Below, piece by piece: positions 1 through 64,000 of a stretch of DNA of 64,000 nt. Made by a program: the position numbers and the translations under genes. Every line of letters starts with the position of its first letter. The first letter of the stretch is position 1. The notes below the pieces were generated by a model that was given only the letters and a program-made list of their open reading frames with translations, did no database searches and was not told the DNA's origin. The stretch covers positions 404,250 to 468,249 of the forward strand of contig CAVSIP010000003.1 in assembly GCA_963728075.1 (NCBI GenBank), given 5' to 3'. Source of the DNA: an uncultured Actinomycetota bacterium (GTDB taxonomy: Bacteria > Actinomycetota > Actinomycetes > JAFAQI01 > DASSKL01).

Positions 1-1
1 C

Positions 2-490
2 GGTGACCTCGTCCCGGACGAGGTCACCATCGCCATGGTGCGCGACCGCCTGTCCGAGGACGACGCCCGCAAGGGGTTCCTGCTCGACGGCTTCCCCCGC
101 AATGTGCCGCAGGCGCGCGTGCTCGACGAGATGCTGCTCGAGATGGGCACCGGCATCGACGTCGTGCTCGAGCTGGTCGTCGACGACGAGGAGGTCGTCC
201 GGCGGCTGTCCGGCCGGCGAACCTGCCGGTCGTGCGCGCACGTCTGGCATGTCGACTTCGACCCGCCGGCCGTCGCGGGGGTCTGTGACCACTGCGGCGG
301 CGAGCTGTTCCAGCGCGACGACGACCTCGAGGAGACCATCCGGCACCGGCTCGAGGTGTACGCCGAGCAGACCGCGCCGCTGGTGCAGTTCTACGCCGAG
401 CGGGGCAAGCTCGTGGGCATCGACGCCACCGGGCCGGTCGACGACGTGACCGACCGCGCGCTCGCCGCGCTGCGCCCGTACTCCCGCTGA
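2..490 (+). CDS. adk: adenylate kinase, C-terminal part (5' end lies outside the window)
   Basis: Frame is open from the window edge ([17 protein letters not shown]...). Has the LLDGFPRN motif and a Cys-rich lid segment [15 protein letters not shown]. Classical adk-map adjacency. Confidence 0.9.
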
Positions 491-500
491 CGGTGCACCG

Positions 501-1346
501 GTGTTCCGGAGAAGGCAGCTGATGATCCAGATCAAGAACGAGTCCGAGATCGCCCGCATGCGCGAGGCGGGCCTCGTGGTGGGCCGCACGCTCGCGAAGC
601 TGCGCGAGGCGGTCGCCCCCGGCGTGAGCACCGCCGACCTCGATGCGATCGCGGAGGAGTCGATCCGCGGTGAGGGGGCGACGCCGTCGTTCAAGGGCTA
701 CCGTGGGTTCCCGGCGAGCATCTGCGCGTCGATCAACGACGAGATCGTCCACGGCATCCCGAGCCGCAAGCGGGTGCTGCGCGACGGTGACGTCATCTCC
801 ATCGACTGCGGCGCGATCGTCGAGGGCTACCACGGCGATGCGGCGGTGACCGTACCCGTCGGTGCGGTCGCGCCCGAGCTGACCGAGCTGCTGCGGGTCT
901 GCGAGGAGTCGCTGTGGCACGGCATGGCCGCCGCGCGGCTCGGTGGCCGGCTCACCGACATCTCCCACGCCATCGAGACCTACATCCGCTCCCAGCCGCA
1001 CCCGTCCGGCGGGCACTGGGGCATCGTCGAGGAGTACGTCGGCCACGGCATCGGCACCGAGATGCACCAGGACCCGCAGGTCTACAACTTCGCCCCGAAG
1101 GGCCCCGGCCGCGGGCCCAAGATCGTCAAGGGGCTGGCCCTGGCCGTGGAGCCGATGGTCAACCTCGGCGCGCGCCACACCCGGCTGCTCGACGACGAGT
1201 GGACGGTCGTCACCCAGGACGGCTCCCCGAGCGCCCACTTCGAGCACAGCTTCACCGTCACGGACGAGGGGCCGTGGGTGCTGACCGCGCTCGACGGCGG
1301 CCGGGAGCGGATCGCGGCGATCACGCGCTCCGCAGCCGCCGGCTGA
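501..1346 (+). CDS. map: type I methionine aminopeptidase
   Basis: 281-aa ORF with MetAP metal-ligand context (VISIDCGA, GHGIGTEMHQDP, AHFEHSF). Alternative ATG start at 522. Confidence 0.9.
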   Translation: MFRRRQLMIQIKNESEIARMREAGLVVGRTLAKLREAVAPGVSTADLDAIAEESIRGEGATPSFKGYRGFPASICASINDEIVHGIPSRKRVLRDGDVISIDCGAIVEGYHGDAAVTVPVGAVAPELTELLRVCEESLWHGMAAARLGGRLTDISHAIETYIRSQPHPSGGHWGIVEEYVGHGIGTEMHQDPQVYNFAPKGPGRGPKIVKGLALAVEPMVNLGARHTRLLDDEWTVVTQDGSPSAHFEHSFTVTDEGPWVLTALDGGRERIAAITRSAAAG

Positions 1347-1360
1347 GGCCCGTCCCGGGT

Positions 1361-1390
1361 TTGTCGCACGCCGCTGCCATGCCGTAGACT
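1361..1390 (+). promoter_or_regulatory. candidate sigma-70-type promoter for rpmJ-rpsM-rpsK-rpsD-rpoA-rplQ
   Basis: TTGTCG (1361-1366), 18-nt spacer, TAGACT (1385-1390) inside the 127-nt map-rpmJ spacer. Sequence pattern only. Confidence 0.35.
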
Positions 1391-1472
1391 CTGTCGTTGG
1401 TCTGGGCACTGCCGTGCCCGCAGGTACCTGACACGAAGGGGCGTCTCCCGGGCGCCTGTCCGAGGAGCACCA

Positions 1473-1586
1473 ATGAAGGTCAAGCCGAGCGTCAAGCCGA
1501 TCTGCGACAAGTGCAAGGTCATTCGGCGCCACGGTCGCGTCATGGTGATCTGCGACAACCTGCGGCACAAGCAGCGCCAGGGCTGA
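1473..1586 (+). CDS. rpmJ: 50S ribosomal protein L36 (bL36)
   Basis: Hand translation gives [37 protein letters not shown]. Too short for the ORF track. Lies directly upstream of rpsM. Confidence 0.92.
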
Positions 1587-1710
1587 GCCGAACAGTCGCG
1601 CACCACCTGCCGTACGGCGGACCACCCTCGGTCGGAGGCCGGGGCTCCGGGCGGGCACCCGGGGACGGTGGCGCGAGAGACCTCCGCGAGCACGAAGGAG
1701 TACCGCCCAC

Positions 1711-2091
1711 ATGGCACGCCTCGTCGGCGTCGACCTCCCGCGCGACAAGCGCCTGGAAGTCGCGCTCACCTACATCTTCGGGATCGGACGCACCCGTGCG
1801 CTCGAGACCCTCGCCAACACCGGCGTGAGCGCGGACCTGCGCGTCCGCGACCTGTCGGACGAGGACATCATCAAGCTCCGCGACTGGATCGAGGCGAACT
1901 ACCGGGTCGAGGGCGACCTGCGCCGCGAGGTCACCGCGGACATCCGGCGCAAGATCGAGATCGGCTGCTACCAGGGCATCCGCCACCGCCGTGGCCTGCC
2001 GGTCCGCGGCCAGCGCACCCACACCAACGCGCGCACCCGCAAGGGCCCGCGCAAGACCGTGGCCGGCAAGAAGAAGGCCGGCAAGAAGTAG
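1711..2091 (+). CDS. rpsM: 30S ribosomal protein S13 (uS13)
   Basis: 126-aa [29 protein letters not shown]..., Lys/Arg-rich tail. SD GAAGGAG upstream. Confidence 0.95.
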
Positions 2092-2136
2092 TAGTCCTCC
2101 CGGACCGACGACCTCCCACGAAGCAGCAGGAGAGAG

Positions 2137-2541
2137 ATGCCCCCCAAGACTCGCGCGGCCGGCGCCAAGAAGGTGCGCCGCAAGGAGCGGAAGAACGTCG
2201 CCCACGGGCACGCCCACATCAAGAGCACGTTCAACAACACGATCGTCTCGATCACCGACCCCATGGGGAACGTGATCTCGTGGGCCAGTGCCGGCCACGT
2301 CGGCTTCAAGGGCTCCCGCAAGTCCACGCCGTTCGCCGCGCAGATGGCCGCCGAGGCCGCCGCGCGCAAGGCGCAGGAGCACGGCATGCGCAAGGTGGAC
2401 GTCTTCGTCAAGGGGCCGGGCTCCGGCCGCGAGACGGCGATCCGCTCGCTGCAGGCCACTGGCCTGGAGGTCGGTCAGATCTCCGACGTCACCCCGGTGC
2501 CGCACAACGGCTGCCGTCCGCCCAAGCGCCGTCGAGTCTGA
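2137..2541 (+). CDS. rpsK: 30S ribosomal protein S11 (uS11)
   Basis: 134-aa ORF with [44 protein letters not shown] upstream. Confidence 0.95.
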
Positions 2542-2559
2542 GAAGCAGGAGAACGAAGT

Positions 2560-3186
2560 ATGGCCCGCTACACCGGCGCGGACTGCAAGCGCTGCCGACG
2601 CGAGAAGATGAAGCTGTTCCTCAAGGGCAGCAAGTGCGAGTCGCCGAAGTGCCCGATCGAGATCCGGCCCTACCCGCCGGGTGAGCACGGTCGCGGCCGC
2701 ACCAAGGACTCCGAGTACCTGCTGCAGAAGCGCGAGAAGCAGAAGTGTGCGCGCATCTACGGGGTGCTCGAGAAGCAGTTCCGCCGCTACTACGAGGAGG
2801 CCAACCGGGCCTCCGGCAAGACCGGTGAGAACCTGCTCCAGCTGCTCGAGCGCCGCCTCGACAACGTCGTGTACCGCGCCGGCTTCGCGCACAGCCGCGA
2901 CCAGGCCCGGCAGCTGGTCAAGCACGGCCACTTCCAGGTGAACGGCCACAAGGTCGACATCCCGAGCTACCTCGTGGCCGAGAACGACATCATCGAGGTG
3001 CGGCCGGGCAGCGTCGAGCTCACCCCGTTCGTCATCGCGCGCGCCGAGGCCGGCGAGCGGCCGGTGCCGGCGTGGCTCGAGGTCATCGCCAACCGCATGC
3101 GCATCCTCGTTCACGGGCTCCCGAGCCGGCAGGTCATCGACACGCCGGTCCAGGAGCAGCTCATCGTCGAGCTGTACTCGAAGTAG
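2560..3186 (+). CDS. rpsD: 30S ribosomal protein S4 (uS4)
   Basis: 208-aa [26 protein letters not shown]..., S4 RNA-binding domain ([15 protein letters not shown]). Confidence 0.95.
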
Positions 3187-3242
3187 CAGTACAGCCACCC
3201 CGGACGGGCGTCATATAGCGGTCGCCCAAGGAGGAAACACAC

Positions 3243-4271
3243 GTGCTCATCGCACAGCGCCCCACCCTCAGCGAAGAGGCGATCAGCGAGTCCCGGTCGC
3301 GGTTCGTCATCGAGCCGCTCGAGCCGGGTTTCGGCTACACGCTCGGCAACTCGCTGCGCCGCACCCTGCTCTCCTCGATCCCGGGTGCCTCGGTCACGAG
3401 CATCCGCGTCGAGGGCGTCCTGCACGAGTTCACGACCGTCCCGGGCGTGAAGGAGGACGTCACCGAGCTCATCCTCAACATCAAGGAGCTCGTCGTCTCC
3501 AGCGAGCACGACGAGCCCGTGGTGATGTACCTGCGCAAGCAGGGCCCCGGTGAGGTCACCGCGGCGGACATCGCCCCGCCGGCCGGCGTCGAGGTACACA
3601 ACCCCGACCTGCACCTGGCCACCCTCAACGGCAAGGGCAAGCTCGAGATCGAGTTCACCGTCGAGCGCGGCCGTGGCTACGTGACCGCCGCGCAGAACAA
3701 GCAGCCCGGCCAGGAGATCGGCCGGATCCCCGTCGACTCGATCTACTCGCCGGTGCTCAAGGTGACCTACAAGGTCGAGGCGACCCGGGTCGAGCAGCGG
3801 ACCGACTTCGACCGGCTGGTCGTCGACGTCGAGACCAAGCCCTCGATCACGCCGCGCACCGCGATGGCGAGCGCCGGCAAGACCCTCGTCGAGCTGTTCG
3901 GGCTGGCCCGCGAGCTCGACGAGATGGCGGAGGGCATCGACATCGGCCCCTCGCCGACGGACGCCGCTCTCGCGGCGGACCTCGCGCTGCCGGTGGAGGA
4001 GCTCGACCTCACCGTCCGCTCGTACAACTGCCTCAAGCGCGAGGGCATCCACACCGTCGGTGAGCTGGTGGGCCGCAGCGAGGCCGACCTGCTGGACATC
4101 CGCAACTTCGGTGCGAAGTCCATCGACGAGGTCAAGGCCAAGCTGGCCGGTATGGGCCTGGCCCTCAAGGACAGCCCGCCCGGGTTCGACCCGAGCACGG
4201 TCGTCGGCAGCTACGGCGCCGAGGACTACGCCGACGAGGCGACCGGTTACGAAGAGACCGAGCAGTACTGA
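3243..4271 (+). CDS. rpoA: DNA-directed RNA polymerase alpha subunit
   Basis: 342-aa ORF with GTG start after SD AAGGAGG. NTD ([15 protein letters not shown]) and CTD ([23 protein letters not shown]). Confidence 0.95.
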
Positions 4272-4294
4272 ACCCCTCCTAGGAGACGGCTCCC

Positions 4295-5023
4295 ATGCCC
4301 ACGCCCACGAAGGGCCCGCGCCTCGGCGGCGGCCCCGCGCACGAGCGGCTCATGCTGGCGAACCTCGCCACGGCGCTGTTCGAGCACGGCCGCATCACGA
4401 CCACCGTGGCCAAGGCCAAGCGGCTGCGCCCCGTCGCGGAGCGGCTGATCACGTTCGCCAAGCGCGGTGACCTGCACGCCCGCCGCCAGGTCGCGCGCAC
4501 CATCCGCGACAACGGCGTCGTGCACACGCTGTTCGCGGAGATCGGCCCGCGCTACGCCGAGCGGCCGGGTGGCTACACCCGGATCACCAAGGTCGGCCCG
4601 CGCAAGGGCGACAACGCCGACATGGCGGTGATCGAGCTGGTCGAGGGCCAGACGGTCGCCCAGCAGGCCGTCGGTGAGGCCGAGGCCGCGCGGGGCAGCC
4701 GCTTCCGCGGTCGCCGTCGCCCGACCGGTGCCACCCGCGAGGCGGCGGCCGACTTGGCCGCCGAGTCGGCGACGGCGGCCGCCGTCGCCGCGGAGGCCGA
4801 GGTCGAGGCGCCGGAGACCGGCGAGCCGGTGCCGGCCGAGGGCGACATCACCGCGGCCGCGACGGCGGAGGAGACGGCCGAGGAGCAGGTCGCCGTGCCG
4901 GCCGAGGGCGGCGACACCGAGGTCGTCACCGAGAACGCCGAGGCCGGCCAAGGCGAGGAGGCCACGTCCGAGCAGACCGCGACCGCCGACGAGGAGTCGC
5001 CGGCCGAGGGTGAGAAGCCCTGA
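4295..5023 (+). CDS. rplQ: 50S ribosomal protein L17 (bL17) with long acidic Ala/Glu-rich C-terminal tail
   Basis: [37 protein letters not shown]... core, followed by roughly 110 aa of low-complexity A/E/T tail. Confidence 0.92.
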
Positions 5024-5030
5024 GCGAGCG

Positions 5031-5876
5031 ATGAGCCGTGCCGACGGGCCCGCCGTCCCCTCCGGGGGTGGCGGGCCTGTTCGCGTCCGGCTCGACCTCG
5101 CCTACGACGGCGGCGGGTTCGCCGGCTGGGCCCGCCAGCCGGGGCTGCGCACCGTCCAGGGCGTGGTCGAGCAGGCGCTGGCCACGGTGCTGCGCCAGCC
5201 GCCGCCGGTGCTCACCGTCGCGGGACGCACCGATGCCGGGGTGCACGCCCGTGGGCAGGTCTGCCACGCCGACCTGCCGGCCGTCCCGCCACCGTCCCTG
5301 GTCGCCCGGCTCGACGGTGTGCTGCCGGACGATGTCCGGGTCCGCTCGGTGACGCTCGCACCGCCGGGTTTCGACGCCCGGTTCTCGGCGCTGTCCCGGG
5401 CGTACCGCTACCGGGTCGCCGACGGGTTCCGCGATCCGCTGCGCCGCCACGACACGGTGACCCATCGCCGCCCGCTGGACCCGTCACGGATGGCCGAGGC
5501 CGCCGTCGGGCTGGTCGGTGAGCACGACTTCGCGGCGTACTGCCGCCGGCGCGAGGGGGCCAGCACCGTACGGACGCTGCAGCGGCTCGACGTCGCCCGC
5601 GACGCCGACGGCGTGGTGCTGCTCGACGTGGCGGCGGACGCCTTCTGCCACAACATGGTGCGTGCGCTCGTGGGCGCGCTGCTCGCGGTGGGCGACGGCC
5701 GCCGGCCGCCGGACTGGCCCGCGCAGGTGCTCACCGCCGGCGTGCGCGACCCCGCTGTCACGGTGGCCCCCGCGTACGGGCTCACGCTGGTCAGCGTGCG
5801 CTACCCCGAGGCAGGCGAGGTCGGCGAGCGTGCCCGAGTCACCCGCGCCCGCCGCGGTCCGGCGAAACCGGGGTGA
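5031..5876 (+). CDS. truA: tRNA pseudouridine(38-40) synthase
   Basis: ATG at 5031 ([43 protein letters not shown]). The longer 400-aa track ORF overlaps rplQ and was trimmed. Confidence 0.88.
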
Positions 5877-5909
5877 CGGTCGGCAGTCGCCGGGGCAGAC
5901 TGGCTGGTC

Positions 5910-7619
5910 GTGGGCCACGTCGACGTCGCGCATGTGACGCACGCGCTGCCGGACGGCCGGGTGCTGCTGGACGACGTGTCCTTCCGGGTCGGCGACGGCG
6001 CCAAGGTGGCGCTCGTCGGAGCCAACGGCTCCGGCAAGACCACGCTGCTACGCATCGTCGCCGGTGACCTGCAGCCCGCGGACGGGACCGTGACCCGCAG
6101 CGGCGGGGTCGGCGTGATGCGTCAGTTCGTGGGCTCCGTCCGCGACGGCTCCACCGTCCGCGACCTGCTGGTGTCGGTGGCGCCGCCGCGGGTCGTGGCC
6201 GCGGCGGAGGCGCTCGACGCGGCGGAGCTGGCGATGATGGAGGCCGACGACGAACCGACGCAGCTGCGCTACGCCCAGGCACTGGCCGACTGGGCCGACG
6301 CCGGCGGCTACGACGCGGAGGTGGTCTGGGACGTCTGCACGACCGCCGCCCTGGGCCTGCCGTACGACCGTGCGCAGTGGCGCGAGGTCCGTACCCTCTC
6401 CGGCGGCGAGCAGAAGCGGCTCGCGCTGGAGGCGCTGCTGCGCGGGCCCGACGAGGTGCTGCTGCTCGACGAGCCCGACAACTACCTCGACGTGCCGGCC
6501 AAGCGGTGGCTCGAGGACGCCCTGCGGGACTCGCCCAAGACCGTGCTGTACGTCTCCCACGACCGGGAGCTGCTCGCCCGTACCGCGACCCGCGTCGTCA
6601 CCGTCGAGATCGGTGCCGCCGGCAACACCGTCTGGACGCACGGCGGCGGCTTCGCCGGCTACCACGATGCGCGCCGCGACCGGTTCGCGCGGCTGGAGGA
6701 GCTGCGCCGGCGGTGGGACGACAAGCACGAGCAGCTGCGCGAGCTGGTCCGCACGCTGCGGCAGAAGGCCGCGAACAACGACGGGATGGCCAGCCGGTAC
6801 CAGGCCGCGGTGACCCGGCTGGCGAAGTTCGAGCAGGCCGGCCCTCCGCAGGCGGTGCCCCGCGAGCAGGACGTCCGCATGCGGCTGGCGGGCGGGCGCA
6901 CGGGCAAGCGGGCGGTCGTGTGCGAGGACCTCGAGCTGACCGGTCTGATGCGGCCGTTCGACCTGGAGGTCTGGTACGGCGAGCGGGTGGCCGTGCTCGG
7001 CGGCAACGGCTCGGGCAAGTCGCACTTCCTGCGGCTGCTGGCCGCGGGCGGGAGCGACCCGGACCCCGAGCACCGCCCGGTGGACGACCTGGTCGTCCCC
7101 CCGGTGGCGCACACCGGGGCCGCGCGGCTGGGGGCGCGGGTGCGGCCGGGCTGGTTCGCCCAGACCCACGACCACCCCGAGCTGTACGGGCGCACGCTGC
7201 TCGACATCCTCTGGCGGGGCGACGGTCACCGGCGTGGGCTGGCCCGTGAGGAGGCCGCCCGGGCTCTGGACCGCTACGAGCTGGCCGTGGCCGCGGAGCA
7301 GGCATTCGAGTCCCTGTCGGGAGGGCAGCAGGCGCGGCTGCAGATCCTGCTGCTCGAGCTGTCCGGGGCCACGTTGCTGCTGCTCGACGAGCCGACCGAC
7401 AACCTCGACCTGGTCAGCGCCCAGTCGCTCGAGGACGCGCTGGCGTCCTTCGACGGCACGGTGCTGGCCGTGACCCACGACCGGTGGTTCGCCCGGTCCT
7501 TCGACCGGTTCGTCGTCTTCGGCGCCGACGGCGAGGTCTACGAGGCGCCCGAGCCGGTCTGGGACGAGCGCCGCCCCGTCCGCCAGCCCGGCGCCAGGTC
7601 ACCTTCGTGCGGCCCATGA
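5910..7619 (+). CDS. ABC-F family ATPase (two ABC cassettes, no membrane domain)
   Basis: 569 aa. Walker A GANGSGKT and GGNGSGKS, two signature motifs (LSGGEQ, LSGGQQ), two Walker B (LLLDEP), charged inter-domain linker. The last codons and the stop lie inside repeat copy A. Confidence 0.85.
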   Translation: MGHVDVAHVTHALPDGRVLLDDVSFRVGDGAKVALVGANGSGKTTLLRIVAGDLQPADGTVTRSGGVGVMRQFVGSVRDGSTVRDLLVSVAPPRVVAAAEALDAAELAMMEADDEPTQLRYAQALADWADAGGYDAEVVWDVCTTAALGLPYDRAQWREVRTLSGGEQKRLALEALLRGPDEVLLLDEPDNYLDVPAKRWLEDALRDSPKTVLYVSHDRELLARTATRVVTVEIGAAGNTVWTHGGGFAGYHDARRDRFARLEELRRRWDDKHEQLRELVRTLRQKAANNDGMASRYQAAVTRLAKFEQAGPPQAVPREQDVRMRLAGGRTGKRAVVCEDLELTGLMRPFDLEVWYGERVAVLGGNGSGKSHFLRLLAAGGSDPDPEHRPVDDLVVPPVAHTGAARLGARVRPGWFAQTHDHPELYGRTLLDILWRGDGHRRGLAREEAARALDRYELAVAAEQAFESLSGGQQARLQILLLELSGATLLLLDEPTDNLDLVSAQSLEDALASFDGTVLAVTHDRWFARSFDRFVVFGADGEVYEAPEPVWDERRPVRQPGARSPSCGP

Positions 7620-7692
7620 CCCTCTTCGTGCGGCCAGGTGTGGTCTGGCGATCTTGGTTGACCCCAGCAGGCCGCACGAAGGTGTGGGGTGG
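7597..7692 (+). repeat. copy A of a conserved palindromic intergenic element (core; similarity may extend to about 7582..7715)
   Basis: Perfect 15-bp inverted repeat, caccttcgtgcggcc (7600-7614) and ggccgcacgaaggtg (7670-7684). An internal second copy of cttcgtgcggcc sits at 7624-7635. Alignable to 61291..61386. Confidence 0.7.
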
Positions 7693-7718
7693 TGGCTGGT
7701 AGGTGGCGTGGGGCGGCT

Positions 7719-7748
7719 TTGACCGGCCGGACGGGTGACGGTTATCCT
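7719..7748 (+). promoter_or_regulatory. candidate promoter for rplM-rpsI
   Basis: TTGACC (7719-7724), 18-nt spacer, TATCCT (7743-7748), about 75 nt upstream of the rplM GTG. Pattern only. Confidence 0.35.
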
Positions 7749-7823
7749 GTTCGGGTTGTGCGTGCGCCGCTGCGTGCGCGCAGTACGACTCACCGACCCT
7801 ATCGATCACGACGAGGCCTCACC

Positions 7824-8267
7824 GTGCGCACGTACAGCCCGAAGTCCGCGGACGTCCAGCGGCAGTGGCACGTCATCGACGCCACTGACGTGGTGCTCGG
7901 CCGGCTGGCCAGCCAGACCGCCCGTCTGCTGCGCGGCAAGCACAAGCCGTACTTCGCGCCGCACGTCGACACCGGCGACTTCGTCATCGTCGTCAACGCC
8001 GCCAAGGTGGCGCTCACTGGCAACAAGCGGCAGCAGAAGATCGCCTACCGCCACTCCGGTTACCCGGGCGGCCTCAAGCGCACTCCGTACGAGGAGCTGC
8101 TCACGCGCCGGCCGGAGAAGGCGATCGAGAAGGCCGTGAAGGGCATGCTGCCGGCCGGCACGCTCGGCCGCCAGATGCTCTCCAAGCTCAAGGTGTACGC
8201 CGGCCCCGAGCACCCGCACCAGGCTCAGCAGCCGACGCCGTACACCCTCAACCAGGTCGCCCAGTAA
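7824..8267 (+). CDS. rplM: 50S ribosomal protein L13 (uL13)
   Basis: GTG 7824 gives [30 protein letters not shown]... The track ORF's N-terminal extension from 7689 was rejected. Confidence 0.93.
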
Positions 8268-8281
8268 GGACTCGCGAGAAC

Positions 8282-8824
8282 GTGACCGACTCCCCGCTCA
8301 CCGGTACCGAGACTGCTCCGGAGACCGTCCAGGACGCTGCCGACCTCGGCGCGCCGGCGACCACCGTCCCCGAGCCGGTCGACCTGTCCAGCCTGCCCGA
8401 GGGCAACCCCGACGCGCCGCGGCCGCGAGCCGTGGCGTCCGGCCCCGGTGCGGCCACGGGCCGGCGCAAGGAAGCCGTCGCCCGGGTGCGCATCGTGCCC
8501 GGCACCGGCCAGTGGACGATCAACGGGCGTTCGCTCGACGAGTACTTCCCGAACAAGGTCCACCAGCAGATCGTCACCGAGCCGTTCCGCACCCTGGAGA
8601 TGGACGGCGCCTTCGACGTCATCGCCCGCATCGACGGGGGCGGTGTCTCCGGTCAGGCCGGCGCGCTGCGGCTCGGCCTCGCGCGCGCCCTCACCGTGGT
8701 GGACATCGAGAACCGGCCGACGATGAAGAAGGCCGGCTTCCTCACCCGCGACCCCCGGGTGAAGGAGCGCAAGAAGTACGGCCTGAAGAAGGCCCGCAAG
8801 GCCCCGCAGTACAGCAAGCGCTGA
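8282..8824 (+). CDS. rpsI: 30S ribosomal protein S9 (uS9) with N-terminal extension
   Basis: 180 aa. C-terminal core [38 protein letters not shown], preceded by a roughly 50-aa Pro/Ala/Thr-rich extension. Confidence 0.93.
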
Positions 8825-8861
8825 TGCGCCGTCCGGCTGGCGCGCTGCTGCACCGGGTCTG

Positions 8862-10190
8862 ATGGGGCGGCTGTTCGGCACCGACGGGGTTCGCGGCGTC
8901 GCCAACGACGACCTGACTGCGGAGCTGGCTCTCGACCTCGCGGTCGCGGCCGCTCACGTGCTGGTCGAGCGGTCGGGCGACTCGCGGCCCGTCGCGGTCG
9001 TCGGCCGTGACCCACGCGCCTCCGGCGAGTTCCTCGAGGCGGCGGTGGTCGCAGGCCTCGCGAGCGCCGGCGTCGACGTGCTGCGGGTCGGCGTGGTTCC
9101 CACCCCCGCGGTCGCGTACCTCACCACTGCGCTCGGCGCGCGCGTCGGCGTCATGCTCTCCGCGAGCCACAACCCGATGCCCGACAACGGGATCAAGTTC
9201 TTCGACGCGAACGGCTTCAAGCTGCCGGACTCCGTCGAGGACGAGATCGAGCGCCGGCTGCGCGAGCCCTGGCCGCACCCGACCGGCGCGGAGGTGGGCC
9301 GCGTGCACGACGACCCCGCCGCCGTCGACCGCTACCTCCGGCACCTCGTCGACAGCGTCCCCCACGACCTCGAGGGGCTCAAGGTGGTCGTGGACTGCGC
9401 CCACGGTGCGGCGTACGCAGCCGCGCCGGCGGCTCTGCGCGCTGCGGGCGCGGAGGTCGTCGCGATCGGCGACCGGCCGGACGGGCTGAACATCAACGAC
9501 GGAGTCGGCTCCAACCATCCCGAGCACGTCGCCGCGGTGGTCCTCGAGACCGGCGCGGACGTCGGCATCGCCCACGACGGTGACGCGGACCGCTGTGTCG
9601 CCGTGGCCGCGGACGGCACGGTCGTCGACGGGGACGCGATCCTCGCGGTCCTCGCGCTGTCCCTGCACCGCGAAGGCCGGCTGAGGAACGACACGGTGGT
9701 CACGACCGTGATGACGAACCTGGGCTTCAAGCGGGCGATGGGTACGCACGGCCTGCAGGTCGTGGAGACCCCGGTGGGCGACCGGTACGTGCTCGAGGAG
9801 CTGCGCCGCGGCGGTTACACGCTGGGCGGTGAGCAGTCCGGGCACGTGGTGTTCCTCGACCACGCCACGACCGGGGACGGCGTGCTCACCGCCCTGCAGC
9901 TGCTGTCGCGGGTCGCCGCGTCCCGCCGTCCGCTGAGCGAGCTCGCCGCGGTCATGGAGCGGATGCCGCAGGTGCTGGTCAACGTCCGGGTGCCGGACAA
10001 GGCCGCGGCGATGGAGTCTGCCGAGCTGGCGGACGCGGTGCGCGCGGCCGAGACCGAGCTCGGTGACACCGGGCGGGTGCTCGTCCGGCCCAGCGGCACC
10101 GAGCCGGTCGTCCGGGTGATGGTCGAGGCGGCGACGGAGGAGGCGGCGCGCACCACCGCCGACCGGGTCGCCGCCGCGATCTCCGGCTGA
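8862..10190 (+). CDS. glmM: phosphoglucosamine mutase
   Basis: 442 aa. [15 protein letters not shown]..., active-site [15 protein letters not shown]. Confidence 0.93.
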
Positions 10191-10211
10191 GGAGGCCGTA
10201 CCCTCGTTCCC

Positions 10212-12053
10212 GTGTGCGGGATCGTGGGGTACGTCGGCGGCCAGCAGGCGCTGCAGGTCGTGATGGACGGGCTGCGGCGGCTGGAGTACCGCGGGTACGA
10301 CAGCGCCGGGGTCGCCATCCTCGACGGTGAGCTCGCCGTCGCGCGCAAGGCCGGGAAGCTGGCGAACCTCGACAAGGCGCTGGCAGAGGTCGACGAGCCG
10401 ATGCGCGGCACGCTCGGCATCGGCCACACCCGCTGGGCGACCCACGGCCCGCCGAACGACCGCAACGCCCACCCGCACCTGTCCTGCGACGGCGCGGTGG
10501 CCGTCGTGCACAACGGCATCATCGAGAACTTCGCCGCCCTGCGCGCCGACCTGGAGCAGCGCGGCCACAACCTGGAGAGCGACACCGACACCGAGGTCGT
10601 CGCCCACCTCCTGGAGGAACGGTACGACGGCGACCTCGCCGAGGCGATGCGCAGCGTGTGCCGCGACCTCGACGGCGCGTTCACCCTGGTGGCCGTGCAC
10701 CGGGACGCGCCGGACGTGGTGGTCGGCGCGCGCCGCAACTCCCCGCTCGTCGTCGGGCTCGGCGACGGGGAGAACTTCCTCGCCAGTGACGTCGCCGCGT
10801 TCATCGCGCACACCCGTGACGCGCTGGAGCTGGGCCAGGACCAGGTCGTGGAGCTGCGCCGCGACGGCGTGACCGTCACCGGGTTCGACGGCGCGGCGGC
10901 CGAGGGCAAGCCCTACCGCGTCGACTGGGACGCGGGCGCCGCCGAGCGGGGTGGCTACGACAACTTCATGCAGAAGGAGATCGCCGAGCAGCCCCAGGCG
11001 GTGGCCGACACCCTGCGCGGCCGGCTCACCGAGTACGGCGACATCGCTCTCGACGAGGTGCGGCTCTCCGACGACGAGCTGCGCGACATCGACAAGGTGT
11101 TCATCGTCGCCTGCGGGTCGGCCTTCCATGCCGGGCTCGTCGCCAAGTACGCGATCGAGCACTGGACGCGCGTCCCGGTGGAGGTCGAGTACGCCAGCGA
11201 GTTCCGCTACCGCGACCCGGTGCTCGACCGGTCGACGCTGGTGATCGCGATCAGCCAGAGCGGCGAGACGATGGACACGCTGATGGCGGTGCGGCACGCC
11301 CGCGAGCAGGGTGCCCGGGTCCTCGCCATCTGCAACACGAACGGCTCGACGATCCCCCGCGAGTCCGACGCGGTCCTCTACACCCGGGCCGGGCCCGAGG
11401 TGGGCGTCGCGGCGACCAAGACCTTCCTCACGCAGGTGACGGCGGCCTACCTCGTCGGCCTGCACCTCGCCCGGGTGCGCGGCACCAAGTACGGCGACGA
11501 GGTGACGGGTGTCCTCCAGCAGCTCGAGCTGGTCCCGCGGCTGGTCGAGGGCGTGCTCGGGGAGCTGGGGGCCGTGCGTACCCTCGCCCGCGACCTGGTC
11601 GACGCCAAGGCGGTGCTGTTCCTCGGCCGCCACGTGGGCTACCCGGTGGCGCTCGAGGGTGCGCTGAAGCTCAAGGAGCTCGCCTACATGCACGCCGAGG
11701 CGTTCCCGGCGGGCGAGCTCAAGCACGGCCCGATCGCGCTGATCGAGGACGGGCTGCCGGTCGTGGTGGTGATGCCGTCGCAGCGCGGTCGCGGCCCGTT
11801 GCACGGCAAGATGGTCAGCAACATCCAGGAGGTCCGGGCCCGGGGGGCGCGCACCATCGTGATCGCCGAGGACGGCGACGACGAGGTGCTGCCCTTCGCG
11901 GACACGGTGATCCGGGTGCCGCCGACGCCGACGCTGCTGGCCCCACTGGTCGCGACGCTGCCGCTGCAGGTGTTCGCCTGCGAGCTCGCCCTGGCGCGGG
12001 GCAACGACGTCGACCAGCCCCGCAACCTCGCCAAGTCGGTCACCGTCGAGTGA
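10212..12053 (+). CDS. glmS: glutamine--fructose-6-phosphate aminotransferase (isomerizing)
   Basis: 613 aa. N-terminal nucleophile MCGIVGYVG, two SIS domains, C-terminal ..KSVTVE. Confidence 0.95.
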
Positions 12054-12069
12054 CCTGCAGCAGGCCGCG

Positions 12070-12420
12070 ATGATCGTCGGCGTCGGGATCGACGTCGTCG
12101 ACGTGGCCCGCTTCGAGCAGACCGTGCAACGCACGCCCGGCGTCGTACGCAGGCTGTTCGTGGAGGCCGAGCGCGAGCTGCCGGTGCGCAGCCTCGCAGT
12201 GCGCTTCGCCGCGAAGGAGGCGCTCGCCAAGGCGCTCGGAGCTCCGGGCGGGCTGGCCTGGCACGATGCGGTCGTGGTGCGTGAGGCGTCCGGCCGACCC
12301 GGTCTGCACGTGCAGGGGACCGTCGCCGCGGCGGCGCGGCGGGCCGGCGTGCGGCGGTGGCACGTGTCCCTGTCCCACGACGGGGGTCTGGCCGTGGCTG
12401 TGGTGGTGGCCGAGACATGA
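12070..12420 (+). CDS. acpS: holo-[acyl-carrier-protein] synthase
   Basis: 116 aa. [42 protein letters not shown]. Confidence 0.88.
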
Positions 12421-13916
12421 GAGCGCTGCACGGCGTCGAGCAGGTGCGCGCAGCGGAGGCGGCGCTCATGGCGACGGTGCCCGAGGGCGCGCTCATGCAG
12501 CGGGCCGCGGCCGGGCTGGCGCGGCGGGCCGCCGCTCTGCTGGGGCGGTGCTACGGCGCCCGGGTGGTGCTGCTGGTGGGCACCGGCGACAACGGCGGTG
12601 ACGCGCTGTTCGCGGGTGCCCGGCTTGCCGAGCGCGGTGCCCGGGTCGACGCGCTGCTCGCCGGGGACCGCTGTCACGAGGCGGGCCTCGCCGCCCTGCG
12701 TCGTGCCGGTGGCCGGGGCCGGCGCGCCGGCGCGGACGGTGACCGGCCCCTGCTCGCCGCCGCCGACCTCGTCGTCGACGGCCTGCTCGGCATCGGCGGT
12801 CACGGCGGGTTACGGCCGGGCGCCGCGCGCCTGGCCGAGCTCACCGAGCGTGGCGGCGCGACCGTGCTCGCCGTCGACCTGCCGAGCGGCGTGGACGCCG
12901 ACACCGGCCGCGTGGAGGGCGCCGCCGTCCGGGCGGACGTGACGGTGACCTTCGGGGTCACCAAGCCGGGGCTGGTGGTGTCACCGGGCGCGCAGCACGC
13001 GGGCACAGTCGAGTGCGTCGACATCGGCCTGGGTGGCCACCTGCCGGAGCCGGCCGCGGTGGTGCTCGACGCCGACGACGTGGCGCGGCTGCTCCCGTTG
13101 CCGCGTGGGGAGACGAGCAAGTACGGGCGCGGGGTGCTCGGGCTCGCCGCGGGCAGTGACACGTTCACCGGCGCCGCCGTGCTGGCCGCCGGCGGCGCTC
13201 TGGCGGCGGGTGCGGGGATGGTGCGGTTCGCCGGCGCCGCACACCCGGCCGAGCTGGTGCGCCACCGCTGGCCCGAGGTCGTCGTCACCGCAGTGCCGCC
13301 GGGGGACGCGCAGGCGGTGCTGGCCGCCGGCCGTGTGCAGGCCTGGGCCGTGGGCTCGGGGCTGGGCACTGGCGAGGACGCCGGGCAGGTCGTCGAGGCG
13401 CTGCTCGCCACGGACCTGCCGGTGGTCGTCGACGCCGACGCGGTCACCGTCCTGGCCGACCACCACGACTGGCTCACCGGCCGTCGTGCGCCCACGCTGC
13501 TCACCCCCCACGCCGGTGAGCTCGCTCGGCTGATGGCGACCGACCGGGCGGACGTGGAGGCCGACCGCCTCACCTGGGCCCGGCGCACCGCCGGTGCGCT
13601 GGGGGTCACCGTGCTGCTCAAGGGGACGACCACGGTGGTCGCCGATCCCGCGCGGGGGGTCCGGGTGAACCCGACGGGCACGCCCTGGCTGGCCACCGCC
13701 GGCAGCGGTGACGTGCTCACCGGGGCCGCGGGTGCGCTGCTGGCCCAGGGCCTTCCGCCGCTCGAGGCCGGGGCGGTGGCGGCCTTCGTGCACGGCCTGG
13801 CGGCGCGGCTCGCCGCCCGAACCGGCGAGGTCGCCGCCCCCGTGCACGCCCTGCAGCTGGTGTCGGCCTGGTCCGACGCGGTCCGCGCGCTGCGCCGCGG
13901 TGGCGCCGACGGCTGA
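12417..13916 (+). CDS. nnr: bifunctional NAD(P)H-hydrate epimerase / ADP-dependent dehydratase
   Basis: ATG 12417 overlaps the acpS stop (ATGA). YjeF-N ([13 protein letters not shown]) plus carbohydrate-kinase domain ([17 protein letters not shown]). Confidence 0.85.
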
Positions 13917-13929
13917 CACACTGGCGGTC

Positions 13930-15066
13930 ATGCAGCCCGTGCCCGCCGAGTGCCGCGTCGACCTGGACGCGATCCGCGAGAACGTCGCGGCGCTGTGCCG
14001 CGCAGCCTCGGGGTCCGCGGTGATGGCCGTCGTGAAGGCCGACGGGTACGGTCACGGCATGCTGCCCGCCGCCCGGGCCGCGTTGGCGGGCGGCGCCCAG
14101 TGGCTGGGGGTGACGCTGCTGGCCGAGGCGCTCGAGCTGCGGGCGGCGGGCATCACGGCGCCGGTGCTCGCCTGGCTGGTGACGCCCCAGGAGGACGTTG
14201 CCGCCGCGGTGGCCGCGGACGTCGACGTGTCGGTGAACGCGCCGTGGGGGCTGGCCGAGGTCGTGGCGGCGGCACGCCGTACCGGTGCTGCGGCCCGGGT
14301 GCACCTCAAGGTCGACACCGGCCTCGGCCGGGCCGGCTCGACGACGGCCGACTGGCCGGACCTCGTCGCTGCAGCGGCGAAGGCCCAGGCCGAGGACGTG
14401 CTGCGGGTGGTGGGCGTCTGGTCGCACTTCGCGTACGCCGACGAGCCGGGTCACCCGACGGTGCGCCGGCAGGTCGAGGTGTTCCGGGAGGCGTTGGACG
14501 TGGCGGCCGCCGCCGGCCTGCGCCCGGAGGTGCGCCACCTGGCGAACTCGGCGGCGACCCTCACCCTGCCCGACGCGCACTTCGACCTGGTCCGCCCGGG
14601 TATCTCGGTGTACGGGCTCTCGCCGGGGCCGCAGGTCGGCTCGCCGGCTGAGCACGGTCTGCGCCCGGCGATGACGCTCGCCGCCCGCCTCGCCCTGGCC
14701 AAGCGGGTCCCGGCCGGGCAGGGCGTGTCGTACTCGCACCGCTACGTCACGGACCGGGAGACGACCCTGGGCCTCGTGCCGCTCGGCTACGCGGACGGCA
14801 TCCCCCGGGCCGCGACCAACACTGCCGAGGTGTGGCTGGCCGGCCGTCGTCGCCCCATCGCCGGCACGGTCTGCATGGACCAGTTCGTCGTGGACGTCGG
14901 CGACGACGAGATCGCGGCAGGCGACGAGGTGCTGCTGTTCGGCCCCGGCGACCGGGGCGAGCCCACGGCTGACGACTGGGCGCGTGCCCTGGGCACCATC
15001 AACTACGAGATCGTCTCGCGGGTGGGCGTCCGCGTCCCCCGCACGTACCGGGGAGGGTGGTCGTGA
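13930..15066 (+). CDS. alr: alanine racemase
   Basis: ATG 13930 gives MQPVPAECRVDLDAIRENV..VVKADGYGHG (PLP lysine motif). Track ORF N-terminus trimmed. Confidence 0.9.
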   Translation: MQPVPAECRVDLDAIRENVAALCRAASGSAVMAVVKADGYGHGMLPAARAALAGGAQWLGVTLLAEALELRAAGITAPVLAWLVTPQEDVAAAVAADVDVSVNAPWGLAEVVAAARRTGAAARVHLKVDTGLGRAGSTTADWPDLVAAAAKAQAEDVLRVVGVWSHFAYADEPGHPTVRRQVEVFREALDVAAAAGLRPEVRHLANSAATLTLPDAHFDLVRPGISVYGLSPGPQVGSPAEHGLRPAMTLAARLALAKRVPAGQGVSYSHRYVTDRETTLGLVPLGYADGIPRAATNTAEVWLAGRRRPIAGTVCMDQFVVDVGDDEIAAGDEVLLFGPGDRGEPTADDWARALGTINYEIVSRVGVRVPRTYRGGWS

Positions 15067-16136
15067 ACCGGGCTGGCCGGGCCGGACTGTTCGGGGGGCT
15101 CGCCGCGGCCGTTGCCGCGGGCGCCGCCGCGGGGATGGCGCTGGAGCGCCAGGCCGTCGGCCGGCAGCGCAACCGGCCCGACCCGGAGGCACGCGAACCG
15201 CTGGGGTCGCTGCACACGGCCGGCCGGGCGGTGCTCGCCGACGACGGGGTCCCGCTGCACGTCGAGGTGGACGGCGATCCCGACGCCGAGCTCACGGTGG
15301 TCTTCGTCCACGGCTTCGCGCTGAACATGGACTGCTGGCACTACCAGCGCCGCGACCTCGGCGCGGCGGACAACCCGGCCGGCCGGCTGGTGTTCTACGA
15401 CCAGCGCAACCACGGAGCGTCCGGGCGCGGGCCGCGGGCGCACGCGACGATCGACCAGCTGGGCCGGGACCTGTACGCCGTCCTGGAGGCGACCGCTCCC
15501 CGCGGGCCGGTCGTGCTCGTGGGGCACTCCATGGGCGGCATGACGATCATGGCGCTCGCCGACCAGCATCCCGAGCTGTTCGGTGACCGGGTGATCGGCG
15601 CCGCGCTGGTGAGCACCTCGCCCGGCCTCAAGGGCGAGGCACTCGTCGGTGTGCCGGCGCTGGCCGGCCGTTTCGTGGAACCGCTCGCTCCGCGGCTCGT
15701 CGAGGGCATCCACCGCCGCGCGCACCTCATCGAGCGCGGCCGGCGGGTCGGGACCGACCTGTCCTACGTCCTCACTCGGCGCTACGGCTTCGGCTCCGCC
15801 CCGTCGCCGTCGGTGGTGGAGTTCCTGGAGCGCATGCTCGGCAACACCCCGATCGAGGTCATGAGCGAGTTCTTCCCCACCTTCGTCGACCACGACAAGC
15901 TGCACGCGCTGCCGGTACTGGGGGGTGTCGAGACCCTCGTCCTGGTCGGCGACCGGGACGCCCTGACCCCGCCCGAGCACAGCCGGGAGATCGCCCGGCT
16001 CGCCCCGGGGGCCGAGCTCGTCGTGCTCTCCGGAGCCGGGCACATGGTCATCCTCGAGCGGCCGGGCCTGGTCAACGTCCACCTCCGCGCCCTGATCCGT
16101 CGGGCTGCGGAGCGCGGCGACCGGGCCACGGCGTGA
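15057..16136 (+). CDS. alpha/beta fold hydrolase
   Basis: 359 aa. HGF oxyanion region (VVFVHGFALN) and nucleophile elbow VGHSMGG. The start overlaps the alr 3' end by 10 nt. Confidence 0.8.
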   Translation: MVVNRAGRAGLFGGLAAAVAAGAAAGMALERQAVGRQRNRPDPEAREPLGSLHTAGRAVLADDGVPLHVEVDGDPDAELTVVFVHGFALNMDCWHYQRRDLGAADNPAGRLVFYDQRNHGASGRGPRAHATIDQLGRDLYAVLEATAPRGPVVLVGHSMGGMTIMALADQHPELFGDRVIGAALVSTSPGLKGEALVGVPALAGRFVEPLAPRLVEGIHRRAHLIERGRRVGTDLSYVLTRRYGFGSAPSPSVVEFLERMLGNTPIEVMSEFFPTFVDHDKLHALPVLGGVETLVLVGDRDALTPPEHSREIARLAPGAELVVLSGAGHMVILERPGLVNVHLRALIRRAAERGDRATA

Positions 16137-16717
16137 CCGCGGCCGGCCCCACCGGCGGGGGAGGGCTCGCCGACCTGGCCGTCACGGTGCAGCGGTGCAC
16201 GGCCTGCCCGGAGCTGGTCGCCAGCCGTCGCTCCGTCGTGGTCGGCGACTTCCCGCCCGGCGCCCGGTTGCTGCTGGTCGGTGAGGCGCCGGGCGCACAG
16301 GAGGACGCGGTCGGGCGGCCGTTCGTCGGCAAGGCCGGCCAGCTGCTCGACCGGCTGCTCGACGAGGCTGGGCTCGGGCGGGCCGAGGTGGCCGTCGCGA
16401 ACGTGCTCAAGTGCCGTCCGCCCGGAAACCGTGCGCCCACCCGTGCGGAGGCGACGCGGTGCCGCCCCTGGCTGGACCGGCAGCTGGACCTGCTCAACCC
16501 CCCGCTCGTCGTCACGCTGGGCACGTCGGCGGCTGCCTGGGCGTTCGGCCGGTCGGTCCGGCTGGCCGATGTGCGCGGGCGGGTGCACGACCTCGACGGC
16601 CGCCGGGTGCTGCCCACGTACCACCCCTCCGCCGCCATCCGGTTCGGGCCGTCCGGCGCGCCGCTGGCGGCGCTGCGGGCGGACCTGGTCCTCGCGGTAG
16701 CCGAGGTGGCGCGGTGA
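16133..16717 (+). CDS. uracil-DNA glycosylase, family 4
   Basis: 194 aa. C.AC.. N-terminal Cys cluster and family-4 motif LLLVGEAPGAQEDAVGRPFVGKAGQLL. GTGA overlaps at both ends. Confidence 0.82.
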   Translation: MTAAGPTGGGGLADLAVTVQRCTACPELVASRRSVVVGDFPPGARLLLVGEAPGAQEDAVGRPFVGKAGQLLDRLLDEAGLGRAEVAVANVLKCRPPGNRAPTRAEATRCRPWLDRQLDLLNPPLVVTLGTSAAAWAFGRSVRLADVRGRVHDLDGRRVLPTYHPSAAIRFGPSGAPLAALRADLVLAVAEVAR

Positions 16718-17175
16718 CCGAGCAGCACCTCGACGTCCCCACCCCGGAGGCGATGCAGGCGCTGGGTCGCCGGCTCGCCGCGCAGCTGCGACCCGGGGAC
16801 CTGCTCGTCCTCAGCGGCGGGCTGGGAGCCGGCAAGACCACCCTCGTCCAGGGCATCGGGGCGGGGCTCGGCGTGAGGGGCACGGTGACCTCGCCGACGT
16901 TCGTCATCGCGCGCGTGCACCGGGACGGTTCGGTGCCGCTGGTGCACGTCGACGCCTACCGGCTCGGCTCGGTCGCCGAGGTGGAGGACCTCGACCTCGA
17001 CGCCTCGCTGGAGGAGTCCGTGACGGTCGTCGAGTGGGGGGAGGGGCTCGTCGAGGGCCTGTCCGGCAGCCGCCTCGAGATCGCCATCGAGCGCCCGTCA
17101 GGGGCAGGCGGGGAGACCCGCCGCGTCACCGTGCGAGGGGTGGGCGGAAGGTGGGAACGGGTGGCCGTGGAGTGA
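16714..17175 (+). CDS. tsaE: tRNA t6A37 biosynthesis ATPase TsaE
   Basis: GTG 16714 overlaps the UDG stop. P-loop GGLGAGKTT, then SPTFVIARVH and HVDAYRL. Confidence 0.85.
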   Translation: MTEQHLDVPTPEAMQALGRRLAAQLRPGDLLVLSGGLGAGKTTLVQGIGAGLGVRGTVTSPTFVIARVHRDGSVPLVHVDAYRLGSVAEVEDLDLDASLEESVTVVEWGEGLVEGLSGSRLEIAIERPSGAGGETRRVTVRGVGGRWERVAVE

Positions 17176-17230
17176 TCTTCGGGGCAGGATGGCATCCCGA
17201 CCCGAAGGTCGAGATCCGAGGAGGTGACCG

Positions 17231-17827
17231 GTGACCCGGTCCGCAGCGGACGCCGACGACGTCGGCTCCTGGTTCCCCGTGCCGAGCGAGGCAGACCTGC
17301 CGGAGGACCTGCAGAAGCTGTTCGCGAAGGCCAAGGAACGGATCGGCTTCGTCCCGAACGTCTTCCGCACGTACTCCTTCCGGCCGGAGCGGTTCCGGGC
17401 CTGGTTCGCCCACTTCCGCTCGCTGCACGAGCCGACCGACAACCTGTCGACGGCCGACCGCGAGATGATCGCGGTGGTGGTGTCGCAGACCAACGGCTGC
17501 CTGTACTGCCTCGTCGCGCACGGGGCCACGCTGCGCGAGGCGCTCGGCGACCAGGTGCTCGGGGACCGGATCACGCTCGACTGGCACCGGGCGGGGCTGG
17601 ACCCCCGCCGGGCGGCGATCTGCGCGTTCGCGGAGAAGCTGACCGCGCACCCGCGGGAGGTCACCGAGGCCGACGTCCAGAGCCTGCGTGACGTCGGTCT
17701 CACCGACGAGGAGGCGTGGGACGTCGCCGAGGTGGCGGCGATGTACAACTTCACGAATCGGATGGCGATGGCCACGAACATGCTCCCGAATCGCGAGTAC
17801 CACGCGCTGGCACGGGAGGTGACGTGA
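17231..17827 (+). CDS. AhpD-like / carboxymuconolactone decarboxylase-family peroxidase-related protein
   Basis: 198 aa. Motif [13 protein letters not shown] (CxxC..H). SD AGGAGG 6-7 nt upstream. The stop overlaps the next gene's GTG (GTGA). Confidence 0.7.
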
Positions 17828-18636
17828 CACCATCCCCCGGCATGACGGCACCTGGACCCGCGTCGGCCACCGGCGGTGCGCTGCTCGACATCGCGGACGT
17901 CACCGTCCGGTTCGGCGGTCTGGTCGCGCTCGACAGCGTCTCGACCGATGTCCGCCCGGGCGAGGTCCTCGGTGTCATCGGCCCCAACGGCGCCGGCAAG
18001 ACGACGCTGTTCAACGTCGTCTGCGGCTTCGTCCGGCCCGACGCCGGAGTGCTGACCTGGCAGGGCGAGCGGCTGACCAGCCACGAGCCGCACGACCTGT
18101 CGGCGCTGGGCATCGCCCGCACCCTGCAGGGCCTGGGCCTGTTCCCGCACATGAGCGCGGTCGAGAACGTCATGGTCGGCGCGACGAACCACGCTCGGGC
18201 CGGGTTCTGGTCCGCGCTGCTGGCGCTGCCCCGGTCCACGCGCGACGAGCGGCGGTTGCGGGAGACCGCGATGGCCGCCCTGGACGAGCTCGGTATCGCG
18301 GACGCGGCACCCAAGCTGCCCGGTGCCCTCCCGTACGGCGTCCAGAAGCGGGTCGCCCTGGCCCGCGCGCTCGTCGCCGAGCCGCGGCTGCTGCTGCTCG
18401 ACGAGCCGGCGTCCGGCCTGTCCAGCGACGAGATGCACGAGCTCGGCCAGCGCATCCGCAGCCTGCGCGAGCGCATGTCGGTGATGCTCGTCGAGCACCA
18501 CATGGACCTGGTCATGGAGGTCTGTGACCGGATCACGGTGCTCGACTTCGGCGCCGTGATCGCGAGCGGCCCGCCGGAGGAGATCCGCAACGACCCACGA
18601 GTGCTCGAGGCCTACCTCGGGGAGGTGGCGGAGTGA
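17824..18636 (+). CDS. livG: branched-chain amino acid (Liv/Bra-type) ABC transporter ATP-binding protein, LivG-like (operon I)
   Basis: Walker [10 protein letters not shown], LivG-specific insertion, signature LPYGVQKR. Alternative ATG at 17842. Confidence 0.82.
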
Positions 18637-19367
18637 GCGCCCCCGCGCAGCCCTCGACCATGCTCGCGGTCGCCGACGTGGTGACGGCGTACGGTGCCGT
18701 GCACGCGCTGGACGGGGTCAGCATCGACGTCCCGACCGGCGGGATCACCGCGGTGCTGGGCGCCAACGGGGCCGGCAAGACGACCCTGCTGCGCACGGTC
18801 AACGGCCTGGTCCGGCCCAGGTCGGGGAGCATCCGCTTCGACGGCCACGAGCTCGCGGGCATGGCGCCGGAGAAGGTCGTGACCCTGGGTCTGAGCCACG
18901 TCCCCGAGGGCCGCGGTGTCATCGCCGAGCTCACGGTCGAGGAGAACCTGCGCCTCGGCGGGCTGTGGCGCCGGCGCAAGGCCGAGCTCGCCGAGGACTA
19001 CGACCGTGTGTACGAGATGTTCCCGCCGCTCGCCGAGCGTCGGCGGCGGACGGCGTCGACGCTGTCCGGTGGCGAGCGTCAGATGCTGGTCATCGGCCGG
19101 GCGCTGATGGCCCGGCCACGGCTGCTCCTGCTGGACGAGCCCTCGCTCGGCCTGGCCCCGCGGATCACCGCGCAGATCATGCACCTGCTGCGCGGGCTCT
19201 GTGACGACACCGGGCTCACCGTGCTGCTCGTGGAGCAGAACGCCCGCTCGGCACTGTCCATCGCGGACCGTGCGGTGGTCCTCAACCTCGGCCGCGTGGT
19301 CGCCTCCGGCCCGGCGAGCGATCTCGCCGGGGACGAGCAGCTACGGCACGCCTACCTCGGCTTCTAG
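18633..19367 (+). CDS. livF: Liv/Bra-type ABC transporter ATP-binding protein, LivF-like (operon I)
   Basis: 244 aa. [26 protein letters not shown]. 4-nt overlap with livG. Confidence 0.85.
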   Translation: MSAPAQPSTMLAVADVVTAYGAVHALDGVSIDVPTGGITAVLGANGAGKTTLLRTVNGLVRPRSGSIRFDGHELAGMAPEKVVTLGLSHVPEGRGVIAELTVEENLRLGGLWRRRKAELAEDYDRVYEMFPPLAERRRRTASTLSGGERQMLVIGRALMARPRLLLLDEPSLGLAPRITAQIMHLLRGLCDDTGLTVLLVEQNARSALSIADRAVVLNLGRVVASGPASDLAGDEQLRHAYLGF

Positions 19368-19381
19368 GAGAGAGCGAACGC

Positions 19382-20260
19382 ATGGAGCAGTTCCTCAACC
19401 TCACGCTGAACGGCGTCGCCAACGGCATGATCTTCGCGGCCGTGGCACTGGCGCTGATCCTGATCTGGCGCGCCACGCGGGTCGTGAACTTCGCCCAGGG
19501 CGCGATGCTCATGTTCACCACGTTCATCGCCAAGTCGGCGCTGGACGCCGGCTGGTCGTACTGGGCCGCACTCGCGGTTGCGCTGGCCGCGGGCCTCGTG
19601 ATCGGCGGGGTGACCGAGCTGACGCTCATCCGACCGGTCGAGAACAAGCCCCCGCTGAACGCGGTGATCGTCACGCTGGGCATCTTCGTGCTGCTGCAGG
19701 CGGGTGCCGGGATGATCTGGGGCGGCCAGCCGGAGTCCTACCCGCCCGCCTTCAGCATCCGCGGGTACACGATCGGAAGCACCCATCTGGCGTTCAGCCC
19801 CATGGATCTGTTCACGGTGCTGTCGGTCAGCGGGCTGGCACTGCTGCTGCTCCTGCTGTTCCGCGGCACGAGCATCGGGCTGCAGATGCGGGCGGCGGCG
19901 TTCGAGCCGGAGGTGGCCAGGATGCTCGGCGTGCCCGTCGGCCGGATGCTCACGCTGGGCTGGGCGCTGGCGGCGATGGCCGGGGCGCTGGCCGGCGTCC
20001 TGGTGGCCCCGGCCGTGTTCCTCGGGCCCTACCAGTTCGACTCGATGCTGGTGTTCGGGTTCACCTCCGCGGTGATCGGCGGGCTGGACAGCCCACTCGG
20101 AGGAGTGGTGGGCGGGCTGGCCCTGGGCCTGACGCTGAGCTACCTGTCGGGGTACGTCGACTCGTCGCTGACCGGGCTCGGCGCTCTGGCACTGCTCATC
20201 GTGGTGCTCATGGCCCGGCCGGAGGGCCTGTTCACCCGTACCTCGGCACGGAGGGTGTGA
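19382..20260 (+). CDS. livH: Liv/Bra-type ABC transporter permease, LivH-like (operon I)
   Basis: 292-aa polytopic membrane protein. N-terminus MEQFLNLTLNGVANGMIFAAVALAL is typical of LivH. Confidence 0.85.
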   Translation: MEQFLNLTLNGVANGMIFAAVALALILIWRATRVVNFAQGAMLMFTTFIAKSALDAGWSYWAALAVALAAGLVIGGVTELTLIRPVENKPPLNAVIVTLGIFVLLQAGAGMIWGGQPESYPPAFSIRGYTIGSTHLAFSPMDLFTVLSVSGLALLLLLLFRGTSIGLQMRAAAFEPEVARMLGVPVGRMLTLGWALAAMAGALAGVLVAPAVFLGPYQFDSMLVFGFTSAVIGGLDSPLGGVVGGLALGLTLSYLSGYVDSSLTGLGALALLIVVLMARPEGLFTRTSARRV

Positions 20261-21405
20261 GCGTGAGCAAGCACGAGCAGGACGAGGCCCGCGAGACGCG
20301 GGGCGACGTCGTCCAGGCCGCGCACCGGCGCGGTCCGCGTGGCCCCATGGGGGCGCAGCTGGTCACCGGGTGGCGCTGGGTCCGGGAGCAGACGATGCTC
20401 TGGCACCTGCTCTGGCTGGTGGTCGGCCTCGTCGGCGTCTACCTGCTCACCGAGAGCCTCAGCCCGTTCCGCAACCTGCAGGTGGCGAACGTCGCGTACC
20501 TGGTGTGCGCCACGGCGGGGTTGACCGTGCTGGTGGGGCTCAACGGGCAGATCTCGATCGGTCACGGCGCGTTCATGGCCGTGGGGGCCTACACCGCCGC
20601 CGAGCTCGTGCTCAAGCGCGGCTGGGGTCCGGCAGAGGTGCTCGTCGCGGCCACGGTGGTCACCGCGCTCGTCGGTGTTCTCGTGGGCGCGGCCGCCGCG
20701 CGGCTGCGTGGCCCGTACCTCGCCGGCGCTACGCTGGCGTTCGCCGTGGGGCTGCCGGGGCTCGCCAACTGGGACAAGACGCAGAGCTTCCTCGGCGCGG
20801 ACACCGGTCTGCTGTTCGCCTCCCCGAGCCCGCCGTCCTCGCTGTCGTCGCTGAACCCGCAGGAGTGGCAGGCCTGGTTCACCTGCTTCGCGGCGCTCGT
20901 CACGCTGTTCTTCCTCGCGAACCTCTCCCGCAGCCGGGTCGGCCGCAACTTCCGGGCGGTGCGGGACGACGAGGTGGCGGCACAGCTGTCCGGACTGAAC
21001 ATCGCCCGCGTCCAGATCACCGCGTTCATCGTCAGCGCGGCGGCAGCGGGCCTCGGCGGCGGGCTGCTCGCCCTGGTGAACGGGCTGGCCGCGCCCGGTG
21101 CGTTCACCCTCGTGCTCTCGCTGACCCTGCTCAGCGCCATCATCATCGGCGGGCTCGGCAGCCTCGCGGGCGCGGTGTACGGCTCGATCGTGCTGGTGTT
21201 CCTGCCGACCTGGGCGAACAACTTCGGGGCCTCGCACAACCTGTCGACCGACATCCAGTCGAACATCCCCATCGCGATCTACGGCGGCGCGCTCGTGCTG
21301 GTCATGCTGCTGTTCCCCCTGGGCATCCAGGGTGGGCTCCGGCGGCTGTTCGCGCTGGGTGCCGGTGCGGTCCGGCGGGTGACCGAGCGGAGTTCGGTTC
21401 GGTAA
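20257..21405 (+). CDS. livM: Liv/Bra-type ABC transporter permease, LivM-like (operon I)
   Basis: GTG 20257 or 20263 overlaps or abuts the livH stop. Hydrophobic core GLNGQISIGHGAFMAVGAY. Charged N-terminal extension. Confidence 0.8.
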   Translation: MSVSKHEQDEARETRGDVVQAAHRRGPRGPMGAQLVTGWRWVREQTMLWHLLWLVVGLVGVYLLTESLSPFRNLQVANVAYLVCATAGLTVLVGLNGQISIGHGAFMAVGAYTAAELVLKRGWGPAEVLVAATVVTALVGVLVGAAAARLRGPYLAGATLAFAVGLPGLANWDKTQSFLGADTGLLFASPSPPSSLSSLNPQEWQAWFTCFAALVTLFFLANLSRSRVGRNFRAVRDDEVAAQLSGLNIARVQITAFIVSAAAAGLGGGLLALVNGLAAPGAFTLVLSLTLLSAIIIGGLGSLAGAVYGSIVLVFLPTWANNFGASHNLSTDIQSNIPIAIYGGALVLVMLLFPLGIQGGLRRLFALGAGAVRRVTERSSVR

Positions 21406-21507
21406 CACTGCGGCAACACCGGGACCTTCGCCCCGTGACTTTCGCCACATTCGCGATAACGTCCCGCCCCAGACCCGAGGTACCACTCGGAAAGACCAGG
21501 AGGCTTC

Positions 21508-22839
21508 ATGCAGCGCAAGTCCCTGCTCCGCGCCACGGCGGGGCTGGCGACCGTGTTCATCGCGGCCGCGGCCTGCGGCGGCAGCAGCAACGGCGGCAGC
21601 AACAACAACGCGGGCGGTACGACCAAGAACGTGCCCGGTGTGACCGCGACGTCGGTGCTCATCGGCAGCCACCAGCCGCTCACGGGCCCGGCGGCGCCGG
21701 GCTACAGCGAGATCGCCCCGTCCGCCAAGGCGATGTTCGACTACATCAACGCCAACGGTGGGATCAACGGACGCAAGATCACCTACAAGTACCTCGACGA
21801 CGCCTACAACCCGACCAACACGGTCAACGTCGTCAAGCAGCTGGTGCTGCAGGACCAGGTCTTCGCGATCTTCAACGGCCTCGGCACCCCGACCCACGAG
21901 AAGGTCATCGACTTCCTCAACCAGAACAAGGTGCCCGACCCGTTCGTCGCCTCCGGCTGCGCGTGCTGGGACCAGCCCCAGAAGTACCCGTACACCTTCG
22001 GCTGGCAGCCCAAGTACACGATCGAGGGCGCGGTGATGGGCAAGTACATCGCCGACAACTTCAAGGGCAAGAAGGTCGCGTACTTCTACCAGAACGACGA
22101 CTTCGGCAAGGACGGCGTCACCGGCCTGGACAAGTACATCCCGAAGGACATGGTCGTCGACCGGGAGACCTACACCGCGGGCAACACCGACATCGCCCCG
22201 CAGGTGCAGAAGCTGAAGAGCTCCGGCGCCGACATCGTGGTGTCGTTCAGCATCCCGGCCTACACCGCGCTGCTGAAGCTCAACAGCCTCAAGCTCAGCT
22301 ACAACCCGCAGCTGTTCGTCAGCAGCGTCGGCTCCGACCCGGTCACCCTGTCCGGCCTGCTGGAGGCGTTCGCCAAGCAGGGCGGCGCGAGCGTCCAGGG
22401 CAACGCGCTCATCCAGGGCCTGCAGACCGTCGGCTACCTGCCTCCGTACGGCGGCGCCAACGAGGGCCCGTGGGTCACGCTGTTCAAGAAGATCCACGAC
22501 CAGGCGAAGCTGCCGTTCCCGTTCGACGGCAACGTCGAGTACGGCATGTCGGTCGCGTTCTCGTTCGCCGAGGCGCTGAAGACCGCGGGCAAGGACCTCA
22601 CCCGCGACGACTTCGTCAAGGCGATCGAGAACACGAAGTACCAGGGCCCGGGCATCGTCCCGCTGACCTACAGCGCGACCGACCACGCGGGCTTCGACGG
22701 CGTGCAGATGGGTGTCATCAAGGGCAACACGATCGAGCTCGAGGGTGACCCCGAGGTCGTGGACAACAACCTGCAGGTGTCGAAGTCGAGCTACCAGCCG
22801 GCGAAGCCGGGCGACGCGGGGATCCTCCCGTCGTCGTGA
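21508..22839 (+). CDS. livK: Liv/Bra-type ABC transporter substrate-binding lipoprotein (operon I)
   Basis: 443 aa. Signal peptide with lipobox FIAAAAC, type I periplasmic-binding-protein fold sequence. SD AGGAGG upstream. Confidence 0.82.
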   Translation: MQRKSLLRATAGLATVFIAAAACGGSSNGGSNNNAGGTTKNVPGVTATSVLIGSHQPLTGPAAPGYSEIAPSAKAMFDYINANGGINGRKITYKYLDDAYNPTNTVNVVKQLVLQDQVFAIFNGLGTPTHEKVIDFLNQNKVPDPFVASGCACWDQPQKYPYTFGWQPKYTIEGAVMGKYIADNFKGKKVAYFYQNDDFGKDGVTGLDKYIPKDMVVDRETYTAGNTDIAPQVQKLKSSGADIVVSFSIPAYTALLKLNSLKLSYNPQLFVSSVGSDPVTLSGLLEAFAKQGGASVQGNALIQGLQTVGYLPPYGGANEGPWVTLFKKIHDQAKLPFPFDGNVEYGMSVAFSFAEALKTAGKDLTRDDFVKAIENTKYQGPGIVPLTYSATDHAGFDGVQMGVIKGNTIELEGDPEVVDNNLQVSKSSYQPAKPGDAGILPSS

Positions 22840-22860
22840 CCGACCGGCACCCGTAGCACC

Positions 22861-22894
22861 GGAGGGCCGTCCCGCAGTCGCGGGGCGGCCCTCC
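22861..22894 (+). terminator. stem-loop terminator after Liv operon I
   Basis: ggagggccg / cggccctcc outer stem plus cccgc / gcggg inner stem, 22 nt after the livK stop. No U-tract (I-shaped, usual in high-GC actinobacteria). Confidence 0.6.
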
Positions 22895-22910
22895 GCACTA
22901 TGGTTCGCGG

Positions 22911-24068
22911 GTGGCAGGTCGGCCGTGGCTGCGGGTGGCGCTGCTGCTGTTCGCCGTCGCGTTCGGCACCAACGTCTCGACGCCCCTGCTCGTGCTGTAC
23001 CGGCACCGGCTGCACCTGTCGCCGACGAGCGTGACCGCGATCTTCGCGACGTACGCCGTCGGCCTCATCCTCGCGCTGCTGTTCGCCGGTCCCGGCTCGG
23101 ACCGGGTGGGCCGCCGGCCGGTGACCCTGCTGTTCACGGCGCTCGCGGCGCTGGCCTCGCTCACGTTCGTGCCGGCCGCCGACCGTGAGCCGCTGCTGTT
23201 CGTCGCCCGGTTCCTGCAGGGGGTGGTGTCCGGGGCGGTGTTCAGCGTGGGCAGCGCCTGGCTGGCCGAGCTGTCCGCCGGCCACTCCCACGTCGCGGCC
23301 CGGCGGGCCTCGGTGGCCATGAACGCCGGGTTCGCCCTCGGCCCGCTCACCGCCGGCCTGCTGGGGCAGTACGTCGCGTGGCCGACCACGCTGCCGTACC
23401 TCGTCCACGTCGTGCTGACCGCGGCCGGGCTGGTGGTCGCCTGGCCGGCGGGGGAGACCCTGCGGACCGCGCGGCGCGGGCCGCTGCTGCAGCTGGGGCT
23501 GCCGCCGCAGGGGCGGTCGGTGTTCTGGCTGCTGCTGGCCCCCACGGCGATCTGCGTCTTCGCCTTCCCGGCGACGGTCATCACCGCGCTACCGCTTGTG
23601 CTGCCGTCGGGTGTCCACGCGATCGCGGTCACGGGTCTGGTGGCCGGGCTGACGCTCGGTGCTGCTGCCCTGGTCAGCCCGGGCGCGCGGCCGCTGGGCG
23701 CCTCGGCGGCGCCACTGGGACTGCTGCTCGGCGCCAGCGGCTTCGCGCTGTCGGTCACCGTGGCACGCGGAGCGGCGTGGCAGGTGCTGCTGCCGGTGGC
23801 GGTCCTGCTCGGCGCGGCGTCCGGGCTGTGCATGACCGCGGGGCTGGCCATCGCGCAGGAGCTCGCCACCGATGCGACCCGGGGTGCGGTGAACGCGGCG
23901 TTCTACTCGGTCGTCTACCTGGGCTTCGGCACACCGGTGCTCATCACCGCGGTGTCCGGCGCGGCGCTGACCGTCCCGCTGTCCGCGCTGGCCGTCACGA
24001 TCGCGCTGCTGGGTGGCTGGCTGTGGGTCGCCGGGCGACGCGTGCAGGTGGGCAGCGCAGCCGCCTGA
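22911..24068 (+). CDS. MFS transporter
   Basis: 385 aa, about 12 hydrophobic segments. MFS loop motif GPGSDRVGRRP between TM2 and TM3. Confidence 0.8.
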   Translation: MAGRPWLRVALLLFAVAFGTNVSTPLLVLYRHRLHLSPTSVTAIFATYAVGLILALLFAGPGSDRVGRRPVTLLFTALAALASLTFVPAADREPLLFVARFLQGVVSGAVFSVGSAWLAELSAGHSHVAARRASVAMNAGFALGPLTAGLLGQYVAWPTTLPYLVHVVLTAAGLVVAWPAGETLRTARRGPLLQLGLPPQGRSVFWLLLAPTAICVFAFPATVITALPLVLPSGVHAIAVTGLVAGLTLGAAALVSPGARPLGASAAPLGLLLGASGFALSVTVARGAAWQVLLPVAVLLGAASGLCMTAGLAIAQELATDATRGAVNAAFYSVVYLGFGTPVLITAVSGAALTVPLSALAVTIALLGGWLWVAGRRVQVGSAAA

Positions 24069-24075
24069 GCTGGGC

Positions 24076-25287
24076 TCAGCCGTCCGCTCGCGCGACGCCG
24101 TCGAGGAAGTGGGCCACCACCGTGTTCCACAGCTGCGGCGCCTCGTAGTAGGGGGAGTGCCCGCAGCCGCTGATCTCGACCAGGCGAGCGTCGGGAAGCA
24201 TCCCCGCCAGGGCCCTGACCGCCGCGGGAGGGAACAGCGGGTCGCGGTCACCGACGACGCACAGCACGGGGGCGGTCAGGCGGCCGGCCTCGGCCGTCCC
24301 GCGGCGTGCCCCCGCCAGTCTGGGCAGGATGACGGCCGGGTCCGCGCTTCCCATGCGGCCGAGCGACTGGTACAGGTGGGCCAGCTCGGGACGTCGCGCG
24401 CTGAACGCCGGGTCGAGCGCGGGGTGGGCGCCGAGGGTGTCGTCGGCGGGCAGGGTCACGGACCTGCGGGCGAGGGCCGCGTCGATCTGCGGGGACACGA
24501 AGCCGCCGAGCGTGTCGGCGAGCACCACGCAACGGGCCAGCGCCGGGCGGGCGAGCGTGGCCCCGACCACTGTCCAGCCGCCCATGGACTGGCCGACGAG
24601 GTCCGCCCGGTCGATGCCGAGCGCGTCCAGGACCGCGAGCAGGTCGCCGGTGGCGACGTCCGGGCCGGACCGGCCGGCGTGGTCGGTGGATCGGCCGTAG
24701 CCGCGGTGGTCCCAGGTGAGCACCGGGCGGTCGGCGGCGAACGACGCCACCTGCTGGAACCACACCGCGTGGTTGCCGCCGGCACCGTGGCACAGGACCA
24801 GGGGAACGCCGTCGCCGGGACCGGACAGCTCGTGGTAGAGCTGCTCCCCGTCGTGGTCGACGAAGCCGGTGCGGCGCGGTACCGCGCCCGGCGTGGCGGC
24901 GGGTCGGGTGCTCAGCCGGGCGACGCACTCGATCTCCACCCGAGCGTCGAGGGCGAGGTCCACCCCGCCCACCGTGATCCGCGCCGGCGGGATGCCGTCG
25001 AAGAAGGCCGCGTACGCCTGGTTCATCGCCGCGAACTCGGCCATGTCGGCGAGGAACACGCTGACCTTCACCACGTCGGACAACGACGAACCGGCGGCGG
25101 CCAGGATGCGCTCGACGTTGCGCAGCGCCTGCGTGGTCTGCGGGCCGACCCCTCCCGGCACCAGCTCCAGGCCCTCCTCGGTGCCCAGCGTCCCGGAGAC
25201 GAAGACGACGTCGTCGGCCACGCCGGCGTGCGCGAACTGCGGGAGCCGGCCCAGCCCGTCGACGATCAGTCGCTGCACCTGCGTCAT
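24076..25287 (-). CDS. fusion protein: N-terminal RidA/YjgF/Rut-C-like domain plus C-terminal alpha/beta hydrolase
   Basis: 403-aa continuous ORF. Residues 1-125 are RidA-like (VFVSGTLG..VKVSVFLADMAEFAAMNQAY..RVEIECVA). After linker STRPAATPGAVPRR comes the hydrolase (LVLCHGAGGN, nucleophile elbow VGQSMGG, C-terminal GCGHSPY). Confidence 0.8.
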   Translation of the reverse strand: MTQVQRLIVDGLGRLPQFAHAGVADDVVFVSGTLGTEEGLELVPGGVGPQTTQALRNVERILAAAGSSLSDVVKVSVFLADMAEFAAMNQAYAAFFDGIPPARITVGGVDLALDARVEIECVARLSTRPAATPGAVPRRTGFVDHDGEQLYHELSGPGDGVPLVLCHGAGGNHAVWFQQVASFAADRPVLTWDHRGYGRSTDHAGRSGPDVATGDLLAVLDALGIDRADLVGQSMGGWTVVGATLARPALARCVVLADTLGGFVSPQIDAALARRSVTLPADDTLGAHPALDPAFSARRPELAHLYQSLGRMGSADPAVILPRLAGARRGTAEAGRLTAPVLCVVGDRDPLFPPAAVRALAGMLPDARLVEISGCGHSPYYEAPQLWNTVVAHFLDGVARADG

Positions 25288-25305
25288 GCCGCTCAGTCTG
25301 ACCGC

Positions 25306-25560
25306 TCACTTCCAGCGGAAGTGCACGAAGATGCGGCCGAAGTTGTCCGAGTCCTTCTCGACCCGGTGGTACAGCGCCTTGATCTCCTTCTGCTCCAGGA
25401 AGCGCAGCACGCGCTTCTTCAGCTGGCCCGATCCCTTACCGGGGATGATCTCGACGAGGGGAGCCTTCTTCGCGACCGCCTCGTCGATGACCTGGCGCAG
25501 GGCGCGGTCGATCTCGCCCCCTCTGTTGTAGACGTCGTGGAGGTCGAGCTTCAGCTTCAT
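25306..25560 (-). CDS. small stand-alone Smr (MutS2-related) domain protein
   Basis: ATG at 25560, 84 aa: MKLKLDLHDVYNRGG..LVEIIPGKGSGQLKKRV... This matches the Smr LDLHG / IIHGKG.G pattern with substitutions. Only this C-terminal part of the 392-aa track ORF looks coding. Confidence 0.65.
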   Translation of the reverse strand: MKLKLDLHDVYNRGGEIDRALRQVIDEAVAKKAPLVEIIPGKGSGQLKKRVLRFLEQKEIKALYHRVEKDSDNFGRIFVHFRWK

Positions 25561-25617
25561 GCTCGCAGCATCCCAGGACCCGACCTTTGTTGATCCGGTG
25601 TCCAATACGGGCGCATC

Positions 25618-26592
25618 GTGACAGCCATGACGACCGTCGATGCGCCGCGCACCGTTCCGGACGAGTACGTCTCGGGTGCCAAGGACGACGAGAGCTGGCG
25701 CACCCTGCTGGCGCGGCTGAACGACCTGTCCATCACCAAGCACTTCGACGCGTACGCCGACGTCGAGTGGGACTCGGCCGAGCTCGCGCTCGACCCGACC
25801 GATCCGCGCTGGGAGCTGCCGGCGGACGACCCGCTCGGCGCGACCGACTGGTACCGGTCGTTGCCGGCCGAGACGCGTGCGCGGCTCGGCTGCGAGACGG
25901 TCGCCAGCAAGATGAAGATCGGCCTGATCTTCGAGAACGTCCTCAAGCGCGGGCTGCTCGAGTTCGCCATGACGCTGCCCAACGGCGCGCCGGAGTTCCG
26001 CTACGCCTACCACGAGGTGATCGAGGAGGCGCAGCACTCGCTGATGTTCCAGGAGTTCGTCAACCGCACCGGCTTCGACGCCGAGGGGCTGACCGGGTTC
26101 GACAACCGGGCGACGCGCTGGGTCGTCGGCCTCGGCCGCCGGTTCCCCGAGCTGTTCTTCCTGTTCGTCCTCGGCGGGGAGGACCCGATCGACCACGTGC
26201 AGCGGCGGGAGCTGCGCAGCGACCGCGAGATCCATCCGCTGCTCGAGCGGATCATGCGGATCCACGTGACCGAGGAGGCGCGGCACCTGTCCTTCGCGCG
26301 GCACTACCTCCGCCGCGCCGTGCCGCAGCTGCCGGCCCGGCGCCGGGCCCAGCTCGCCGTGGGTGCGCCGCTCATCCTCGGCGCGATGGCCCAGATGATG
26401 CTCATGCCGTCGCGCCGGCTGGTCGAGCGGTACGCCATCCCGCGGGACGTGCTCGACGCCGCCTACCGCGACAACCCCGCGCATCGCGCGGAGACCCGGG
26501 CGTCGCTGGCCAAGGTGCGCAGGCTGTGCGAGGACCTCGGCCTGGTGCGCACCCCGTACCGGCGCATCTGGCGGCGGATGGGGCTCGACTGA
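25618..26592 (+). CDS. AurF-like (p-aminobenzoate N-oxygenase family) diiron oxygenase
   Basis: 324 aa. Two E..H diiron motifs (HEVIEEAQHSLMF and HVTEEARHLSF) in a ferritin-like helical context. Alternative ATG at 25627. Confidence 0.7.
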   Translation: MTAMTTVDAPRTVPDEYVSGAKDDESWRTLLARLNDLSITKHFDAYADVEWDSAELALDPTDPRWELPADDPLGATDWYRSLPAETRARLGCETVASKMKIGLIFENVLKRGLLEFAMTLPNGAPEFRYAYHEVIEEAQHSLMFQEFVNRTGFDAEGLTGFDNRATRWVVGLGRRFPELFFLFVLGGEDPIDHVQRRELRSDREIHPLLERIMRIHVTEEARHLSFARHYLRRAVPQLPARRRAQLAVGAPLILGAMAQMMLMPSRRLVERYAIPRDVLDAAYRDNPAHRAETRASLAKVRRLCEDLGLVRTPYRRIWRRMGLD

Positions 26593-26598
26593 GCATGC

Positions 26599-26634
26599 GG
26601 ACGGGGCGGCGGCCTGCCGGCCGCCGCCCCGTCC
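26599..26634. terminator. bidirectional stem-loop between convergent genes
   Basis: Perfect 16-bp stem ggacggggcggcggcc / ggccgccgccccgtcc with a 4-nt loop, between the oxygenase stop (26592) and the livK-II stop (26649). Confidence 0.7.
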
Positions 26635-26648
26635 CGAGTCGTGCTGCC

Positions 26649-27926
26649 CTACTGCTTGGCCGCCGAGGTGTAGTCGGCCATGTCCTTGCCCTCGTACAGG
26701 TCGCTCTGGACCGGGACCAGCTTGCCCAGGGCGTCCTTCTTCGGCTGGAAGATGAACACCTTCTTCGACGGGGCCTCGCCCTTCTTGGAGTAGTCGAGCG
26801 GGGCGACGATGCCGCCGGTGTCGACCGCCGTCGAGGCACGGAAGGCGTTGGCCATGCCGTCCCGGCTGAGGTCCTTGTTGTCACAGGCGGACTTCATGAC
26901 CTCGGTGAACGCCTTCGCCGCGGCGTAGCCCCAGGTGACACCGCCGTCGACCTCGGCGTCCGGGTAGGCCTTCTGGTAGTTGGCCACCAGGTCCTTGACC
27001 GACTGGATGTCCGCGGACGGCATGGCCCACGAGGCGATGAGGTAGAGGTTCTTCTCCAGCTGCGGCCCGGCGGCGGTGTCCATGATGCCGGGCGCGAACA
27101 CCGGGTTGTTGCCGAGGATCGGCACGTCGTACCCGATGGCCGCCTCGGTCGCCGCCGCGGACGCCGTCTGCTTCGGGCCGGTCGTGAGCAGGATCGCCTT
27201 CGCGCCCGCGTTCTTCAGGTTGGTGACCTGGGCGCTCACGTCGCTGTCCGTGGCCTTGATCTTCTGCTCGATGAGCTTCAGGCCGTTCTTCTGGGCGGCG
27301 AACTTGCTGCCGATGAGGCCGTTCTCGCCGTACTCACCCTCGAAGTAGATGTGGCCGATGGTGTCACCGCTCTTGAGCATGCCCTTCTCGATCATCCAGT
27401 CGATCCCGTCGACCATCTCGACCGGGTAGGACGTCCCCACCATCATGATGTCGGGGTTCGACAGCAGCGTCTCCGCCCACGAGGCGGGGATGGCCACCAT
27501 GTTGTCCGAGGCGTAGTTCGGCAGCAGCGCCGTGTTCATCGGCGAGCCGAGGCTCTGCGGCAGTCCCAGCACGTTGTTGTTGACCTGCTGGTACAGCGTC
27601 ACGGCCTGCTGCACGTCGTAGCCGTGGTCCTTGACCACGACATCGATCTTGCGGTTGCAGACGCCGCCGGCCGCGTTGACCTCGTCGAAGTACATCTTCT
27701 GGGCGTTGGTGATGCTCTTGCCGAGGGCGGCGAACGTGCCGTGCAGGTCGGTCAGCTCGCCGACGGTGATGGTGTCGGCGGTCACACCCGGACCGGTCTT
27801 GATCGCGTTGGCGTCGCTGCTCGACTGACTGCTGCTGGTGTTGTCGGACTTCGTGCTGCAGGCGCCGGCGAACAGCGCCAGCGCCGTGAAGGCCACGGCG
27901 ACGCCGCGTACACCTCTCCCGTTCAT
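26649..27926 (-). CDS. livK: Liv/Bra-type ABC transporter substrate-binding lipoprotein (operon II)
   Basis: ATG 27926 after SD GGGAGGGAAG. MNGRGVRGVAVAFTALALFAGAC lipobox. 425 aa. The track ORF's upstream 220 aa were rejected. Confidence 0.82.
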   Translation of the reverse strand: MNGRGVRGVAVAFTALALFAGACSTKSDNTSSSQSSSDANAIKTGPGVTADTITVGELTDLHGTFAALGKSITNAQKMYFDEVNAAGGVCNRKIDVVVKDHGYDVQQAVTLYQQVNNNVLGLPQSLGSPMNTALLPNYASDNMVAIPASWAETLLSNPDIMMVGTSYPVEMVDGIDWMIEKGMLKSGDTIGHIYFEGEYGENGLIGSKFAAQKNGLKLIEQKIKATDSDVSAQVTNLKNAGAKAILLTTGPKQTASAAATEAAIGYDVPILGNNPVFAPGIMDTAAGPQLEKNLYLIASWAMPSADIQSVKDLVANYQKAYPDAEVDGGVTWGYAAAKAFTEVMKSACDNKDLSRDGMANAFRASTAVDTGGIVAPLDYSKKGEAPSKKVFIFQPKKDALGKLVPVQSDLYEGKDMADYTSAAKQ

Positions 27927-27958
27927 GCGGTGCTTCCCTCCCGTTGAGACCCGATGGG

Positions 27959-29179
27959 TCAGGTCGGCGTACGTGCCGACGGCTCGTGGTGGGGTCCGGC
28001 ACCGAGCTCGGTGCGGGTACCGGATCCAGGGGTGTGGCCGGCGTCCGGGCCGTCGGCCGCGACGCCACGACGGCGCCGCCATCCACCGGAGAGGCGTCGG
28101 CCGACCGCGGCCAGCCCCCCCGGCTCGAACATGATCACGAGCACGATCGCCGCTCCATAGACGAAGCGGGCGAACGTACCCGGGTCGACACCGCCGCTGC
28201 CGGGCTGCGCGAGGAACCCGATCTTGTCGCTGTACTGCACCAGCAGCTGCGGGAGTGCGGAGACGAACACCGCGCCGAGCGCGGCACCGCCGACCGAGGC
28301 GAGGCCGCCGATGACGATCATCGCCAGGAAGTCGATGGACATCGTGAAGCCGAACGAGTCCGGCACGACCCGCTGGAACGCCAGGCCGAACAGCACGCCC
28401 GCGAGGCCCGCGTACATCGACGACACGATGAACGCCCCGGCCTTGTAGCGGCGGACGTCCACGCCGATGACCGAGGCGGCGACCTCGCTGTCGCGGACCG
28501 CGTTCAGCGCGCGGCCAGGGCGCCCCCGCACGATGTTCTTGGCCGTCACGTACGACAGCACCACCAGGACCAGCCCGAGGTACCACAGCCGTTCCAGCCG
28601 GTGGAACGGCACGTTGAGGACGAAGAGGTCCGGGTCGTGGTCGGCGAAGTGGAACCCGCCGACGCTGAACGGGGTGATGGTGCGGCCGTAGAAGCCGCCG
28701 GTCACCGCGGAGGCGTTGAACAGCAGGTGCTGGCCGATGAACACCAGCGCCAGCGAGGCGATACCGAGGTAGATGCCGCGCAGGCGGCTGGAGATCGGGC
28801 TGAACAGCCCGCCGGCGATCCCTGCCGCGATGACGGCCAGCAGCATCGCGACGATCGGCGGCAGCCCCAGGCCGTGGACCGTGTTCGTGCCCTGCGCCTG
28901 CTCGTGGCCGGAGAAGTACGCGTAGCCGTACGCGCCGATCGCGAGGAAGAACGCGTGTGCCAGCGACAGCTGCCCGGTGACGCCGGTGAGCAGGTTCAGC
29001 CCGATGGCACCGATGACCGCCGACATCGCGAACAGGCCGGTCTGCAGCAGCGAGGTCTGCAGGTAGAAGGGCAGGACCAGGGCGACAGCCACGATCGCGA
29101 GTCGCAGCAGGAACCCCGCCGACGGCCGGCGTACGGAGGGCAGCCGTCGGGAGCGGCCGGCGGGGGAGGCCTCAGACAC
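27959..29179 (-). CDS. livM: Liv/Bra-type ABC transporter permease, LivM-like (operon II)
   Basis: 406-aa polytopic protein. GVTGQLSLAHAFFLAIGAYGY core. Confidence 0.82.
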   Translation of the reverse strand: MSEASPAGRSRRLPSVRRPSAGFLLRLAIVAVALVLPFYLQTSLLQTGLFAMSAVIGAIGLNLLTGVTGQLSLAHAFFLAIGAYGYAYFSGHEQAQGTNTVHGLGLPPIVAMLLAVIAAGIAGGLFSPISSRLRGIYLGIASLALVFIGQHLLFNASAVTGGFYGRTITPFSVGGFHFADHDPDLFVLNVPFHRLERLWYLGLVLVVLSYVTAKNIVRGRPGRALNAVRDSEVAASVIGVDVRRYKAGAFIVSSMYAGLAGVLFGLAFQRVVPDSFGFTMSIDFLAMIVIGGLASVGGAALGAVFVSALPQLLVQYSDKIGFLAQPGSGGVDPGTFARFVYGAAIVLVIMFEPGGLAAVGRRLSGGWRRRRGVAADGPDAGHTPGSGTRTELGAGPHHEPSARTPT

Positions 29180-30062
29180 GGGCCACCTCGCGGGTGCCGA
29201 ACAGCCCGCTCGGCCGCCACAGCAGCACCAGGATCATGATCACGTACGGCATGATCGATCCGAAGCCGTGGCCGAGGAAGCCGAGGTCGTTCTCGTACCC
29301 CGAGGTCATGGTCTCGGCGAGCCCGACGGTGATGCCGCCGGCCAGGGCGCCGCTGGTGGAGTCGAGCCCGCCGAGGATGGCCGCCGGGAAGGCGCGCAGG
29401 GCGATCAGCCCGGTGTTGTTGTCCAGGCCCGGGGTCGGGAACGCGGTGAGGAACACCGACGCCACGGCCGCGAGCACCCCGGCGATCACCCACGCGATCA
29501 TGGAGACCCGCCCCTGGCGGATGCCCATCAGCGCGGCCGCCTCGCCGTCCTCGGCGGAGGCGCGCATCGCGATGCCCCAGCCGGTGTACTTCTGCGCCAG
29601 CATGAACAGGGTGATCAGCCCGACCGCGATGATGATCGCCCACAGCCGGGTCTGCGGGACGTGGTAGCCGCCGATGCTGACGACCTGGCTGCCCCAGGGG
29701 TCGCCGGGCGTGAACACCTTCGAGCCGATCCGCCGGGTGAGCTCGGTCAGCAGGATGATGTCCACGCCGATCGTGAGGATGGCGAGCGCGTTGACGTCCG
29801 AGCCGCGCAGCGGACGGATGAGGAACCGCTCGACGAGCAGCGCGGCGAACGCGGCCACGGCCGCTCCGACCACGAAGGCCAGCGGGAAACCGAGGCTGGC
29901 GTGCGTCTCCGCGATGACGAAGCCACCCAGCAGCAGCAGTGAGCCGTGCGCGAAGTTCACCACCTCGGTCGCCTTGAAGATGACGACGAAACCGAGCGCG
30001 ATGAGCGAGTAGATGAAGCCGAGCGACACCCCACTGATGAGGAGCTCGATGAACTTCGTCAC
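29172..30062 (-). CDS. livH: Liv/Bra-type ABC transporter permease, LivH-like (operon II)
   Basis: 296 aa. MTKFIELLISGVSLGFIYSLIALGFVVIF... Overlaps its neighbours by 8 and 4 nt. Confidence 0.85.
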   Translation of the reverse strand: MTKFIELLISGVSLGFIYSLIALGFVVIFKATEVVNFAHGSLLLLGGFVIAETHASLGFPLAFVVGAAVAAFAALLVERFLIRPLRGSDVNALAILTIGVDIILLTELTRRIGSKVFTPGDPWGSQVVSIGGYHVPQTRLWAIIIAVGLITLFMLAQKYTGWGIAMRASAEDGEAAALMGIRQGRVSMIAWVIAGVLAAVASVFLTAFPTPGLDNNTGLIALRAFPAAILGGLDSTSGALAGGITVGLAETMTSGYENDLGFLGHGFGSIMPYVIMILVLLWRPSGLFGTREVARV

Positions 30063-30907
30063 GGAGTGGGGTCCCCCTTCTGCATCGGGTCGCGTTCGTC
30101 GGTGCCGAGGTAGGCGCGGATGACGTCGGGGTGCTGCTGGATCTGCTCGGGGCTGCCCTCGGCGACCAGGCGGCCGAAGTCGAGGACGGTGATCCGGTCG
30201 CAGATGCCCATGACCAGACCCATGTCGTGCTCGACGAGCAGGATCGAGATGCCCAGGGCGTTGCGGACCTGCAGGATCGTGGCGGCCATCCGCCGGGTCT
30301 CGTCGGCGTTCATGCCCGCCACCGGCTCGTCGAGGAGCAGGACCTGCGGCTCCATCGCCAGCGCGCGGGCGATCTCGACGCGCTTCTGGTCCCCGTAGGA
30401 GAGGTTGCCGGCGTACGCGTCGAGCTTGTCGCCGATCCCGAGGAAGCCGGCGATCTCCCGCACCCGCCCGGTGTGCCGCCGCCGCTCACGTACGGCGGCA
30501 GGCAGGGCCAGCCCGGTGCCGAGGAAGCCGGCTCGGGTGAGGTGGTGCCGGCCGAGCATGACGTTCTCCAGCACCGTCTGATGCTTGGACAGTGCGATGT
30601 TCTGGAACGCCCGCCCGACGCCGAGCGCGGCCACCCGGTGCGGCCGCAGGCCGGTGAGCTGGTTCTCGCCGAGGAACACCTGGCCCTCGGTGGCGCGGTA
30701 GACGCCGGAGATCACGTTGAAGCAGGTCGACTTGCCGGCACCGTTGGGGCCGATGAGGCCGTGGATGGTCCCGGGCTCGACGGTGAAGGACACGCCGGAG
30801 AGCGCCTCGACGCCGGCGAAGCGCATGGTGACGTCGCGGACGACCAGTGGGGGGAGCTCGACGTCGTGGCGAGGCAGGGCCTGGGCGGGCACGTTCATCC
30901 CGACCAC
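30059..30907 (-). CDS. livG: Liv/Bra-type ABC transporter ATP-binding protein, LivG-like (operon II)
   Basis: 282 aa. GPNGAGKST, LSYGDQKRVEIARAL, LLLDEPVAG. Confidence 0.85.
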   Translation of the reverse strand: MVGMNVPAQALPRHDVELPPLVVRDVTMRFAGVEALSGVSFTVEPGTIHGLIGPNGAGKSTCFNVISGVYRATEGQVFLGENQLTGLRPHRVAALGVGRAFQNIALSKHQTVLENVMLGRHHLTRAGFLGTGLALPAAVRERRRHTGRVREIAGFLGIGDKLDAYAGNLSYGDQKRVEIARALAMEPQVLLLDEPVAGMNADETRRMAATILQVRNALGISILLVEHDMGLVMGICDRITVLDFGRLVAEGSPEQIQQHPDVIRAYLGTDERDPMQKGDPTP

Positions 30908-31692
30908 CGGGACAGGGTCGCGCTGGTGCCGTTGGCGGCCAGCGCGCTGATCTCAGCGCGCTCGGCCGACGCGCGTCCGAGGTAGAGCTGCTGCACCTCG
31001 TCGCTACGCGCCAGCTCCCGGGCGCTCCCGGACAGCGACACCCTGCCCACGTCGAGCACGTACGCGTCGTGCGCGACCTCGAGGGCCATGTTCGCGTTCT
31101 GCTCGACGAGCAGCACCGCCGTGCCCTGCCGGTTGATCTCCGCGATCACCTCGCCGATCTGGCGGATGATGAGCGGGGCCAGCCCGAGCGACGGCTCGTC
31201 GAGGAGCAGCAGCCGCGGGCTCGCCATGAGCGCCCGGCCGATGGCGAGCATCTGCTGCTCGCCGCCCGACAGCAGACCCGCGCGCTGGCGCCGGCGCTCC
31301 ACGAGGACCGGGAACAGCTCCTCCACGCGAGCCCGGGCCTGCGCCACGGCGGCTCGGTCGGCGCTGCCCATGGCTCCGGCACGCAGGTTCTCCTCGACCG
31401 TCAGCCGCGAGAAGATGCGCCGGCCCTCGGGCGCCTGGACGACCCCGGCGGCCACGATCGTGGCCGGGTCACGTCCCCGCAGCGACCGCTCGCCGAGCCG
31501 GATGTCGCCGCTGTCGATGCCGCCCTTGTGCACGCGCAGGGTTCCGGAGATGGCCCGCAGCAGGGTGGACTTGCCGGCCCCGTTGCTGCCCAGCAGGGCG
31601 ACGACGGCGCCGTCGCGCACCTCGAGGGAGATCCCCTTGAGCGCCTGCACCGTGCCGCCGTAGGAGACATGCAGGTCCTCGACCTGAAGCAT
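30895..31692 (-). CDS. livF: Liv/Bra-type ABC transporter ATP-binding protein, LivF-like (operon II, first gene)
   Basis: 265 aa. GSNGAGKST, LSGGEQQML, LLLLDEPS. A roughly 25-aa C-terminal extension overlaps the livG start by 13 nt. Confidence 0.85.
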   Translation of the reverse strand: MLQVEDLHVSYGGTVQALKGISLEVRDGAVVALLGSNGAGKSTLLRAISGTLRVHKGGIDSGDIRLGERSLRGRDPATIVAAGVVQAPEGRRIFSRLTVEENLRAGAMGSADRAAVAQARARVEELFPVLVERRRQRAGLLSGGEQQMLAIGRALMASPRLLLLDEPSLGLAPLIIRQIGEVIAEINRQGTAVLLVEQNANMALEVAHDAYVLDVGRVSLSGSARELARSDEVQQLYLGRASAERAEISALAANGTSATLSRWSG

Positions 31693-31845
31693 GCCACCGC
31701 CCTTCCGCCGTTGGCTCGTCCTGCGATCCGCGCATTCAACCCTGTGATGTACGCCACAAGCACGCTCCGAGACCTAACCGTGACCTGAACGACGTCCGGG
31801 TTAGCCCGTACGGGCTCCGGCCGGCCGGCTCCGTAGCCTGGAGAG

Positions 31846-32526
31846 GTGTTCACCGTCGCGTTGGATACCGCCACCCCCGCTGTCGGGGCGGCGGTCGGTG
31901 ACGTCACCGACGGCGCGGGACGCCTGCTCGCCGAGCGGGTGCAGGTGGCGGTGAACCGGCACGGCGAGCTGCTCGCGCCCCTGCTCGCCGCCGCGCTGGC
32001 GGACGCCGGGGTGTCCACCGCCGACGTCGGCGCCGTCGTGGCCGGCACCGGCCCGGGCCCGTTCACCGGGCTGCGGGTCGGGCTGATGACCGCGACCGCG
32101 CTCGCCGACGCGCTCGGCTGCCCGACGTACGGCGTCTGCTCGCTGGATGCCCTGGCGGAGCAGCACGGCGGCGGGGACCTCGTGGCCGTGACCGACGCTC
32201 GTCGCAGGGAGGTCTACTGGGCGCGGTACCGCGACGGCCGGCGGGTGGACGGTCCGGCCGTGGAGGCGCCGGCCGCACTCGCCGGGAGGCTCCGCGACGC
32301 CGGGGACGGCGCCCGGCTGGTCGGGGCGGGGGCGTTGCTCCACCGCGAGGCGTTCGCCGGGCTGCCGCTCGACGAGCAGGCGCCCTATCCGTCCCCCGCC
32401 GCCCTGCTGCGGCTGGCCGCCCCGCGGATCAGCGCCGGGGCGCCGGGGGAGCCGCTGACCCCGCTGTACCTGCGGCGCCCGGACGCCGTGCCGCCCGGAC
32501 CGCGCAAGTCGGTGACCCCGGCATGA
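31846..32526 (+). CDS. tsaB: tRNA t6A37 biosynthesis protein TsaB
   Basis: 226 aa. MFTVALDTATPAVGAAV.., GPGPFTGLRVG motif. Confidence 0.85.
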   Translation: MFTVALDTATPAVGAAVGDVTDGAGRLLAERVQVAVNRHGELLAPLLAAALADAGVSTADVGAVVAGTGPGPFTGLRVGLMTATALADALGCPTYGVCSLDALAEQHGGGDLVAVTDARRREVYWARYRDGRRVDGPAVEAPAALAGRLRDAGDGARLVGAGALLHREAFAGLPLDEQAPYPSPAALLRLAAPRISAGAPGEPLTPLYLRRPDAVPPGPRKSVTPA

Positions 32527-33017
32527 GCGCCCCACCGCTGACCCGGCTGCGCCGGATGGGCCGGGAGGACCTCGACCGGGTCATGGTCGTCGAGCAGGCG
32601 CTGTTCGGCGACGAGGCGTGGACGCGGGGCATGCTCGACTCCGAGCTCACCCAGACCGGCAGTCGCTGGTACGTGCTCGCCGAGGAGGGTGACGAGGTCG
32701 TCGGCTACGCGGGGCTGTGTGCCTACGACCACGAGGCGTACGTCCAGACGATCGGCGTGCGCACCGACCGCTGGGGTCAGGGCCTCGGTACGCGGCTGCT
32801 CGAGGCGCTGCTGCGCGAGGCTGCGCGGCGAGGAAACGACGAGATCGTGCTCGAGGTGCGTGCCGACAACGACCGGGCGCAGCGGCTCTACCGGCGCTAC
32901 GGGTTCGACGCCGTCGGCCTGCGGCGGAGGTACTACCAGCCCAGCGGCACCGACGCCGTGGTGATGCGCGCCACCGGCCTCGTGGCCCGGTGGGGGACGA
33001 CGGAGGAGCCTTCGTGA
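32523..33017 (+). CDS. rimI: ribosomal-protein-alanine N-acetyltransferase (GNAT)
   Basis: 164 aa. ATGA overlap with tsaB. GNAT motif A ([20 protein letters not shown]). Confidence 0.82.
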
Positions 33018-34030
33018 CCGCACCGCTCGTGCTCGGGATCGAGACGTCGTGCGACGAGACCGGAGTCGGTGTCGTCCGCGGCAGCGAGCTGCTCGCCGAC
33101 GCGGTCGCCTCCAGCGTCGAGGAGCACGCCCGCTTCGGTGGCGTCGTGCCGGAGGTGGCCTCGCGCGCGCACCTGGAGGCGATGGCGCCGACCGTGCACC
33201 GGGCGCTGGAGCAGGCCGGGGTCGGTCTGGCGGACGTCGACGCGATCGCGGTGACCGCCGGGCCCGGTCTCGCCGGTGCCCTGCTCGTGGGCGTCGCGGC
33301 GGCGAAGGCGTACGCGCTTGCGCTCGCCAAGCCGCTGTACGGCGTCAACCACCTGTCGGCACACGTCGCCGTCGACGTGCTCGAGCACGGCCCCCTGCCG
33401 GAGCCGTGCGTGGCGCTGCTCGTCTCGGGTGGGCACTCCTCGCTGCTCGTCGTGCCGGACGTCACCGGCCCCGTGCAGTCGCTCGGGCAGACCGTGGACG
33501 ACGCGGCAGGGGAGGCCTTCGACAAGGTGGCCCGGGTGCTCGGGCTGCCCTTCCCCGGCGGGCCGTACATCGACCGGGCCGCGCGCGAGGGCCACCCGGA
33601 CGCCGTCGCGTTCCCGCGCGGGGTGGTGCGCGACGCGCCGTACGCGTTCACCTTCTCCGGGCTGAAGACCGCGGTCGCCCGCTGGGTGGAGGACCGGGAG
33701 CGGGCCGGTGAGCCCGTCCCCGTGGCCGACGTCGCGGCGTCGTTCCAGGAGGCGGTCGCGGACGTGCTCACGGCGCGTGCCGTGCGCGCCTGCCGCGAGC
33801 ACGGGGTGGACCACCTGGTCATCGGCGGCGGCGTCGCGGCGAACTCACGCCTGCGCGCGCTCGCGGAGGAGCGCTGCGCCGCGGCCGGCGTCCGGCTGCG
33901 CGTGCCGCGCCCGGGGCTGTGCACCGACAACGGGGCCATGGTCGCCGCGCTCGGGGCACTCATGGTCGAGCGGGAGGTCGAGCCGTCGCCGCTCGGCCTC
34001 GCTGCGGACTCCTCCCTCGCCCTCGCTTAG
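33014..34030 (+). CDS. tsaD: tRNA N6-adenosine threonylcarbamoyltransferase TsaD
   Basis: GTG 33014 overlaps the rimI stop. [16 protein letters not shown].., HLEAM.., [10 protein letters not shown]. Confidence 0.9.
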
Positions 34031-34053
34031 CACCCCGAGTTGACGAGTGCCAG
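34027..34053 (+). promoter_or_regulatory. CIRCE-like HrcA operator 1 (imperfect)
   Basis: TTAGCACCC-N9-GAGTGCCAG, 15/18 matches to TTAGCACTC-N9-GAGTGCTAA. Overlaps the tsaD stop codon and contains the -35 hexamer. Confidence 0.6.
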
Positions 34054-34069
34054 CCGCTGGCCCTAGATT
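34040..34069 (+). promoter_or_regulatory. groES-groEL promoter
   Basis: TTGACG (34040-34045), 18-nt spacer, TAGATT (34064-34069), interleaved with the two CIRCE elements. Confidence 0.6.
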
Positions 34070-34094
34070 GGCACTCGGCGCAGGTGAGTGCCAA
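34068..34094 (+). promoter_or_regulatory. CIRCE HrcA operator 2 (perfect palindrome, actinobacterial variant)
   Basis: TTGGCACTC-N9-GAGTGCCAA. Arms are exact reverse complements, 16/18 to consensus. Overlaps the -10 and the start of the 5' UTR of groES. Confidence 0.85.
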
Positions 34095-34185
34095 TCAGCG
34101 ACGAGGCTCCTGGACACCCGCGACGGACAGGTTGCCGAACTCGCCTCCACCACGAACTCCGCAAGGTGAACGGGGAGGTCAGGTC

Positions 34186-34491
34186 GTGACGACCGCCACC
34201 AAGGTAGCCATCAAGCCCCTCGAGGACCGCATCGTCGTGCAGGTCGTCGAGGCCGAGCAGACCACGGCGTCCGGGCTCGTGATCCCGGACACCGCCAAGG
34301 AGAAGCCCCAGGAGGGCATCGTTCTCGCCGTCGGCCCCGGCCGGTTCGAGGACGGGGCACGCGTGCCGCTCGACGTCAGTGTCGGCGACACCGTGATCTT
34401 CAGCAAGTACGGCGGCACCGAGGTCAAGTACAACGGCGAGGAGTACCTCGTGCTCTCGGCCCGCGACGTGCTCGCGGTCATCGAGAAGTAG
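34186..34491 (+). CDS. groES: co-chaperonin GroES
   Basis: GTG 34186 after [53 protein letters not shown]... Confidence 0.93.
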
Positions 34492-34544
34492 AACGTCGAG
34501 CGCGAACGCCCCGGAGGCCCCTGGCACCCGGGGCGTCGCCATGA

Positions 34545-36191
<1,647 letters not shown>

Positions 36192-36210
36192 CGCGAGGCC
36201 GTACCACGTC

Positions 36211-36252
36211 CGCGTGACGCCCTGCCGGCTCCGGTCGGCAGGGCGTCACGCG
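36211..36252 (+). terminator. groEL terminator hairpin
   Basis: Perfect 17-bp stem cgcgtgacgccctgccg / cggcagggcgtcacgcg with an 8-nt loop, 20 nt after the stop. Confidence 0.75.
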
Positions 36253-36281
36253 CGTTCGGGTGGGGTTAGCCTGCTCCTGCC

Positions 36282-37205
36282 GTGACCTCCGACCTGTCCT
36301 CGCTGCTCGCCGCCGGTGAGCGTGCGGTGTTCCACGGCTCGCCCGCGGCCGCGGTCGAGGCCCTGGACCCGGCCGTACGCACCGCGCGCGATCTCGGCCG
36401 CACCGCGGAGGCGGGCGCGGCGGCCTGGCTGCTCGGCGTCGCCCTGGCCGCCCTCGGCCGGTACGGCGACGCGCTCGCGGTCCAGCTGGACCTGCTCGCC
36501 CGTGGCGAGCAGCCTGGGGCCGCCCCCGAGGTCCGCATGGTCGGCGCCCTGGCCGGCGCTGCCGCCGCCGCGGTGCACCGGGCCGTGGGCGGCCACGCGG
36601 AAGCGCGCCGGCTCGACGAGCGCGGGCTCGCCCTGGCGCCCGGCAGCGACGACGCCGCGTTCGACTGCCTGCTCGGCCTCGCCTCCGACGCCGTGGGTGC
36701 GGCCGACCCGGACCGGGTGCGGACGTGTCTCGCGGAGGCGGAGAGCCTCCTGGCCGGCCATCCGGAGTGGTGGCGGCAGCAGGTGCGCGCCGGCTGGGTC
36801 CGTACCGAGCTGGCGTTGCTGGTCGGTGACGCGGGGGCGGCCGTCGCCGAGGCGGGCGCAGCGGTGGCGCTGGCCGAGCGCTCGCGGGCTCCGCGCCACG
36901 TGGCCAAGGGGCTGCTGTTCCTGGCCGTCGCGCAGCTCGACGTCGACGAGCAGGCGGCGCTGACGACGCTGCACCGAGCCGTGGTCCTGGCCGAGGGGCT
37001 CGGCGCGGTGCCCGTCGCCTGGGCGGCGCGGGCGCTGCTCGGCACCCTGCTGCGTGGAGCCGAGGCAGCCGGTGCGCAGGAGTGCCTGCGCGCGGCGGCG
37101 GCCGGTGCCCGGCAGATCGCCGCCGGCCTCCCGGAGGACCTGCGGGTGGCCTGGCTGTCGCGCCCCGACGTCGCGGCCGTGATGTCCACGGCTCCACCCG
37201 CTTGA
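36282..37205 (+). CDS. hypothetical Ala/Leu-rich helical protein (possibly TPR-like)
   Basis: 307-aa ORF. The plus frame shows the strong G/C third-position bias seen in neighbouring genes, and the competing minus-strand ORFs do not look like proteins. No motif recognised. Confidence 0.5.
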   Translation: MTSDLSSLLAAGERAVFHGSPAAAVEALDPAVRTARDLGRTAEAGAAAWLLGVALAALGRYGDALAVQLDLLARGEQPGAAPEVRMVGALAGAAAAAVHRAVGGHAEARRLDERGLALAPGSDDAAFDCLLGLASDAVGAADPDRVRTCLAEAESLLAGHPEWWRQQVRAGWVRTELALLVGDAGAAVAEAGAAVALAERSRAPRHVAKGLLFLAVAQLDVDEQAALTTLHRAVVLAEGLGAVPVAWAARALLGTLLRGAEAAGAQECLRAAAAGARQIAAGLPEDLRVAWLSRPDVAAVMSTAPPA

Positions 37206-37236
37206 GATCGGGGCGCGGCATGCCGACACAGTCCTC

Positions 37237-37827
37237 GTGACGACCACCGTGCTCATCTGCGACGACGCCGGCCCGGTTCGGGATGAGTTGCGGCGGTTCG
37301 TCGCCCAGGTCCCGGGCGTGGACCGCGTGGACGCCGTGCAGAGCGGGGAGGAGGTGCTCGCGCGCTGGCCGCTGGACCGGCCGAGGCTGGTCCTCATGGG
37401 CGTGCGCAGCTCCGGCGGGCTGGGTGCCGTCGAGACGACCCGCCGGCTGATGCGCGCCCACCCCGACGCGACGGTCGTCATGCTCAGCACGGACGGTGAC
37501 GACGTCTCGGTGGCGGAGGCCATCGCCGGCGGTGCGCGGGGCTTCCTCACGAAGGGTCTCGGCGTGGAGCAGGTCTCTGCAGCCGTCGCGGGTGCGCTCG
37601 CCGTGGCAGAGGTGCCCCGCCAGCCGGGTTATCAGCCGCTCACCGAGCGGGAGCTGCAGGTGCTCCGGGGGATGGCCGAGGGGCGCAGCAACGCCGAGAT
37701 CGGGCGCGAGCTGTTCCTGTCGGAGGACACCGTGAAGACCCATGCGCGCCGGCTGTTCCGCAAGCTCGGTGTCCGCGACCGTGCTCAGGCGGTCGCGCTC
37801 GGCTTCCGAATGGGCCTCGTCAGCTGA
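37237..37827 (+). CDS. BldM-like NarL/LuxR-family response regulator with degenerate receiver (Gly at phospho-acceptor position)
   Basis: 196 aa. Receiver ([23 protein letters not shown]) plus LuxR HTH ([52 protein letters not shown]). Position between groEL and the ECF sigma/guaB matches bldM in Streptomyces. Confidence 0.8.
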
Positions 37828-37891
37828 GTTCTCGCCGTACGCTGTCTGCGGGCACGGTGTCCTCGGCGTAACGACGGGAGCTCCTCAGACG

Positions 37892-38491
37892 ATGGATGCA
37901 GCGGTGGACGACGACGCGCTGGTCGGCCTCACCGCCCGCGCAGTCGCCGGTGACCGCGAGGCGGCTGGCGCGCTGCTGGCTCACCTCCGTCCTGCCGTCG
38001 TGCGCTACTGCCGCGTACGGCTCGGGCGGATGTCCGGTTCCTACGACGCCGCCGACGACGTGGCGCAGGAGGTGTGCCTCGCGGTGCTCACTGCACTGCC
38101 GCGCTACCGCGACCAGGGCCGCCCCTTCGCAGCGTTCGTCTTCGGTATCGCCGCCCACAAGGTCGCCGACGCGCACCGCGCCGCTGCCCGTCGTCCGCTG
38201 CCCACCGCGGAGCTGCCCGAGCGGCCCGAACCGACGGCGGGTCCGGAGGACCTCGCCGTCGCCTCCGACGAGGCCCGGCGGGCGCGCGCCCTGCTCGCGG
38301 AGCTGCCCGAGCAGGCTCGTGAGCTGCTGCTGCTGCGCGTCGTGGCGGGCCTGTCCGCCGAGGAGACCGCGGACGTCCTCGGCATGACTCCTGGTGCCGT
38401 GCGCGTGGCCCAGCACCGGGCGCTGCGCCGGCTGCGCGGCATGGCCGACACGCACTCCCTCACCGCTCCCGCCCTGGGAGGTGTCCGATGA
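37892..38491 (+). CDS. ECF-type RNA polymerase sigma factor (SigD-like by synteny)
   Basis: ATG 37892. Region 2 ([35 protein letters not shown]) and region 4 ([38 protein letters not shown]). Confidence 0.85.
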
Positions 38492-39423
38492 TCGACTTCG
38501 ACCCTACGGCGATCAGCCTGGACGACCTCGACCTCGACCGCGTCGGTGCCGGTGGTCCGGCCGGCGACGACCCGCTGCTGCAGCTGTTCGCGGCGCTGCG
38601 CGACGAGGTGGACCCCGGCGACTGCCTGGACGAGCACTTCCCGGACCTGGCGGACCTGGCGCCGGAGCCGCCCGCGCCTCTCGGTCGGCGCGCCGGCCGA
38701 CACCACCGGTCCCGCAGCGCCGTCGCGGCGGCGGCGTCGGTCGCCGTCCTCGCTGCCGGTGGCCTGACGGCTGCGGGCCTGACGGCCGGCCCCGGCAACC
38801 CGCTCTACCCGATCCGCGCGGCCCTCCTGGGCCCGGCGGAGCACGGGCATCCCATCGGCGTCGTGGCGGTCCGCTTCCTGCTCACCGGGGCCGAGCACGA
38901 CATCGCCAGCGGCCAGATCGCCCGCGCCCGGGTCCGGCTCGTCGAGGCGGAGCGCCAGCTGCACGGCCTCGACCCGGTGACGTCGGCTCCCGAGCGGGTT
39001 CGGCTCACCGAGCTGCAGAAGCAGATCGACCCGACCCCACCGAAGCCCAGCGCCACCGCGACGACGGCGGGTGTGGCCCCCGCGACCACCGGGTCGACCC
39101 CGTCCGGCGCGCCGAGCGATCCGGCGACGACAGCAGCCACGGCGTCGGACCCCGCCACGACCGGGCCGTCCACCACGCAGACCAGCACCGCGCCCTCGAC
39201 GACGGACAGCACGGGAACCTCCTCGCAGGAGCCCACCCCGGATGCGTCGACGAGCTCGCCGCCGGAGCGCAACCCGTGGCAGGGGCACGGCCGCCCGCCG
39301 CAGGCGAGCGACTCGCCGACGCCCACGCCGACGACGTCGTCGGACCCCACGCCCACGGACGGGGCCACGCCGTCGGACTCCCCGACGACCGCGAGCGCCG
39401 ACCCGTCGGCCGGCACCGGCTGA
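38488..39423 (+). CDS. anti-sigma factor (RsdA-like), single-pass membrane protein with Pro/Thr/Ser-rich extracytoplasmic tail
   Basis: ATGA overlap with the sigma gene. One TM ([21 protein letters not shown]). About 130 aa of P/T/S low complexity at the C-terminus. Confidence 0.65.
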
Positions 39424-39427
39424 GTCG

Positions 39428-39865
39428 TCAGCCTCCGCGCGAGGGCCGGTCGTCCTCGGCCGCGTCCATGACGCCGTCCGCGAAGCCGCGCGCGTAGTCC
39501 CAGGACACGTACTCCGCCGGGTCGGGGCTGAAGGCCGGCTCGTGCACGCGGGTGACGCCCACGTCGAGCAGGTGGCGCAGGTTGCCCCGGAGCAGGTCCC
39601 AGGAGAAGTAGTGCGGCTCCTGGCAGTCGTCGCAGTCCACCACGAGGCCGCGCACCCCACGCGGACCGAGCAGCGCCTGGAACACCTCGAGGTCCTCGAG
39701 GTCGGCGAGCACCTCCTCGCGCTCGTCGGGCGTCAGCGCGCCGATCTCGTCGTCGTCGGGGAACTCGCGGGCGGGATCGGACGGGTCGCCGGCGAACGGG
39801 TCGATCGGCGTGTCGTCCTGCATGCCGCCACGGTAACGCGCGGCGACGGTGCGCGCCGATACCAT
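39428..39865 (-). CDS. DUF5319-family protein (Rv3412-like)
   Basis: Conserved core GLVVDCDDCQEPHYFSWDLLRGNLRHLL..HEPAFSPDPAEYVSWDYARGFADG. SD GGGAGGA 8 nt before ATG 39865. Alternative ATG at 39823. Confidence 0.7.
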   Translation of the reverse strand: MVSARTVAARYRGGMQDDTPIDPFAGDPSDPAREFPDDDEIGALTPDEREEVLADLEDLEVFQALLGPRGVRGLVVDCDDCQEPHYFSWDLLRGNLRHLLDVGVTRVHEPAFSPDPAEYVSWDYARGFADGVMDAAEDDRPSRGG

Positions 39866-39867
39866 GA

Positions 39868-41412
<1,545 letters not shown>

Positions 41413-41415
41413 GCC

Positions 41416-42531
41416 GTGCGAGCAGTCGAGTACGAGGTCGGCGGCGCGAAGACGGGACGGCGGGCCTACGGGTTCGACGACGTCGCGATCGTGCCGTCAC
41501 GCCGGACCCGTGACCCCGAGGACGTGTCCGTCACCTGGCAGGTGGACGCGTACGCCTTCGAGCTGCCGTTCGTCGTCGCGCCGATGGACAGCGTCATGTC
41601 CCCCGAGACCGCGATCGAGGTCGGCCGGCTCGGCGGTCTCGGTGTGCTCGACCTGGAGGGGCTGTGGACGCGCTACGACGATCCGGCACCCCTGCTGGCC
41701 GAGCTGGCCGAGCTCGACGAGCCGGCCGGCACCGAGCGCATGCGCGCGCTGTACCGCGAGCCGGTGAAGGAGGACCTCATCCGCGCGCGGATCAAGCAGC
41801 TGCGCGACGCCGGGGTCGTGGCAGCGGGCGCGCTGTCCCCGCAGCGCACCGCCCGCTACCACCAGGCGGTGGTGGACGCCGGGGTGGACCTGTTCTTCAT
41901 CCGGGGCACCACGGTCTCCGCGGAGCACGTGTCCTCGCGCTCCGAGCCGCTGAACCTCAAGCAGTTCATCTACGAGCTCGACGTCCCCGTGGTGGTCGGC
42001 GGGTGCGCGACCTACCAGGCCGCGCTGCACCTCATGCGTACGGGCGCCGCCGGCGTGCTCGTCGGCTTCGGTGGGGGCTCGGCGCACACGACGAGCAGCG
42101 TGCTCGGCATCTCGGTGCCGATGGCCACCGCGATCGCGGATGTCGCCGCCGCCCGGCGCGACTACCTCGACGAGTCCGGGGGCCGGTACGTCCACGTGCT
42201 CGCCGACGGCGGGGTCGGCGGCAGCGGCGAGGTGACGAAGGCCATCGCCTGCGGTGCCGACGCCGTGATGATGGGCTCGCCGCTGGCCCGGGCCGTGGAG
42301 GCCCCGGGGCGCGGCTGGCACTGGGGGCACGAGGCCTGGCACGAGACGCTGCCCCGCGGCCAGCGCGTGCATGTCGGGACGACCGGCTCGCTCGAGCAGA
42401 TCCTCGTCGGGCCGTCCTCGGCCGCTGACGGGTCGATGAACCTGGCCGGCGCGCTGCGCCGCGCCATGGCGACCACCGGCTACTCCGCCCTCAAGGAGTT
42501 CCAGCGGGTCGAGCTCGTCATCCGCGGCTGA
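41416..42531 (+). CDS. GuaB3-family IMP dehydrogenase-related protein
   Basis: 371 aa. IMPDH barrel without CBS domains or the catalytic Cys loop. Directly follows guaB, as in mycobacteria and streptomycetes. Confidence 0.82.
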   Translation: MRAVEYEVGGAKTGRRAYGFDDVAIVPSRRTRDPEDVSVTWQVDAYAFELPFVVAPMDSVMSPETAIEVGRLGGLGVLDLEGLWTRYDDPAPLLAELAELDEPAGTERMRALYREPVKEDLIRARIKQLRDAGVVAAGALSPQRTARYHQAVVDAGVDLFFIRGTTVSAEHVSSRSEPLNLKQFIYELDVPVVVGGCATYQAALHLMRTGAAGVLVGFGGGSAHTTSSVLGISVPMATAIADVAAARRDYLDESGGRYVHVLADGGVGGSGEVTKAIACGADAVMMGSPLARAVEAPGRGWHWGHEAWHETLPRGQRVHVGTTGSLEQILVGPSSAADGSMNLAGALRRAMATTGYSALKEFQRVELVIRG

Positions 42532-42584
42532 GGCCAGGCCGCCTTACGCTGAGCTGTCTGGTGGCGACCTGCCGGTCCGTCGCC

Positions 42585-42848
42585 CTAGCGGTCCGTACGG
42601 CCGCGCGCGATCTCCAGCAGGGTCATCGCGAGCCGGGCACCGGGCTCGCCGAACGCCTGGACGTAGCGGTCGACGATCTGCAGCTCGCGGCTGTGCGCGA
42701 CCCGGCGGCCGCCCTCCGCGAGGCGCGCCTGCTGGATCTCCCGGCTGGTCGCGACGCGCTGCTGCACCAGCGCGACGATCTGCTCGTCGAGCTCGTCGAT
42801 GCGCGCCCGGCCGGCGCTGATGGCGTCACTCGTGGACGGTGCGTCCAT
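42585..42848 (-). CDS. chorismate mutase (AroQ class, small cytoplasmic type)
   Basis: ATG 42848, 87 aa. RARIDELDEQIVALVQQRVATSREIQQARL..SRELQIVDRY. The upstream part of the track ORF was rejected. Confidence 0.78.
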   Translation of the reverse strand: MDAPSTSDAISAGRARIDELDEQIVALVQQRVATSREIQQARLAEGGRRVAHSRELQIVDRYVQAFGEPGARLAMTLLEIARGRTDR

Positions 42849-42885
42849 GGTCTGTCCTGCTCTCGGTACGGGGCCCCCGGAACGC

Positions 42886-42920
42886 GACGACGCCCCGGGC
42901 GATGGGCCCGGGGCGTCGTC
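42886..42920. other. strong GC hairpin in divergent intergenic region
   Basis: Perfect 15-bp stem gacgacgccccgggc / gcccggggcgtcgtc with a 5-nt loop. A second 9-bp hairpin ggctaccgg / ccggtagcc lies at 42947-42967. Confidence 0.5.
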
Positions 42921-43101
42921 GGTGGCAGTGCTCAGCCGGCCGCGACGGCTACCGGGGTCCGGTAGCCATAGCGAAATCGCGGCGACTGCGTCATGAGGTG
43001 GAGGATACCTGCTTCGCAGCAGGCACGGCCGGGCTCCTGCTCCGGGACCCGGTCGCCATGGGCCACTACGATGGAGGCCATCCCACGTACCGGAGAGCCG
43101 C

Positions 43102-44658
43102 GTGAGCACTGACGGGTTCGACACCGTCCTCGTCGTCGACTTCGGCGCGCAGTACGCGCAGCTGATCGCCCGCCGGGTGCGCGAGTGTCACGTCTACAGC
43201 GAGATCGTCCCCTGGCGGATGCCGCTGGAGGAGATGCTGGCCAAGCGACCGAAGGCCATCATCCTGTCCGGCGGCCCCTCGTCGGTGTACGCGCCCGACG
43301 CGCCCGCCGTCGAACGGGCGCTGTTCGAGACCGGCGTCCCGACGTTCGGCATCTGCTACGGCTTCCAGGCGATGGCGCTGGCGCTCGGCGGCGAGGTGGC
43401 CCGCACCGGGACCGCGGAGTACGGCGGGACGCCGCTGACCGTGGCCGAGCCGGGTCGGCTGTTCGCCGGGCTGCCGGCCACCCAGTCGGTGTGGATGTCG
43501 CACGGTGACGCCGTGGTCGCCGCACCGCCCGGCTTCGTCGTGACCGCGTCCACGCCGTCGACTCCCGTCGCCGCGTTCGAGGCCGCTGACCGCGGTCTGT
43601 ACGGCGTGCAGTTCCACCCCGAGGTGCTGCACTCCGAGCGCGGCATGGACGTGCTGCGGCACTTCCTCTACGACGCCGCCGGCGCCCGCCCGACCTGGAC
43701 GATGGTGAACATCGTCGACGACGCCGTGGACGAGATCCGCCGCCAGGTCGGCGACAAGAAGGTCATCTGCGGGCTGTCCGGCGGGGTGGACTCCGCCGTG
43801 GCCGCGGCGCTCGTGCAGCGGGCGGTCGGCGACCAGCTGACCTGCGTGTTCGTCGACCACGGGCTGCTGCGCAAGGGCGAGGCGGAGCAGGTCGAGCGGG
43901 ACTTCGTGGCCGCCACCGGTGTGCGGCTGAAGGTCGCCGACGCCACCGAGCGCTTCCTCGACGCGCTGTCGGGCGTCAGCGATCCCGAGGACAAGCGCAA
44001 GGTGGTCGGCCGGGAGTTCATCCGGGTGTTCGAGGCGGCCGCCCGTGAGGTCTCGGCCGACGAGCCGGTCGACTTCCTCGTGCAGGGGACCCTCTACCCC
44101 GACGTCGTCGAGTCCGGCGGCGGCGAGGGTGCCGCGAACATCAAGAGCCACCACAACGTGGGCGGCCTCCCCGAGGACCTGCAGTTCGAGCTCGTCGAGC
44201 CGTTGCGCTGGCTGTTCAAGGACGAGGTGCGCCGGGTGGGTGAGGAGCTCGGCCTGCCGCCGGAGATCGTCTGGCGGCAGCCCTTCCCCGGCCCGGGGCT
44301 GGCCATCCGCATCGTCGGTGAGGTGACGTGCGACCGGCTGGAGATCCTCCGCGAGGCCGACGCGATCGTGCGCGAGGAGCTGTCCGCCGCCGGGTTGGAC
44401 CGTGAGATCTGGCAGTGCCCGGTCGTCCTGCTCGCCGACGTGCGCTCCGTCGGCGTCCAGGGCGACGGCCGGACGTACGGCCATCCGGTCGTGCTGCGGC
44501 CGGTGACCAGCGAGGACGCGATGACGGCCGACTGGGCGCGGCTGCCGTACGCCGTGCTGGCCCGCATCTCCACCCGGGTGACCAACGAGGTCCGTGAGGT
44601 CAACCGGGTCACCGTCGACGTGACGAGCAAGCCGCCCGGCACGATCGAGTGGGAGTAG
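43102..44658 (+). CDS. guaA: glutamine-hydrolysing GMP synthase
   Basis: 518 aa. GATase (GICYGFQ), ATP-PPase SGGVDS, C-terminal ..KPPGTIEWE. Confidence 0.95.
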
Positions 44659-45173
44659 TGGCCGACGACGCGGGTCCGCAGGCGCGCGAGACCGTCAAGG
44701 AGCGGATCGACCGCGAGCTCATCGAGCTGCTCAACGAGCTGCGCGTCGCGCTGCCCGGCGTGCAGGTGCTGCTCGGCTTCCTGCTCACGGTGCCGTTCCA
44801 GGGCCGGTTCGCCGACGCGACACCGTTCGAGCAGGACGTCTACTTCGCCACCCTGCTGGCGACCGCGGTCTCCTCGATGCTGCTCATGACCCCGGCCGCC
44901 CAGCACCGGATCCTGTTCCGCCAGAAGGAGAAGGAGCAGATGCTGCGCCGGGCGAACGGGTACGCGATCGCCGGGTTCGTCGTCCTCGGCCTCGCGCTCG
45001 CGGGCGTGCTCCTGCTCGTCACGCACTTCCTGTTCGGCCCCGGTCGCGCCACGGTGACGGTGGCGGTGGCCTCGATCGGGATGGCGTGGGCCTGGCTGGC
45101 CCAGCCGCTGATCCGCCGGGCCCGGACGGTGCAGGACGACCCTCACGCCTCCGCGGGCGCGGCGCCCGAGTAG
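44649..45173 (+). CDS. hypothetical membrane protein (DUF6328-like)
   Basis: 174 aa. N-terminal charged helix [29 protein letters not shown] plus further TM segments. Overlaps the guaA 3' end by 10 nt. Confidence 0.55.
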
Positions 45174-45604
45174 TCGGCCGCCGGCGCGTTCGCCAGCCCG
45201 GTCGAGACATCGGTGAGGATGCGCCGCACCAGCGCGCGTGCCAGCGGCGCCGGCAGCGGCGAGCGGAACGTCGCCTGCCAGGTGATCCGGGTGCCGCCCT
45301 GCTGCTGGGCGAGCACGGCCTCTCCGGTGTAGTCGCGCAGGATCGGGTTGCCCAGCAGCCGGTAGACCTGCCGGTTCGGGGGCTCGCTGACGAGGATCTC
45401 CTCGCGGACGGTGACCGGGCCGGTCGTCACCCGGCGGACGGCGCCCACCCCGCCCGGGTCGGGGCTGCCGTCACGGTCGCGCCCGGCGGACTTGGCGGCC
45501 ATCCATCGCGGCCACGTGGAGGCGTCGTGGAGCAGCGCCCACCGGCTCTCCACCGGGTACGGGCTGTCGACGGTCACCGTCACCGTCAGCGGCGACTTGG
45601 CCAT
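45143..45604 (-). CDS. SRPBCC-superfamily protein (polyketide cyclase/dehydrase-like)
   Basis: ATG 45604, 153 aa. W..W..VRRV....V.E.I.......Y pattern typical of the START/Bet v1 fold. Assignment by pattern only. Confidence 0.5.
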   Translation of the reverse strand: MAKSPLTVTVTVDSPYPVESRWALLHDASTWPRWMAAKSAGRDRDGSPDPGGVGAVRRVTTGPVTVREEILVSEPPNRQVYRLLGNPILRDYTGEAVLAQQQGGTRITWQATFRSPLPAPLARALVRRILTDVSTGLANAPAADYSGAAPAEA

Positions 45605-45611
45605 GCGGTCC

Positions 45612-46103
45612 TCACAGGGCAGGGGCGGGCTTGGGCTCGGAGATCTCGAAGAACTCGCGCATGAAGTACACCAGCGCCGGGCCGCCACCGACGGTGCAGT
45701 GCTCGACGAGGCCGGTGAGGATCGTGTGGTCGCCGCCGGGGAACAGCCCCTCCAGCCGGCACTCCACGGTGGCGATCGCGTTCGAGAGCACCGGCAGCCC
45801 CAGCGAGCCGTCGGAGAACTCCCCGCCACCGAACTTGTCCGCCCCCCGGGTCGCGAAGCGCATCGCGAGGTCCTCGTGCTGGGGGCCGAGGATGCTGACG
45901 GCGAAGGTCTCCGCCGCGACGAACACCTCGTGGCACTCGGCCTCCTCGGCGAGGCAGGACAGCACCATCGGCGGGTCGACCGACAGCGACGTGAACGCGC
46001 TCGCGGTGTAGCCGCGCGGGCTGCCGTCGGGGGCGACCGTCGTCACGATGGTCACCCCGCTGGCGAAGCGGGCCATCGCGTCGCGGAACGCCTCGTCGTT
46101 CAC
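45612..46103 (-). CDS. flavin reductase family protein (HpaC/NADH:FMN oxidoreductase-like)
   Basis: GTG 46103, 163 aa. FRDAMARFASGVTIVTT..GYTASAFTSLSVDPPMVLSCL. Confidence 0.75.
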   Translation of the reverse strand: MNDEAFRDAMARFASGVTIVTTVAPDGSPRGYTASAFTSLSVDPPMVLSCLAEEAECHEVFVAAETFAVSILGPQHEDLAMRFATRGADKFGGGEFSDGSLGLPVLSNAIATVECRLEGLFPGGDHTILTGLVEHCTVGGGPALVYFMREFFEISEPKPAPAL

Positions 46104-46113
46104 CGTCGGCTCC

Positions 46114-46830
46114 TCAGGCGGTCGCTGCCACGTAGTAGGACTCGGCCAGCCGGCCCTCCGGCAGCCCCGCCCGGACGGCGTTCTGGCCCAGCCAGCCACG
46201 CAGCATGGCGTCGAGGTCGCCGATCTCCACGAGCTGCGACTCGTGCCGGCGCAGCGCCGCCTTCTTGCGCTCGAAGGTCTCGGTGACGTCGACGAAGTGG
46301 TTCGGCTCGGCGCTGGCCATGAGCCAGGTCTCCGGGACCTTCCACGCCTCCAGGCCCTCCGCCGCGAGCTCGGGGTAGGCGAACGGGTTGCGCGCGTCCG
46401 GGTAGATGGCGCACATCGTCGCCTCGCCGGTCGCCAGGTGGTCGGGGTGGCTGGCCGCGATCCGGGCGAAGTTGCGTACCGGGCTCTGCGTGAGGACCCG
46501 CTGCGGCCGGACCCGCCGGATCACCCGGGCGATGTCACGGCGCAGGTCCGTCGTGACCGTCACGCGGCCGTCGCCGTAGCCGAGGAACACGACGTCGCGC
46601 ACACCGAGCTCCGCGGCCGCCGCCCGCTGCTCGGCCTGACGGATCCCGGCGATGTCCTCCCGGGGCACCTCGGGGTCGAAGCCCCCGGCGTCACCGTTGG
46701 TGACGATGCAGTACGTCACCTCGGTCCCGGCCGCGGTCCACTGCGCGATCGTCCCGGCAGCACCGAAGTCGACGTCGTCCGGGTGCGCGGTGACGACCAG
46801 CGCTCGCTCGACCTCCTCGTCCTTCAGCAC
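46114..46830 (-). CDS. PIG-L/LmbE-family deacetylase
   Basis: 238 aa. Zinc-binding AHPDDVDFG motif, HPDH later. Confidence 0.78.
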   Translation of the reverse strand: MLKDEEVERALVVTAHPDDVDFGAAGTIAQWTAAGTEVTYCIVTNGDAGGFDPEVPREDIAGIRQAEQRAAAAELGVRDVVFLGYGDGRVTVTTDLRRDIARVIRRVRPQRVLTQSPVRNFARIAASHPDHLATGEATMCAIYPDARNPFAYPELAAEGLEAWKVPETWLMASAEPNHFVDVTETFERKKAALRRHESQLVEIGDLDAMLRGWLGQNAVRAGLPEGRLAESYYVAATA

Positions 46831-46910
46831 GCGGCAAGGCTAGGCCAGAGGCGGGGGCCCGCGCTGCGGCGGGCGGCTGTCCTGGCGCCCGCGTAGGCTC
46901 GCAGGCACCG

Positions 46911-49121
46911 ATGGACAGCACTCACCTCCTCGACGGGCTCAACCCGCAGCAACGCCTCGCGACGGTCCACGCCGGCGGCCCACTGCTCGTCATCGCCGGA
47001 GCCGGCTCGGGCAAGACCCGGGTGCTCACCCACCGCATCGCCTGGCTGCTCGGCGAACGAGGGGTGCAGCCCGGCGAGGTCCTGGCGATCACGTTCACGA
47101 ACAAGGCCGCCGGGGAGATGAAGGAACGGGCGGCCTCCCTCATCGGCCCGCGTGCCCGCGCCATGTGGGTGTCGACGTTCCACTCCGCGTGCGTGCGGAT
47201 CCTGCGCGCGGAGGGCAAGCGCCTGGGCTTCACCAGCTCGTTCTCCATCTACGACGCCGACGACGCGCGCCGGGCCATGACCGCGGTCGTGCGCGAGCTG
47301 GACCTCGACCCCAAGCGCTTCGCGCCGCGTGCCCTCGCCGCCCAGGTGAGCAACGCGAAGAACGAGCTGCTCGACTGGGAGACCTACCGGTCGCAGGCGG
47401 CCAACACCACCGAGCAGACGGTCGCCGAGGCGTACGCGCTCTACCAGCGACGGCTGCGCGAGGCGAACGCGCTGGACTTCGACGACCTGATCATGACCAC
47501 CGTCAACCTGCTCCAGCTGTTCCCGGACGTGGCGGAGCACTACCGGCGCCGGTTCCGCCACGTGCTCGTCGACGAGTACCAGGACACCAACCACGCCCAG
47601 TACGTGCTCGTCCGCGAGCTGGTGGGTCGCGACGGTGAGGGGCCGGTGCCGCCGGCGGAGCTGTGCGTCGTCGGCGATGCCGACCAGTCGATCTATGCGT
47701 TCCGCGGAGCGACCATCCGCAACATCCTCGCGTTCGAGGAGGACTACCCGTCCGCGACGGTGGTGCTGCTCGAGCAGAACTACCGCTCGACGCAGACCAT
47801 CCTGTCGGCGGCGAACGCGGTGATCTCCCGCAACCCCGACCGCAAGCCGAAGAACCTCTGGTCGGAGGCCGGCCCGGGGGCGCCGATCACCGGCTACGTC
47901 GGGGACAACGAGCACGACGAGGCCTCGTTCGTGGCCACCGAGGTGGACCGGCTCACCGACGAGGAGGACGTGCAGCCCGGCGACATCGCGGTGTTCTACC
48001 GGACCAACGCGCAGTCACGCGTCTTCGAGGAGGTGTTCGTCCGGGTCGGCCTGCCGTACCGCGTGGTCGGCGGCGTCCGCTTCTACGAGCGTCGCGAGGT
48101 CCGGGACGCGCTCGCCTACCTGCGGGTGCTGGCCAACCCGGCCGACACCGTCTCGCTCCGCCGGATCCTCAACGTCCCCAAGCGGGGTATCGGGGACCGG
48201 GCCGAGGCCTGCGTGCAGGCGCTGGCCGAGCGCGAGCGGATGCCCTTCGCCGACGCCCTGCGGCAGGCTGCGGACGCGCCGGGCATCGCCACCCGGTCGC
48301 TGAACGCCATCGAGGGCTTCGTCACGCTGCTCGACGAGCTGCGCTCCGTGGCCGAGACCGCCGGGCCGGCGGTCGTCCTGGAGCAGGTGCTGGCACGCAG
48401 CAGCTACCTCGCGGAGCTGCAGGCCAGCTCCGACCCGCAGGACGAGGGGCGCGTCGAGAACCTGGAGGAGCTGCTCGCGGTGACCCGCGAGTTCGAGGAG
48501 CGGGTGCCGGACGGCACGCTCGCCGAGTTCCTCGAACAGGTGGCGCTGGTAGCCGACGCGGACGAGATCCCCGACGACGACGGCACCGGCGGCGTGGTGA
48601 CGCTCATGACGCTGCACACCGCCAAGGGGCTGGAGTTCCCGGTGGTGTTCCTCACCGGGATGGAGGACGGGGTCTTCCCGCACCTGCGGTCGCTGGGGGA
48701 CCCGGACGAGCTCGCGGAGGAGCGCCGGCTGGCCTACGTCGGGATCACCCGCGCGGAGCGGCGGCTCTACCTCAGCCGCGCGGTCGTGCGGTCGGCGTGG
48801 GGCGCGCCGTCGTACAACCCCCGGTCACGGTTCCTCGACGAGATCCCGGCCGAGCTGGTCGAATGGCAGGGACGCACCGAGCCGGCCGCCACGACCGTGG
48901 CGCGCAGCGTCGCCACCGCGCGCCCGCGGGCGGCGGGCCCGGGCTCGCGCCCGGTCGTCGCGCTGGCGGCCGGGGACCGGGTCACCCACGACACGTTCGG
49001 TCTCGGCACGGTCGTCGCCACGGCCGGTGCGGCCGACAAGGCCGAGGCGACCATCGACTTCGGCGGTGAGGTGGGCACCAAACGGCTGCTGCTGCGGTAC
49101 GCGCCCGTGCAGAAGCTGTGA
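46911..49121 (+). CDS. pcrA: ATP-dependent DNA helicase PcrA/UvrD1
   Basis: 736 aa. SF1 motifs AGAGSGKT, VDEYQDTN, QNYRST, VTLMTLHTAKGLEF, YVGITRA. Confidence 0.92.
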   Translation: MDSTHLLDGLNPQQRLATVHAGGPLLVIAGAGSGKTRVLTHRIAWLLGERGVQPGEVLAITFTNKAAGEMKERAASLIGPRARAMWVSTFHSACVRILRAEGKRLGFTSSFSIYDADDARRAMTAVVRELDLDPKRFAPRALAAQVSNAKNELLDWETYRSQAANTTEQTVAEAYALYQRRLREANALDFDDLIMTTVNLLQLFPDVAEHYRRRFRHVLVDEYQDTNHAQYVLVRELVGRDGEGPVPPAELCVVGDADQSIYAFRGATIRNILAFEEDYPSATVVLLEQNYRSTQTILSAANAVISRNPDRKPKNLWSEAGPGAPITGYVGDNEHDEASFVATEVDRLTDEEDVQPGDIAVFYRTNAQSRVFEEVFVRVGLPYRVVGGVRFYERREVRDALAYLRVLANPADTVSLRRILNVPKRGIGDRAEACVQALAERERMPFADALRQAADAPGIATRSLNAIEGFVTLLDELRSVAETAGPAVVLEQVLARSSYLAELQASSDPQDEGRVENLEELLAVTREFEERVPDGTLAEFLEQVALVADADEIPDDDGTGGVVTLMTLHTAKGLEFPVVFLTGMEDGVFPHLRSLGDPDELAEERRLAYVGITRAERRLYLSRAVVRSAWGAPSYNPRSRFLDEIPAELVEWQGRTEPAATTVARSVATARPRAAGPGSRPVVALAAGDRVTHDTFGLGTVVATAGAADKAEATIDFGGEVGTKRLLLRYAPVQKL

Positions 49122-49895
49122 GACCGTCGCCAGGACCGCCCGGCGGGTCGTGGCCAGTCGCCCGGCGGCGGCGTAGGACACCGCCACCAGCAACGCCCCC
49201 GCGACCACGTCGGTGACGAAGTGGTTCGCGGTGGCGAACACCACGAACGCCGTCAGCAGCGGGTGCAGCGCCAGCAGGACCCGCTGCCAGACCCGGCGCA
49301 GCACGTCGCCGATCGCCACCGCCGCCCAGACCGCCCACGCGATGTGCAGCGACGGCACCGCCGCGTAGATGTTGGCCGCCGAGGGCTCCAGCGACCCGAC
49401 GTGGAACGGGTCGAGCAGCGCCACCGAGTCGACGTAGCCGGGCAGCAGCCTGGGCGGCGCCACCGGGTACAACCAGAACACGGCGAACGCCACAGCGCAG
49501 GCCAGGAACAGCACGTTGCGGTGCCGCAGGTAGGCCGCGGGCCGCCAGATGAACAGCACCACGAGCGCGCCCATCGTGACCAGGACGTGAGCCACGACGT
49601 AGTAGTAGGCGGAGAACAGCTCCAGCGCGTGGATGCCGGAGACCCACCCGTTCACCGTGCTGGTGAGGTGGCCGGCTGTGTCCAGCCAGGACGTGCTGAT
49701 GTCCCGGGCGTGGTCGAGCGCCGTACGGGCCGTGTCAGGCCGCAGGTTGCGGGTCGCGTCGTAGCCCCAGTAGAACAGCGCGATCATGCCGAGCTGGGCC
49801 CACCAGCGTGGTCGCCCCCTGGTGCGGCGCAGCCGCGTCAGGGCGGCCAGTGGCGGTCCCGAGGTTGTGGCGGGGGCGGGTGCTCCGTGAGGCAC
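48825..49895 (-). CDS. PAP2-superfamily membrane protein (PAP2_C / inositol-phosphotransferase-like)
   Basis: 356-aa ORF. Polytopic, with C-terminal PAP2 motifs PSLH...ATANHFVTD. The last roughly 100 codons run antisense through the pcrA 3' end and look non-conserved. Confidence 0.6.
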   Translation of the reverse strand: MPHGAPAPATTSGPPLAALTRLRRTRGRPRWWAQLGMIALFYWGYDATRNLRPDTARTALDHARDISTSWLDTAGHLTSTVNGWVSGIHALELFSAYYYVVAHVLVTMGALVVLFIWRPAAYLRHRNVLFLACAVAFAVFWLYPVAPPRLLPGYVDSVALLDPFHVGSLEPSAANIYAAVPSLHIAWAVWAAVAIGDVLRRVWQRVLLALHPLLTAFVVFATANHFVTDVVAGALLVAVSYAAAGRLATTRRAVLATVSQLLHGRVPQQQPFGAHLTAEVDGRLGLVGRTGRGDDRAETERVVGDPVPGRQRDDRARARARRPRARGGDAARHGRGGRLGASLPFDQLGRDLVEEP

Positions 49896-49943
49896 GCTCC
49901 CACCTCCCTTGACGGCCCGGGAGCGGGTTGCGCCGCCCCCTTC

Positions 49944-50627
49944 TCAGATTCCCACGCCGTGCTGGCGAAGGAACGTCAGCGGGTTCACCGGCGATCCGCC
50001 GATCCGCACCTCGAAGTGCAGGTGCGGCCCGGTCGCGTCACCCGTTGCCCCGACGTAGCCGATCACGTCCCCCGCATGGACGGTTCCCCCTGTGCGGGCG
50101 AACCGGCTCATGTGACCGTAGCGGGTTTCGGTGCCGTCCCAGTCCCGAATGACGATCAATCGTCCGTAGCCGGACTCCCAGCCGGCGAACGCCAGCGTGC
50201 CGTCGGTCGCGGCCACGATCGGCGCGTCGTAGCCGGCGGCGATGTCGATGCCCTCGTGCATGCGGCCCCACCGCATGCCGAACAGCGAGCTGAGCGGTCC
50301 GTGTGCCGGGAGCACCCAGGTGCGGGCCGGCCGGGCCGCGTCCCGGCTCGCCCGGGCGGCCGGTCGGGCCGTGGCCGGCATGGGCGCCGGCGGCAGCACG
50401 GCGGCCGGCCGCTCGTCGAGCGGCCGGCCGTCGGCGTGCAGGGCGGCGTCCAGCGACGTCGCGCTGGACACGGCGGCCATGGTCGCGTTCGCGGGCGTGT
50501 GCGCGGCGAGGCTCCCCAGGACCGTCACGGCGACGACGGCCGACGGCGCGAGCACGAGCGCCGCGACGACGGAGGAGACGTCGACCGGGCGACGGCGGGC
50601 ACGGCGCAGTCTCAGCGGCTTCGGCAC
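49944..50627 (-). CDS. M23-family metallopeptidase (secreted or membrane-anchored)
   Basis: 227 aa. GTG start, N-terminal TM/signal. H.G.D (HEGIDIAA) and GATG.ATGPHLHFEV motifs. Confidence 0.85.
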   Translation of the reverse strand: MPKPLRLRRARRRPVDVSSVVAALVLAPSAVVAVTVLGSLAAHTPANATMAAVSSATSLDAALHADGRPLDERPAAVLPPAPMPATARPAARASRDAARPARTWVLPAHGPLSSLFGMRWGRMHEGIDIAAGYDAPIVAATDGTLAFAGWESGYGRLIVIRDWDGTETRYGHMSRFARTGGTVHAGDVIGYVGATGDATGPHLHFEVRIGGSPVNPLTFLRQHGVGI

Positions 50628-50766
50628 GGTGGCGTTTGTCCCTCGTCCGGTGCGGGCAGGGACTGCCTGGCGGCTCGTCGAGTGGCCGGGCGGCAGCCTG
50701 CCCTGCGGCTCTGGTCGGAATACCGGTCGCCACTGTAACCAGTTCGTTACCGAGAGCGGGGGCAGG

Positions 50767-50789
50767 GGGCCCGGATTTCTCCCGGGCCC
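50767..50789 (-). terminator. possible terminator hairpin after the lipase gene
   Basis: 8-bp GC stem gggcccgg / ccgggccc with a 7-nt loop, 10 nt downstream of the stop on the minus strand. No U-tract. Confidence 0.35.
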
Positions 50790-50798
50790 GGGGTCACC

Positions 50799-51710
50799 TC
50801 AGCGCGAGCGACCCACGGCCGCCCGCTCCGTCGGCGCGGGGACGGCACCGGCGTCCCGCTCACCCGGCCGTGGAGCAGCCGGTGCACGGCCCTCGCCGAG
50901 GGACGTGACCCCGCGGTGCAGGATCTCCCCGTCCGCGGTGAGGTGGGCCAGCGTGCTCGCGAGCTCGTGGACGACCCGCCGGTTGATGGGCAGGGAGATG
51001 TGGCCCACCCCTCGGACCTGGACGTTGCGCGCCCGCAGGTCGGGGTGGTCCACCCGCGCGTGGTGGCGCGGCAGCATCGCCTGGTCGAGGTCGCTCCAGA
51101 AGGCGACGATGCGCGTGCGGCAGGTCGGTGCAGGCTCGGCCAGCTCGCCCAGCAGCCGGCTGCCCGGCACGATCTGCCGGCACACGCGGCGCGGCACCGT
51201 GCGAGCGGCGTGGGTGCCGCTGTGCGGGGACCCCAGCGTCACCAGGGTGTGCACCCGCGCGTCCCCGCCCAGCCGCTGCACGTAGTAGCGGCCGATGACG
51301 CCGCCCAGCGAGTGGCCCACGAGGTGGATGCGTTCGTACCCCGTCTCGGCGCACAGCCGCTCCACCTGCGCGGCGAGCAGGTGGGCCGCCTCCCGTACGT
51401 CGCGAAGGAAGGGGGAGTAGTTCATCGTCCGGATCTCGCCGAAACCGCGCCGGCGCAGGGAGCGCCGCAGGACGGTGAAGATCGAGCGGTTGTCCGCGAA
51501 GCCGTGCAGCAGCAGGATCGGCGTTCCAGCGGCCTCCGGCGCGCTCACCACCAGGCTGCGCTGCTCGGGGGTCAGCCCGTCGAGCGTGTACCGCTCCAGG
51601 CCGTGACGGCTGCTCTCAGCCGCCACCCCGAACGGGTACATCGCGACGTGCGTGGCGATCCACGCGGTCTCGATCGCCGCCCCCCGCAGTGTCGCGAGCA
51701 CCTGCCGCAT
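50799..51710 (-). CDS. alpha/beta hydrolase, lipase/esterase-like
   Basis: ATG 51710 is preferred (SD AGGAGG 7 nt upstream). LLLHGF.., nucleophile elbow LVGHSLGG, LGSPHSGT. The track start at 51758 is possible. Confidence 0.75.
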   Translation of the reverse strand: MRQVLATLRGAAIETAWIATHVAMYPFGVAAESSRHGLERYTLDGLTPEQRSLVVSAPEAAGTPILLLHGFADNRSIFTVLRRSLRRRGFGEIRTMNYSPFLRDVREAAHLLAAQVERLCAETGYERIHLVGHSLGGVIGRYYVQRLGGDARVHTLVTLGSPHSGTHAARTVPRRVCRQIVPGSRLLGELAEPAPTCRTRIVAFWSDLDQAMLPRHHARVDHPDLRARNVQVRGVGHISLPINRRVVHELASTLAHLTADGEILHRGVTSLGEGRAPAAPRPGERDAGAVPAPTERAAVGRSR

Positions 51711-51779
51711 GGATGCACCTCCTGGTGTGACGACTATCACATCGGCAGGCCTACCCACGGAGGTAAGAACGACGACACG

Positions 51780-53165
51780 TCATAACGATCCGGGCACTCC
51801 GCTGCTCCAGCGGTGCCGCCGTCGAGCCTGCCGCGACGCCGGTTCCTGCCCGGCGAGGGCACGCAGGCGGACGGCCACGTCCCGGCGCAGCGGCTCCACC
51901 GCCCCGGACGCCGGTTCGGCGAACCCCAGCCGGTGCAGGTCCGCGGGCGTGACGGCCATGCGGTCCGCCGCGGTCGCGGCGTCGACACGCAGGGCCGAGC
52001 CGGCGCCCTCCGGGCCGAGCGCCGCGAAGTAGCCGCTCTCCGTGACGAGCACCTCGTCGGCGACCGCTCCGGCGAGCGCACCGCCGGAACCGCCCTCGCC
52101 GTGCACGACGGCCAGCGTCGCGGAGCGGCAGCGCAGCAGCTCCACCATCGCGGCGCCGATCGCCGGAGCGACACCGGCCGCCTCGCTGCGGGCGGTGGGG
52201 TCAGCGCCCGGGGTGTCCACGAGCGTGAGGAGGTCGGCGCCGAGGCGGTCGGCCAGCCGGGTGGCGCGCGTGAACAGCGCGTACCCCGCCGGGGTCGGCC
52301 GTCCGCCGTGCCGAGCGGCGAGTGCCACCCCCACCGTCCGCCGGCCCGCGGCGCTGCGGCCGAGCACGGCACGGACCGACGCGTCGCCGCCGCGCAGCTC
52401 CACCGGGTCGTCGAGCAGCGCGTCGAGCAGCGTGCCGCCGTCGGGACGGTCCTGCTCGCGGGCCGCCCGCACCTGCTCCCACCCGCCTCGCGTCGGGGGC
52501 GCCGCGGCCGGCGGTGGCTCGACGGCCCCGTCGGTGTCCGGTGCCAGCGCCCGCAGCGTCGCCGCGAGCCGCGGCCCGACCTGCTCGCCGGGGACCGCTG
52601 CGTCGACCAGCCCCGCCGCGAGCGCGCCGTCCGCGGTGTGGCTGCCCGCCGGGACGGGTTCGCCGGTCATCGCCTCGACCACGCGTGGCCCGGTGAACCC
52701 CACGGTCGCGCCGGACACGGCGACCCGCAGGTCGGCCAGCGTGCTCATGACCACCCAGATGCCGCCGGTGGTCGGGTGGTCGACCACGGCCACGTGCGGC
52801 ACCTGCGCTGCGGCGAGCTGATCGAGGGCCAGTGCGGCGCGTGGGATGCCGACGAGCGCCGCCACGCCCTCCTGGAGCCGGGTGCCGCCGGTACGGACGA
52901 ACGACACCAGAGGCAGCCGCGCCGTCGCCGCTCGGTCGCACGCCACCGCGAAGGTGGCGGCTTCCGCGGTGCCGAACGTGCCGCCGTACGCCGTGAAGTC
53001 CCAGACGCAGGCGACCACACGGTGGCCGGCCACCGGCCCCTCGCCCCACCGCAGCGCAGGCCGTGGCTCGTACCCCGGCCAGCCCAGGGGGTTGCCGCCG
53101 CCGGCATCGACCGCCGACAGCTGCAGGTCGCGAAGCAGGGCATCCCGCCAGTCCACATCAGGCAC
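51780..53165 (-). CDS. carboxyltransferase-domain protein (fused AccD/AccA-like, AccD3-type)
   Basis: 461 aa. GTG start. Two crotonase-like CT halves (..[13 protein letters not shown].. / ..[13 protein letters not shown]..). Confidence 0.7.
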
Positions 53166-53214
53166 GGCCGGTTACTCTCCCATCCGAAGCGTGCTGGTCG
53201 GTGAGGAGGCGGCG

Positions 53215-53643
53215 ATGCCGGCAGGGAACGGAGGGCGCGGCGCCCCGATCCGGATCATCGTCGCGAAGCCCGGCCTCGACGGGCACGACCGGGGCGCGAA
53301 GGTGGTCGCCCGCGCGCTGCGCGACGCGGGCATGGAGGTCATCTACACCGGCCTGCACCAGACCCCGGAGCAGATCGTCGAGGCGGCCGTCCAGGAGGAC
53401 GCGGACGCCGTGGGCCTGTCGGTGCTGTCCGGTGCGCACATGACGCTGTTCCAGCGGGTGATCGACCTGCTCGACGAGCGGGACGCGGCGGACATCCTCG
53501 TGTTCGGCGGCGGCATCATCCCCGACGGCGACATCCCGGCGCTGAAGGAGATGGGCGTCGCCGAGGTCTTCACCCCCGGCACGCCCACCCAGCGGATCGT
53601 GGACTGGGTGCTGGCGCACGTCTCACCGCGGCCGGCCGCCTGA
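53215..53643 (+). CDS. stand-alone cobalamin (B12)-binding domain protein (acyl-CoA mutase small-subunit-like)
   Basis: ATG 53215 after SD GAGGAGG, 142 aa. [33 protein letters not shown] (DxHxxG), then ..GLSVLSGAH.., ..VFGGGIIP. Confidence 0.82.
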
Positions 53644-53651
53644 CCGGCGGC

Positions 53652-55571
53652 TCAGCGCCGGACCGGCACGTAGTACGGCTCCACCTTGCGCGGGTCGGCC
53701 ACCGGCAGCATGAGCGCCGAGGCGTGCTGGTCGGTCTGCAGGCGGGCGATCTGGTTGTAGGGCGTGTCGTTGGGGGTGCCGTCGCGGTCGCCGAAGGAGA
53801 CGGTGATGACGTCCGGGACGTTCGTGCTCGCCCCGAGGGAGTACGCGGCGTCCGTGGCCGCCAGCGTCAGCCGGACACGGTGCCCGGTGTCGAACCGGTG
53901 CGCCATCGCCGGCAGTCGCAGCGCGACCCCGGTGCTCTGCGCCCCGACCCGCACGCGCAGCGGGGCGACCGCGCGGCCGACCAGCGTGGCCGAGCCGTCC
54001 GGCGCCACGTCGTAGATCTTGGCGAACACGACGAGGTCGCGCCCGTTCGCATGGCTGAGGTTGAGGTACGCCCACGGGGCACCGACCGACACGACGGGTG
54101 AGGTGAACGCCGTCGAGGTGAACGACGCGTACTCGCCCGGCACGTCGCCGGCCGGGATGCCGCTCATCCCGGGCGGGCACGGGCTCCCCGCCGCCGGGCC
54201 GGTGCAGTCGGCCGTCTCGGAGTACGCCGGCACGCCCGCCCGGGCGAAGGAGAAGCTGCCGGTGCTCGCGGCCAGCCCCGGCGGGGCCAGGAAGCCGGCG
54301 TTGTTCGCGCCGCCGGACAGGTGGAACGTCGCGGTCCGCTGGGCCGGGAAGGCCGGCGCGGTGCCGTACTGCTCGGCGTCCGAGCCCGTGCCGTCGTTGC
54401 GGACCCAGTCGCGGTAGTAGGCGAACCCGGGGCCGGGGTCGACCGCGCGGTGGCGCAGGAAGCGGTCGAACCACGTGAGCGTCCGCTGCGACAGGTAGCC
54501 GTGCTCGAGGTCGCTGTCGGGGCGGGAGTACGCCGCCCCCTCGCCGGGCTGGCCCTGGTAGCCGCCGTGCCCGTCCGACGACCAGATCATCGCGACGGGG
54601 ACGTGCCGCTGGCGCAGCGCCGTGTACGTGGCGACGGCCTCCGACAGGGGGAACAGCGTGTCCGGCTCGCCCTGCACGAGCAGGGTCGGGACCCGCAGCC
54701 GGTCCAGGAACGTCGCACCGGAGGACTCCGCGAGCAGCGTGCGCGTCGCCGGGTCGAGGTCCCCGGTGGCGGCCACCCGGGCGTACGCGGTGCACAGCTC
54801 GGTCGGGAAGCCGGGGCAGGCGACCGCTCCGGGGTCGGCGGCGGCCGCCTTCTCCTGGACGCAGGAGCCGTTGCCCTGCAGCGGCTGGGCGCTACCCGAC
54901 GCCATGAACAGCGAGGTCCACTCCGCCTTGAACACGCCCTCGACCGGCCGCTGCAGGCCGAAGCCGGTGGTGTCGCCGGGTGCGATGTGCGCGTTGGGCA
55001 TCAGGGCGTGCTGCAGCGAGTTCCACGACCAGGAGGGGACGATCGCGCGTACGCGGTGGTCGAGCTCGGCGACCAGGGGCAGCAGGCCGCCGCCGTAGGA
55101 GACGCCGAGCATGCCGACGATCGGGCCGCGTGCGTCGCGGCGCACCTGCGGCATCGGCGCGAGGACCTGGGTGATGAGCGCGCTCGCGTCGCGGACGTCG
55201 TAGGCCACGTTGTCCAGCCGGATGCAGCCGCTGGAGCCGCCGAAGCCCTGCGCGGTGTAGGTCAGCACGACGTACCCGTGCCGGGCGAGGAACGCGGCGT
55301 ACGCGCGGATCGAGGCGTCGTCCTTCGACCCGCCGAAGCCATTGGTCATCAGCACCGCCGGTTGCGGGTGGTCGGCGGTGGCCGCGTGCGGCAGGTACAG
55401 GCGGGTGTCGAGGGCGACCCGGTGGTCGTTCGCCGGGCCGTCGTGGACCGTCACGATCGCGTTCCGCTCCGTGAACGGCGCGGGCTCTGCGGCGTGCGCG
55501 GCCACGCCTGCGGCGGTCGTCACCGCGAGCGCGGCACCGACGCCGAAGCGGACCAACCGGGAGCGCAGCAC
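53652..55571 (-). CDS. secreted CocE/NonD-family (S15 X-Pro dipeptidyl-peptidase-like) hydrolase
   Basis: 639 aa. Signal peptide ..AAGVAAHA/AEP, serine elbow GVSYGGG, large C-terminal beta domain. Confidence 0.72.
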   Translation of the reverse strand: MLRSRLVRFGVGAALAVTTAAGVAAHAAEPAPFTERNAIVTVHDGPANDHRVALDTRLYLPHAATADHPQPAVLMTNGFGGSKDDASIRAYAAFLARHGYVVLTYTAQGFGGSSGCIRLDNVAYDVRDASALITQVLAPMPQVRRDARGPIVGMLGVSYGGGLLPLVAELDHRVRAIVPSWSWNSLQHALMPNAHIAPGDTTGFGLQRPVEGVFKAEWTSLFMASGSAQPLQGNGSCVQEKAAAADPGAVACPGFPTELCTAYARVAATGDLDPATRTLLAESSGATFLDRLRVPTLLVQGEPDTLFPLSEAVATYTALRQRHVPVAMIWSSDGHGGYQGQPGEGAAYSRPDSDLEHGYLSQRTLTWFDRFLRHRAVDPGPGFAYYRDWVRNDGTGSDAEQYGTAPAFPAQRTATFHLSGGANNAGFLAPPGLAASTGSFSFARAGVPAYSETADCTGPAAGSPCPPGMSGIPAGDVPGEYASFTSTAFTSPVVSVGAPWAYLNLSHANGRDLVVFAKIYDVAPDGSATLVGRAVAPLRVRVGAQSTGVALRLPAMAHRFDTGHRVRLTLAATDAAYSLGASTNVPDVITVSFGDRDGTPNDTPYNQIARLQTDQHASALMLPVADPRKVEPYYVPVRR

Positions 55572-55675
55572 GAGCCTGTCCTCCTGCCTCGTGGGTGTCT
55601 GTGACGAGTCTCACTCGTACAACGGGGCAACCCGCCTGCGGGTGACGGGTGCGGGGCTGGGTAGCGTCGCACCAC

Positions 55676-56854
55676 GTGGACCTCTTCGAGTACCAGGCGA
55701 AGGAGCTCTTCGCCGCACACGGTGTCCCGGTCACCCGCCAGCAGGTCGCGGAGACCCCCGAACAGGCGCGCGCCGCGGCCGAGGCCATCGGCGGCCAGGT
55801 GGTCGTCAAGGCGCAGGTCAAGACCGGCGGCCGCGGCAAGGCAGGCGGGGTGAAGCTGGCGGACGACCCGGACGACGCGCAGGCCAAGGCCGCGAACATC
55901 CTCGGCATGGACATCAAGGGCCATCAGGTCCACACGGTGCTCGTCACCGAGGCCAGCGACATCGCCGAGGAGTACTACTTCTCGTTCCTCGTCGACCGGG
56001 CCAACCGGACGTACCTCGCCATGTGCTCGGCGGAGGGCGGCGTCGAGATCGAACAGCTCGCCGTCGAGCGGCCCGAGGCGCTGGCACGCGTCCCGATCGA
56101 CCCCGTGGCGGGCGTCGACGAGGCGACCGCACGCACGATCGCCGAGCAGGGCAACCTCCCCGAGGCGGTCCGCGAGCAGTCGGTCGACCTCATCCGCAAG
56201 CTCTGGGACGTCTTCACCGGCGAGGAGGCGACGCTGGTCGAGGTGAACCCCCTGGTCCGCACGCCGGACGACCGGGTGCTCGCCCTCGACGGCAAGGTGA
56301 CCCTCGACGACAACGCCGACTTCCGGCACACCGACGTCCACGACCGTTACCGCGACATCAGCGCGACCGACCCGCTGGAGGTGCGGGCCAAGGAGCGCGG
56401 GCTGAACTACGTCAAGCTCGACGGGCAGGTCGGCATCATCGGCAACGGCGCCGGCCTGGTCATGTCGACGCTGGACGTGGTGGCGTACGCCGGTGAGGCG
56501 CTCGGCGGCGTACGCCCGGCGAACTTCCTCGACATCGGCGGCGGCGCGTCGGCGGAGATCATGGCGAACGGGCTGGAGATCATCCTGTCCGATCCCAGCG
56601 TGAAGAGTGTGTTCGTCAACGTCTTCGGCGGCATCACCTCCTGCGACGCGGTCGCCAACGGCATCGTCTCCGCGCTGGAGATGCTCGAGTCGCGCGGCGA
56701 GGAGCTGGACAAGCCGCTGGTCGTCCGCCTGGACGGCAACAACGCCGCCGAGGGTCGCCGGATCCTCACCGAGGCGGGCCACCGGCTGGTGGAGCAGAAC
56801 GAGACCATGGACGGGGCGGCGCGACGCGCGGCCGAGCTGGCACAGGGGAGCTGA
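55676..56854 (+). CDS. sucC: succinate--CoA ligase (ADP-forming) beta subunit
   Basis: GTG 55676 gives [19 protein letters not shown]... ATP-grasp domain. The track's 9-codon extension was dropped. Confidence 0.93.
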
Positions 56855-56860
56855 CGCGAC

Positions 56861-57733
56861 GTGGCCATCTGGCTGACCGAGAACAGCAAGGTCATCGTGC
56901 AGGGCATCACCGGGGGCGAGGGCACCCGGCACACCCGCCGCATGGTGGCTGCGGGCACCAACGTCGTCGGCGGCACCAACCCGCGCAAGGCGGGCACCGA
57001 CGTGGACGGCATCCCGGTGTTCGCCACCGTGGGCGAGGCCATGGAGAAGACCGGCGCGGACGTGACCGTGGTCTTCGTCCCGCCGGCCGGCACCAAGGCC
57101 GCGGTCGTCGAGGCGGTCGACGCGGGCATCCCGCTCGCCGTCGTCATCACCGAGGGCGTTCCCGTGCAGGACACCGCGTACTTCTTCGCCTACTCCCAGC
57201 AGCACCGCGGCCGTACGCGGATCATCGGCCCGAACTGCCCCGGCATCGCCTCGCCCGGCAAGTCCAACGCGGGCATCATCCCGGCCGACATCACCAAGCC
57301 CGGTCGGGTCGGGCTGGTGAGCAAGAGCGGCACGCTGACCTACCAGCTCATGTACGAGCTGCGCGACGTCGGGTTCTCGACGTGCGTGGGCATCGGCGGC
57401 GACCCGATCATCGGGACCACGCACATCGACGCGCTGGCGGCCTTCCAGGAGGACCCGGAGACCGACGCGATCGTCATGATCGGTGAGATCGGTGGCGACG
57501 CGGAGGAGCGTGCGGCGACGTTCATCGCCGAGAACGTCACCAAGCCCGTGGTCGGCTACATCGCGGGGTTCACCGCGCCCGAGGGCAAGACGATGGGGCA
57601 CGCCGGTGCCATCGTCTCCGGCGCGTCCGGCACCGCCGCCGCCAAGCAGGAGGCGCTGGAGGCCGTCGGCGTACGGGTCGGCAAGACCCCCTCGGAGACC
57701 GCCCGCCTCATGGCGGAGGTCATGTCCCGCTAG
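56861..57733 (+). CDS. sucD: succinate--CoA ligase alpha subunit
   Basis: 290 aa. [10 protein letters not shown], phosphohistidine loop GHAGAI. Confidence 0.95.
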
Positions 57734-57944
57734 GGCGGGTGCCGTCGCCAAGTTGACGCTTCTCGCCGTACGACGCTCCGGCCCATCGCGCAGATCACAC
57801 TGGCGACGCGCCGGGCGAAATGGGTCCGTACGCGCCGGTTCGATCTGTCTCGCCGGGGGAGACAGCTCAAACTGGCGGCGGCGGCACCCCCCGGCCCGGC
57901 GTGGCAGCACGGGAAACCGCCGGTGGGCTTGCGACTCTCGGAGG

Positions 57945-59093
57945 GTGACCGATGTCGCCGTCCGCGCAGCCGCCCCGTCGCGGTCGCTGCTGCTGACGTC
58001 GACGCTCGCCGCGTTGTGGGCGGCCGGGCTCGGGCTCGCCGCCGCGGTCGTGGTCGTGGTGGCCGCCTGGGCCGCCGACCCGCACTCGGGGGCCCCGGCC
58101 GCCGAGGCCGTACGGGTCGGCGCGGCGCTGTGGCTGCTCGCCCATCACGGGGGCCTGCAGGTCTCCGGTGGCTGGCTCGGACTGGTCCCGCTGGGGCTGA
58201 TGGCTCTCCCCGCCGGCCTGCTGGTCCGGGCCGGGCGAGCGGTCGCGCGCTCCGGCGTCAGCGGGCTCGGCGACGCCGCCCTCGCGGCCGGCTCGGTCGC
58301 GGCGCCGTACGCCTGCCTCGCCACCGCGGTGGCGGCGCTGGCCGCCCGCCCGGGCCTCGACCCCTCGCCCGGTCAGGCGCTGGCCGGTGCGGCGACGCTG
58401 GCGTTCCTCGCGGCAGGGGTCGGCGTGCTGCGCGAGGCGGGGCAGCTGCAGTCGCTGTGGCGGCGCCTGCCCGACCTCGTCCGGCGCCCACTCTCGGCCG
58501 GGGCGGCCGCGGTCGGCGCGCTCGTCGCTGCCGGCCTCGTCCTGCTCGTCGTCTCCGTCTTCCTGCACGTCGACGCCGTGGCCGCAGCACAGCGCGAGCT
58601 GCACCCGGGCGTCGCCGGTGGGGTGGTGCTGGCCCTGCTGCAGACCGTGCTCGTGCCGAACGCCGCGGTCGCGGCGGCGTCGTACGCTACCGGGCCCGGC
58701 TTCGCGCTCGGCGCGGGTACGACCGTGGCGCCGTTCACCGCGCACTCCGGTACGGTGCCCGCCCTGCCGCTGCTGGCCGCGCTGCCGCACGACCCGGTGG
58801 GCGGCCTGGTGCTCGCGGTGCCGCTGGCCTGCGGGGTGCTGGCCGGGGTGCTGCTCGTGCGCGCACGTACGGTCGCGGTGCGCCGGGCCGCCCTCGACGG
58901 CCTCGGCGCGGGGGCCTGCGCGGGCGCCCTGTTCGCTGCGCTCACGGCGCTGGCGGGCGGCCCCGTCGGTGCCCTGGCGGCCGTCGGCTCCTCGCCGTGG
59001 CAGGCCGGCCTGGCCCTGGCCGGCGAGGTCGCTGCCGGCGCCACGGCGGCCGCGACGCTGTGCGCCTGGCGCGGGTGGCTGACCGGCGGCTGA
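57945..59093 (+). CDS. polytopic membrane protein, DUF6350 / PerM-like (Rv0955-like by synteny)
   Basis: GTG 57945. 382 aa with about 10 Ala/Leu/Gly-rich TM segments. Located between sucD and purN, as perM is in mycobacteria. Confidence 0.6.
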   Translation: MTDVAVRAAAPSRSLLLTSTLAALWAAGLGLAAAVVVVVAAWAADPHSGAPAAEAVRVGAALWLLAHHGGLQVSGGWLGLVPLGLMALPAGLLVRAGRAVARSGVSGLGDAALAAGSVAAPYACLATAVAALAARPGLDPSPGQALAGAATLAFLAAGVGVLREAGQLQSLWRRLPDLVRRPLSAGAAAVGALVAAGLVLLVVSVFLHVDAVAAAQRELHPGVAGGVVLALLQTVLVPNAAVAAASYATGPGFALGAGTTVAPFTAHSGTVPALPLLAALPHDPVGGLVLAVPLACGVLAGVLLVRARTVAVRRAALDGLGAGACAGALFAALTALAGGPVGALAAVGSSPWQAGLALAGEVAAGATAAATLCAWRGWLTGG

Positions 59094-59113
59094 CCCTCGC
59101 TAGGGTTCCGCAC

Positions 59114-59719
59114 GTGTCCGCGCGGCTGGTCGTCCTCGTCTCCGGCTCCGGCACCAACCTGCAGGCCCTCCTCGACGCGTGCGCCGACCCGGGGTACGGG
59201 GCGCAGGTCGTCGCGGTCGGTGCCGACCGGCACGGGATCGAGGGGCTCGCGCGCGCCGAACGGGTGGGCGTGCCGACGTTCGTCCTGCGGGTGCCGGACT
59301 TCCCGGACCGCCCCGCATGGGACGCCGCGATCACCGACGCGGTCGCCGGGTACGAACCCGACCTGGTCGTCTCGGCGGGGTTCATGAAGCTCGTCGGCCC
59401 CGCCTTCCTCGCCCGGTTCCGCGGCCGGTTCGTCAACACCCACCCGGCGCTGCTGCCGTCGTTCCCCGGCATGCACGGCGCGAGCGACGCCCTGGAGTAC
59501 GGCGTCAAGGTGGCGGGGGCGACGCTGTTCCTCGTGGACGAGGGCGTCGACACCGGCCCGATCGTGGCGCAGCGCTGTGTCGACGTGCGTGACGACGACG
59601 ACGAGGCGTCGCTGCACGAACGGATCAAGGGCGTGGAGCGGGAGATGCTCGTCAGCGCCGTCGGCAGGATGGTCCGGGAGGGCTGGACCGTACGTGGAAG
59701 GAAGGTCTCGATCCCATGA
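59114..59719 (+). CDS. purN: phosphoribosylglycinamide formyltransferase
   Basis: GTG 59114. [16 protein letters not shown].., [12 protein letters not shown].., [12 protein letters not shown]. Confidence 0.92.
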
Positions 59720-61281
59720 GCAAGCGACCCATCCGCCGGGCGCTCGTCAGCGTGTACGACAAGACCGGGCTGGAGGGGCTGGGCCGGGTGCTCGCCGAGC
59801 ACGGCGTCCAGGTCGTCTCCACCGGCTCCACCGCTGCCCGGCTGCGGGACGCCGGGGTCGGCGTCACCCCGGTCGAGGAGCTCACCGGCTTCCCGGAGTG
59901 CCTCGAGGGCCGGGTGAAGACCCTGCACCCGAAGGTGCACGCGGGCATCCTCGCCGACCTGCGCAAGCCCGACCACGAGCGGCAGCTGGCCGACCTCGGG
60001 GTCGAGCCGTTCGACCTCGTCGTCGTGAACCTCTACCCGTTCCGCGAGACCGTGGCCTCCGGGGCGGCGCCGGACGAGGTCGTCGAGCAGATCGACATCG
60101 GCGGGCCCTCGATGGTCCGGGCCGCGGCGAAGAACCACCCGTCCGTCGCGGTCGTCGTCTCCCCGGACCGGTACGGCGAGGTGGCCGACGCCGTCCGCTC
60201 CGGCGGGTTCAGCCTGGAGCAGCGCACCCGGCTGGCGGCCGAGGCGTTCGCGCACACCGCTGCGTACGACGTCGCGGTCGCCTCCTGGTTCGCGAGCGTG
60301 CAGTCCCCCGACGCGGTGGCCGCCGAGTCCGGCTTCCCGGACTTCCTCGGCGGGACGTGGTCGCGCTCGGCCGTGCTGCGCTACGGCGAGAACCCGCACC
60401 AGCGGGCCGCCCTGTTCGTCTCCCAGGACGGGCCGGCCGGGCTCGCGCAGGCACAGCAGCTGCACGGCAAGGAGATGTCGTACAACAACTACGTCGACAC
60501 CGACGCGGCCCGGCGGGCGGCGTACGACTTCGGCGACCCCTGCGTGGCGGTCGTCAAGCACGCCAACCCCTGCGGGATCGCGGTCGGCGCCGACGTCGCG
60601 GAGGCGCACCGCAAGGCGCACGCCTGCGACCCGGTGTCCGCGTTCGGAGGCGTCATCGCGACCAACCGGCCGGTGTCGGTCGCCATGGCCGAGCAGGTCG
60701 CGGAGATCTTCACCGAGGTGGTCTGCGCGCCGGCGTTCGACGACGGTGCGGTGGAGATCCTCGCGCGCAAGCCGTCGATCCGGCTGCTGCTGTGCCCCCC
60801 GCCCGCGTCCCGCGCGGGCCTGGAGATGCGGCAGGTCAGCGGTGGCCTGCTCCTGCAGAGCATCGACACCGTCGACGACCCCGGCGACGACCCGGCGGGC
60901 TGGTCGCTGCAGGCCGGCGACCCCGCCGACGCGGCGACGCTGGCCGACCTCGGGTTCGCCTGGCGGGCCTGCCGGTCGGTGAAGTCCAACGCGATCCTGC
61001 TCGCGGCCGACGGTGCGACCGTCGGGGTCGGCATGGGCCAGGTGAACCGCGTGGACGCGGCTCGACTCGCGGTGGCCCGCGCCGGGGACCGCGCGACCGG
61101 GGCGGTCGCGGCGAGTGACGCCTTCTTCCCGTTCCCGGACGGGTTCGAGGTGCTCGCCGAGGCCGGCGTCCGCGCGGTCGTCGAGCCCGGCGGCTCCGTA
61201 CGCGACGAGCTCGTCGTCGAGGCCGCCATGAAGGCCGGTGTCGCGCTGTACTTCACCGGCACGCGGCACTTCTTCCACTGA
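59716..61281 (+). CDS. purH: bifunctional AICAR transformylase / IMP cyclohydrolase
   Basis: 521 aa. ATGA overlap with pur[13 protein letters not shown].., ..KHANPCG.., C-terminal TGTRHFFH. Confidence 0.95.
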
Positions 61282-61290
61282 CACCAGCGC

Positions 61291-61386
61291 CCGCGCCTTC
61301 GTGCGCCCCACGACCGTCTTCATGCGGCCAGACGGGGCTGATGGAGATCGTTTGACCCCAGTACGTCGCACGAAGGCGCAGGGCGG
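61291..61386 (+). repeat. copy B of the palindromic intergenic element (core; similarity may extend to about 61283..61405)
   Basis: 12-bp inverted repeat cgccttcgtgcg (61294-61305) / cgcacgaaggcg (61367-61378). Alignable to 7597..7692. By hand count, the left block is 33/38 identical and the right block 30/38. Confidence 0.7.
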
Positions 61387-61410
61387 GGGCGGCGTGGGAG
61401 ACTCGGCCGC

Positions 61411-62274
61411 GTGAGCGCGCAGATCCTCGACGGCAACCAGGTCCTCGACCGCGTGAAGGACGACCTGCGCGAGCGGGTCGACGCGCTGAAGGCGGCCGGC
61501 GTGCAGCCGGGACTCGGCACGGTCCTCGTCGGCGACGACCCGGCGAGTGCGAAGTACGTCGAGATGAAGCACCGCAACTGTGCCGAGCTGGGCATCGACT
61601 CGGTCCACGAGCACCTGTCGGCGACGGCGTCGCAGGCCGACGTCGACGCGGTCGTCGACCGGTTCAACCGGGACGAGCGGGTCGACGCCTACCTCATGCA
61701 GCACCCGTTCCCCAAGGGGCTCGACTTCGAGGCGGCGCTGCTTCGCGTCGACCCGGCGAAGGACGTGGACGGGCTGCACCCGGTCAACCTCGGCCGGCTG
61801 CTGCAGGGCGTCCGCGGTCCCCGCCCGTGCACCCCGGCCGGGATCCAGGCCCTGCTGGCGCACTACGAGGTGCCCGTGGAGGGGCGCCACGTGGTGATCA
61901 TCGGCCGCGGTCTCACCGTCGGGAAGCCGCTGGCGGCCCTGCTCGCGCTGAAGGAGCCGCACGCGAACGCCGCCGTCACCGTGCTGCACACCGGCGTGCG
62001 CGACATCGCGCCGTACGTCCGCACCGCGGACGTCGTGGTCGCCGCCGCCGGTGCTCCGGGGATCGTCACCGCCGAGATGGTCAAGCCGGGCGCGGCGGTG
62101 GTGCAGACCGGCACGACGATCGTCGACGGGAAGTACCGCCCGGACGTGGACCCCGCCGTCCGGGAGGTCGCAGGCTGGTTCTCCCCGGTGACGGGCTCGG
62201 TCGGGCCGATGACCCGGGCCATGCTGCTGACGAACGTGGTCGAGGCCGCGGAGCGGCGCGCCGGCCTGCGCTAG
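61411..62274 (+). CDS. folD: bifunctional methylenetetrahydrofolate dehydrogenase / methenyl-THF cyclohydrolase
   Basis: 287 aa. GTG start. ..LVGDDPASAKYVEMK.., ..VIIGRGLTVGKPLA.., ..GSVGPMTRAMLL. Confidence 0.93.
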   Translation: MSAQILDGNQVLDRVKDDLRERVDALKAAGVQPGLGTVLVGDDPASAKYVEMKHRNCAELGIDSVHEHLSATASQADVDAVVDRFNRDERVDAYLMQHPFPKGLDFEAALLRVDPAKDVDGLHPVNLGRLLQGVRGPRPCTPAGIQALLAHYEVPVEGRHVVIIGRGLTVGKPLAALLALKEPHANAAVTVLHTGVRDIAPYVRTADVVVAAAGAPGIVTAEMVKPGAAVVQTGTTIVDGKYRPDVDPAVREVAGWFSPVTGSVGPMTRAMLLTNVVEAAERRAGLR

Positions 62275-62277
62275 GGC

Positions 62278-62901
62278 TCAGCCGGCGCGGCGTACGCCGC
62301 CGTCCGCGTCGTCGGGAACGGGCAGTGGCCGGATGATGCCCAGGGCGACGACCTCGTTGGCGAGCCGTCCCCGCCGGTTGCCGCCCTCGGCGATCCGGAA
62401 CTTCTGGTACAGCCGCAGCAGGTGCTGCTTGACCGCCGCCTCGGTGACGACGAGCTCCTCGGCGATGTCGCGCGCGGTCGCCGGCGCGACGAACGCCTCG
62501 TGGCGCAGCGCCGGCCGGCACAGCGCCTCCAGCACCTCGAACTCGCGGCGGGTGATGTCGGGCGCGGCCACCCGGCGCAGCTCGGTCGTCTCCTCGGCGG
62601 AGTCCTCGGCCGGCAGCACACCACCGACCCTGGCCCGGGCGGCACCGAAGCTCAGCACGTCACCCTCGGCGAGGATCCGGCGACCGATGGGCCGCCCGTT
62701 CACGCGGGTGCCGTTCCGGGACAGGCCGAGGTCGGTCACGTACACGTACGGTCCGCGGCGGATCAGCTCAGCGTGCAGGCGCGAGACGCTCGGGTCCTGC
62801 AGGCTGATGTCCACGCCGTCGCCCCGGCCCACCGTGGTGACCTCCCCCCGGAGCTCGAACACCTCGCCGGTGTCCTCGAGGCGGAGGTACGGGGAGTCCA
62901 C
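62278..62901 (-). CDS. FHA-domain / LuxR-type HTH fusion regulator
   Basis: 207 aa. N-terminal FHA (TTVGRGDGVDISLQDPSVSRLHAEL..SRNGTRVNG). C-terminal GerE/LuxR-like HTH (ITRREFEVLEAL..ARDIAEELVVTEAAVKQHLLRLYQKF). Confidence 0.72.
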   Translation of the reverse strand: MDSPYLRLEDTGEVFELRGEVTTVGRGDGVDISLQDPSVSRLHAELIRRGPYVYVTDLGLSRNGTRVNGRPIGRRILAEGDVLSFGAARARVGGVLPAEDSAEETTELRRVAAPDITRREFEVLEALCRPALRHEAFVAPATARDIAEELVVTEAAVKQHLLRLYQKFRIAEGGNRRGRLANEVVALGIIRPLPVPDDADGGVRRAG

Positions 62902-63023
62902 GAGCCCTCCTGCGGTCGTCTGCGCCGGACGATGCCGGTTCGGTCATGACTGTCTTGCGCTGGAGGTACCCCGGTGCGGGCCGCCAACACCCCCTAGACT
63001 GCTCTGCCACGGGAGGTTCGCGC

Positions 63024-64000
63024 ATGGGCGACTCGCCATCCCGCGGACTCGCCGACGTCGTGGCGGCCTCGACGGCCATCTCCGACATCGACGGGCGCGC
63101 CGGGCGGCTGTTCTACCGCGGTTACGACATCGCCGACCTGGCCGGTCGCACCTCCTTCGAGGAGACTGCGTACCTGCTGCAGCGCGGCGCGTTGCCGACC
63201 GCGGCCGAGCTCGCCGCCTTCTCGGCGGAGCTGGCCGAGGGCAGGACGCTCGGCCCCACGGTCAGGCAGCTGCTGCCGGCGCTCGCCGCCAAGGCCGGCC
63301 CGATGGAGGCACTGCGCACCCTGCTGTCGGCGTTGTCGGTCGACGATCCCGACAAGGGGAACGCCGGGGAGGCGGCCAACCGCGCGAAGGCCACCCGCCT
63401 GGTGGCCCAGGCACCGCTGCTCGTGGCCGGCTACCACGCGGCCCGCAGTGGCCGCCCCGTACCGGAGCCGGATGCGGCGCTGGGTATCGCCGGCAACCTG
63501 CTGCTGCAGCTGACCGGGCAGCGGCCGCTGCCGCGGCAGGTGGCCGCCTTCGACACCTGCCTCGTCCTGCACGCGGACCACACGATGAACGCCTCGACAT
63601 TCGCGGCCCGCGTCTGCGCGGCCACGCTGTCGGACCTGCACTCCGCGGTGACGGCCGCGGTCGCGACGCTCAAGGGCCCGCTGCACGGCGGTGCGAACGA
63701 GCAGGTGATGCGGATGCTCGAACGCATCGGCACACCAGACGCCGCGCCGGACGCCGTACGCGACCTGCTCGGCCGCGGGGAGAAGGTGATGGGCTTCGGC
63801 CACCGGGTCTACCGGACGGAGGACCCGCGCGCGACGCTGCTGCGCGAGCTGAGCCGTGAGCTGGGGGAGCTCGCCGGTGACACCCGCTGGTACGAGCTGT
63901 CGCTGGCGGTGGAGCGCGCGGTGGCGGCCGAGCGCGGGCTGTTCCCGAACGTCGACTTCTTCGCGGCGAGCGCCTACCGCGCGCTGGGCATCCCGACCGA
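63024..64000 (+). CDS. citrate synthase family protein (CitA/2-methylcitrate synthase-like), 3' end outside the window
   Basis: Hand translation, absent from the track because the frame is open to the window edge. [24 protein letters not shown].., [51 protein letters not shown] upstream. Confidence 0.88.

Follow-up and report, generated by a model that had tools for sequence, protein, structure and literature searches.

A palindromic sequence of some 120 nt is present twice in the window, the whole 64-kb stretch of DNA that was analysed, with copy A running across the 3′ end of an ABC-F ATPase gene and copy B lying between purH and folD. The element is real. We read the two sequences as copies of a ~120-nt non-coding palindromic insertion element resembling REPINs/BIMEs and MITEs, a reading that we hold with confidence and doubt in equal measure. 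Both copies are evidently lineage-specific insertions relative to related genomes, as no copy of the element is found at the ABC-F and purH-folD loci of the relatives; its absence from the orthologous purH-folD junctions argues for insertion over a conserved leader. The features are listed in Table 1.

Table 1. Features of copies A and B and of the genes that adjoin them (window coordinates).
Feature	Position	Strand	Basis
ABC-F ATPase gene, 3′ end enters copy A	5910-7619	+	ORF and homologue alignment
Copy A, 127 nt, long imperfect palindrome	7587-7713	+	Limits of homology to copy B, ABC-F end restored on removal, fold
R1, left arm CACCTTCGTGCGGCC, last ABC-F codons	7600-7614	+	Perfect 15-bp inverted repeat with 7670-7684
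Present ABC-F stop TGA, element-supplied	7617-7619	+	Stop lies ~10 residues earlier in homologues
R2, second direct copy of CTTCGTGCGGCC, 21 nt past R1	7624-7635	+	Repeat search
Variable centre/loop region	7638-7657	+	Matches copy B at 7 of 20 positions, the random level
Invariant box TTGACCCCAG, adjoins R3	7658-7667	+	Same in copies A and B
R3, right arm GGCCGCACGAAGGTG	7670-7684	+	Inverted repeat with R1
G-rich tail of copy A, holds degenerate fourth unit R4	7685-7713	+	Unit comparison and folds
R4, GGTGGCTGGTAGGTG, 21 nt past R3	7691-7705	+	Decayed inverted unit
CGG CTT TGA, putative ancestral last ABC-F codons and stop, displaced 3′ of the insertion	7714-7722	+	Excision gives QRL*
Promoter-like site TTGACC-18-TATCCT, outside the element, ahead of rplM (GTG 7824)	7719-7748	+	Sequence
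purH, upstream of copy B	59716-61281	+	ORF/homology
Copy B, 118 nt	61282-61399	+	Homology to copy A; empty sites in relatives
Copy B R1, GCGCCTTCGTGCG	61293-61305	+	Pairs perfectly with 61367-61379 over 13 bp
Copy B R2, CTTCATGCGGCC, differs by one change from the 12-mer of copy A	61318-61329	+	Sequence comparison
Copy B R3, CGCACGAAGGCGC	61367-61379	+	Inverted repeat with copy B R1
folD, downstream of copy B	61411-62274	+	ORF/homology

Repeat searches bear out the layout that an earlier note, made from the letters alone, had described for copy A. A perfect 15-nt inverted repeat (R1 and R3) encloses 55 nt, and the core of its left arm recurs as an exact direct repeat, at 7603-7614 and again as R2, 21 nt start to start. 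This 12-mer occurs three times in the 64 kb, each time within the element, and looser matches to it are at chance level (20 found vs 23 expected). Only four sites in the window have a perfect inverted repeat of 15 bp or longer with a spacer of 3–100 nt, and apart from this one they are short-loop hairpins. The spacing of R1 to R2 is exactly 21 bp in both copies, R1 to R3 is 70 bp, and R3 to R4 is again 21 bp in copy A; the reverse complement of the 21 nt that hold R4 (7689-7709) agrees with the R1 unit in 12 of 21 positions (P = 0.006 for a fixed position). The plan is one of two direct units (R1 and R2) followed by two inverted units, R3 intact and R4 decayed, about a loop of fixed length and free sequence. 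The left-side pairing partner of the invariant box varies between the copies. Folded as a whole, copy A gives a single long hairpin (−72.1 kcal/mol), and in the fold of lowest energy its G-rich tail is paired with R1 and the left end.

The earlier note also placed a second copy 54 kb away and took the two for a discrete repeated element, and both claims stand. Copy A alone as query finds 61295-61390 (E = 2.9e-10) in a single-sequence nhmmer search of the window, and the homology is confined to ~120 nt with sharp ends. It reaches ~13 nt and ~29 nt outside the perfect inverted repeat, and 8 nt of the copy A tail lack a counterpart in copy B. Copies A and B are 86% identical in the repeat blocks and 35% identical in the central 20 nt, for which 30% is the random expectation, while their spacing is identical (P = 2e-7). 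The cores are conserved as sequence, beyond mere complementarity.

At copy A, the ABC-F protein is 569 aa long vs 558–562 aa in its homologues, which finish …VRQ(R)*, and excision of 7587-7713 in silico restores the ending …PVRQRL*. The CGG CTT TGA now 3′ of the insertion is put forward as the ancestral end of the gene because excision yields QRL*; the last codons in relatives are CAG CGT TGA or GTC CGC TGA. Copy A evidently replaced the final residues and stop codon of ABC-F, and this comparison with homologues supports the view that about the last 10 codons are element-supplied and not ancestral, as had been suspected. The earlier note had put both the last codons and the stop inside the left arm; the codons are there, but the TGA follows the arm by 2 nt, in the interval from R1 to R2 and at element positions 31–33. 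Copy A is located 110 nt upstream of rplM, and the G-rich tract and promoter-like site noticed previously ahead of that gene are both present.

Copy B begins immediately 3′ of the purH stop codon, which precedes element position 1, and it ends 11 nt 5′ of the folD GTG; a GGGAG Shine-Dalgarno-like sequence for folD arises where the last bases of the element meet the flank. Comparison with the closest relatives, which have 84% identical PurH and an identical purN-purH-folD-FHA synteny, gives a purH-folD spacer of 129 nt here vs 9 nt (L064) and 34 nt (L065–L067), so that copy B evidently lengthened this spacer from about 10–35 nt. Both copies sit in very short gaps at housekeeping-gene 3′ ends and in the same orientation as those genes. 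The 54 kb between them is housekeeping DNA syntenic with relatives (genes include rplM, rpsI, glmM, alr, guaB, guaA, purN and purH), which rules out that the copies are the att sites of an integrated island.

Copy counting, as the earlier note proposed, gave these two contexts, and no third copy was found in the 64-kb window using either nhmmer --max or a covariance model with filters off. A candidate at 16026-16118 was rejected, as it lies within a hydrolase coding sequence and its ~45% identity is at chance level. No further member was recovered when 185,579 representative genomes, together with metagenomes from JGI and viral contigs, were scanned with exact patterns. The genome pattern CCTTCGTGCG-N50-72-CGCACGAAGG matched 47 loci, none fitting the element profile at E < 0.1, and the Microbacterium matches proved to be orthologous coding regions. 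The metagenome pattern TTGACCCCAG-N5-CGCACGAAG gave two matches, one in a MarR-like coding sequence (…LTPAGRTK…) and the other unrelated, and three patterns run on the viral contigs returned nothing or coincidences in coding sequence. No match was found by blastn to plasmids and phages. A six-frame peptide profile gave no match to 5.8 billion proteins, albeit with an 8000-candidate word filter possibly swamped by low-complexity words, and a profile search of 1.84 billion representative proteins returned solely unrelated repetitive proteins. Full-text literature searches with the core 10-mer gave only coincidental primers. The earlier note could name no family for the element, and Rfam likewise gave none of relevance at gathering thresholds for the whole window or at E ≤ 10 around both copies.

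The element has no evident coding capacity or promoter of its own. Both copies leave three of the six reading frames open, which is unremarkable at 73% G+C, and a small protein was ruled out since the central peptide is unconserved and the ATG that overlaps the TGA in copy A is ACG in copy B. An internal promoter was likewise ruled out, as neither copy offers a −10 partner to the invariant TTGACC.

The 86% identity of the blocks beside 35% in the centre, with conserved spacing, is the pattern described for REPINs, in which invariant inverted 16-mers lie 71 bp apart about a less conserved spacer of fixed length (PMC3116915). The element resembles REPINs and REP-BIMEs (PMC3116915, PMC2817692) in its size of ~100 nt, its two conserved inverted blocks ~70 bp apart (71 bp in GI REPINs), its fixed-length and less conserved spacer, the folding of the entire unit into one long hairpin, its extragenic position at gene ends and within operons, and its composite of direct and inverted units as in BIMEs. 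It differs in that two copies are known and no RAYT is present among the window ORFs scanned, in that a single repeat unit does not form a small palindrome by itself, in having the extra internal direct unit R2 and 21-nt phasing, and in its actinomycete host, the compared REPIN examples being from Pseudomonas, E. coli and Nostoc. In REPs, one end of the palindromic unit bears a tetranucleotide, GTAG or CGTC, as a tag (PMC3733652), whereas here neither is consistently present; GTAG occurs solely in the copy A tail (7699-7702, within the 8 nt without a copy B counterpart) and CGTC solely in copy B (61364-61367).

Terminal inverted repeats are present as well, perfect over 15 bp in copy A and 13 bp in copy B, and the outermost ends (CCCGGCGCC / GGCGTGGGG) are roughly inverted too. 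MITEs with terminal inverted repeats include Correia/NEMIS of Neisseria, RUP and ERIC, and like the element they are non-coding, about 100–150 nt long and bounded by inverted repeats at or near their termini; they insert at gene ends, can change the 3′ ends of ORFs, and are co-transcribed. Unlike in MITEs, homology here extends past the perfect inverted repeat, no target-site duplication is identified, and no parent insertion sequence with matching ends is known, none being present in the window or matched among plasmids and phages. The junctions read CAG/CCCGG…GGGG/CGG for copy A and TGA/CACCA…GGGA/GAC for copy B, with no evident shared direct repeat and a possible 2-bp GA in copy B only. There are parallels as well to mycobacterial interspersed repetitive units (MIRUs), which are tandem direct repeats carrying small coupled ORFs; these too are short, lie between the genes of polycistronic operons in the direction of transcription, and can overlap adjoining stop and start codons, although the element described here is palindromic and has the ATG/TGA overlap in copy A only.

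An insertion element of this kind would have been spread by a trans-acting enzyme able to recognise its repeat units or hairpin; candidates are a single-strand transposase of the RAYT/IS200 type and a conventional transposase that works on the terminal inverted repeats. After insertion, the element would be co-transcribed with its neighbours and fold into a long GC-rich hairpin, the effect of which would be at most a modulation of mRNA stability or processing. If this is correct, it provides a fresh case, from a poorly sampled actinomycete lineage, of small palindromic repeats landing in the handful of bases between essential genes, with insertions that rewrite the ABC-F C-terminus and split a tightly coupled purH-folD pair in a host that survives; a genome-wide family with a dedicated transposase would add to its interest. 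Several observations weigh against it. High copy number is a hallmark of REPINs and MITEs, and only two copies are known, from a 64-kb window; a target-site duplication is not evident at either; no transposase or RAYT was found among the ~40 window ORFs (Pfam); tags typical of REPs are inconsistent; and the contrast between conserved blocks and randomised centre could equally mean selection for host function.

This last point leads to the most serious alternative, which we nonetheless consider unlikely: a gene-end RNA hairpin, perhaps originally mobile, kept by the host as a barrier to 3′ exonucleases, as an RNase III/E processing site, or as a factor-assisted terminator lacking a U-tract. The plus-strand consensus fold uses G-U pairs to join R1 to the G-rich tail. 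Each copy is sited at the upstream gene's stop codon, in the orientation of that gene, and neither has a U-tract after either stem, a feature shared with the ordinary gene-end hairpins of the window. Comparable roles are those of REPs in E. coli operons and of the Mycobacterium TRITs ('Tuberculosis Rho-independent terminator'), which are sequence-conserved palindromes placed tightly around stop codons, reported only in Mycobacterium and with 147 copies in M. tuberculosis (PMC3152330). By position, the element is similar to these as a sequence-conserved actinobacterial hairpin near or overlapping stop codons without a canonical U-tract; it differs in that R1 and R3 enclose 55 nt and the units are duplicated. 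Termination by TRITs is itself doubtful because predicted TRITs overlap just 2–4% of mapped 3′ ends (bioRxiv 10.1101/2022.06.01.494293), and mycobacterial RNA polymerase is reported to depend on a U-tract at intrinsic terminators (PMC3993855). Moreover, copy B lies within purH-folD, a tight unit in relatives, and efficient termination there would silence folD because no promoter-like site follows copy B. The fold z-scores are modest (−2.2 to −3.4) and not specific to one strand, and the shared orientation of two copies is a 50% chance event.

It is improbable that the units act instead as phased binding sites in duplex DNA, with 12-nt cores 21 bp apart (two helical turns) and one or more inverted partners bound by a protein such as a regulator, a recombinase or a nucleoid-associated protein, and with hairpin formation only incidental. 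The exact 21-bp spacings and the retention of the cores as sequence fit such sites, but we know of no binding motif that matches the cores, and positions within operons between unrelated genes offer no regulatory logic. A further point in favour of such sites comes from the 47 genome-pattern loci, of which only one is structurally interesting. This gene-end locus of Amycolatopsis rhizosphaerae (L002, 1378-1503) contains three direct and three inverted 21-nt units with the core CACCTTCGTGCG; we found no published description of it. The array has the same 12-nt core, 21-nt period and direct-then-inverted order, just 3′ of a stop codon in a high-GC actinomycete, although its 3+3 units are contiguous, without a loop region, and lie between convergent genes. 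It is possibly a distant relative of the element, on the strength of a period and a 12-nt core that was partly forced by the search pattern, identity outside the cores being at random level. A bolder proposal, and a long shot, is that direct-then-inverted arrays with this core and 21-nt phasing form an undescribed actinomycete-wide class of gene-end 'punctuation' that a dedicated protein would recognise, whether in duplex form as DNA or folded into a long RNA/ssDNA hairpin. The Amycolatopsis array would then belong to this class too, and the 2+1(+1) version here would be bistable and couple the fate of the downstream cistron to upstream translation. The interest of the insertion element would increase if core and phasing, common to Amycolatopsis, mark a wider, functionally recognised motif.

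The interpretation favoured by the earlier note, a riboswitch or ribosome-sensing attenuator in which R3 pairs with R1 or R2 and the choice sets read-through to the downstream gene, is very unlikely: there is no U-tract, R2:R3 is degraded in copy B, the orthologous sites in relatives lack the element, Rfam gives no match even at E = 10, the two sequences show no identifiable conserved unpaired core resembling a ligand pocket, and neither the distance to the stop codon nor that to the downstream start is conserved (110 nt before rplM vs 11 nt before folD, themselves unrelated genes). The two perfect alternative stems that inspired it exist in copy A but not in copy B, where R2:R3 has nine Watson-Crick pairs, one G-U pair and two mismatches over 12 positions. 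With just two sequences to compare, the covariation analysis urged by the earlier note had no statistical power, its one compensatory pair being reached in 242 of 500 shuffles. In its favour, R1 of copy A would be covered by a ribosome that terminates at the ABC-F stop, which is just past R1, and the conformers can be close in energy, at −51.3 kcal/mol each for copy A with the tail excluded and −59.2 vs −58.1 kcal/mol for full copy B; with the tail included, however, the R2:R3 fold of copy A is favoured by 10.6 kcal/mol. For an insertion element, the alternative stems would be a side product of two direct copies of one unit, and for annotation the last 10 ABC-F codons and the long purH-folD spacer would be treated as non-ancestral sequence and not as a riboswitch.

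Two copies of a palindromic repeat, A and B, lie on the + strand in the same orientation, as do all four genes flanking them, in a conserved actinomycete housekeeping stretch of 73% G+C. This stretch encodes rplQ, truA, an ABC-F ATPase, rplM, rpsI, glmM, glmS and alr, as well as two branched-chain amino-acid ABC transporter clusters, guaB, guaA, a UvrD-type helicase, purN, purH, folD and citrate synthase. The nearest homologues of ABC-F and PurH beyond identical records are only 83-84% identical, and come from soil metagenomes, Jiangella, and 'Mycobacteriales'/Frankiales MAGs. The two transporter clusters are paralogous and oppositely oriented, each with two ATPases, permeases and a periplasmic binding protein, and their ATPase genes share 67-69% DNA identity. 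The L17 (rplQ) product is 242 aa long with a long Ala/Glu-rich C-terminal extension, and its DNA holds a 71-nt imperfect palindrome. The purN open frame spans 598 aa, with the formyltransferase domain confined to residues 401-580; PurN of relatives is 200-201 aa, and the long Arg/Gly-rich N-terminal part of the frame is probably not translated.

Coordinates of the repeat copies, their units and other features of the window
Feature	Position	Strand	Remarks
Copy A	7587-7713	+	inferred bounds; between ABC-F (5910-7619) and rplM (GTG 7824)
Copy B	61282-61399	+	between purH (59716-61281) and folD (61411-62274)
R1 (copy A)	7600-7614		direct unit
R2 (copy A)	7624-7635		direct unit
R3 (copy A)	7670-7684		inverted unit
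R4 (copy A)	7691-7705		degenerate inverted unit
28-codon ORF	7616-7702		through copy A
Sigma-70-like site	7719-7748		
Best extra match	16026-16118		rejected
rplQ ORF	4295-5023		
Palindrome in rplQ	4743-4813		
Transporter cluster	17692-22839	+	
Transporter cluster	26652-31773	-	
purN open frame	57923-59719		
Short-loop hairpin	26599-26634		
Short-loop hairpin	36211-36252		
Short-loop hairpin	42885-42921		

A repeat search of copy A reproduced the perfect 15-nt inverted repeat described in an earlier note on this DNA, in which CACCTTCGTGCGGCC (R1) pairs with GGCCGCACGAAGGTG (R3) across 55 nt. It also recovered the reported recurrence of the left-arm core, as an exact direct repeat of CTTCGTGCGGCC at 7603-7614 and at R2, 21 nt apart from start to start. 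The stop codon of ABC-F, previously placed inside the left arm, sits 2 nt downstream of it (TGA 7617-7619), between R1 and R2. There are three exact occurrences of the 12-mer CTTCGTGCGGCC across the 64 kb, every one within copy A; with up to two mismatches 20 matches were found versus 23 expected, which is chance level. Only four sites in the window have a perfect inverted repeat of 15 bp or more around a 3-100 nt spacer, namely this one and three ordinary short-loop hairpins. With copy A alone as query, nhmmer found the second copy reported 54 kb away (61295-61390, E = 2.9e-10). The element is real and non-random. No third copy was found in the window by nhmmer --max or by a covariance model with filters off; the best extra match is a chance match, since it lies inside an alpha/beta-hydrolase coding sequence and is only ~45% identical.

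In the relatives with the closest PurH (84% identity), the purN-purH-folD-(FHA gene) synteny matches exactly. The purH-folD spacer is 9 nt in one relative's locus (L064) and 34 nt in three others (L065-L067) versus 129 nt in the window, and the 11 nt ahead of the folD start (GACTCGGCCGC) resemble the ancestral spacer, as seen in GAGCTGCTG of L064. Copy B therefore begins directly after the purH TGA, and its insertion stretches the spacer about tenfold. Ahead of folD, 11 nt from its GTG, the end of copy B (…GTGGGA) and the flank (GACTCGG…) together form a Shine-Dalgarno-like GGGAG (61395-61410), and because it spans this junction the insertion appears to supply the folD ribosome-binding site.

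At the other site, ABC-F homologues are 558-562 aa long and end in …VVRQR*, …VRVR* and similar, versus 569 aa and …VRQ-PGARSPSCGP* in the window. Homology between the copies stops sharply at 7713/61399 (…GGCGTGGG[G/A]), and the bases right after it in copy A are CGG CTT TGA. In-silico excision of copy A gives …PVRQRL*, regaining the terminal Arg of the relatives and bearing out the earlier proposal that the ABC-F C-terminus is element-derived. We infer a 127-nt copy A because the homology end and the restored ABC-F end agree, both lines of evidence being compatible with these bounds; the copy gives ABC-F a swapped C-terminal tail. The element was not found in the loci of relatives (about 120 kb in all). 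Copies A and B are thus both lineage-specific insertions.

Between R1 and the beginning of the G-rich tail, the two copies are colinear without indels. They share 87% identity in the R1-to-R2 block and 85% in the TTGACCCCAG-to-R3 block versus 35% over the central 20 nt, which is the random level (30% expected at this base composition); set against the identity of the blocks on either side, so few central matches have P = 2e-7. The tail is ~56% identical, and whole-tail alignments put an 8-nt gap in copy B. Exactly 21 nt beyond R3, copy A has a degenerate unit, R4 (GGTGGCTGGTAGGTG); the 21-nt stretch that contains it agrees, as its reverse complement, with the R1 unit at 12 of 21 positions (P = 0.006 at a fixed position). 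On this view the element would consist of two direct and two inverted units, phased at 21 nt on either side of a loop of free sequence, so that the whole forms one long imperfect palindrome.

The whole of copy A folds into one long hairpin (-72.1 kcal/mol) in which R2:R3 lies inside and R1 and the left end pair with the tail; with R1:R3 forced, the energy is -61.5 kcal/mol. The nested and R1:R3 arrangements are nearly equal in copy B (-58.1 versus -59.2 kcal/mol), and RNAalifold on the + strand gives the nested one. Compared with shuffled sequences, the fold z-scores are modest (-2.2 to -3.4), and the two strands give similar values. Pairing reaches 93% in R1:R3, where one A-U to G-C change is compensatory, and 87.5% in R2:R3 with its extension, where none is; with two sequences these figures carry no statistical weight. 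The two perfect alternative stems of the earlier note hold for copy A but not for copy B, in which R2:R3 has 2 mismatches and 1 G-U among 12 pairs.

This combination of features points to small non-autonomous palindromic repeats, because it comprises a discrete ~120-nt insertion, conserved inverted blocks ~70 bp apart, a free-sequence spacer of fixed length, a long hairpin and a position within the narrow gaps at gene ends. [quoted passage not shown] The element is best filed as an additional 'small palindromic intergenic repeat (REPIN/BIME/MITE-like)' at the level of kind, the specific family being unproven. It would have spread in trans by an enzyme recognising the units or the hairpin, and would now be co-transcribed with the neighbouring genes, the 'two stems' being a by-product of the duplicated unit.

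The element is known from two copies only. No further member was recovered by an exact-pattern scan of 185,579 representative genomes, by scans of JGI metagenomes and viral contigs, by blastn against plasmids and phages, or by two protein-space searches for mis-called ORFs. If the source genome is among the scanned representatives with nothing but the window masked, it has no other copy with both 10-mers exact, which would imply a low copy number. A 25-nt identity with copy A (GTTGACCCCAGCAGGCCGCACGAAG) at 779-803 of L050, a locus outside the window, lies inside a MarR-like coding region (…LTPAGRTK…) and is a codon-usage coincidence, not an element copy. No target-site duplication was found at either copy, no transposase within the window, and no consistent GTAG/CGTC tag in the element. 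A genome-wide census revealing a large family and a dedicated enzyme would add to the interest of the element.

The genome pattern scan gave 47 matches, one of which is not a plain coincidence: a palindromic array in Amycolatopsis rhizosphaerae (L002 1378-1503; NZ_VJWX01000004.1). It sits between convergent genes, immediately behind a stop codon. Its first three 21-nt units are direct (TGTGTCCCAC[C/G][T/C]TC[G/C]TGCG) and the next three inverted (GCGCACGAAGGTGGGACACAA), spaced by exactly 21 nt throughout, the same period as the R1-R2 spacing. Its core CACCTTCGTGCG is identical to that of copy A R1, two bases more than the search pattern demanded, and the sequences outside the cores are unrelated. 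The array may be a distant relative of the element or a convergent site for a like factor; the link, if true, would make the element of greater interest.

Conserved blocks set so sharply against a randomised centre could equally reflect selection for host function. One candidate is a hairpin that stabilises mRNA or serves in its processing, and another is a gene-end motif of the TRIT kind known from Mycobacterium. TRIT palindromes, of which there are 147 copies, are conserved in sequence and have their centre near position -8 of the stop codon (PMC3152330). Yet only 2-4% of mapped 3' ends fall at predicted TRITs (bioRxiv 10.1101/2022.06.01.494293), and a U-tract is required by the RNA polymerase of mycobacteria (PMC3993855).

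The RNA switch or attenuator proposed in the earlier note is not supported. The alternative stem is not kept in copy B, the stop codon lies at element positions 31-33 in copy A versus before position 1 in copy B, and the downstream start is 110 nt away versus 11 nt. The flanking genes are functionally unrelated and the element is missing at orthologous sites. This is not how a conserved cis-regulator behaves. Efficient termination at copy B would, moreover, sever folD from its only evident promoter, which counts against an attenuator. The claim that the element matches no nameable RNA family stands, as Rfam gave no match at gathering thresholds across the window and none at E <= 10 around both copies.

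A promoter is ruled out, the invariant TTGACC having no -10 partner and the sole sigma-70-like site falling outside the element, and so is a protein-coding role, as the central peptide is not conserved between copies. Both copies have three of the six frames open, nothing unusual at 73% G+C, and the 28-codon ORF opened by an ATG overlapping the ABC-F stop (ATGA) is not conserved in copy B, which has ACG. The copies are not att sites of an island, the intervening 54 kb being syntenic core genome, and a canonical terminator is ruled out because there is no U-tract. The three short-loop hairpins elsewhere in the window, unique perfect GC-rich stems of 16-18 bp with 4-5-nt loops, likewise have no U-tract; the one at 26599-26634 follows a TGA between convergent ORFs, and all three appear to be ordinary gene-end signals of the source genome.

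Follow-up and report, generated by a model that had tools for sequence, protein, structure and literature searches.

At the junction of purH and folD in an uncultured Actinomycetota bacterium, the two genes are separated by a spacer of 129 nt within a stretch of 64,000 nucleotides of DNA, which was analysed as a whole and is referred to here as the window. The first-pass annotation of the window placed an element in this spacer (copy B), assigned to it a second copy between an ABC-F gene and rplM (copy A), and suggested that the element could gate folD. The locus raises the question of what the element is, how it came to lie at this junction, and whether it acts on folD. The features of the two loci and of the corresponding junctions in relatives are collected in Table 1.

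Table 1. Positions of the features at the two loci, and purH-folD spacers in relatives
Feature	Position or length	Strand	Basis or remark
ABC-F gene	5910-7619	+	Pfam; stop TGA 7617-7619 inside copy A
Copy A, full extent (core 7600-7692)	7587-7697	+	alignment, nhmmer; covariance-model match 7585-7705, 136 bits
Element-derived ABC-F tail PGARSPSCGP and stop codon	7587-7619	+	C-terminus comparison
Copy A left arm, CACCTTCGTGCG	7600-7611	+	pairs with 7673-7684
Copy A box 2, TCTTCGTGCGGCCAG, direct repeat of left arm	7623-7637	+	
Copy A right arm, CGCACGAAGGTG	7673-7684	+	
Promoter-like site for rplM, TTGACC-18-TATCCT	7719-7748	+	1 found, 0.0 expected; downstream of copy A
rplM	GTG 7824	+	Pfam PF00572
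purH (AICARFT/IMPCHase), upstream gene	59716-61281	+	Pfam PF01808, E=5.9e-112; stop 1 nt before element
Last purH codons, UCUUCCAC	61271-61278	+	predicted pairing with folD Shine-Dalgarno region 61394-61401, base of element hairpin (MFE of 61270-61440)
Copy B, full similarity extent	61283-61391	+	alignment, nhmmer; covariance-model match 61281-61399, 138 bits
Copy B left arm = box 1, CGCCTTCGTGCG	61294-61305	+	perfect complement of 61367-61378
Copy B box 2, TCTTCATGCGGCCAG, direct repeat of left arm	61317-61331	+	21 nt downstream of left arm
Copy B small inner hairpin CGGCC-AGACGG-GGCUG, variable middle	61325-61340	+	
Copy B conserved motif, TTGACCCCAG	61352-61361	+	within the window, present in the two copies only
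Copy B right arm = inverted box 3, CGCACGAAGGCG	61367-61378	+	
GUGGGAGA, holds folD Shine-Dalgarno GGGAG (61396-61400)	61394-61401	+	10 nt before GTG 61411
folD, downstream gene	61411-62274	+	Pfam PF00763/PF02882
purH-folD spacer, L002	13 nt		element absent
purH-folD spacer, L001	22 nt		element absent
purH-folD spacer, L076	41 nt		element absent
purH-folD spacer, L003	122 nt		element absent; unrelated palindrome

Concerning the relation between the two copies, positions 61294-61386 (copy B) and 7600-7692 (copy A) can be aligned without gaps and are identical at 68 of 93 positions. When all other positions of the window were compared on both strands, the mean was 27/93 with a standard deviation of 4.3. 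The best unrelated position reached 48/93, and a value of 53/93 was due to the element's own reverse strand. The match between A and B lies 9.6 standard deviations above this background in the 64-kb window, the G+C content of which is 73%. With either copy as the query, nhmmer detected the other copy in the window with an E value of about 3e-10, and nothing else. These results confirmed that A and B are copies of one element, as the first-pass annotation had claimed, and its block identities (33/38 on the left, 30/38 on the right) were obtained again when we recounted them from the list of differing positions. The divergence between the copies is 27% (25 differences over 93). The similarity runs about 10-13 nt past the core on each side, and the shoulders added in this way, C-rich on the left and G-rich on the right, pair with one another. 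The element is about 95-110 nt long, and its 12-bp arms may be subterminal if the C- and G-rich shoulders belong to it.

Both copies display the same layout, box 1, box 2, a variable middle, the conserved motif and an inverted box 3. Box 1 is a sequence of 12 nt, C[A/G]CCTTCGTGCG, and its core is directly repeated in box 2 (TCTTC[G/A]TGCGGCCAG), exactly 21 nt on in both copies, a repetition that the first-pass annotation had missed. Box spacing is likewise the same in A and B, with gaps of 12 and 39 nt. The exact 9-mer CTTCGTGCG is present in five of the six boxes and absent elsewhere in the window. The middle is nearly unrelated between the copies, except for GG[C/A]GATC and a small local hairpin, four of whose five pairs are possible in copy A in the same register (alignment columns 48-51 with 58-61, with one-sided GC/GU changes).

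The orthologous purH-folD junctions of relatives were then compared with that of copy B. Among FolD proteins, the best non-self match reaches only 83% identity, and the relatives that carry a name are Acidimicrobiia MAGs. Four junctions could be taken from the closest relatives with readable loci, with FolD identities of only 79-83%. The element is absent from all four, and nhmmer with a profile of A and B gave no significant match in the loci of the relatives. The short junctions do not display any significant predicted fold. The 122-nt spacer harbours a palindrome whose arms are 33 nt long (dG -70.8 kcal/mol, z -6.7), which we considered as a distant member of the family and rejected, as it shows no similarity to A or B. 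In one further relative (L075), folD is not adjacent to purH. Judging from these comparisons, the 129-nt spacer is a lineage-specific gain of about 110 nt at an otherwise tight operon junction. Absence from relatives at 79-83% FolD identity dates the insertion; it does not show mobility. The proposal that a conserved element gates folD does not agree with these junctions. As grounds for giving up the element, the first-pass annotation had named orthologous loci without it together with a lack of copies elsewhere; the former is what we found at the four junctions, and the latter is not the case. Because a second copy exists, the element can be regarded as a real repeat family and not a product of chance. 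We infer that copy B is co-transcribed with purH and folD, because the spacers of 13-41 nt in relatives indicate an operon. A terminator scan detected no terminator-like site at copy B. A TGA overlaps the GTG of folD, and this overlap is also found in relatives without the element.

At the other locus, homologues of the ABC-F protein at 79-84% identity number more than 100, and most are 558-560 residues in length. All of the 11 that we inspected end with ...VWDExRVxRxR, two of them one or two residues earlier, and none has a tail. The protein encoded in the window reads ...PVWDERRPVRQ and then continues with PGARSPSCGP before the stop, and thus carries 10 extra residues. The extra codons start at 7587, exactly at the position where the similarity between A and B starts, and because of this coincidence, copy A is seen to have overwritten the last codon and the stop of the ABC-F gene, as judged from the sequence comparison. 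Both copies are on the plus strand at the 3' end of a plus-strand gene, as had been described. The accompanying statement that they begin at or just after the upstream stop codon holds for copy B and not for copy A, in which the stop of the ABC-F gene lies inside the element. The closest homologue of the ABC-F gene resides at a locus (L074) that is not syntenic with rplM, and provides no empty-site comparison for copy A. As for rplM, the promoter-like site listed in Table 1 is the only sigma-70-like site in 7400-7900, and it is situated between the 12-bp stem of copy A and the GTG of rplM, which are 139 nt apart. As this site lies downstream of copy A, the copy belongs to the 3' end of the ABC-F gene rather than to an rplM leader, and a gating of rplM is not supported.

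Taking these results together, the element is probably a lineage-specific, non-coding palindromic interspersed repeat, similar to MITEs or REPs, which was inserted at the 3' ends of two unrelated genes. The purH-folD spacers of relatives without the element and the ABC-F tail starting at 7587 argue for an insertional origin, and the neighbours of the two copies, ABC-F and rplM on the one hand and purH and folD on the other, are unrelated in terms of Pfam families. The boxes would represent terminal or subterminal recognition sites of the protein that moved the element. Other observations count against this reading. With respect to MITEs, no target-site duplication is visible at the borders of the arms, whose identity with the true ends is uncertain. 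With respect to a mobile family, only two copies are known, both in the 64-kb window, and no relative was found in the other collections searched.

The boxes can also be understood at the DNA level as a cluster of protein-binding sites with three copies of CTTCGTGCGGCC, of which two are in direct orientation at a spacing of 21 bp (two helical turns) and the third is inverted. A regulator, a nucleoid protein or a recombinase could bind there, and the hairpin potential would be incidental. Such a cluster would account for the 9-mer shared by five of the six boxes and confined, within the window, to the two copies, for the identical 21-nt spacing of the direct boxes in A and B, and for the fact that the boxes are conserved more than pairing alone requires. 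On the other hand, neither a cognate protein nor a known motif was identified, the orthologous loci are devoid of the sites, and the model does not predict the complementarity that we found in the flanks outside the boxes. We regard this explanation as unlikely, with the reservation that it overlaps with that of an inserted repeat if the bound protein is the transposase of the element.

The complementarity of the flanks is found at both loci. At copy B, 61262-61281, which comprises the end of the purH coding sequence with its last codons, pairs with 61392-61410 in a duplex of -22.4 kcal/mol, compared to -12.3 ± 2.8 kcal/mol for shuffled sequences, 0.2% of which reached the observed value. At copy A, 7552-7586, corresponding to the 3' coding end of the ABC-F gene, pairs with 7698-7732 (-45.9 kcal/mol; shuffles -33.9 ± 4.4 kcal/mol, reached by 1.4%). 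The left flanks at both loci are ancestral coding sequence, and the paired flanks are locus-specific and lie beyond the shared element. The pairing could go back to an older hairpin that received the element in its loop, to a palindrome that grew outwards through template switching, or to selection in favour of a long hairpin; if the element is an inserted repeat, the complementarity could reveal one of the first two processes.

Strong hairpins at two gene ends also bring to mind a pair of related factor-independent terminators or 3' stabilising hairpins, kept by the host and not mobile, having spread for example by gene conversion. The predicted folds are indeed strong (-94.7 kcal/mol for 7560-7730 and -80.4 kcal/mol for 61270-61440), each copy begins where the gene upstream of it stops, and copy A precedes the next promoter. 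In addition, the inner hairpin of copy A at 7633-7649, followed by GATCTTGGTT, was flagged by the terminator scan. However, this was the only hairpin of the element to be flagged; the main stem leads into a G-rich run and not a U tract, and a canonical intrinsic terminator was rejected on these grounds. A terminator would also be unexpected inside the purH-folD operon, where the spacers of relatives are 13-41 nt. Elsewhere in the window, hairpins at gene ends are unrelated in sequence and their loops are short (6-20 nt), and the reading frame of the ABC-F gene was damaged by copy A, which suggests an insertion rather than a tuned terminator. Terminators or stabilisers of this kind have a low probability in our estimation.

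The stem that defines the palindrome is a perfect, long-range one of 12 bp in both copies (61294-61305 with 61367-61378, and 7600-7611 with 7673-7684). The single compensatory change that had been noticed in it, cAcc/ggTg in copy A and cGcc/ggCg in copy B (A-U to G-C), is present. With the 25 differences distributed randomly, the stem kept every pair with a probability of 0.0024. Two or fewer substitutions fell in the stem in 1.3% of the trials, and given two stem substitutions, both kept the pairing in 4%. The 12-bp stem is preserved beyond neutral drift. RNAalifold predicted an interrupted outer helix of 19 bp and a helix of 5 bp, in which the changes between A and B comprise two on both sides (A-U/G-C and C-G/G-C) and four one-sided ones between GC and GU, with no broken pairs. 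A control in which pairs were shuffled gave 138/500, a value that is uninformative with two sequences.

The first-pass annotation had taken the covariation to indicate selection on pairing rather than on sequence. We could not uphold this as evidence for an RNA, as covariation between two sequences cannot separate selection on RNA from maintenance of the palindrome at the DNA level. Besides the uninformative control, elements whose two ends are read by one protein keep identical inverted ends, and template switching corrects DNA palindromes on both sides; these DNA-level mechanisms give the same pattern. Invariant arms with a free interior are, as far as the two sequences indicate, the pattern of inverted-repeat elements and not of riboswitch-like RNAs. 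In terms of predicted folding, each strand exceeded its shuffles in one copy or the other, and each strand has G.U pairs of its own. Box 3 pairs perfectly with box 1 in both copies. With box 2 its pairing is perfect in copy A and contains one uncompensated A.C mismatch in copy B, due to a G-to-A change in box 2. The predicted fold of copy A is box 2 with box 3 in isolation and box 1 with box 3 when flanks are included, and that of copy B is box 1 with box 3.

If the element is an inserted repeat, its copy in the purH-folD spacer would be transcribed in the operon and fold into a long hairpin with the insert looped out. This would place the stop codon of purH beside the ribosome-binding site of folD at the base of the stem, an arrangement that would make the insertion tolerable. 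In the manner of REP or Correia elements, the hairpin may shield the mRNA upstream or act as a partial barrier to read-through. Because the Shine-Dalgarno sequence of folD is predicted to pair with the last codons of purH, folD translation may also require ribosomes that finish purH and melt the basal helix, that is, translational coupling. The roles as stabiliser, read-through barrier or coupling device are drawn from predicted folds, whose z-scores on the plus strand of copy B are modest (-1.7 and -1.8). Any specific effect on folD is doubtful, and would be a by-product of the insertion rather than a conserved regulatory design.

A more elaborate variant can be envisaged, in which the two-plus-one boxes form a portable RNA module, or else the asymmetric transposase-binding ends of an undescribed mobile family in Acidimicrobiia-like actinobacteria. 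As a module, box 3 would pair with either of the direct boxes to give two alternative hairpins, the basal helix would recruit the flanks of each locus (at folD, the Shine-Dalgarno sequence together with the final codons of purH), and ribosome-dependent coupling or a conformational switch would be installed wherever the module is inserted between genes. As transposase-binding ends, the boxes would belong to a family that also extends its palindrome into target DNA. We consider this variant to be quite improbable.

The choice of box 3 between box 1 and box 2 as its partner is also central to the possibility of a cis-regulatory RNA, a riboswitch, attenuator or leader of folD and rplM that would switch between two states. 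Both copies are on the sense strand upstream of a plus-strand gene, copy A changes its predicted partner from box 2 to box 1 in the longer fold, the two both-side and four GC/GU changes leave every pair intact, and the folD Shine-Dalgarno sequence is included in the predicted basal helix. This possibility is nevertheless very improbable. The element is missing at four of the four orthologous purH-folD junctions, and neither copy occupies a 5' UTR downstream of the promoter of the gene in question, copy A being upstream of the rplM promoter-like site and overlapping the ABC-F stop, and copy B intercistronic. There is no match in Rfam, box 3 of copy B does not compensate for the G-to-A change in its box 2, and the conserved stem sequence with a variable interior is the reverse of the usual riboswitch pattern. 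The covariation control does not lend weight to an RNA with only two sequences. To our knowledge, there is no ligand logic shared by L13 and FolD.

We searched for further copies and for known families. No third copy was found in the 64-kb window by repeat finding, pattern search, or nhmmer and a covariance model with filters off. A covariance-model match of 22.6 bits at 36197-36261 was rejected, as it corresponds to an unrelated terminator-like hairpin. The three-box pattern gave no matches in 185,579 GTDB species genomes. The arms-only pattern gave 69 loci in the GTDB genomes, none with box 2 or GACCCCAG and all with nhmmer E values above 0.1. In JGI metagenomes the right-block pattern had one chance match, inside a coding sequence of an organism with lower GC. 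Three patterns gave only chance matches in viral contigs, and BLAST against plasmids and phages gave no match. Rfam 15 returned nothing relevant, either for the whole window at the gathering score or for both loci at E<=10, and ARAGORN detected no tRNA or tmRNA. Protein space was included in case called ORFs run through further copies. With a six-frame concatenate no relative was found there, a weak negative as only 8000 word-sharing candidates were scored, and a profile of the +1 frame matched only unrelated repeat proteins among 1.84 billion protein representatives. A search of the literature for REP-like elements in Actinobacteria found nothing relevant. Going by these collections, the family does not extend beyond its source lineage. 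Chance similarity of GC-rich spacers, or a small coding sequence, is practically untenable: high GC breeds spurious matches and open frames, and one frame is indeed open through both copies, but a match 9.6 standard deviations above background with E=3e-10 effectively refutes chance, and a coding element was rejected because only 3 of the 19 differing codons are synonymous (counted by hand), protein searches gave no relative, and the TGA overlapping the folD start occurs in the relatives too.

If the reading as an inserted repeat is correct, the element adds one more lineage-specific palindromic insertion repeat, in poorly sampled uncultured actinobacteria, and its value lies chiefly in annotation. 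Both the odd length of the purH-folD spacer (129 nt) in the otherwise tight purN-purH-folD operon and the 10 additional residues at the end of a highly conserved ABC-F protein are then accounted for. The case also serves as a caution that a single compensatory change between two copies of a repeat is not evidence for a riboswitch-like RNA. At folD, translational coupling across an insertion that is looped out would become open to testing.

Among known systems, two were rejected as counterparts of the element. Integron attC sites consist of the R''/R' sites RYYYAAC ... GTTRRRY, which end an imperfect palindrome after the ORF of a cassette. In our element, GTTGACC and GTTTGAC do not fit GTTRRRY, RYYYAAC is absent on the left, and the flanking genes are core housekeeping genes. 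Mycobacterial MIRUs are tandem units of 46-101 bp located between the genes of operons, and their small ORF overlaps the stop and start of the neighbours. Here the units are single and palindromic rather than tandem, and the overlap of a TGA with the folD GTG is shared with element-free relatives.

With MITEs, the element has in common its short length (about 95-110 nt, within the roughly 50-500 bp of MITEs) with no coding signal and no protein match, its inverted ends, in the form of perfect 12-bp arms in both copies, and its presence or absence at orthologous sites (four junctions and 11 ABC-F homologues without the tail); there is no direct repeat next to the arms in either copy, and the true ends are uncertain. 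The Correia or NEMIS elements of Neisseria and the RUP elements of Streptococcus pneumoniae are bacterial MITEs of about 100 nt, non-coding and forming a long hairpin when transcribed. They lie next to or overlap gene ends, are co-transcribed with their neighbours and are lineage-restricted. Our element resembles them in size, non-coding nature, hairpin-forming inverted-repeat ends, position at gene ends and absence in relatives. In contrast to them, its left end carries a second direct terminal box (two plus one), which is atypical of Correia or RUP elements, and there is no visible target-site duplication, two copies are known, and no parent IS has been identified.

REP and BIME sequences of Enterobacteria and Pseudomonas are mobilised by RAYTs, and are imperfect palindromes of 20-40 nt with a GTAG head that occur in hundreds of copies. 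They are found at gene 3' ends and inside operons, where they stabilise the upstream mRNA and modulate read-through. The element is similar to these in being an extragenic palindrome at gene 3' ends, with conserved arms, variable loops, and direct as well as inverted units. It differs in having a 12-bp stem around an interior of 61 nt, and GTAG is not present at the borders of the arms. Rickettsia palindromic elements measure 100-150 nt, occur in many genes and are, as a rule, inserted in frame in the interior of the gene. The resemblance to these is that of a palindromic repeat which adds residues to a protein, as copy A adds a 10-residue tail to the ABC-F protein, whereas copy A replaced no more than the last codon and the stop, and the second copy is intergenic. 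Finally, quasipalindrome correction by template switching would explain both the paired changes in the stem and the spread of palindromy into the flanks without selection on RNA, and is a mutational mechanism rather than a family of elements. In comparison with all of these systems, the only unusual traits of the element are its layout of two direct boxes and one inverted box and the complementarity of its flanks.

Both copies of the shared repeat, copy A between the ABC-F gene and rplM and copy B between purH and folD, were found to lie within further complementary sequence. At both loci the flanks, which are locus-specific and situated outside the shared repeat, pair beyond shuffled controls, and the Shine-Dalgarno sequence of folD falls within the pairing flanks of copy B. 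An older hairpin that served as the insertion site, extension of the palindrome by template switching, or selection are all possible origins of this complementarity. 3' of the main stem, both copies carry G-runs on the plus strand, whose pairing partner in each case is the C-rich left shoulder.

Flank pairings and G-runs at the two copies of the shared repeat
Feature	Position	Strand	Sequence or result
Flank pairing, copy A	7552-7586 with 7698-7732		outside shared repeat; exceeds shuffled controls
Flank pairing, copy B	61262-61281 with 61392-61410		outside shared repeat; exceeds shuffled controls
G-run, copy A	7686-7705	+	GGGGTGGTGGCTGGTAGGTGG
G-run, copy B	61384-61398	+	GGGCGGGGGCGGCGTGGG

The same purH-folD spacer of a relative whose FolD is 82% identical (locus L003) is occupied by a near-perfect palindrome with 33-nt arms (2520-2589; dG -70.8 kcal/mol, z -6.7). 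As this palindrome is unrelated to the repeat of the window, the junction has independently gained different hairpin elements.

Hairpins were also met in other genomes. Verrucomicrobia bacterium LW23 harbours a family at six loci (L010, L013, L026, L036, L050 and L071) with conserved arms of ~25 nt, cggctttgtccc-CCTTCGTGCGAAA ... TTTCGCACGAAGG-gggacaaagccg, whereas the loops differ entirely from copy to copy. The family is REP-like, and by coincidence it contains the 10-mer that served as the search pattern. Similar multi-copy matches were present in a Gammaproteobacteria MAG (L011, L016 and L025, the copies being identical) and in Erythrobacteraceae genomes (L048, L062, L063 and L065).

Elsewhere in the window, 18000-19200 and 30100-31700 display a long inverted similarity on opposite strands, with arms of up to 174 nt that are 73-79% complementary. 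The LLLLDEP motif is typical of ABC ATPases, and its presence in one arm raises the possibility that the two regions may be paralogous ABC ATPase genes.

The sole extra match of the covariance model in the window was weak (22.6 bits), a GC-rich terminator-like hairpin at 36211-36252, CGCGTGACGCCCTGCCGG...CGGCAGGGCGTCACGCG. Its sequence is unrelated to the repeat. The hairpin immediately follows an ORF (34545-36191) that, at a guess, is a putative chaperonin gene. Upstream of this ORF is a perfect 11-bp inverted repeat (34066-34096), GATTGGCACTC-N9-GAGTGCCAATC, which resembles the CIRCE/HrcA operator consensus, TTAGCACTC-N9-GAGTGCTAA.
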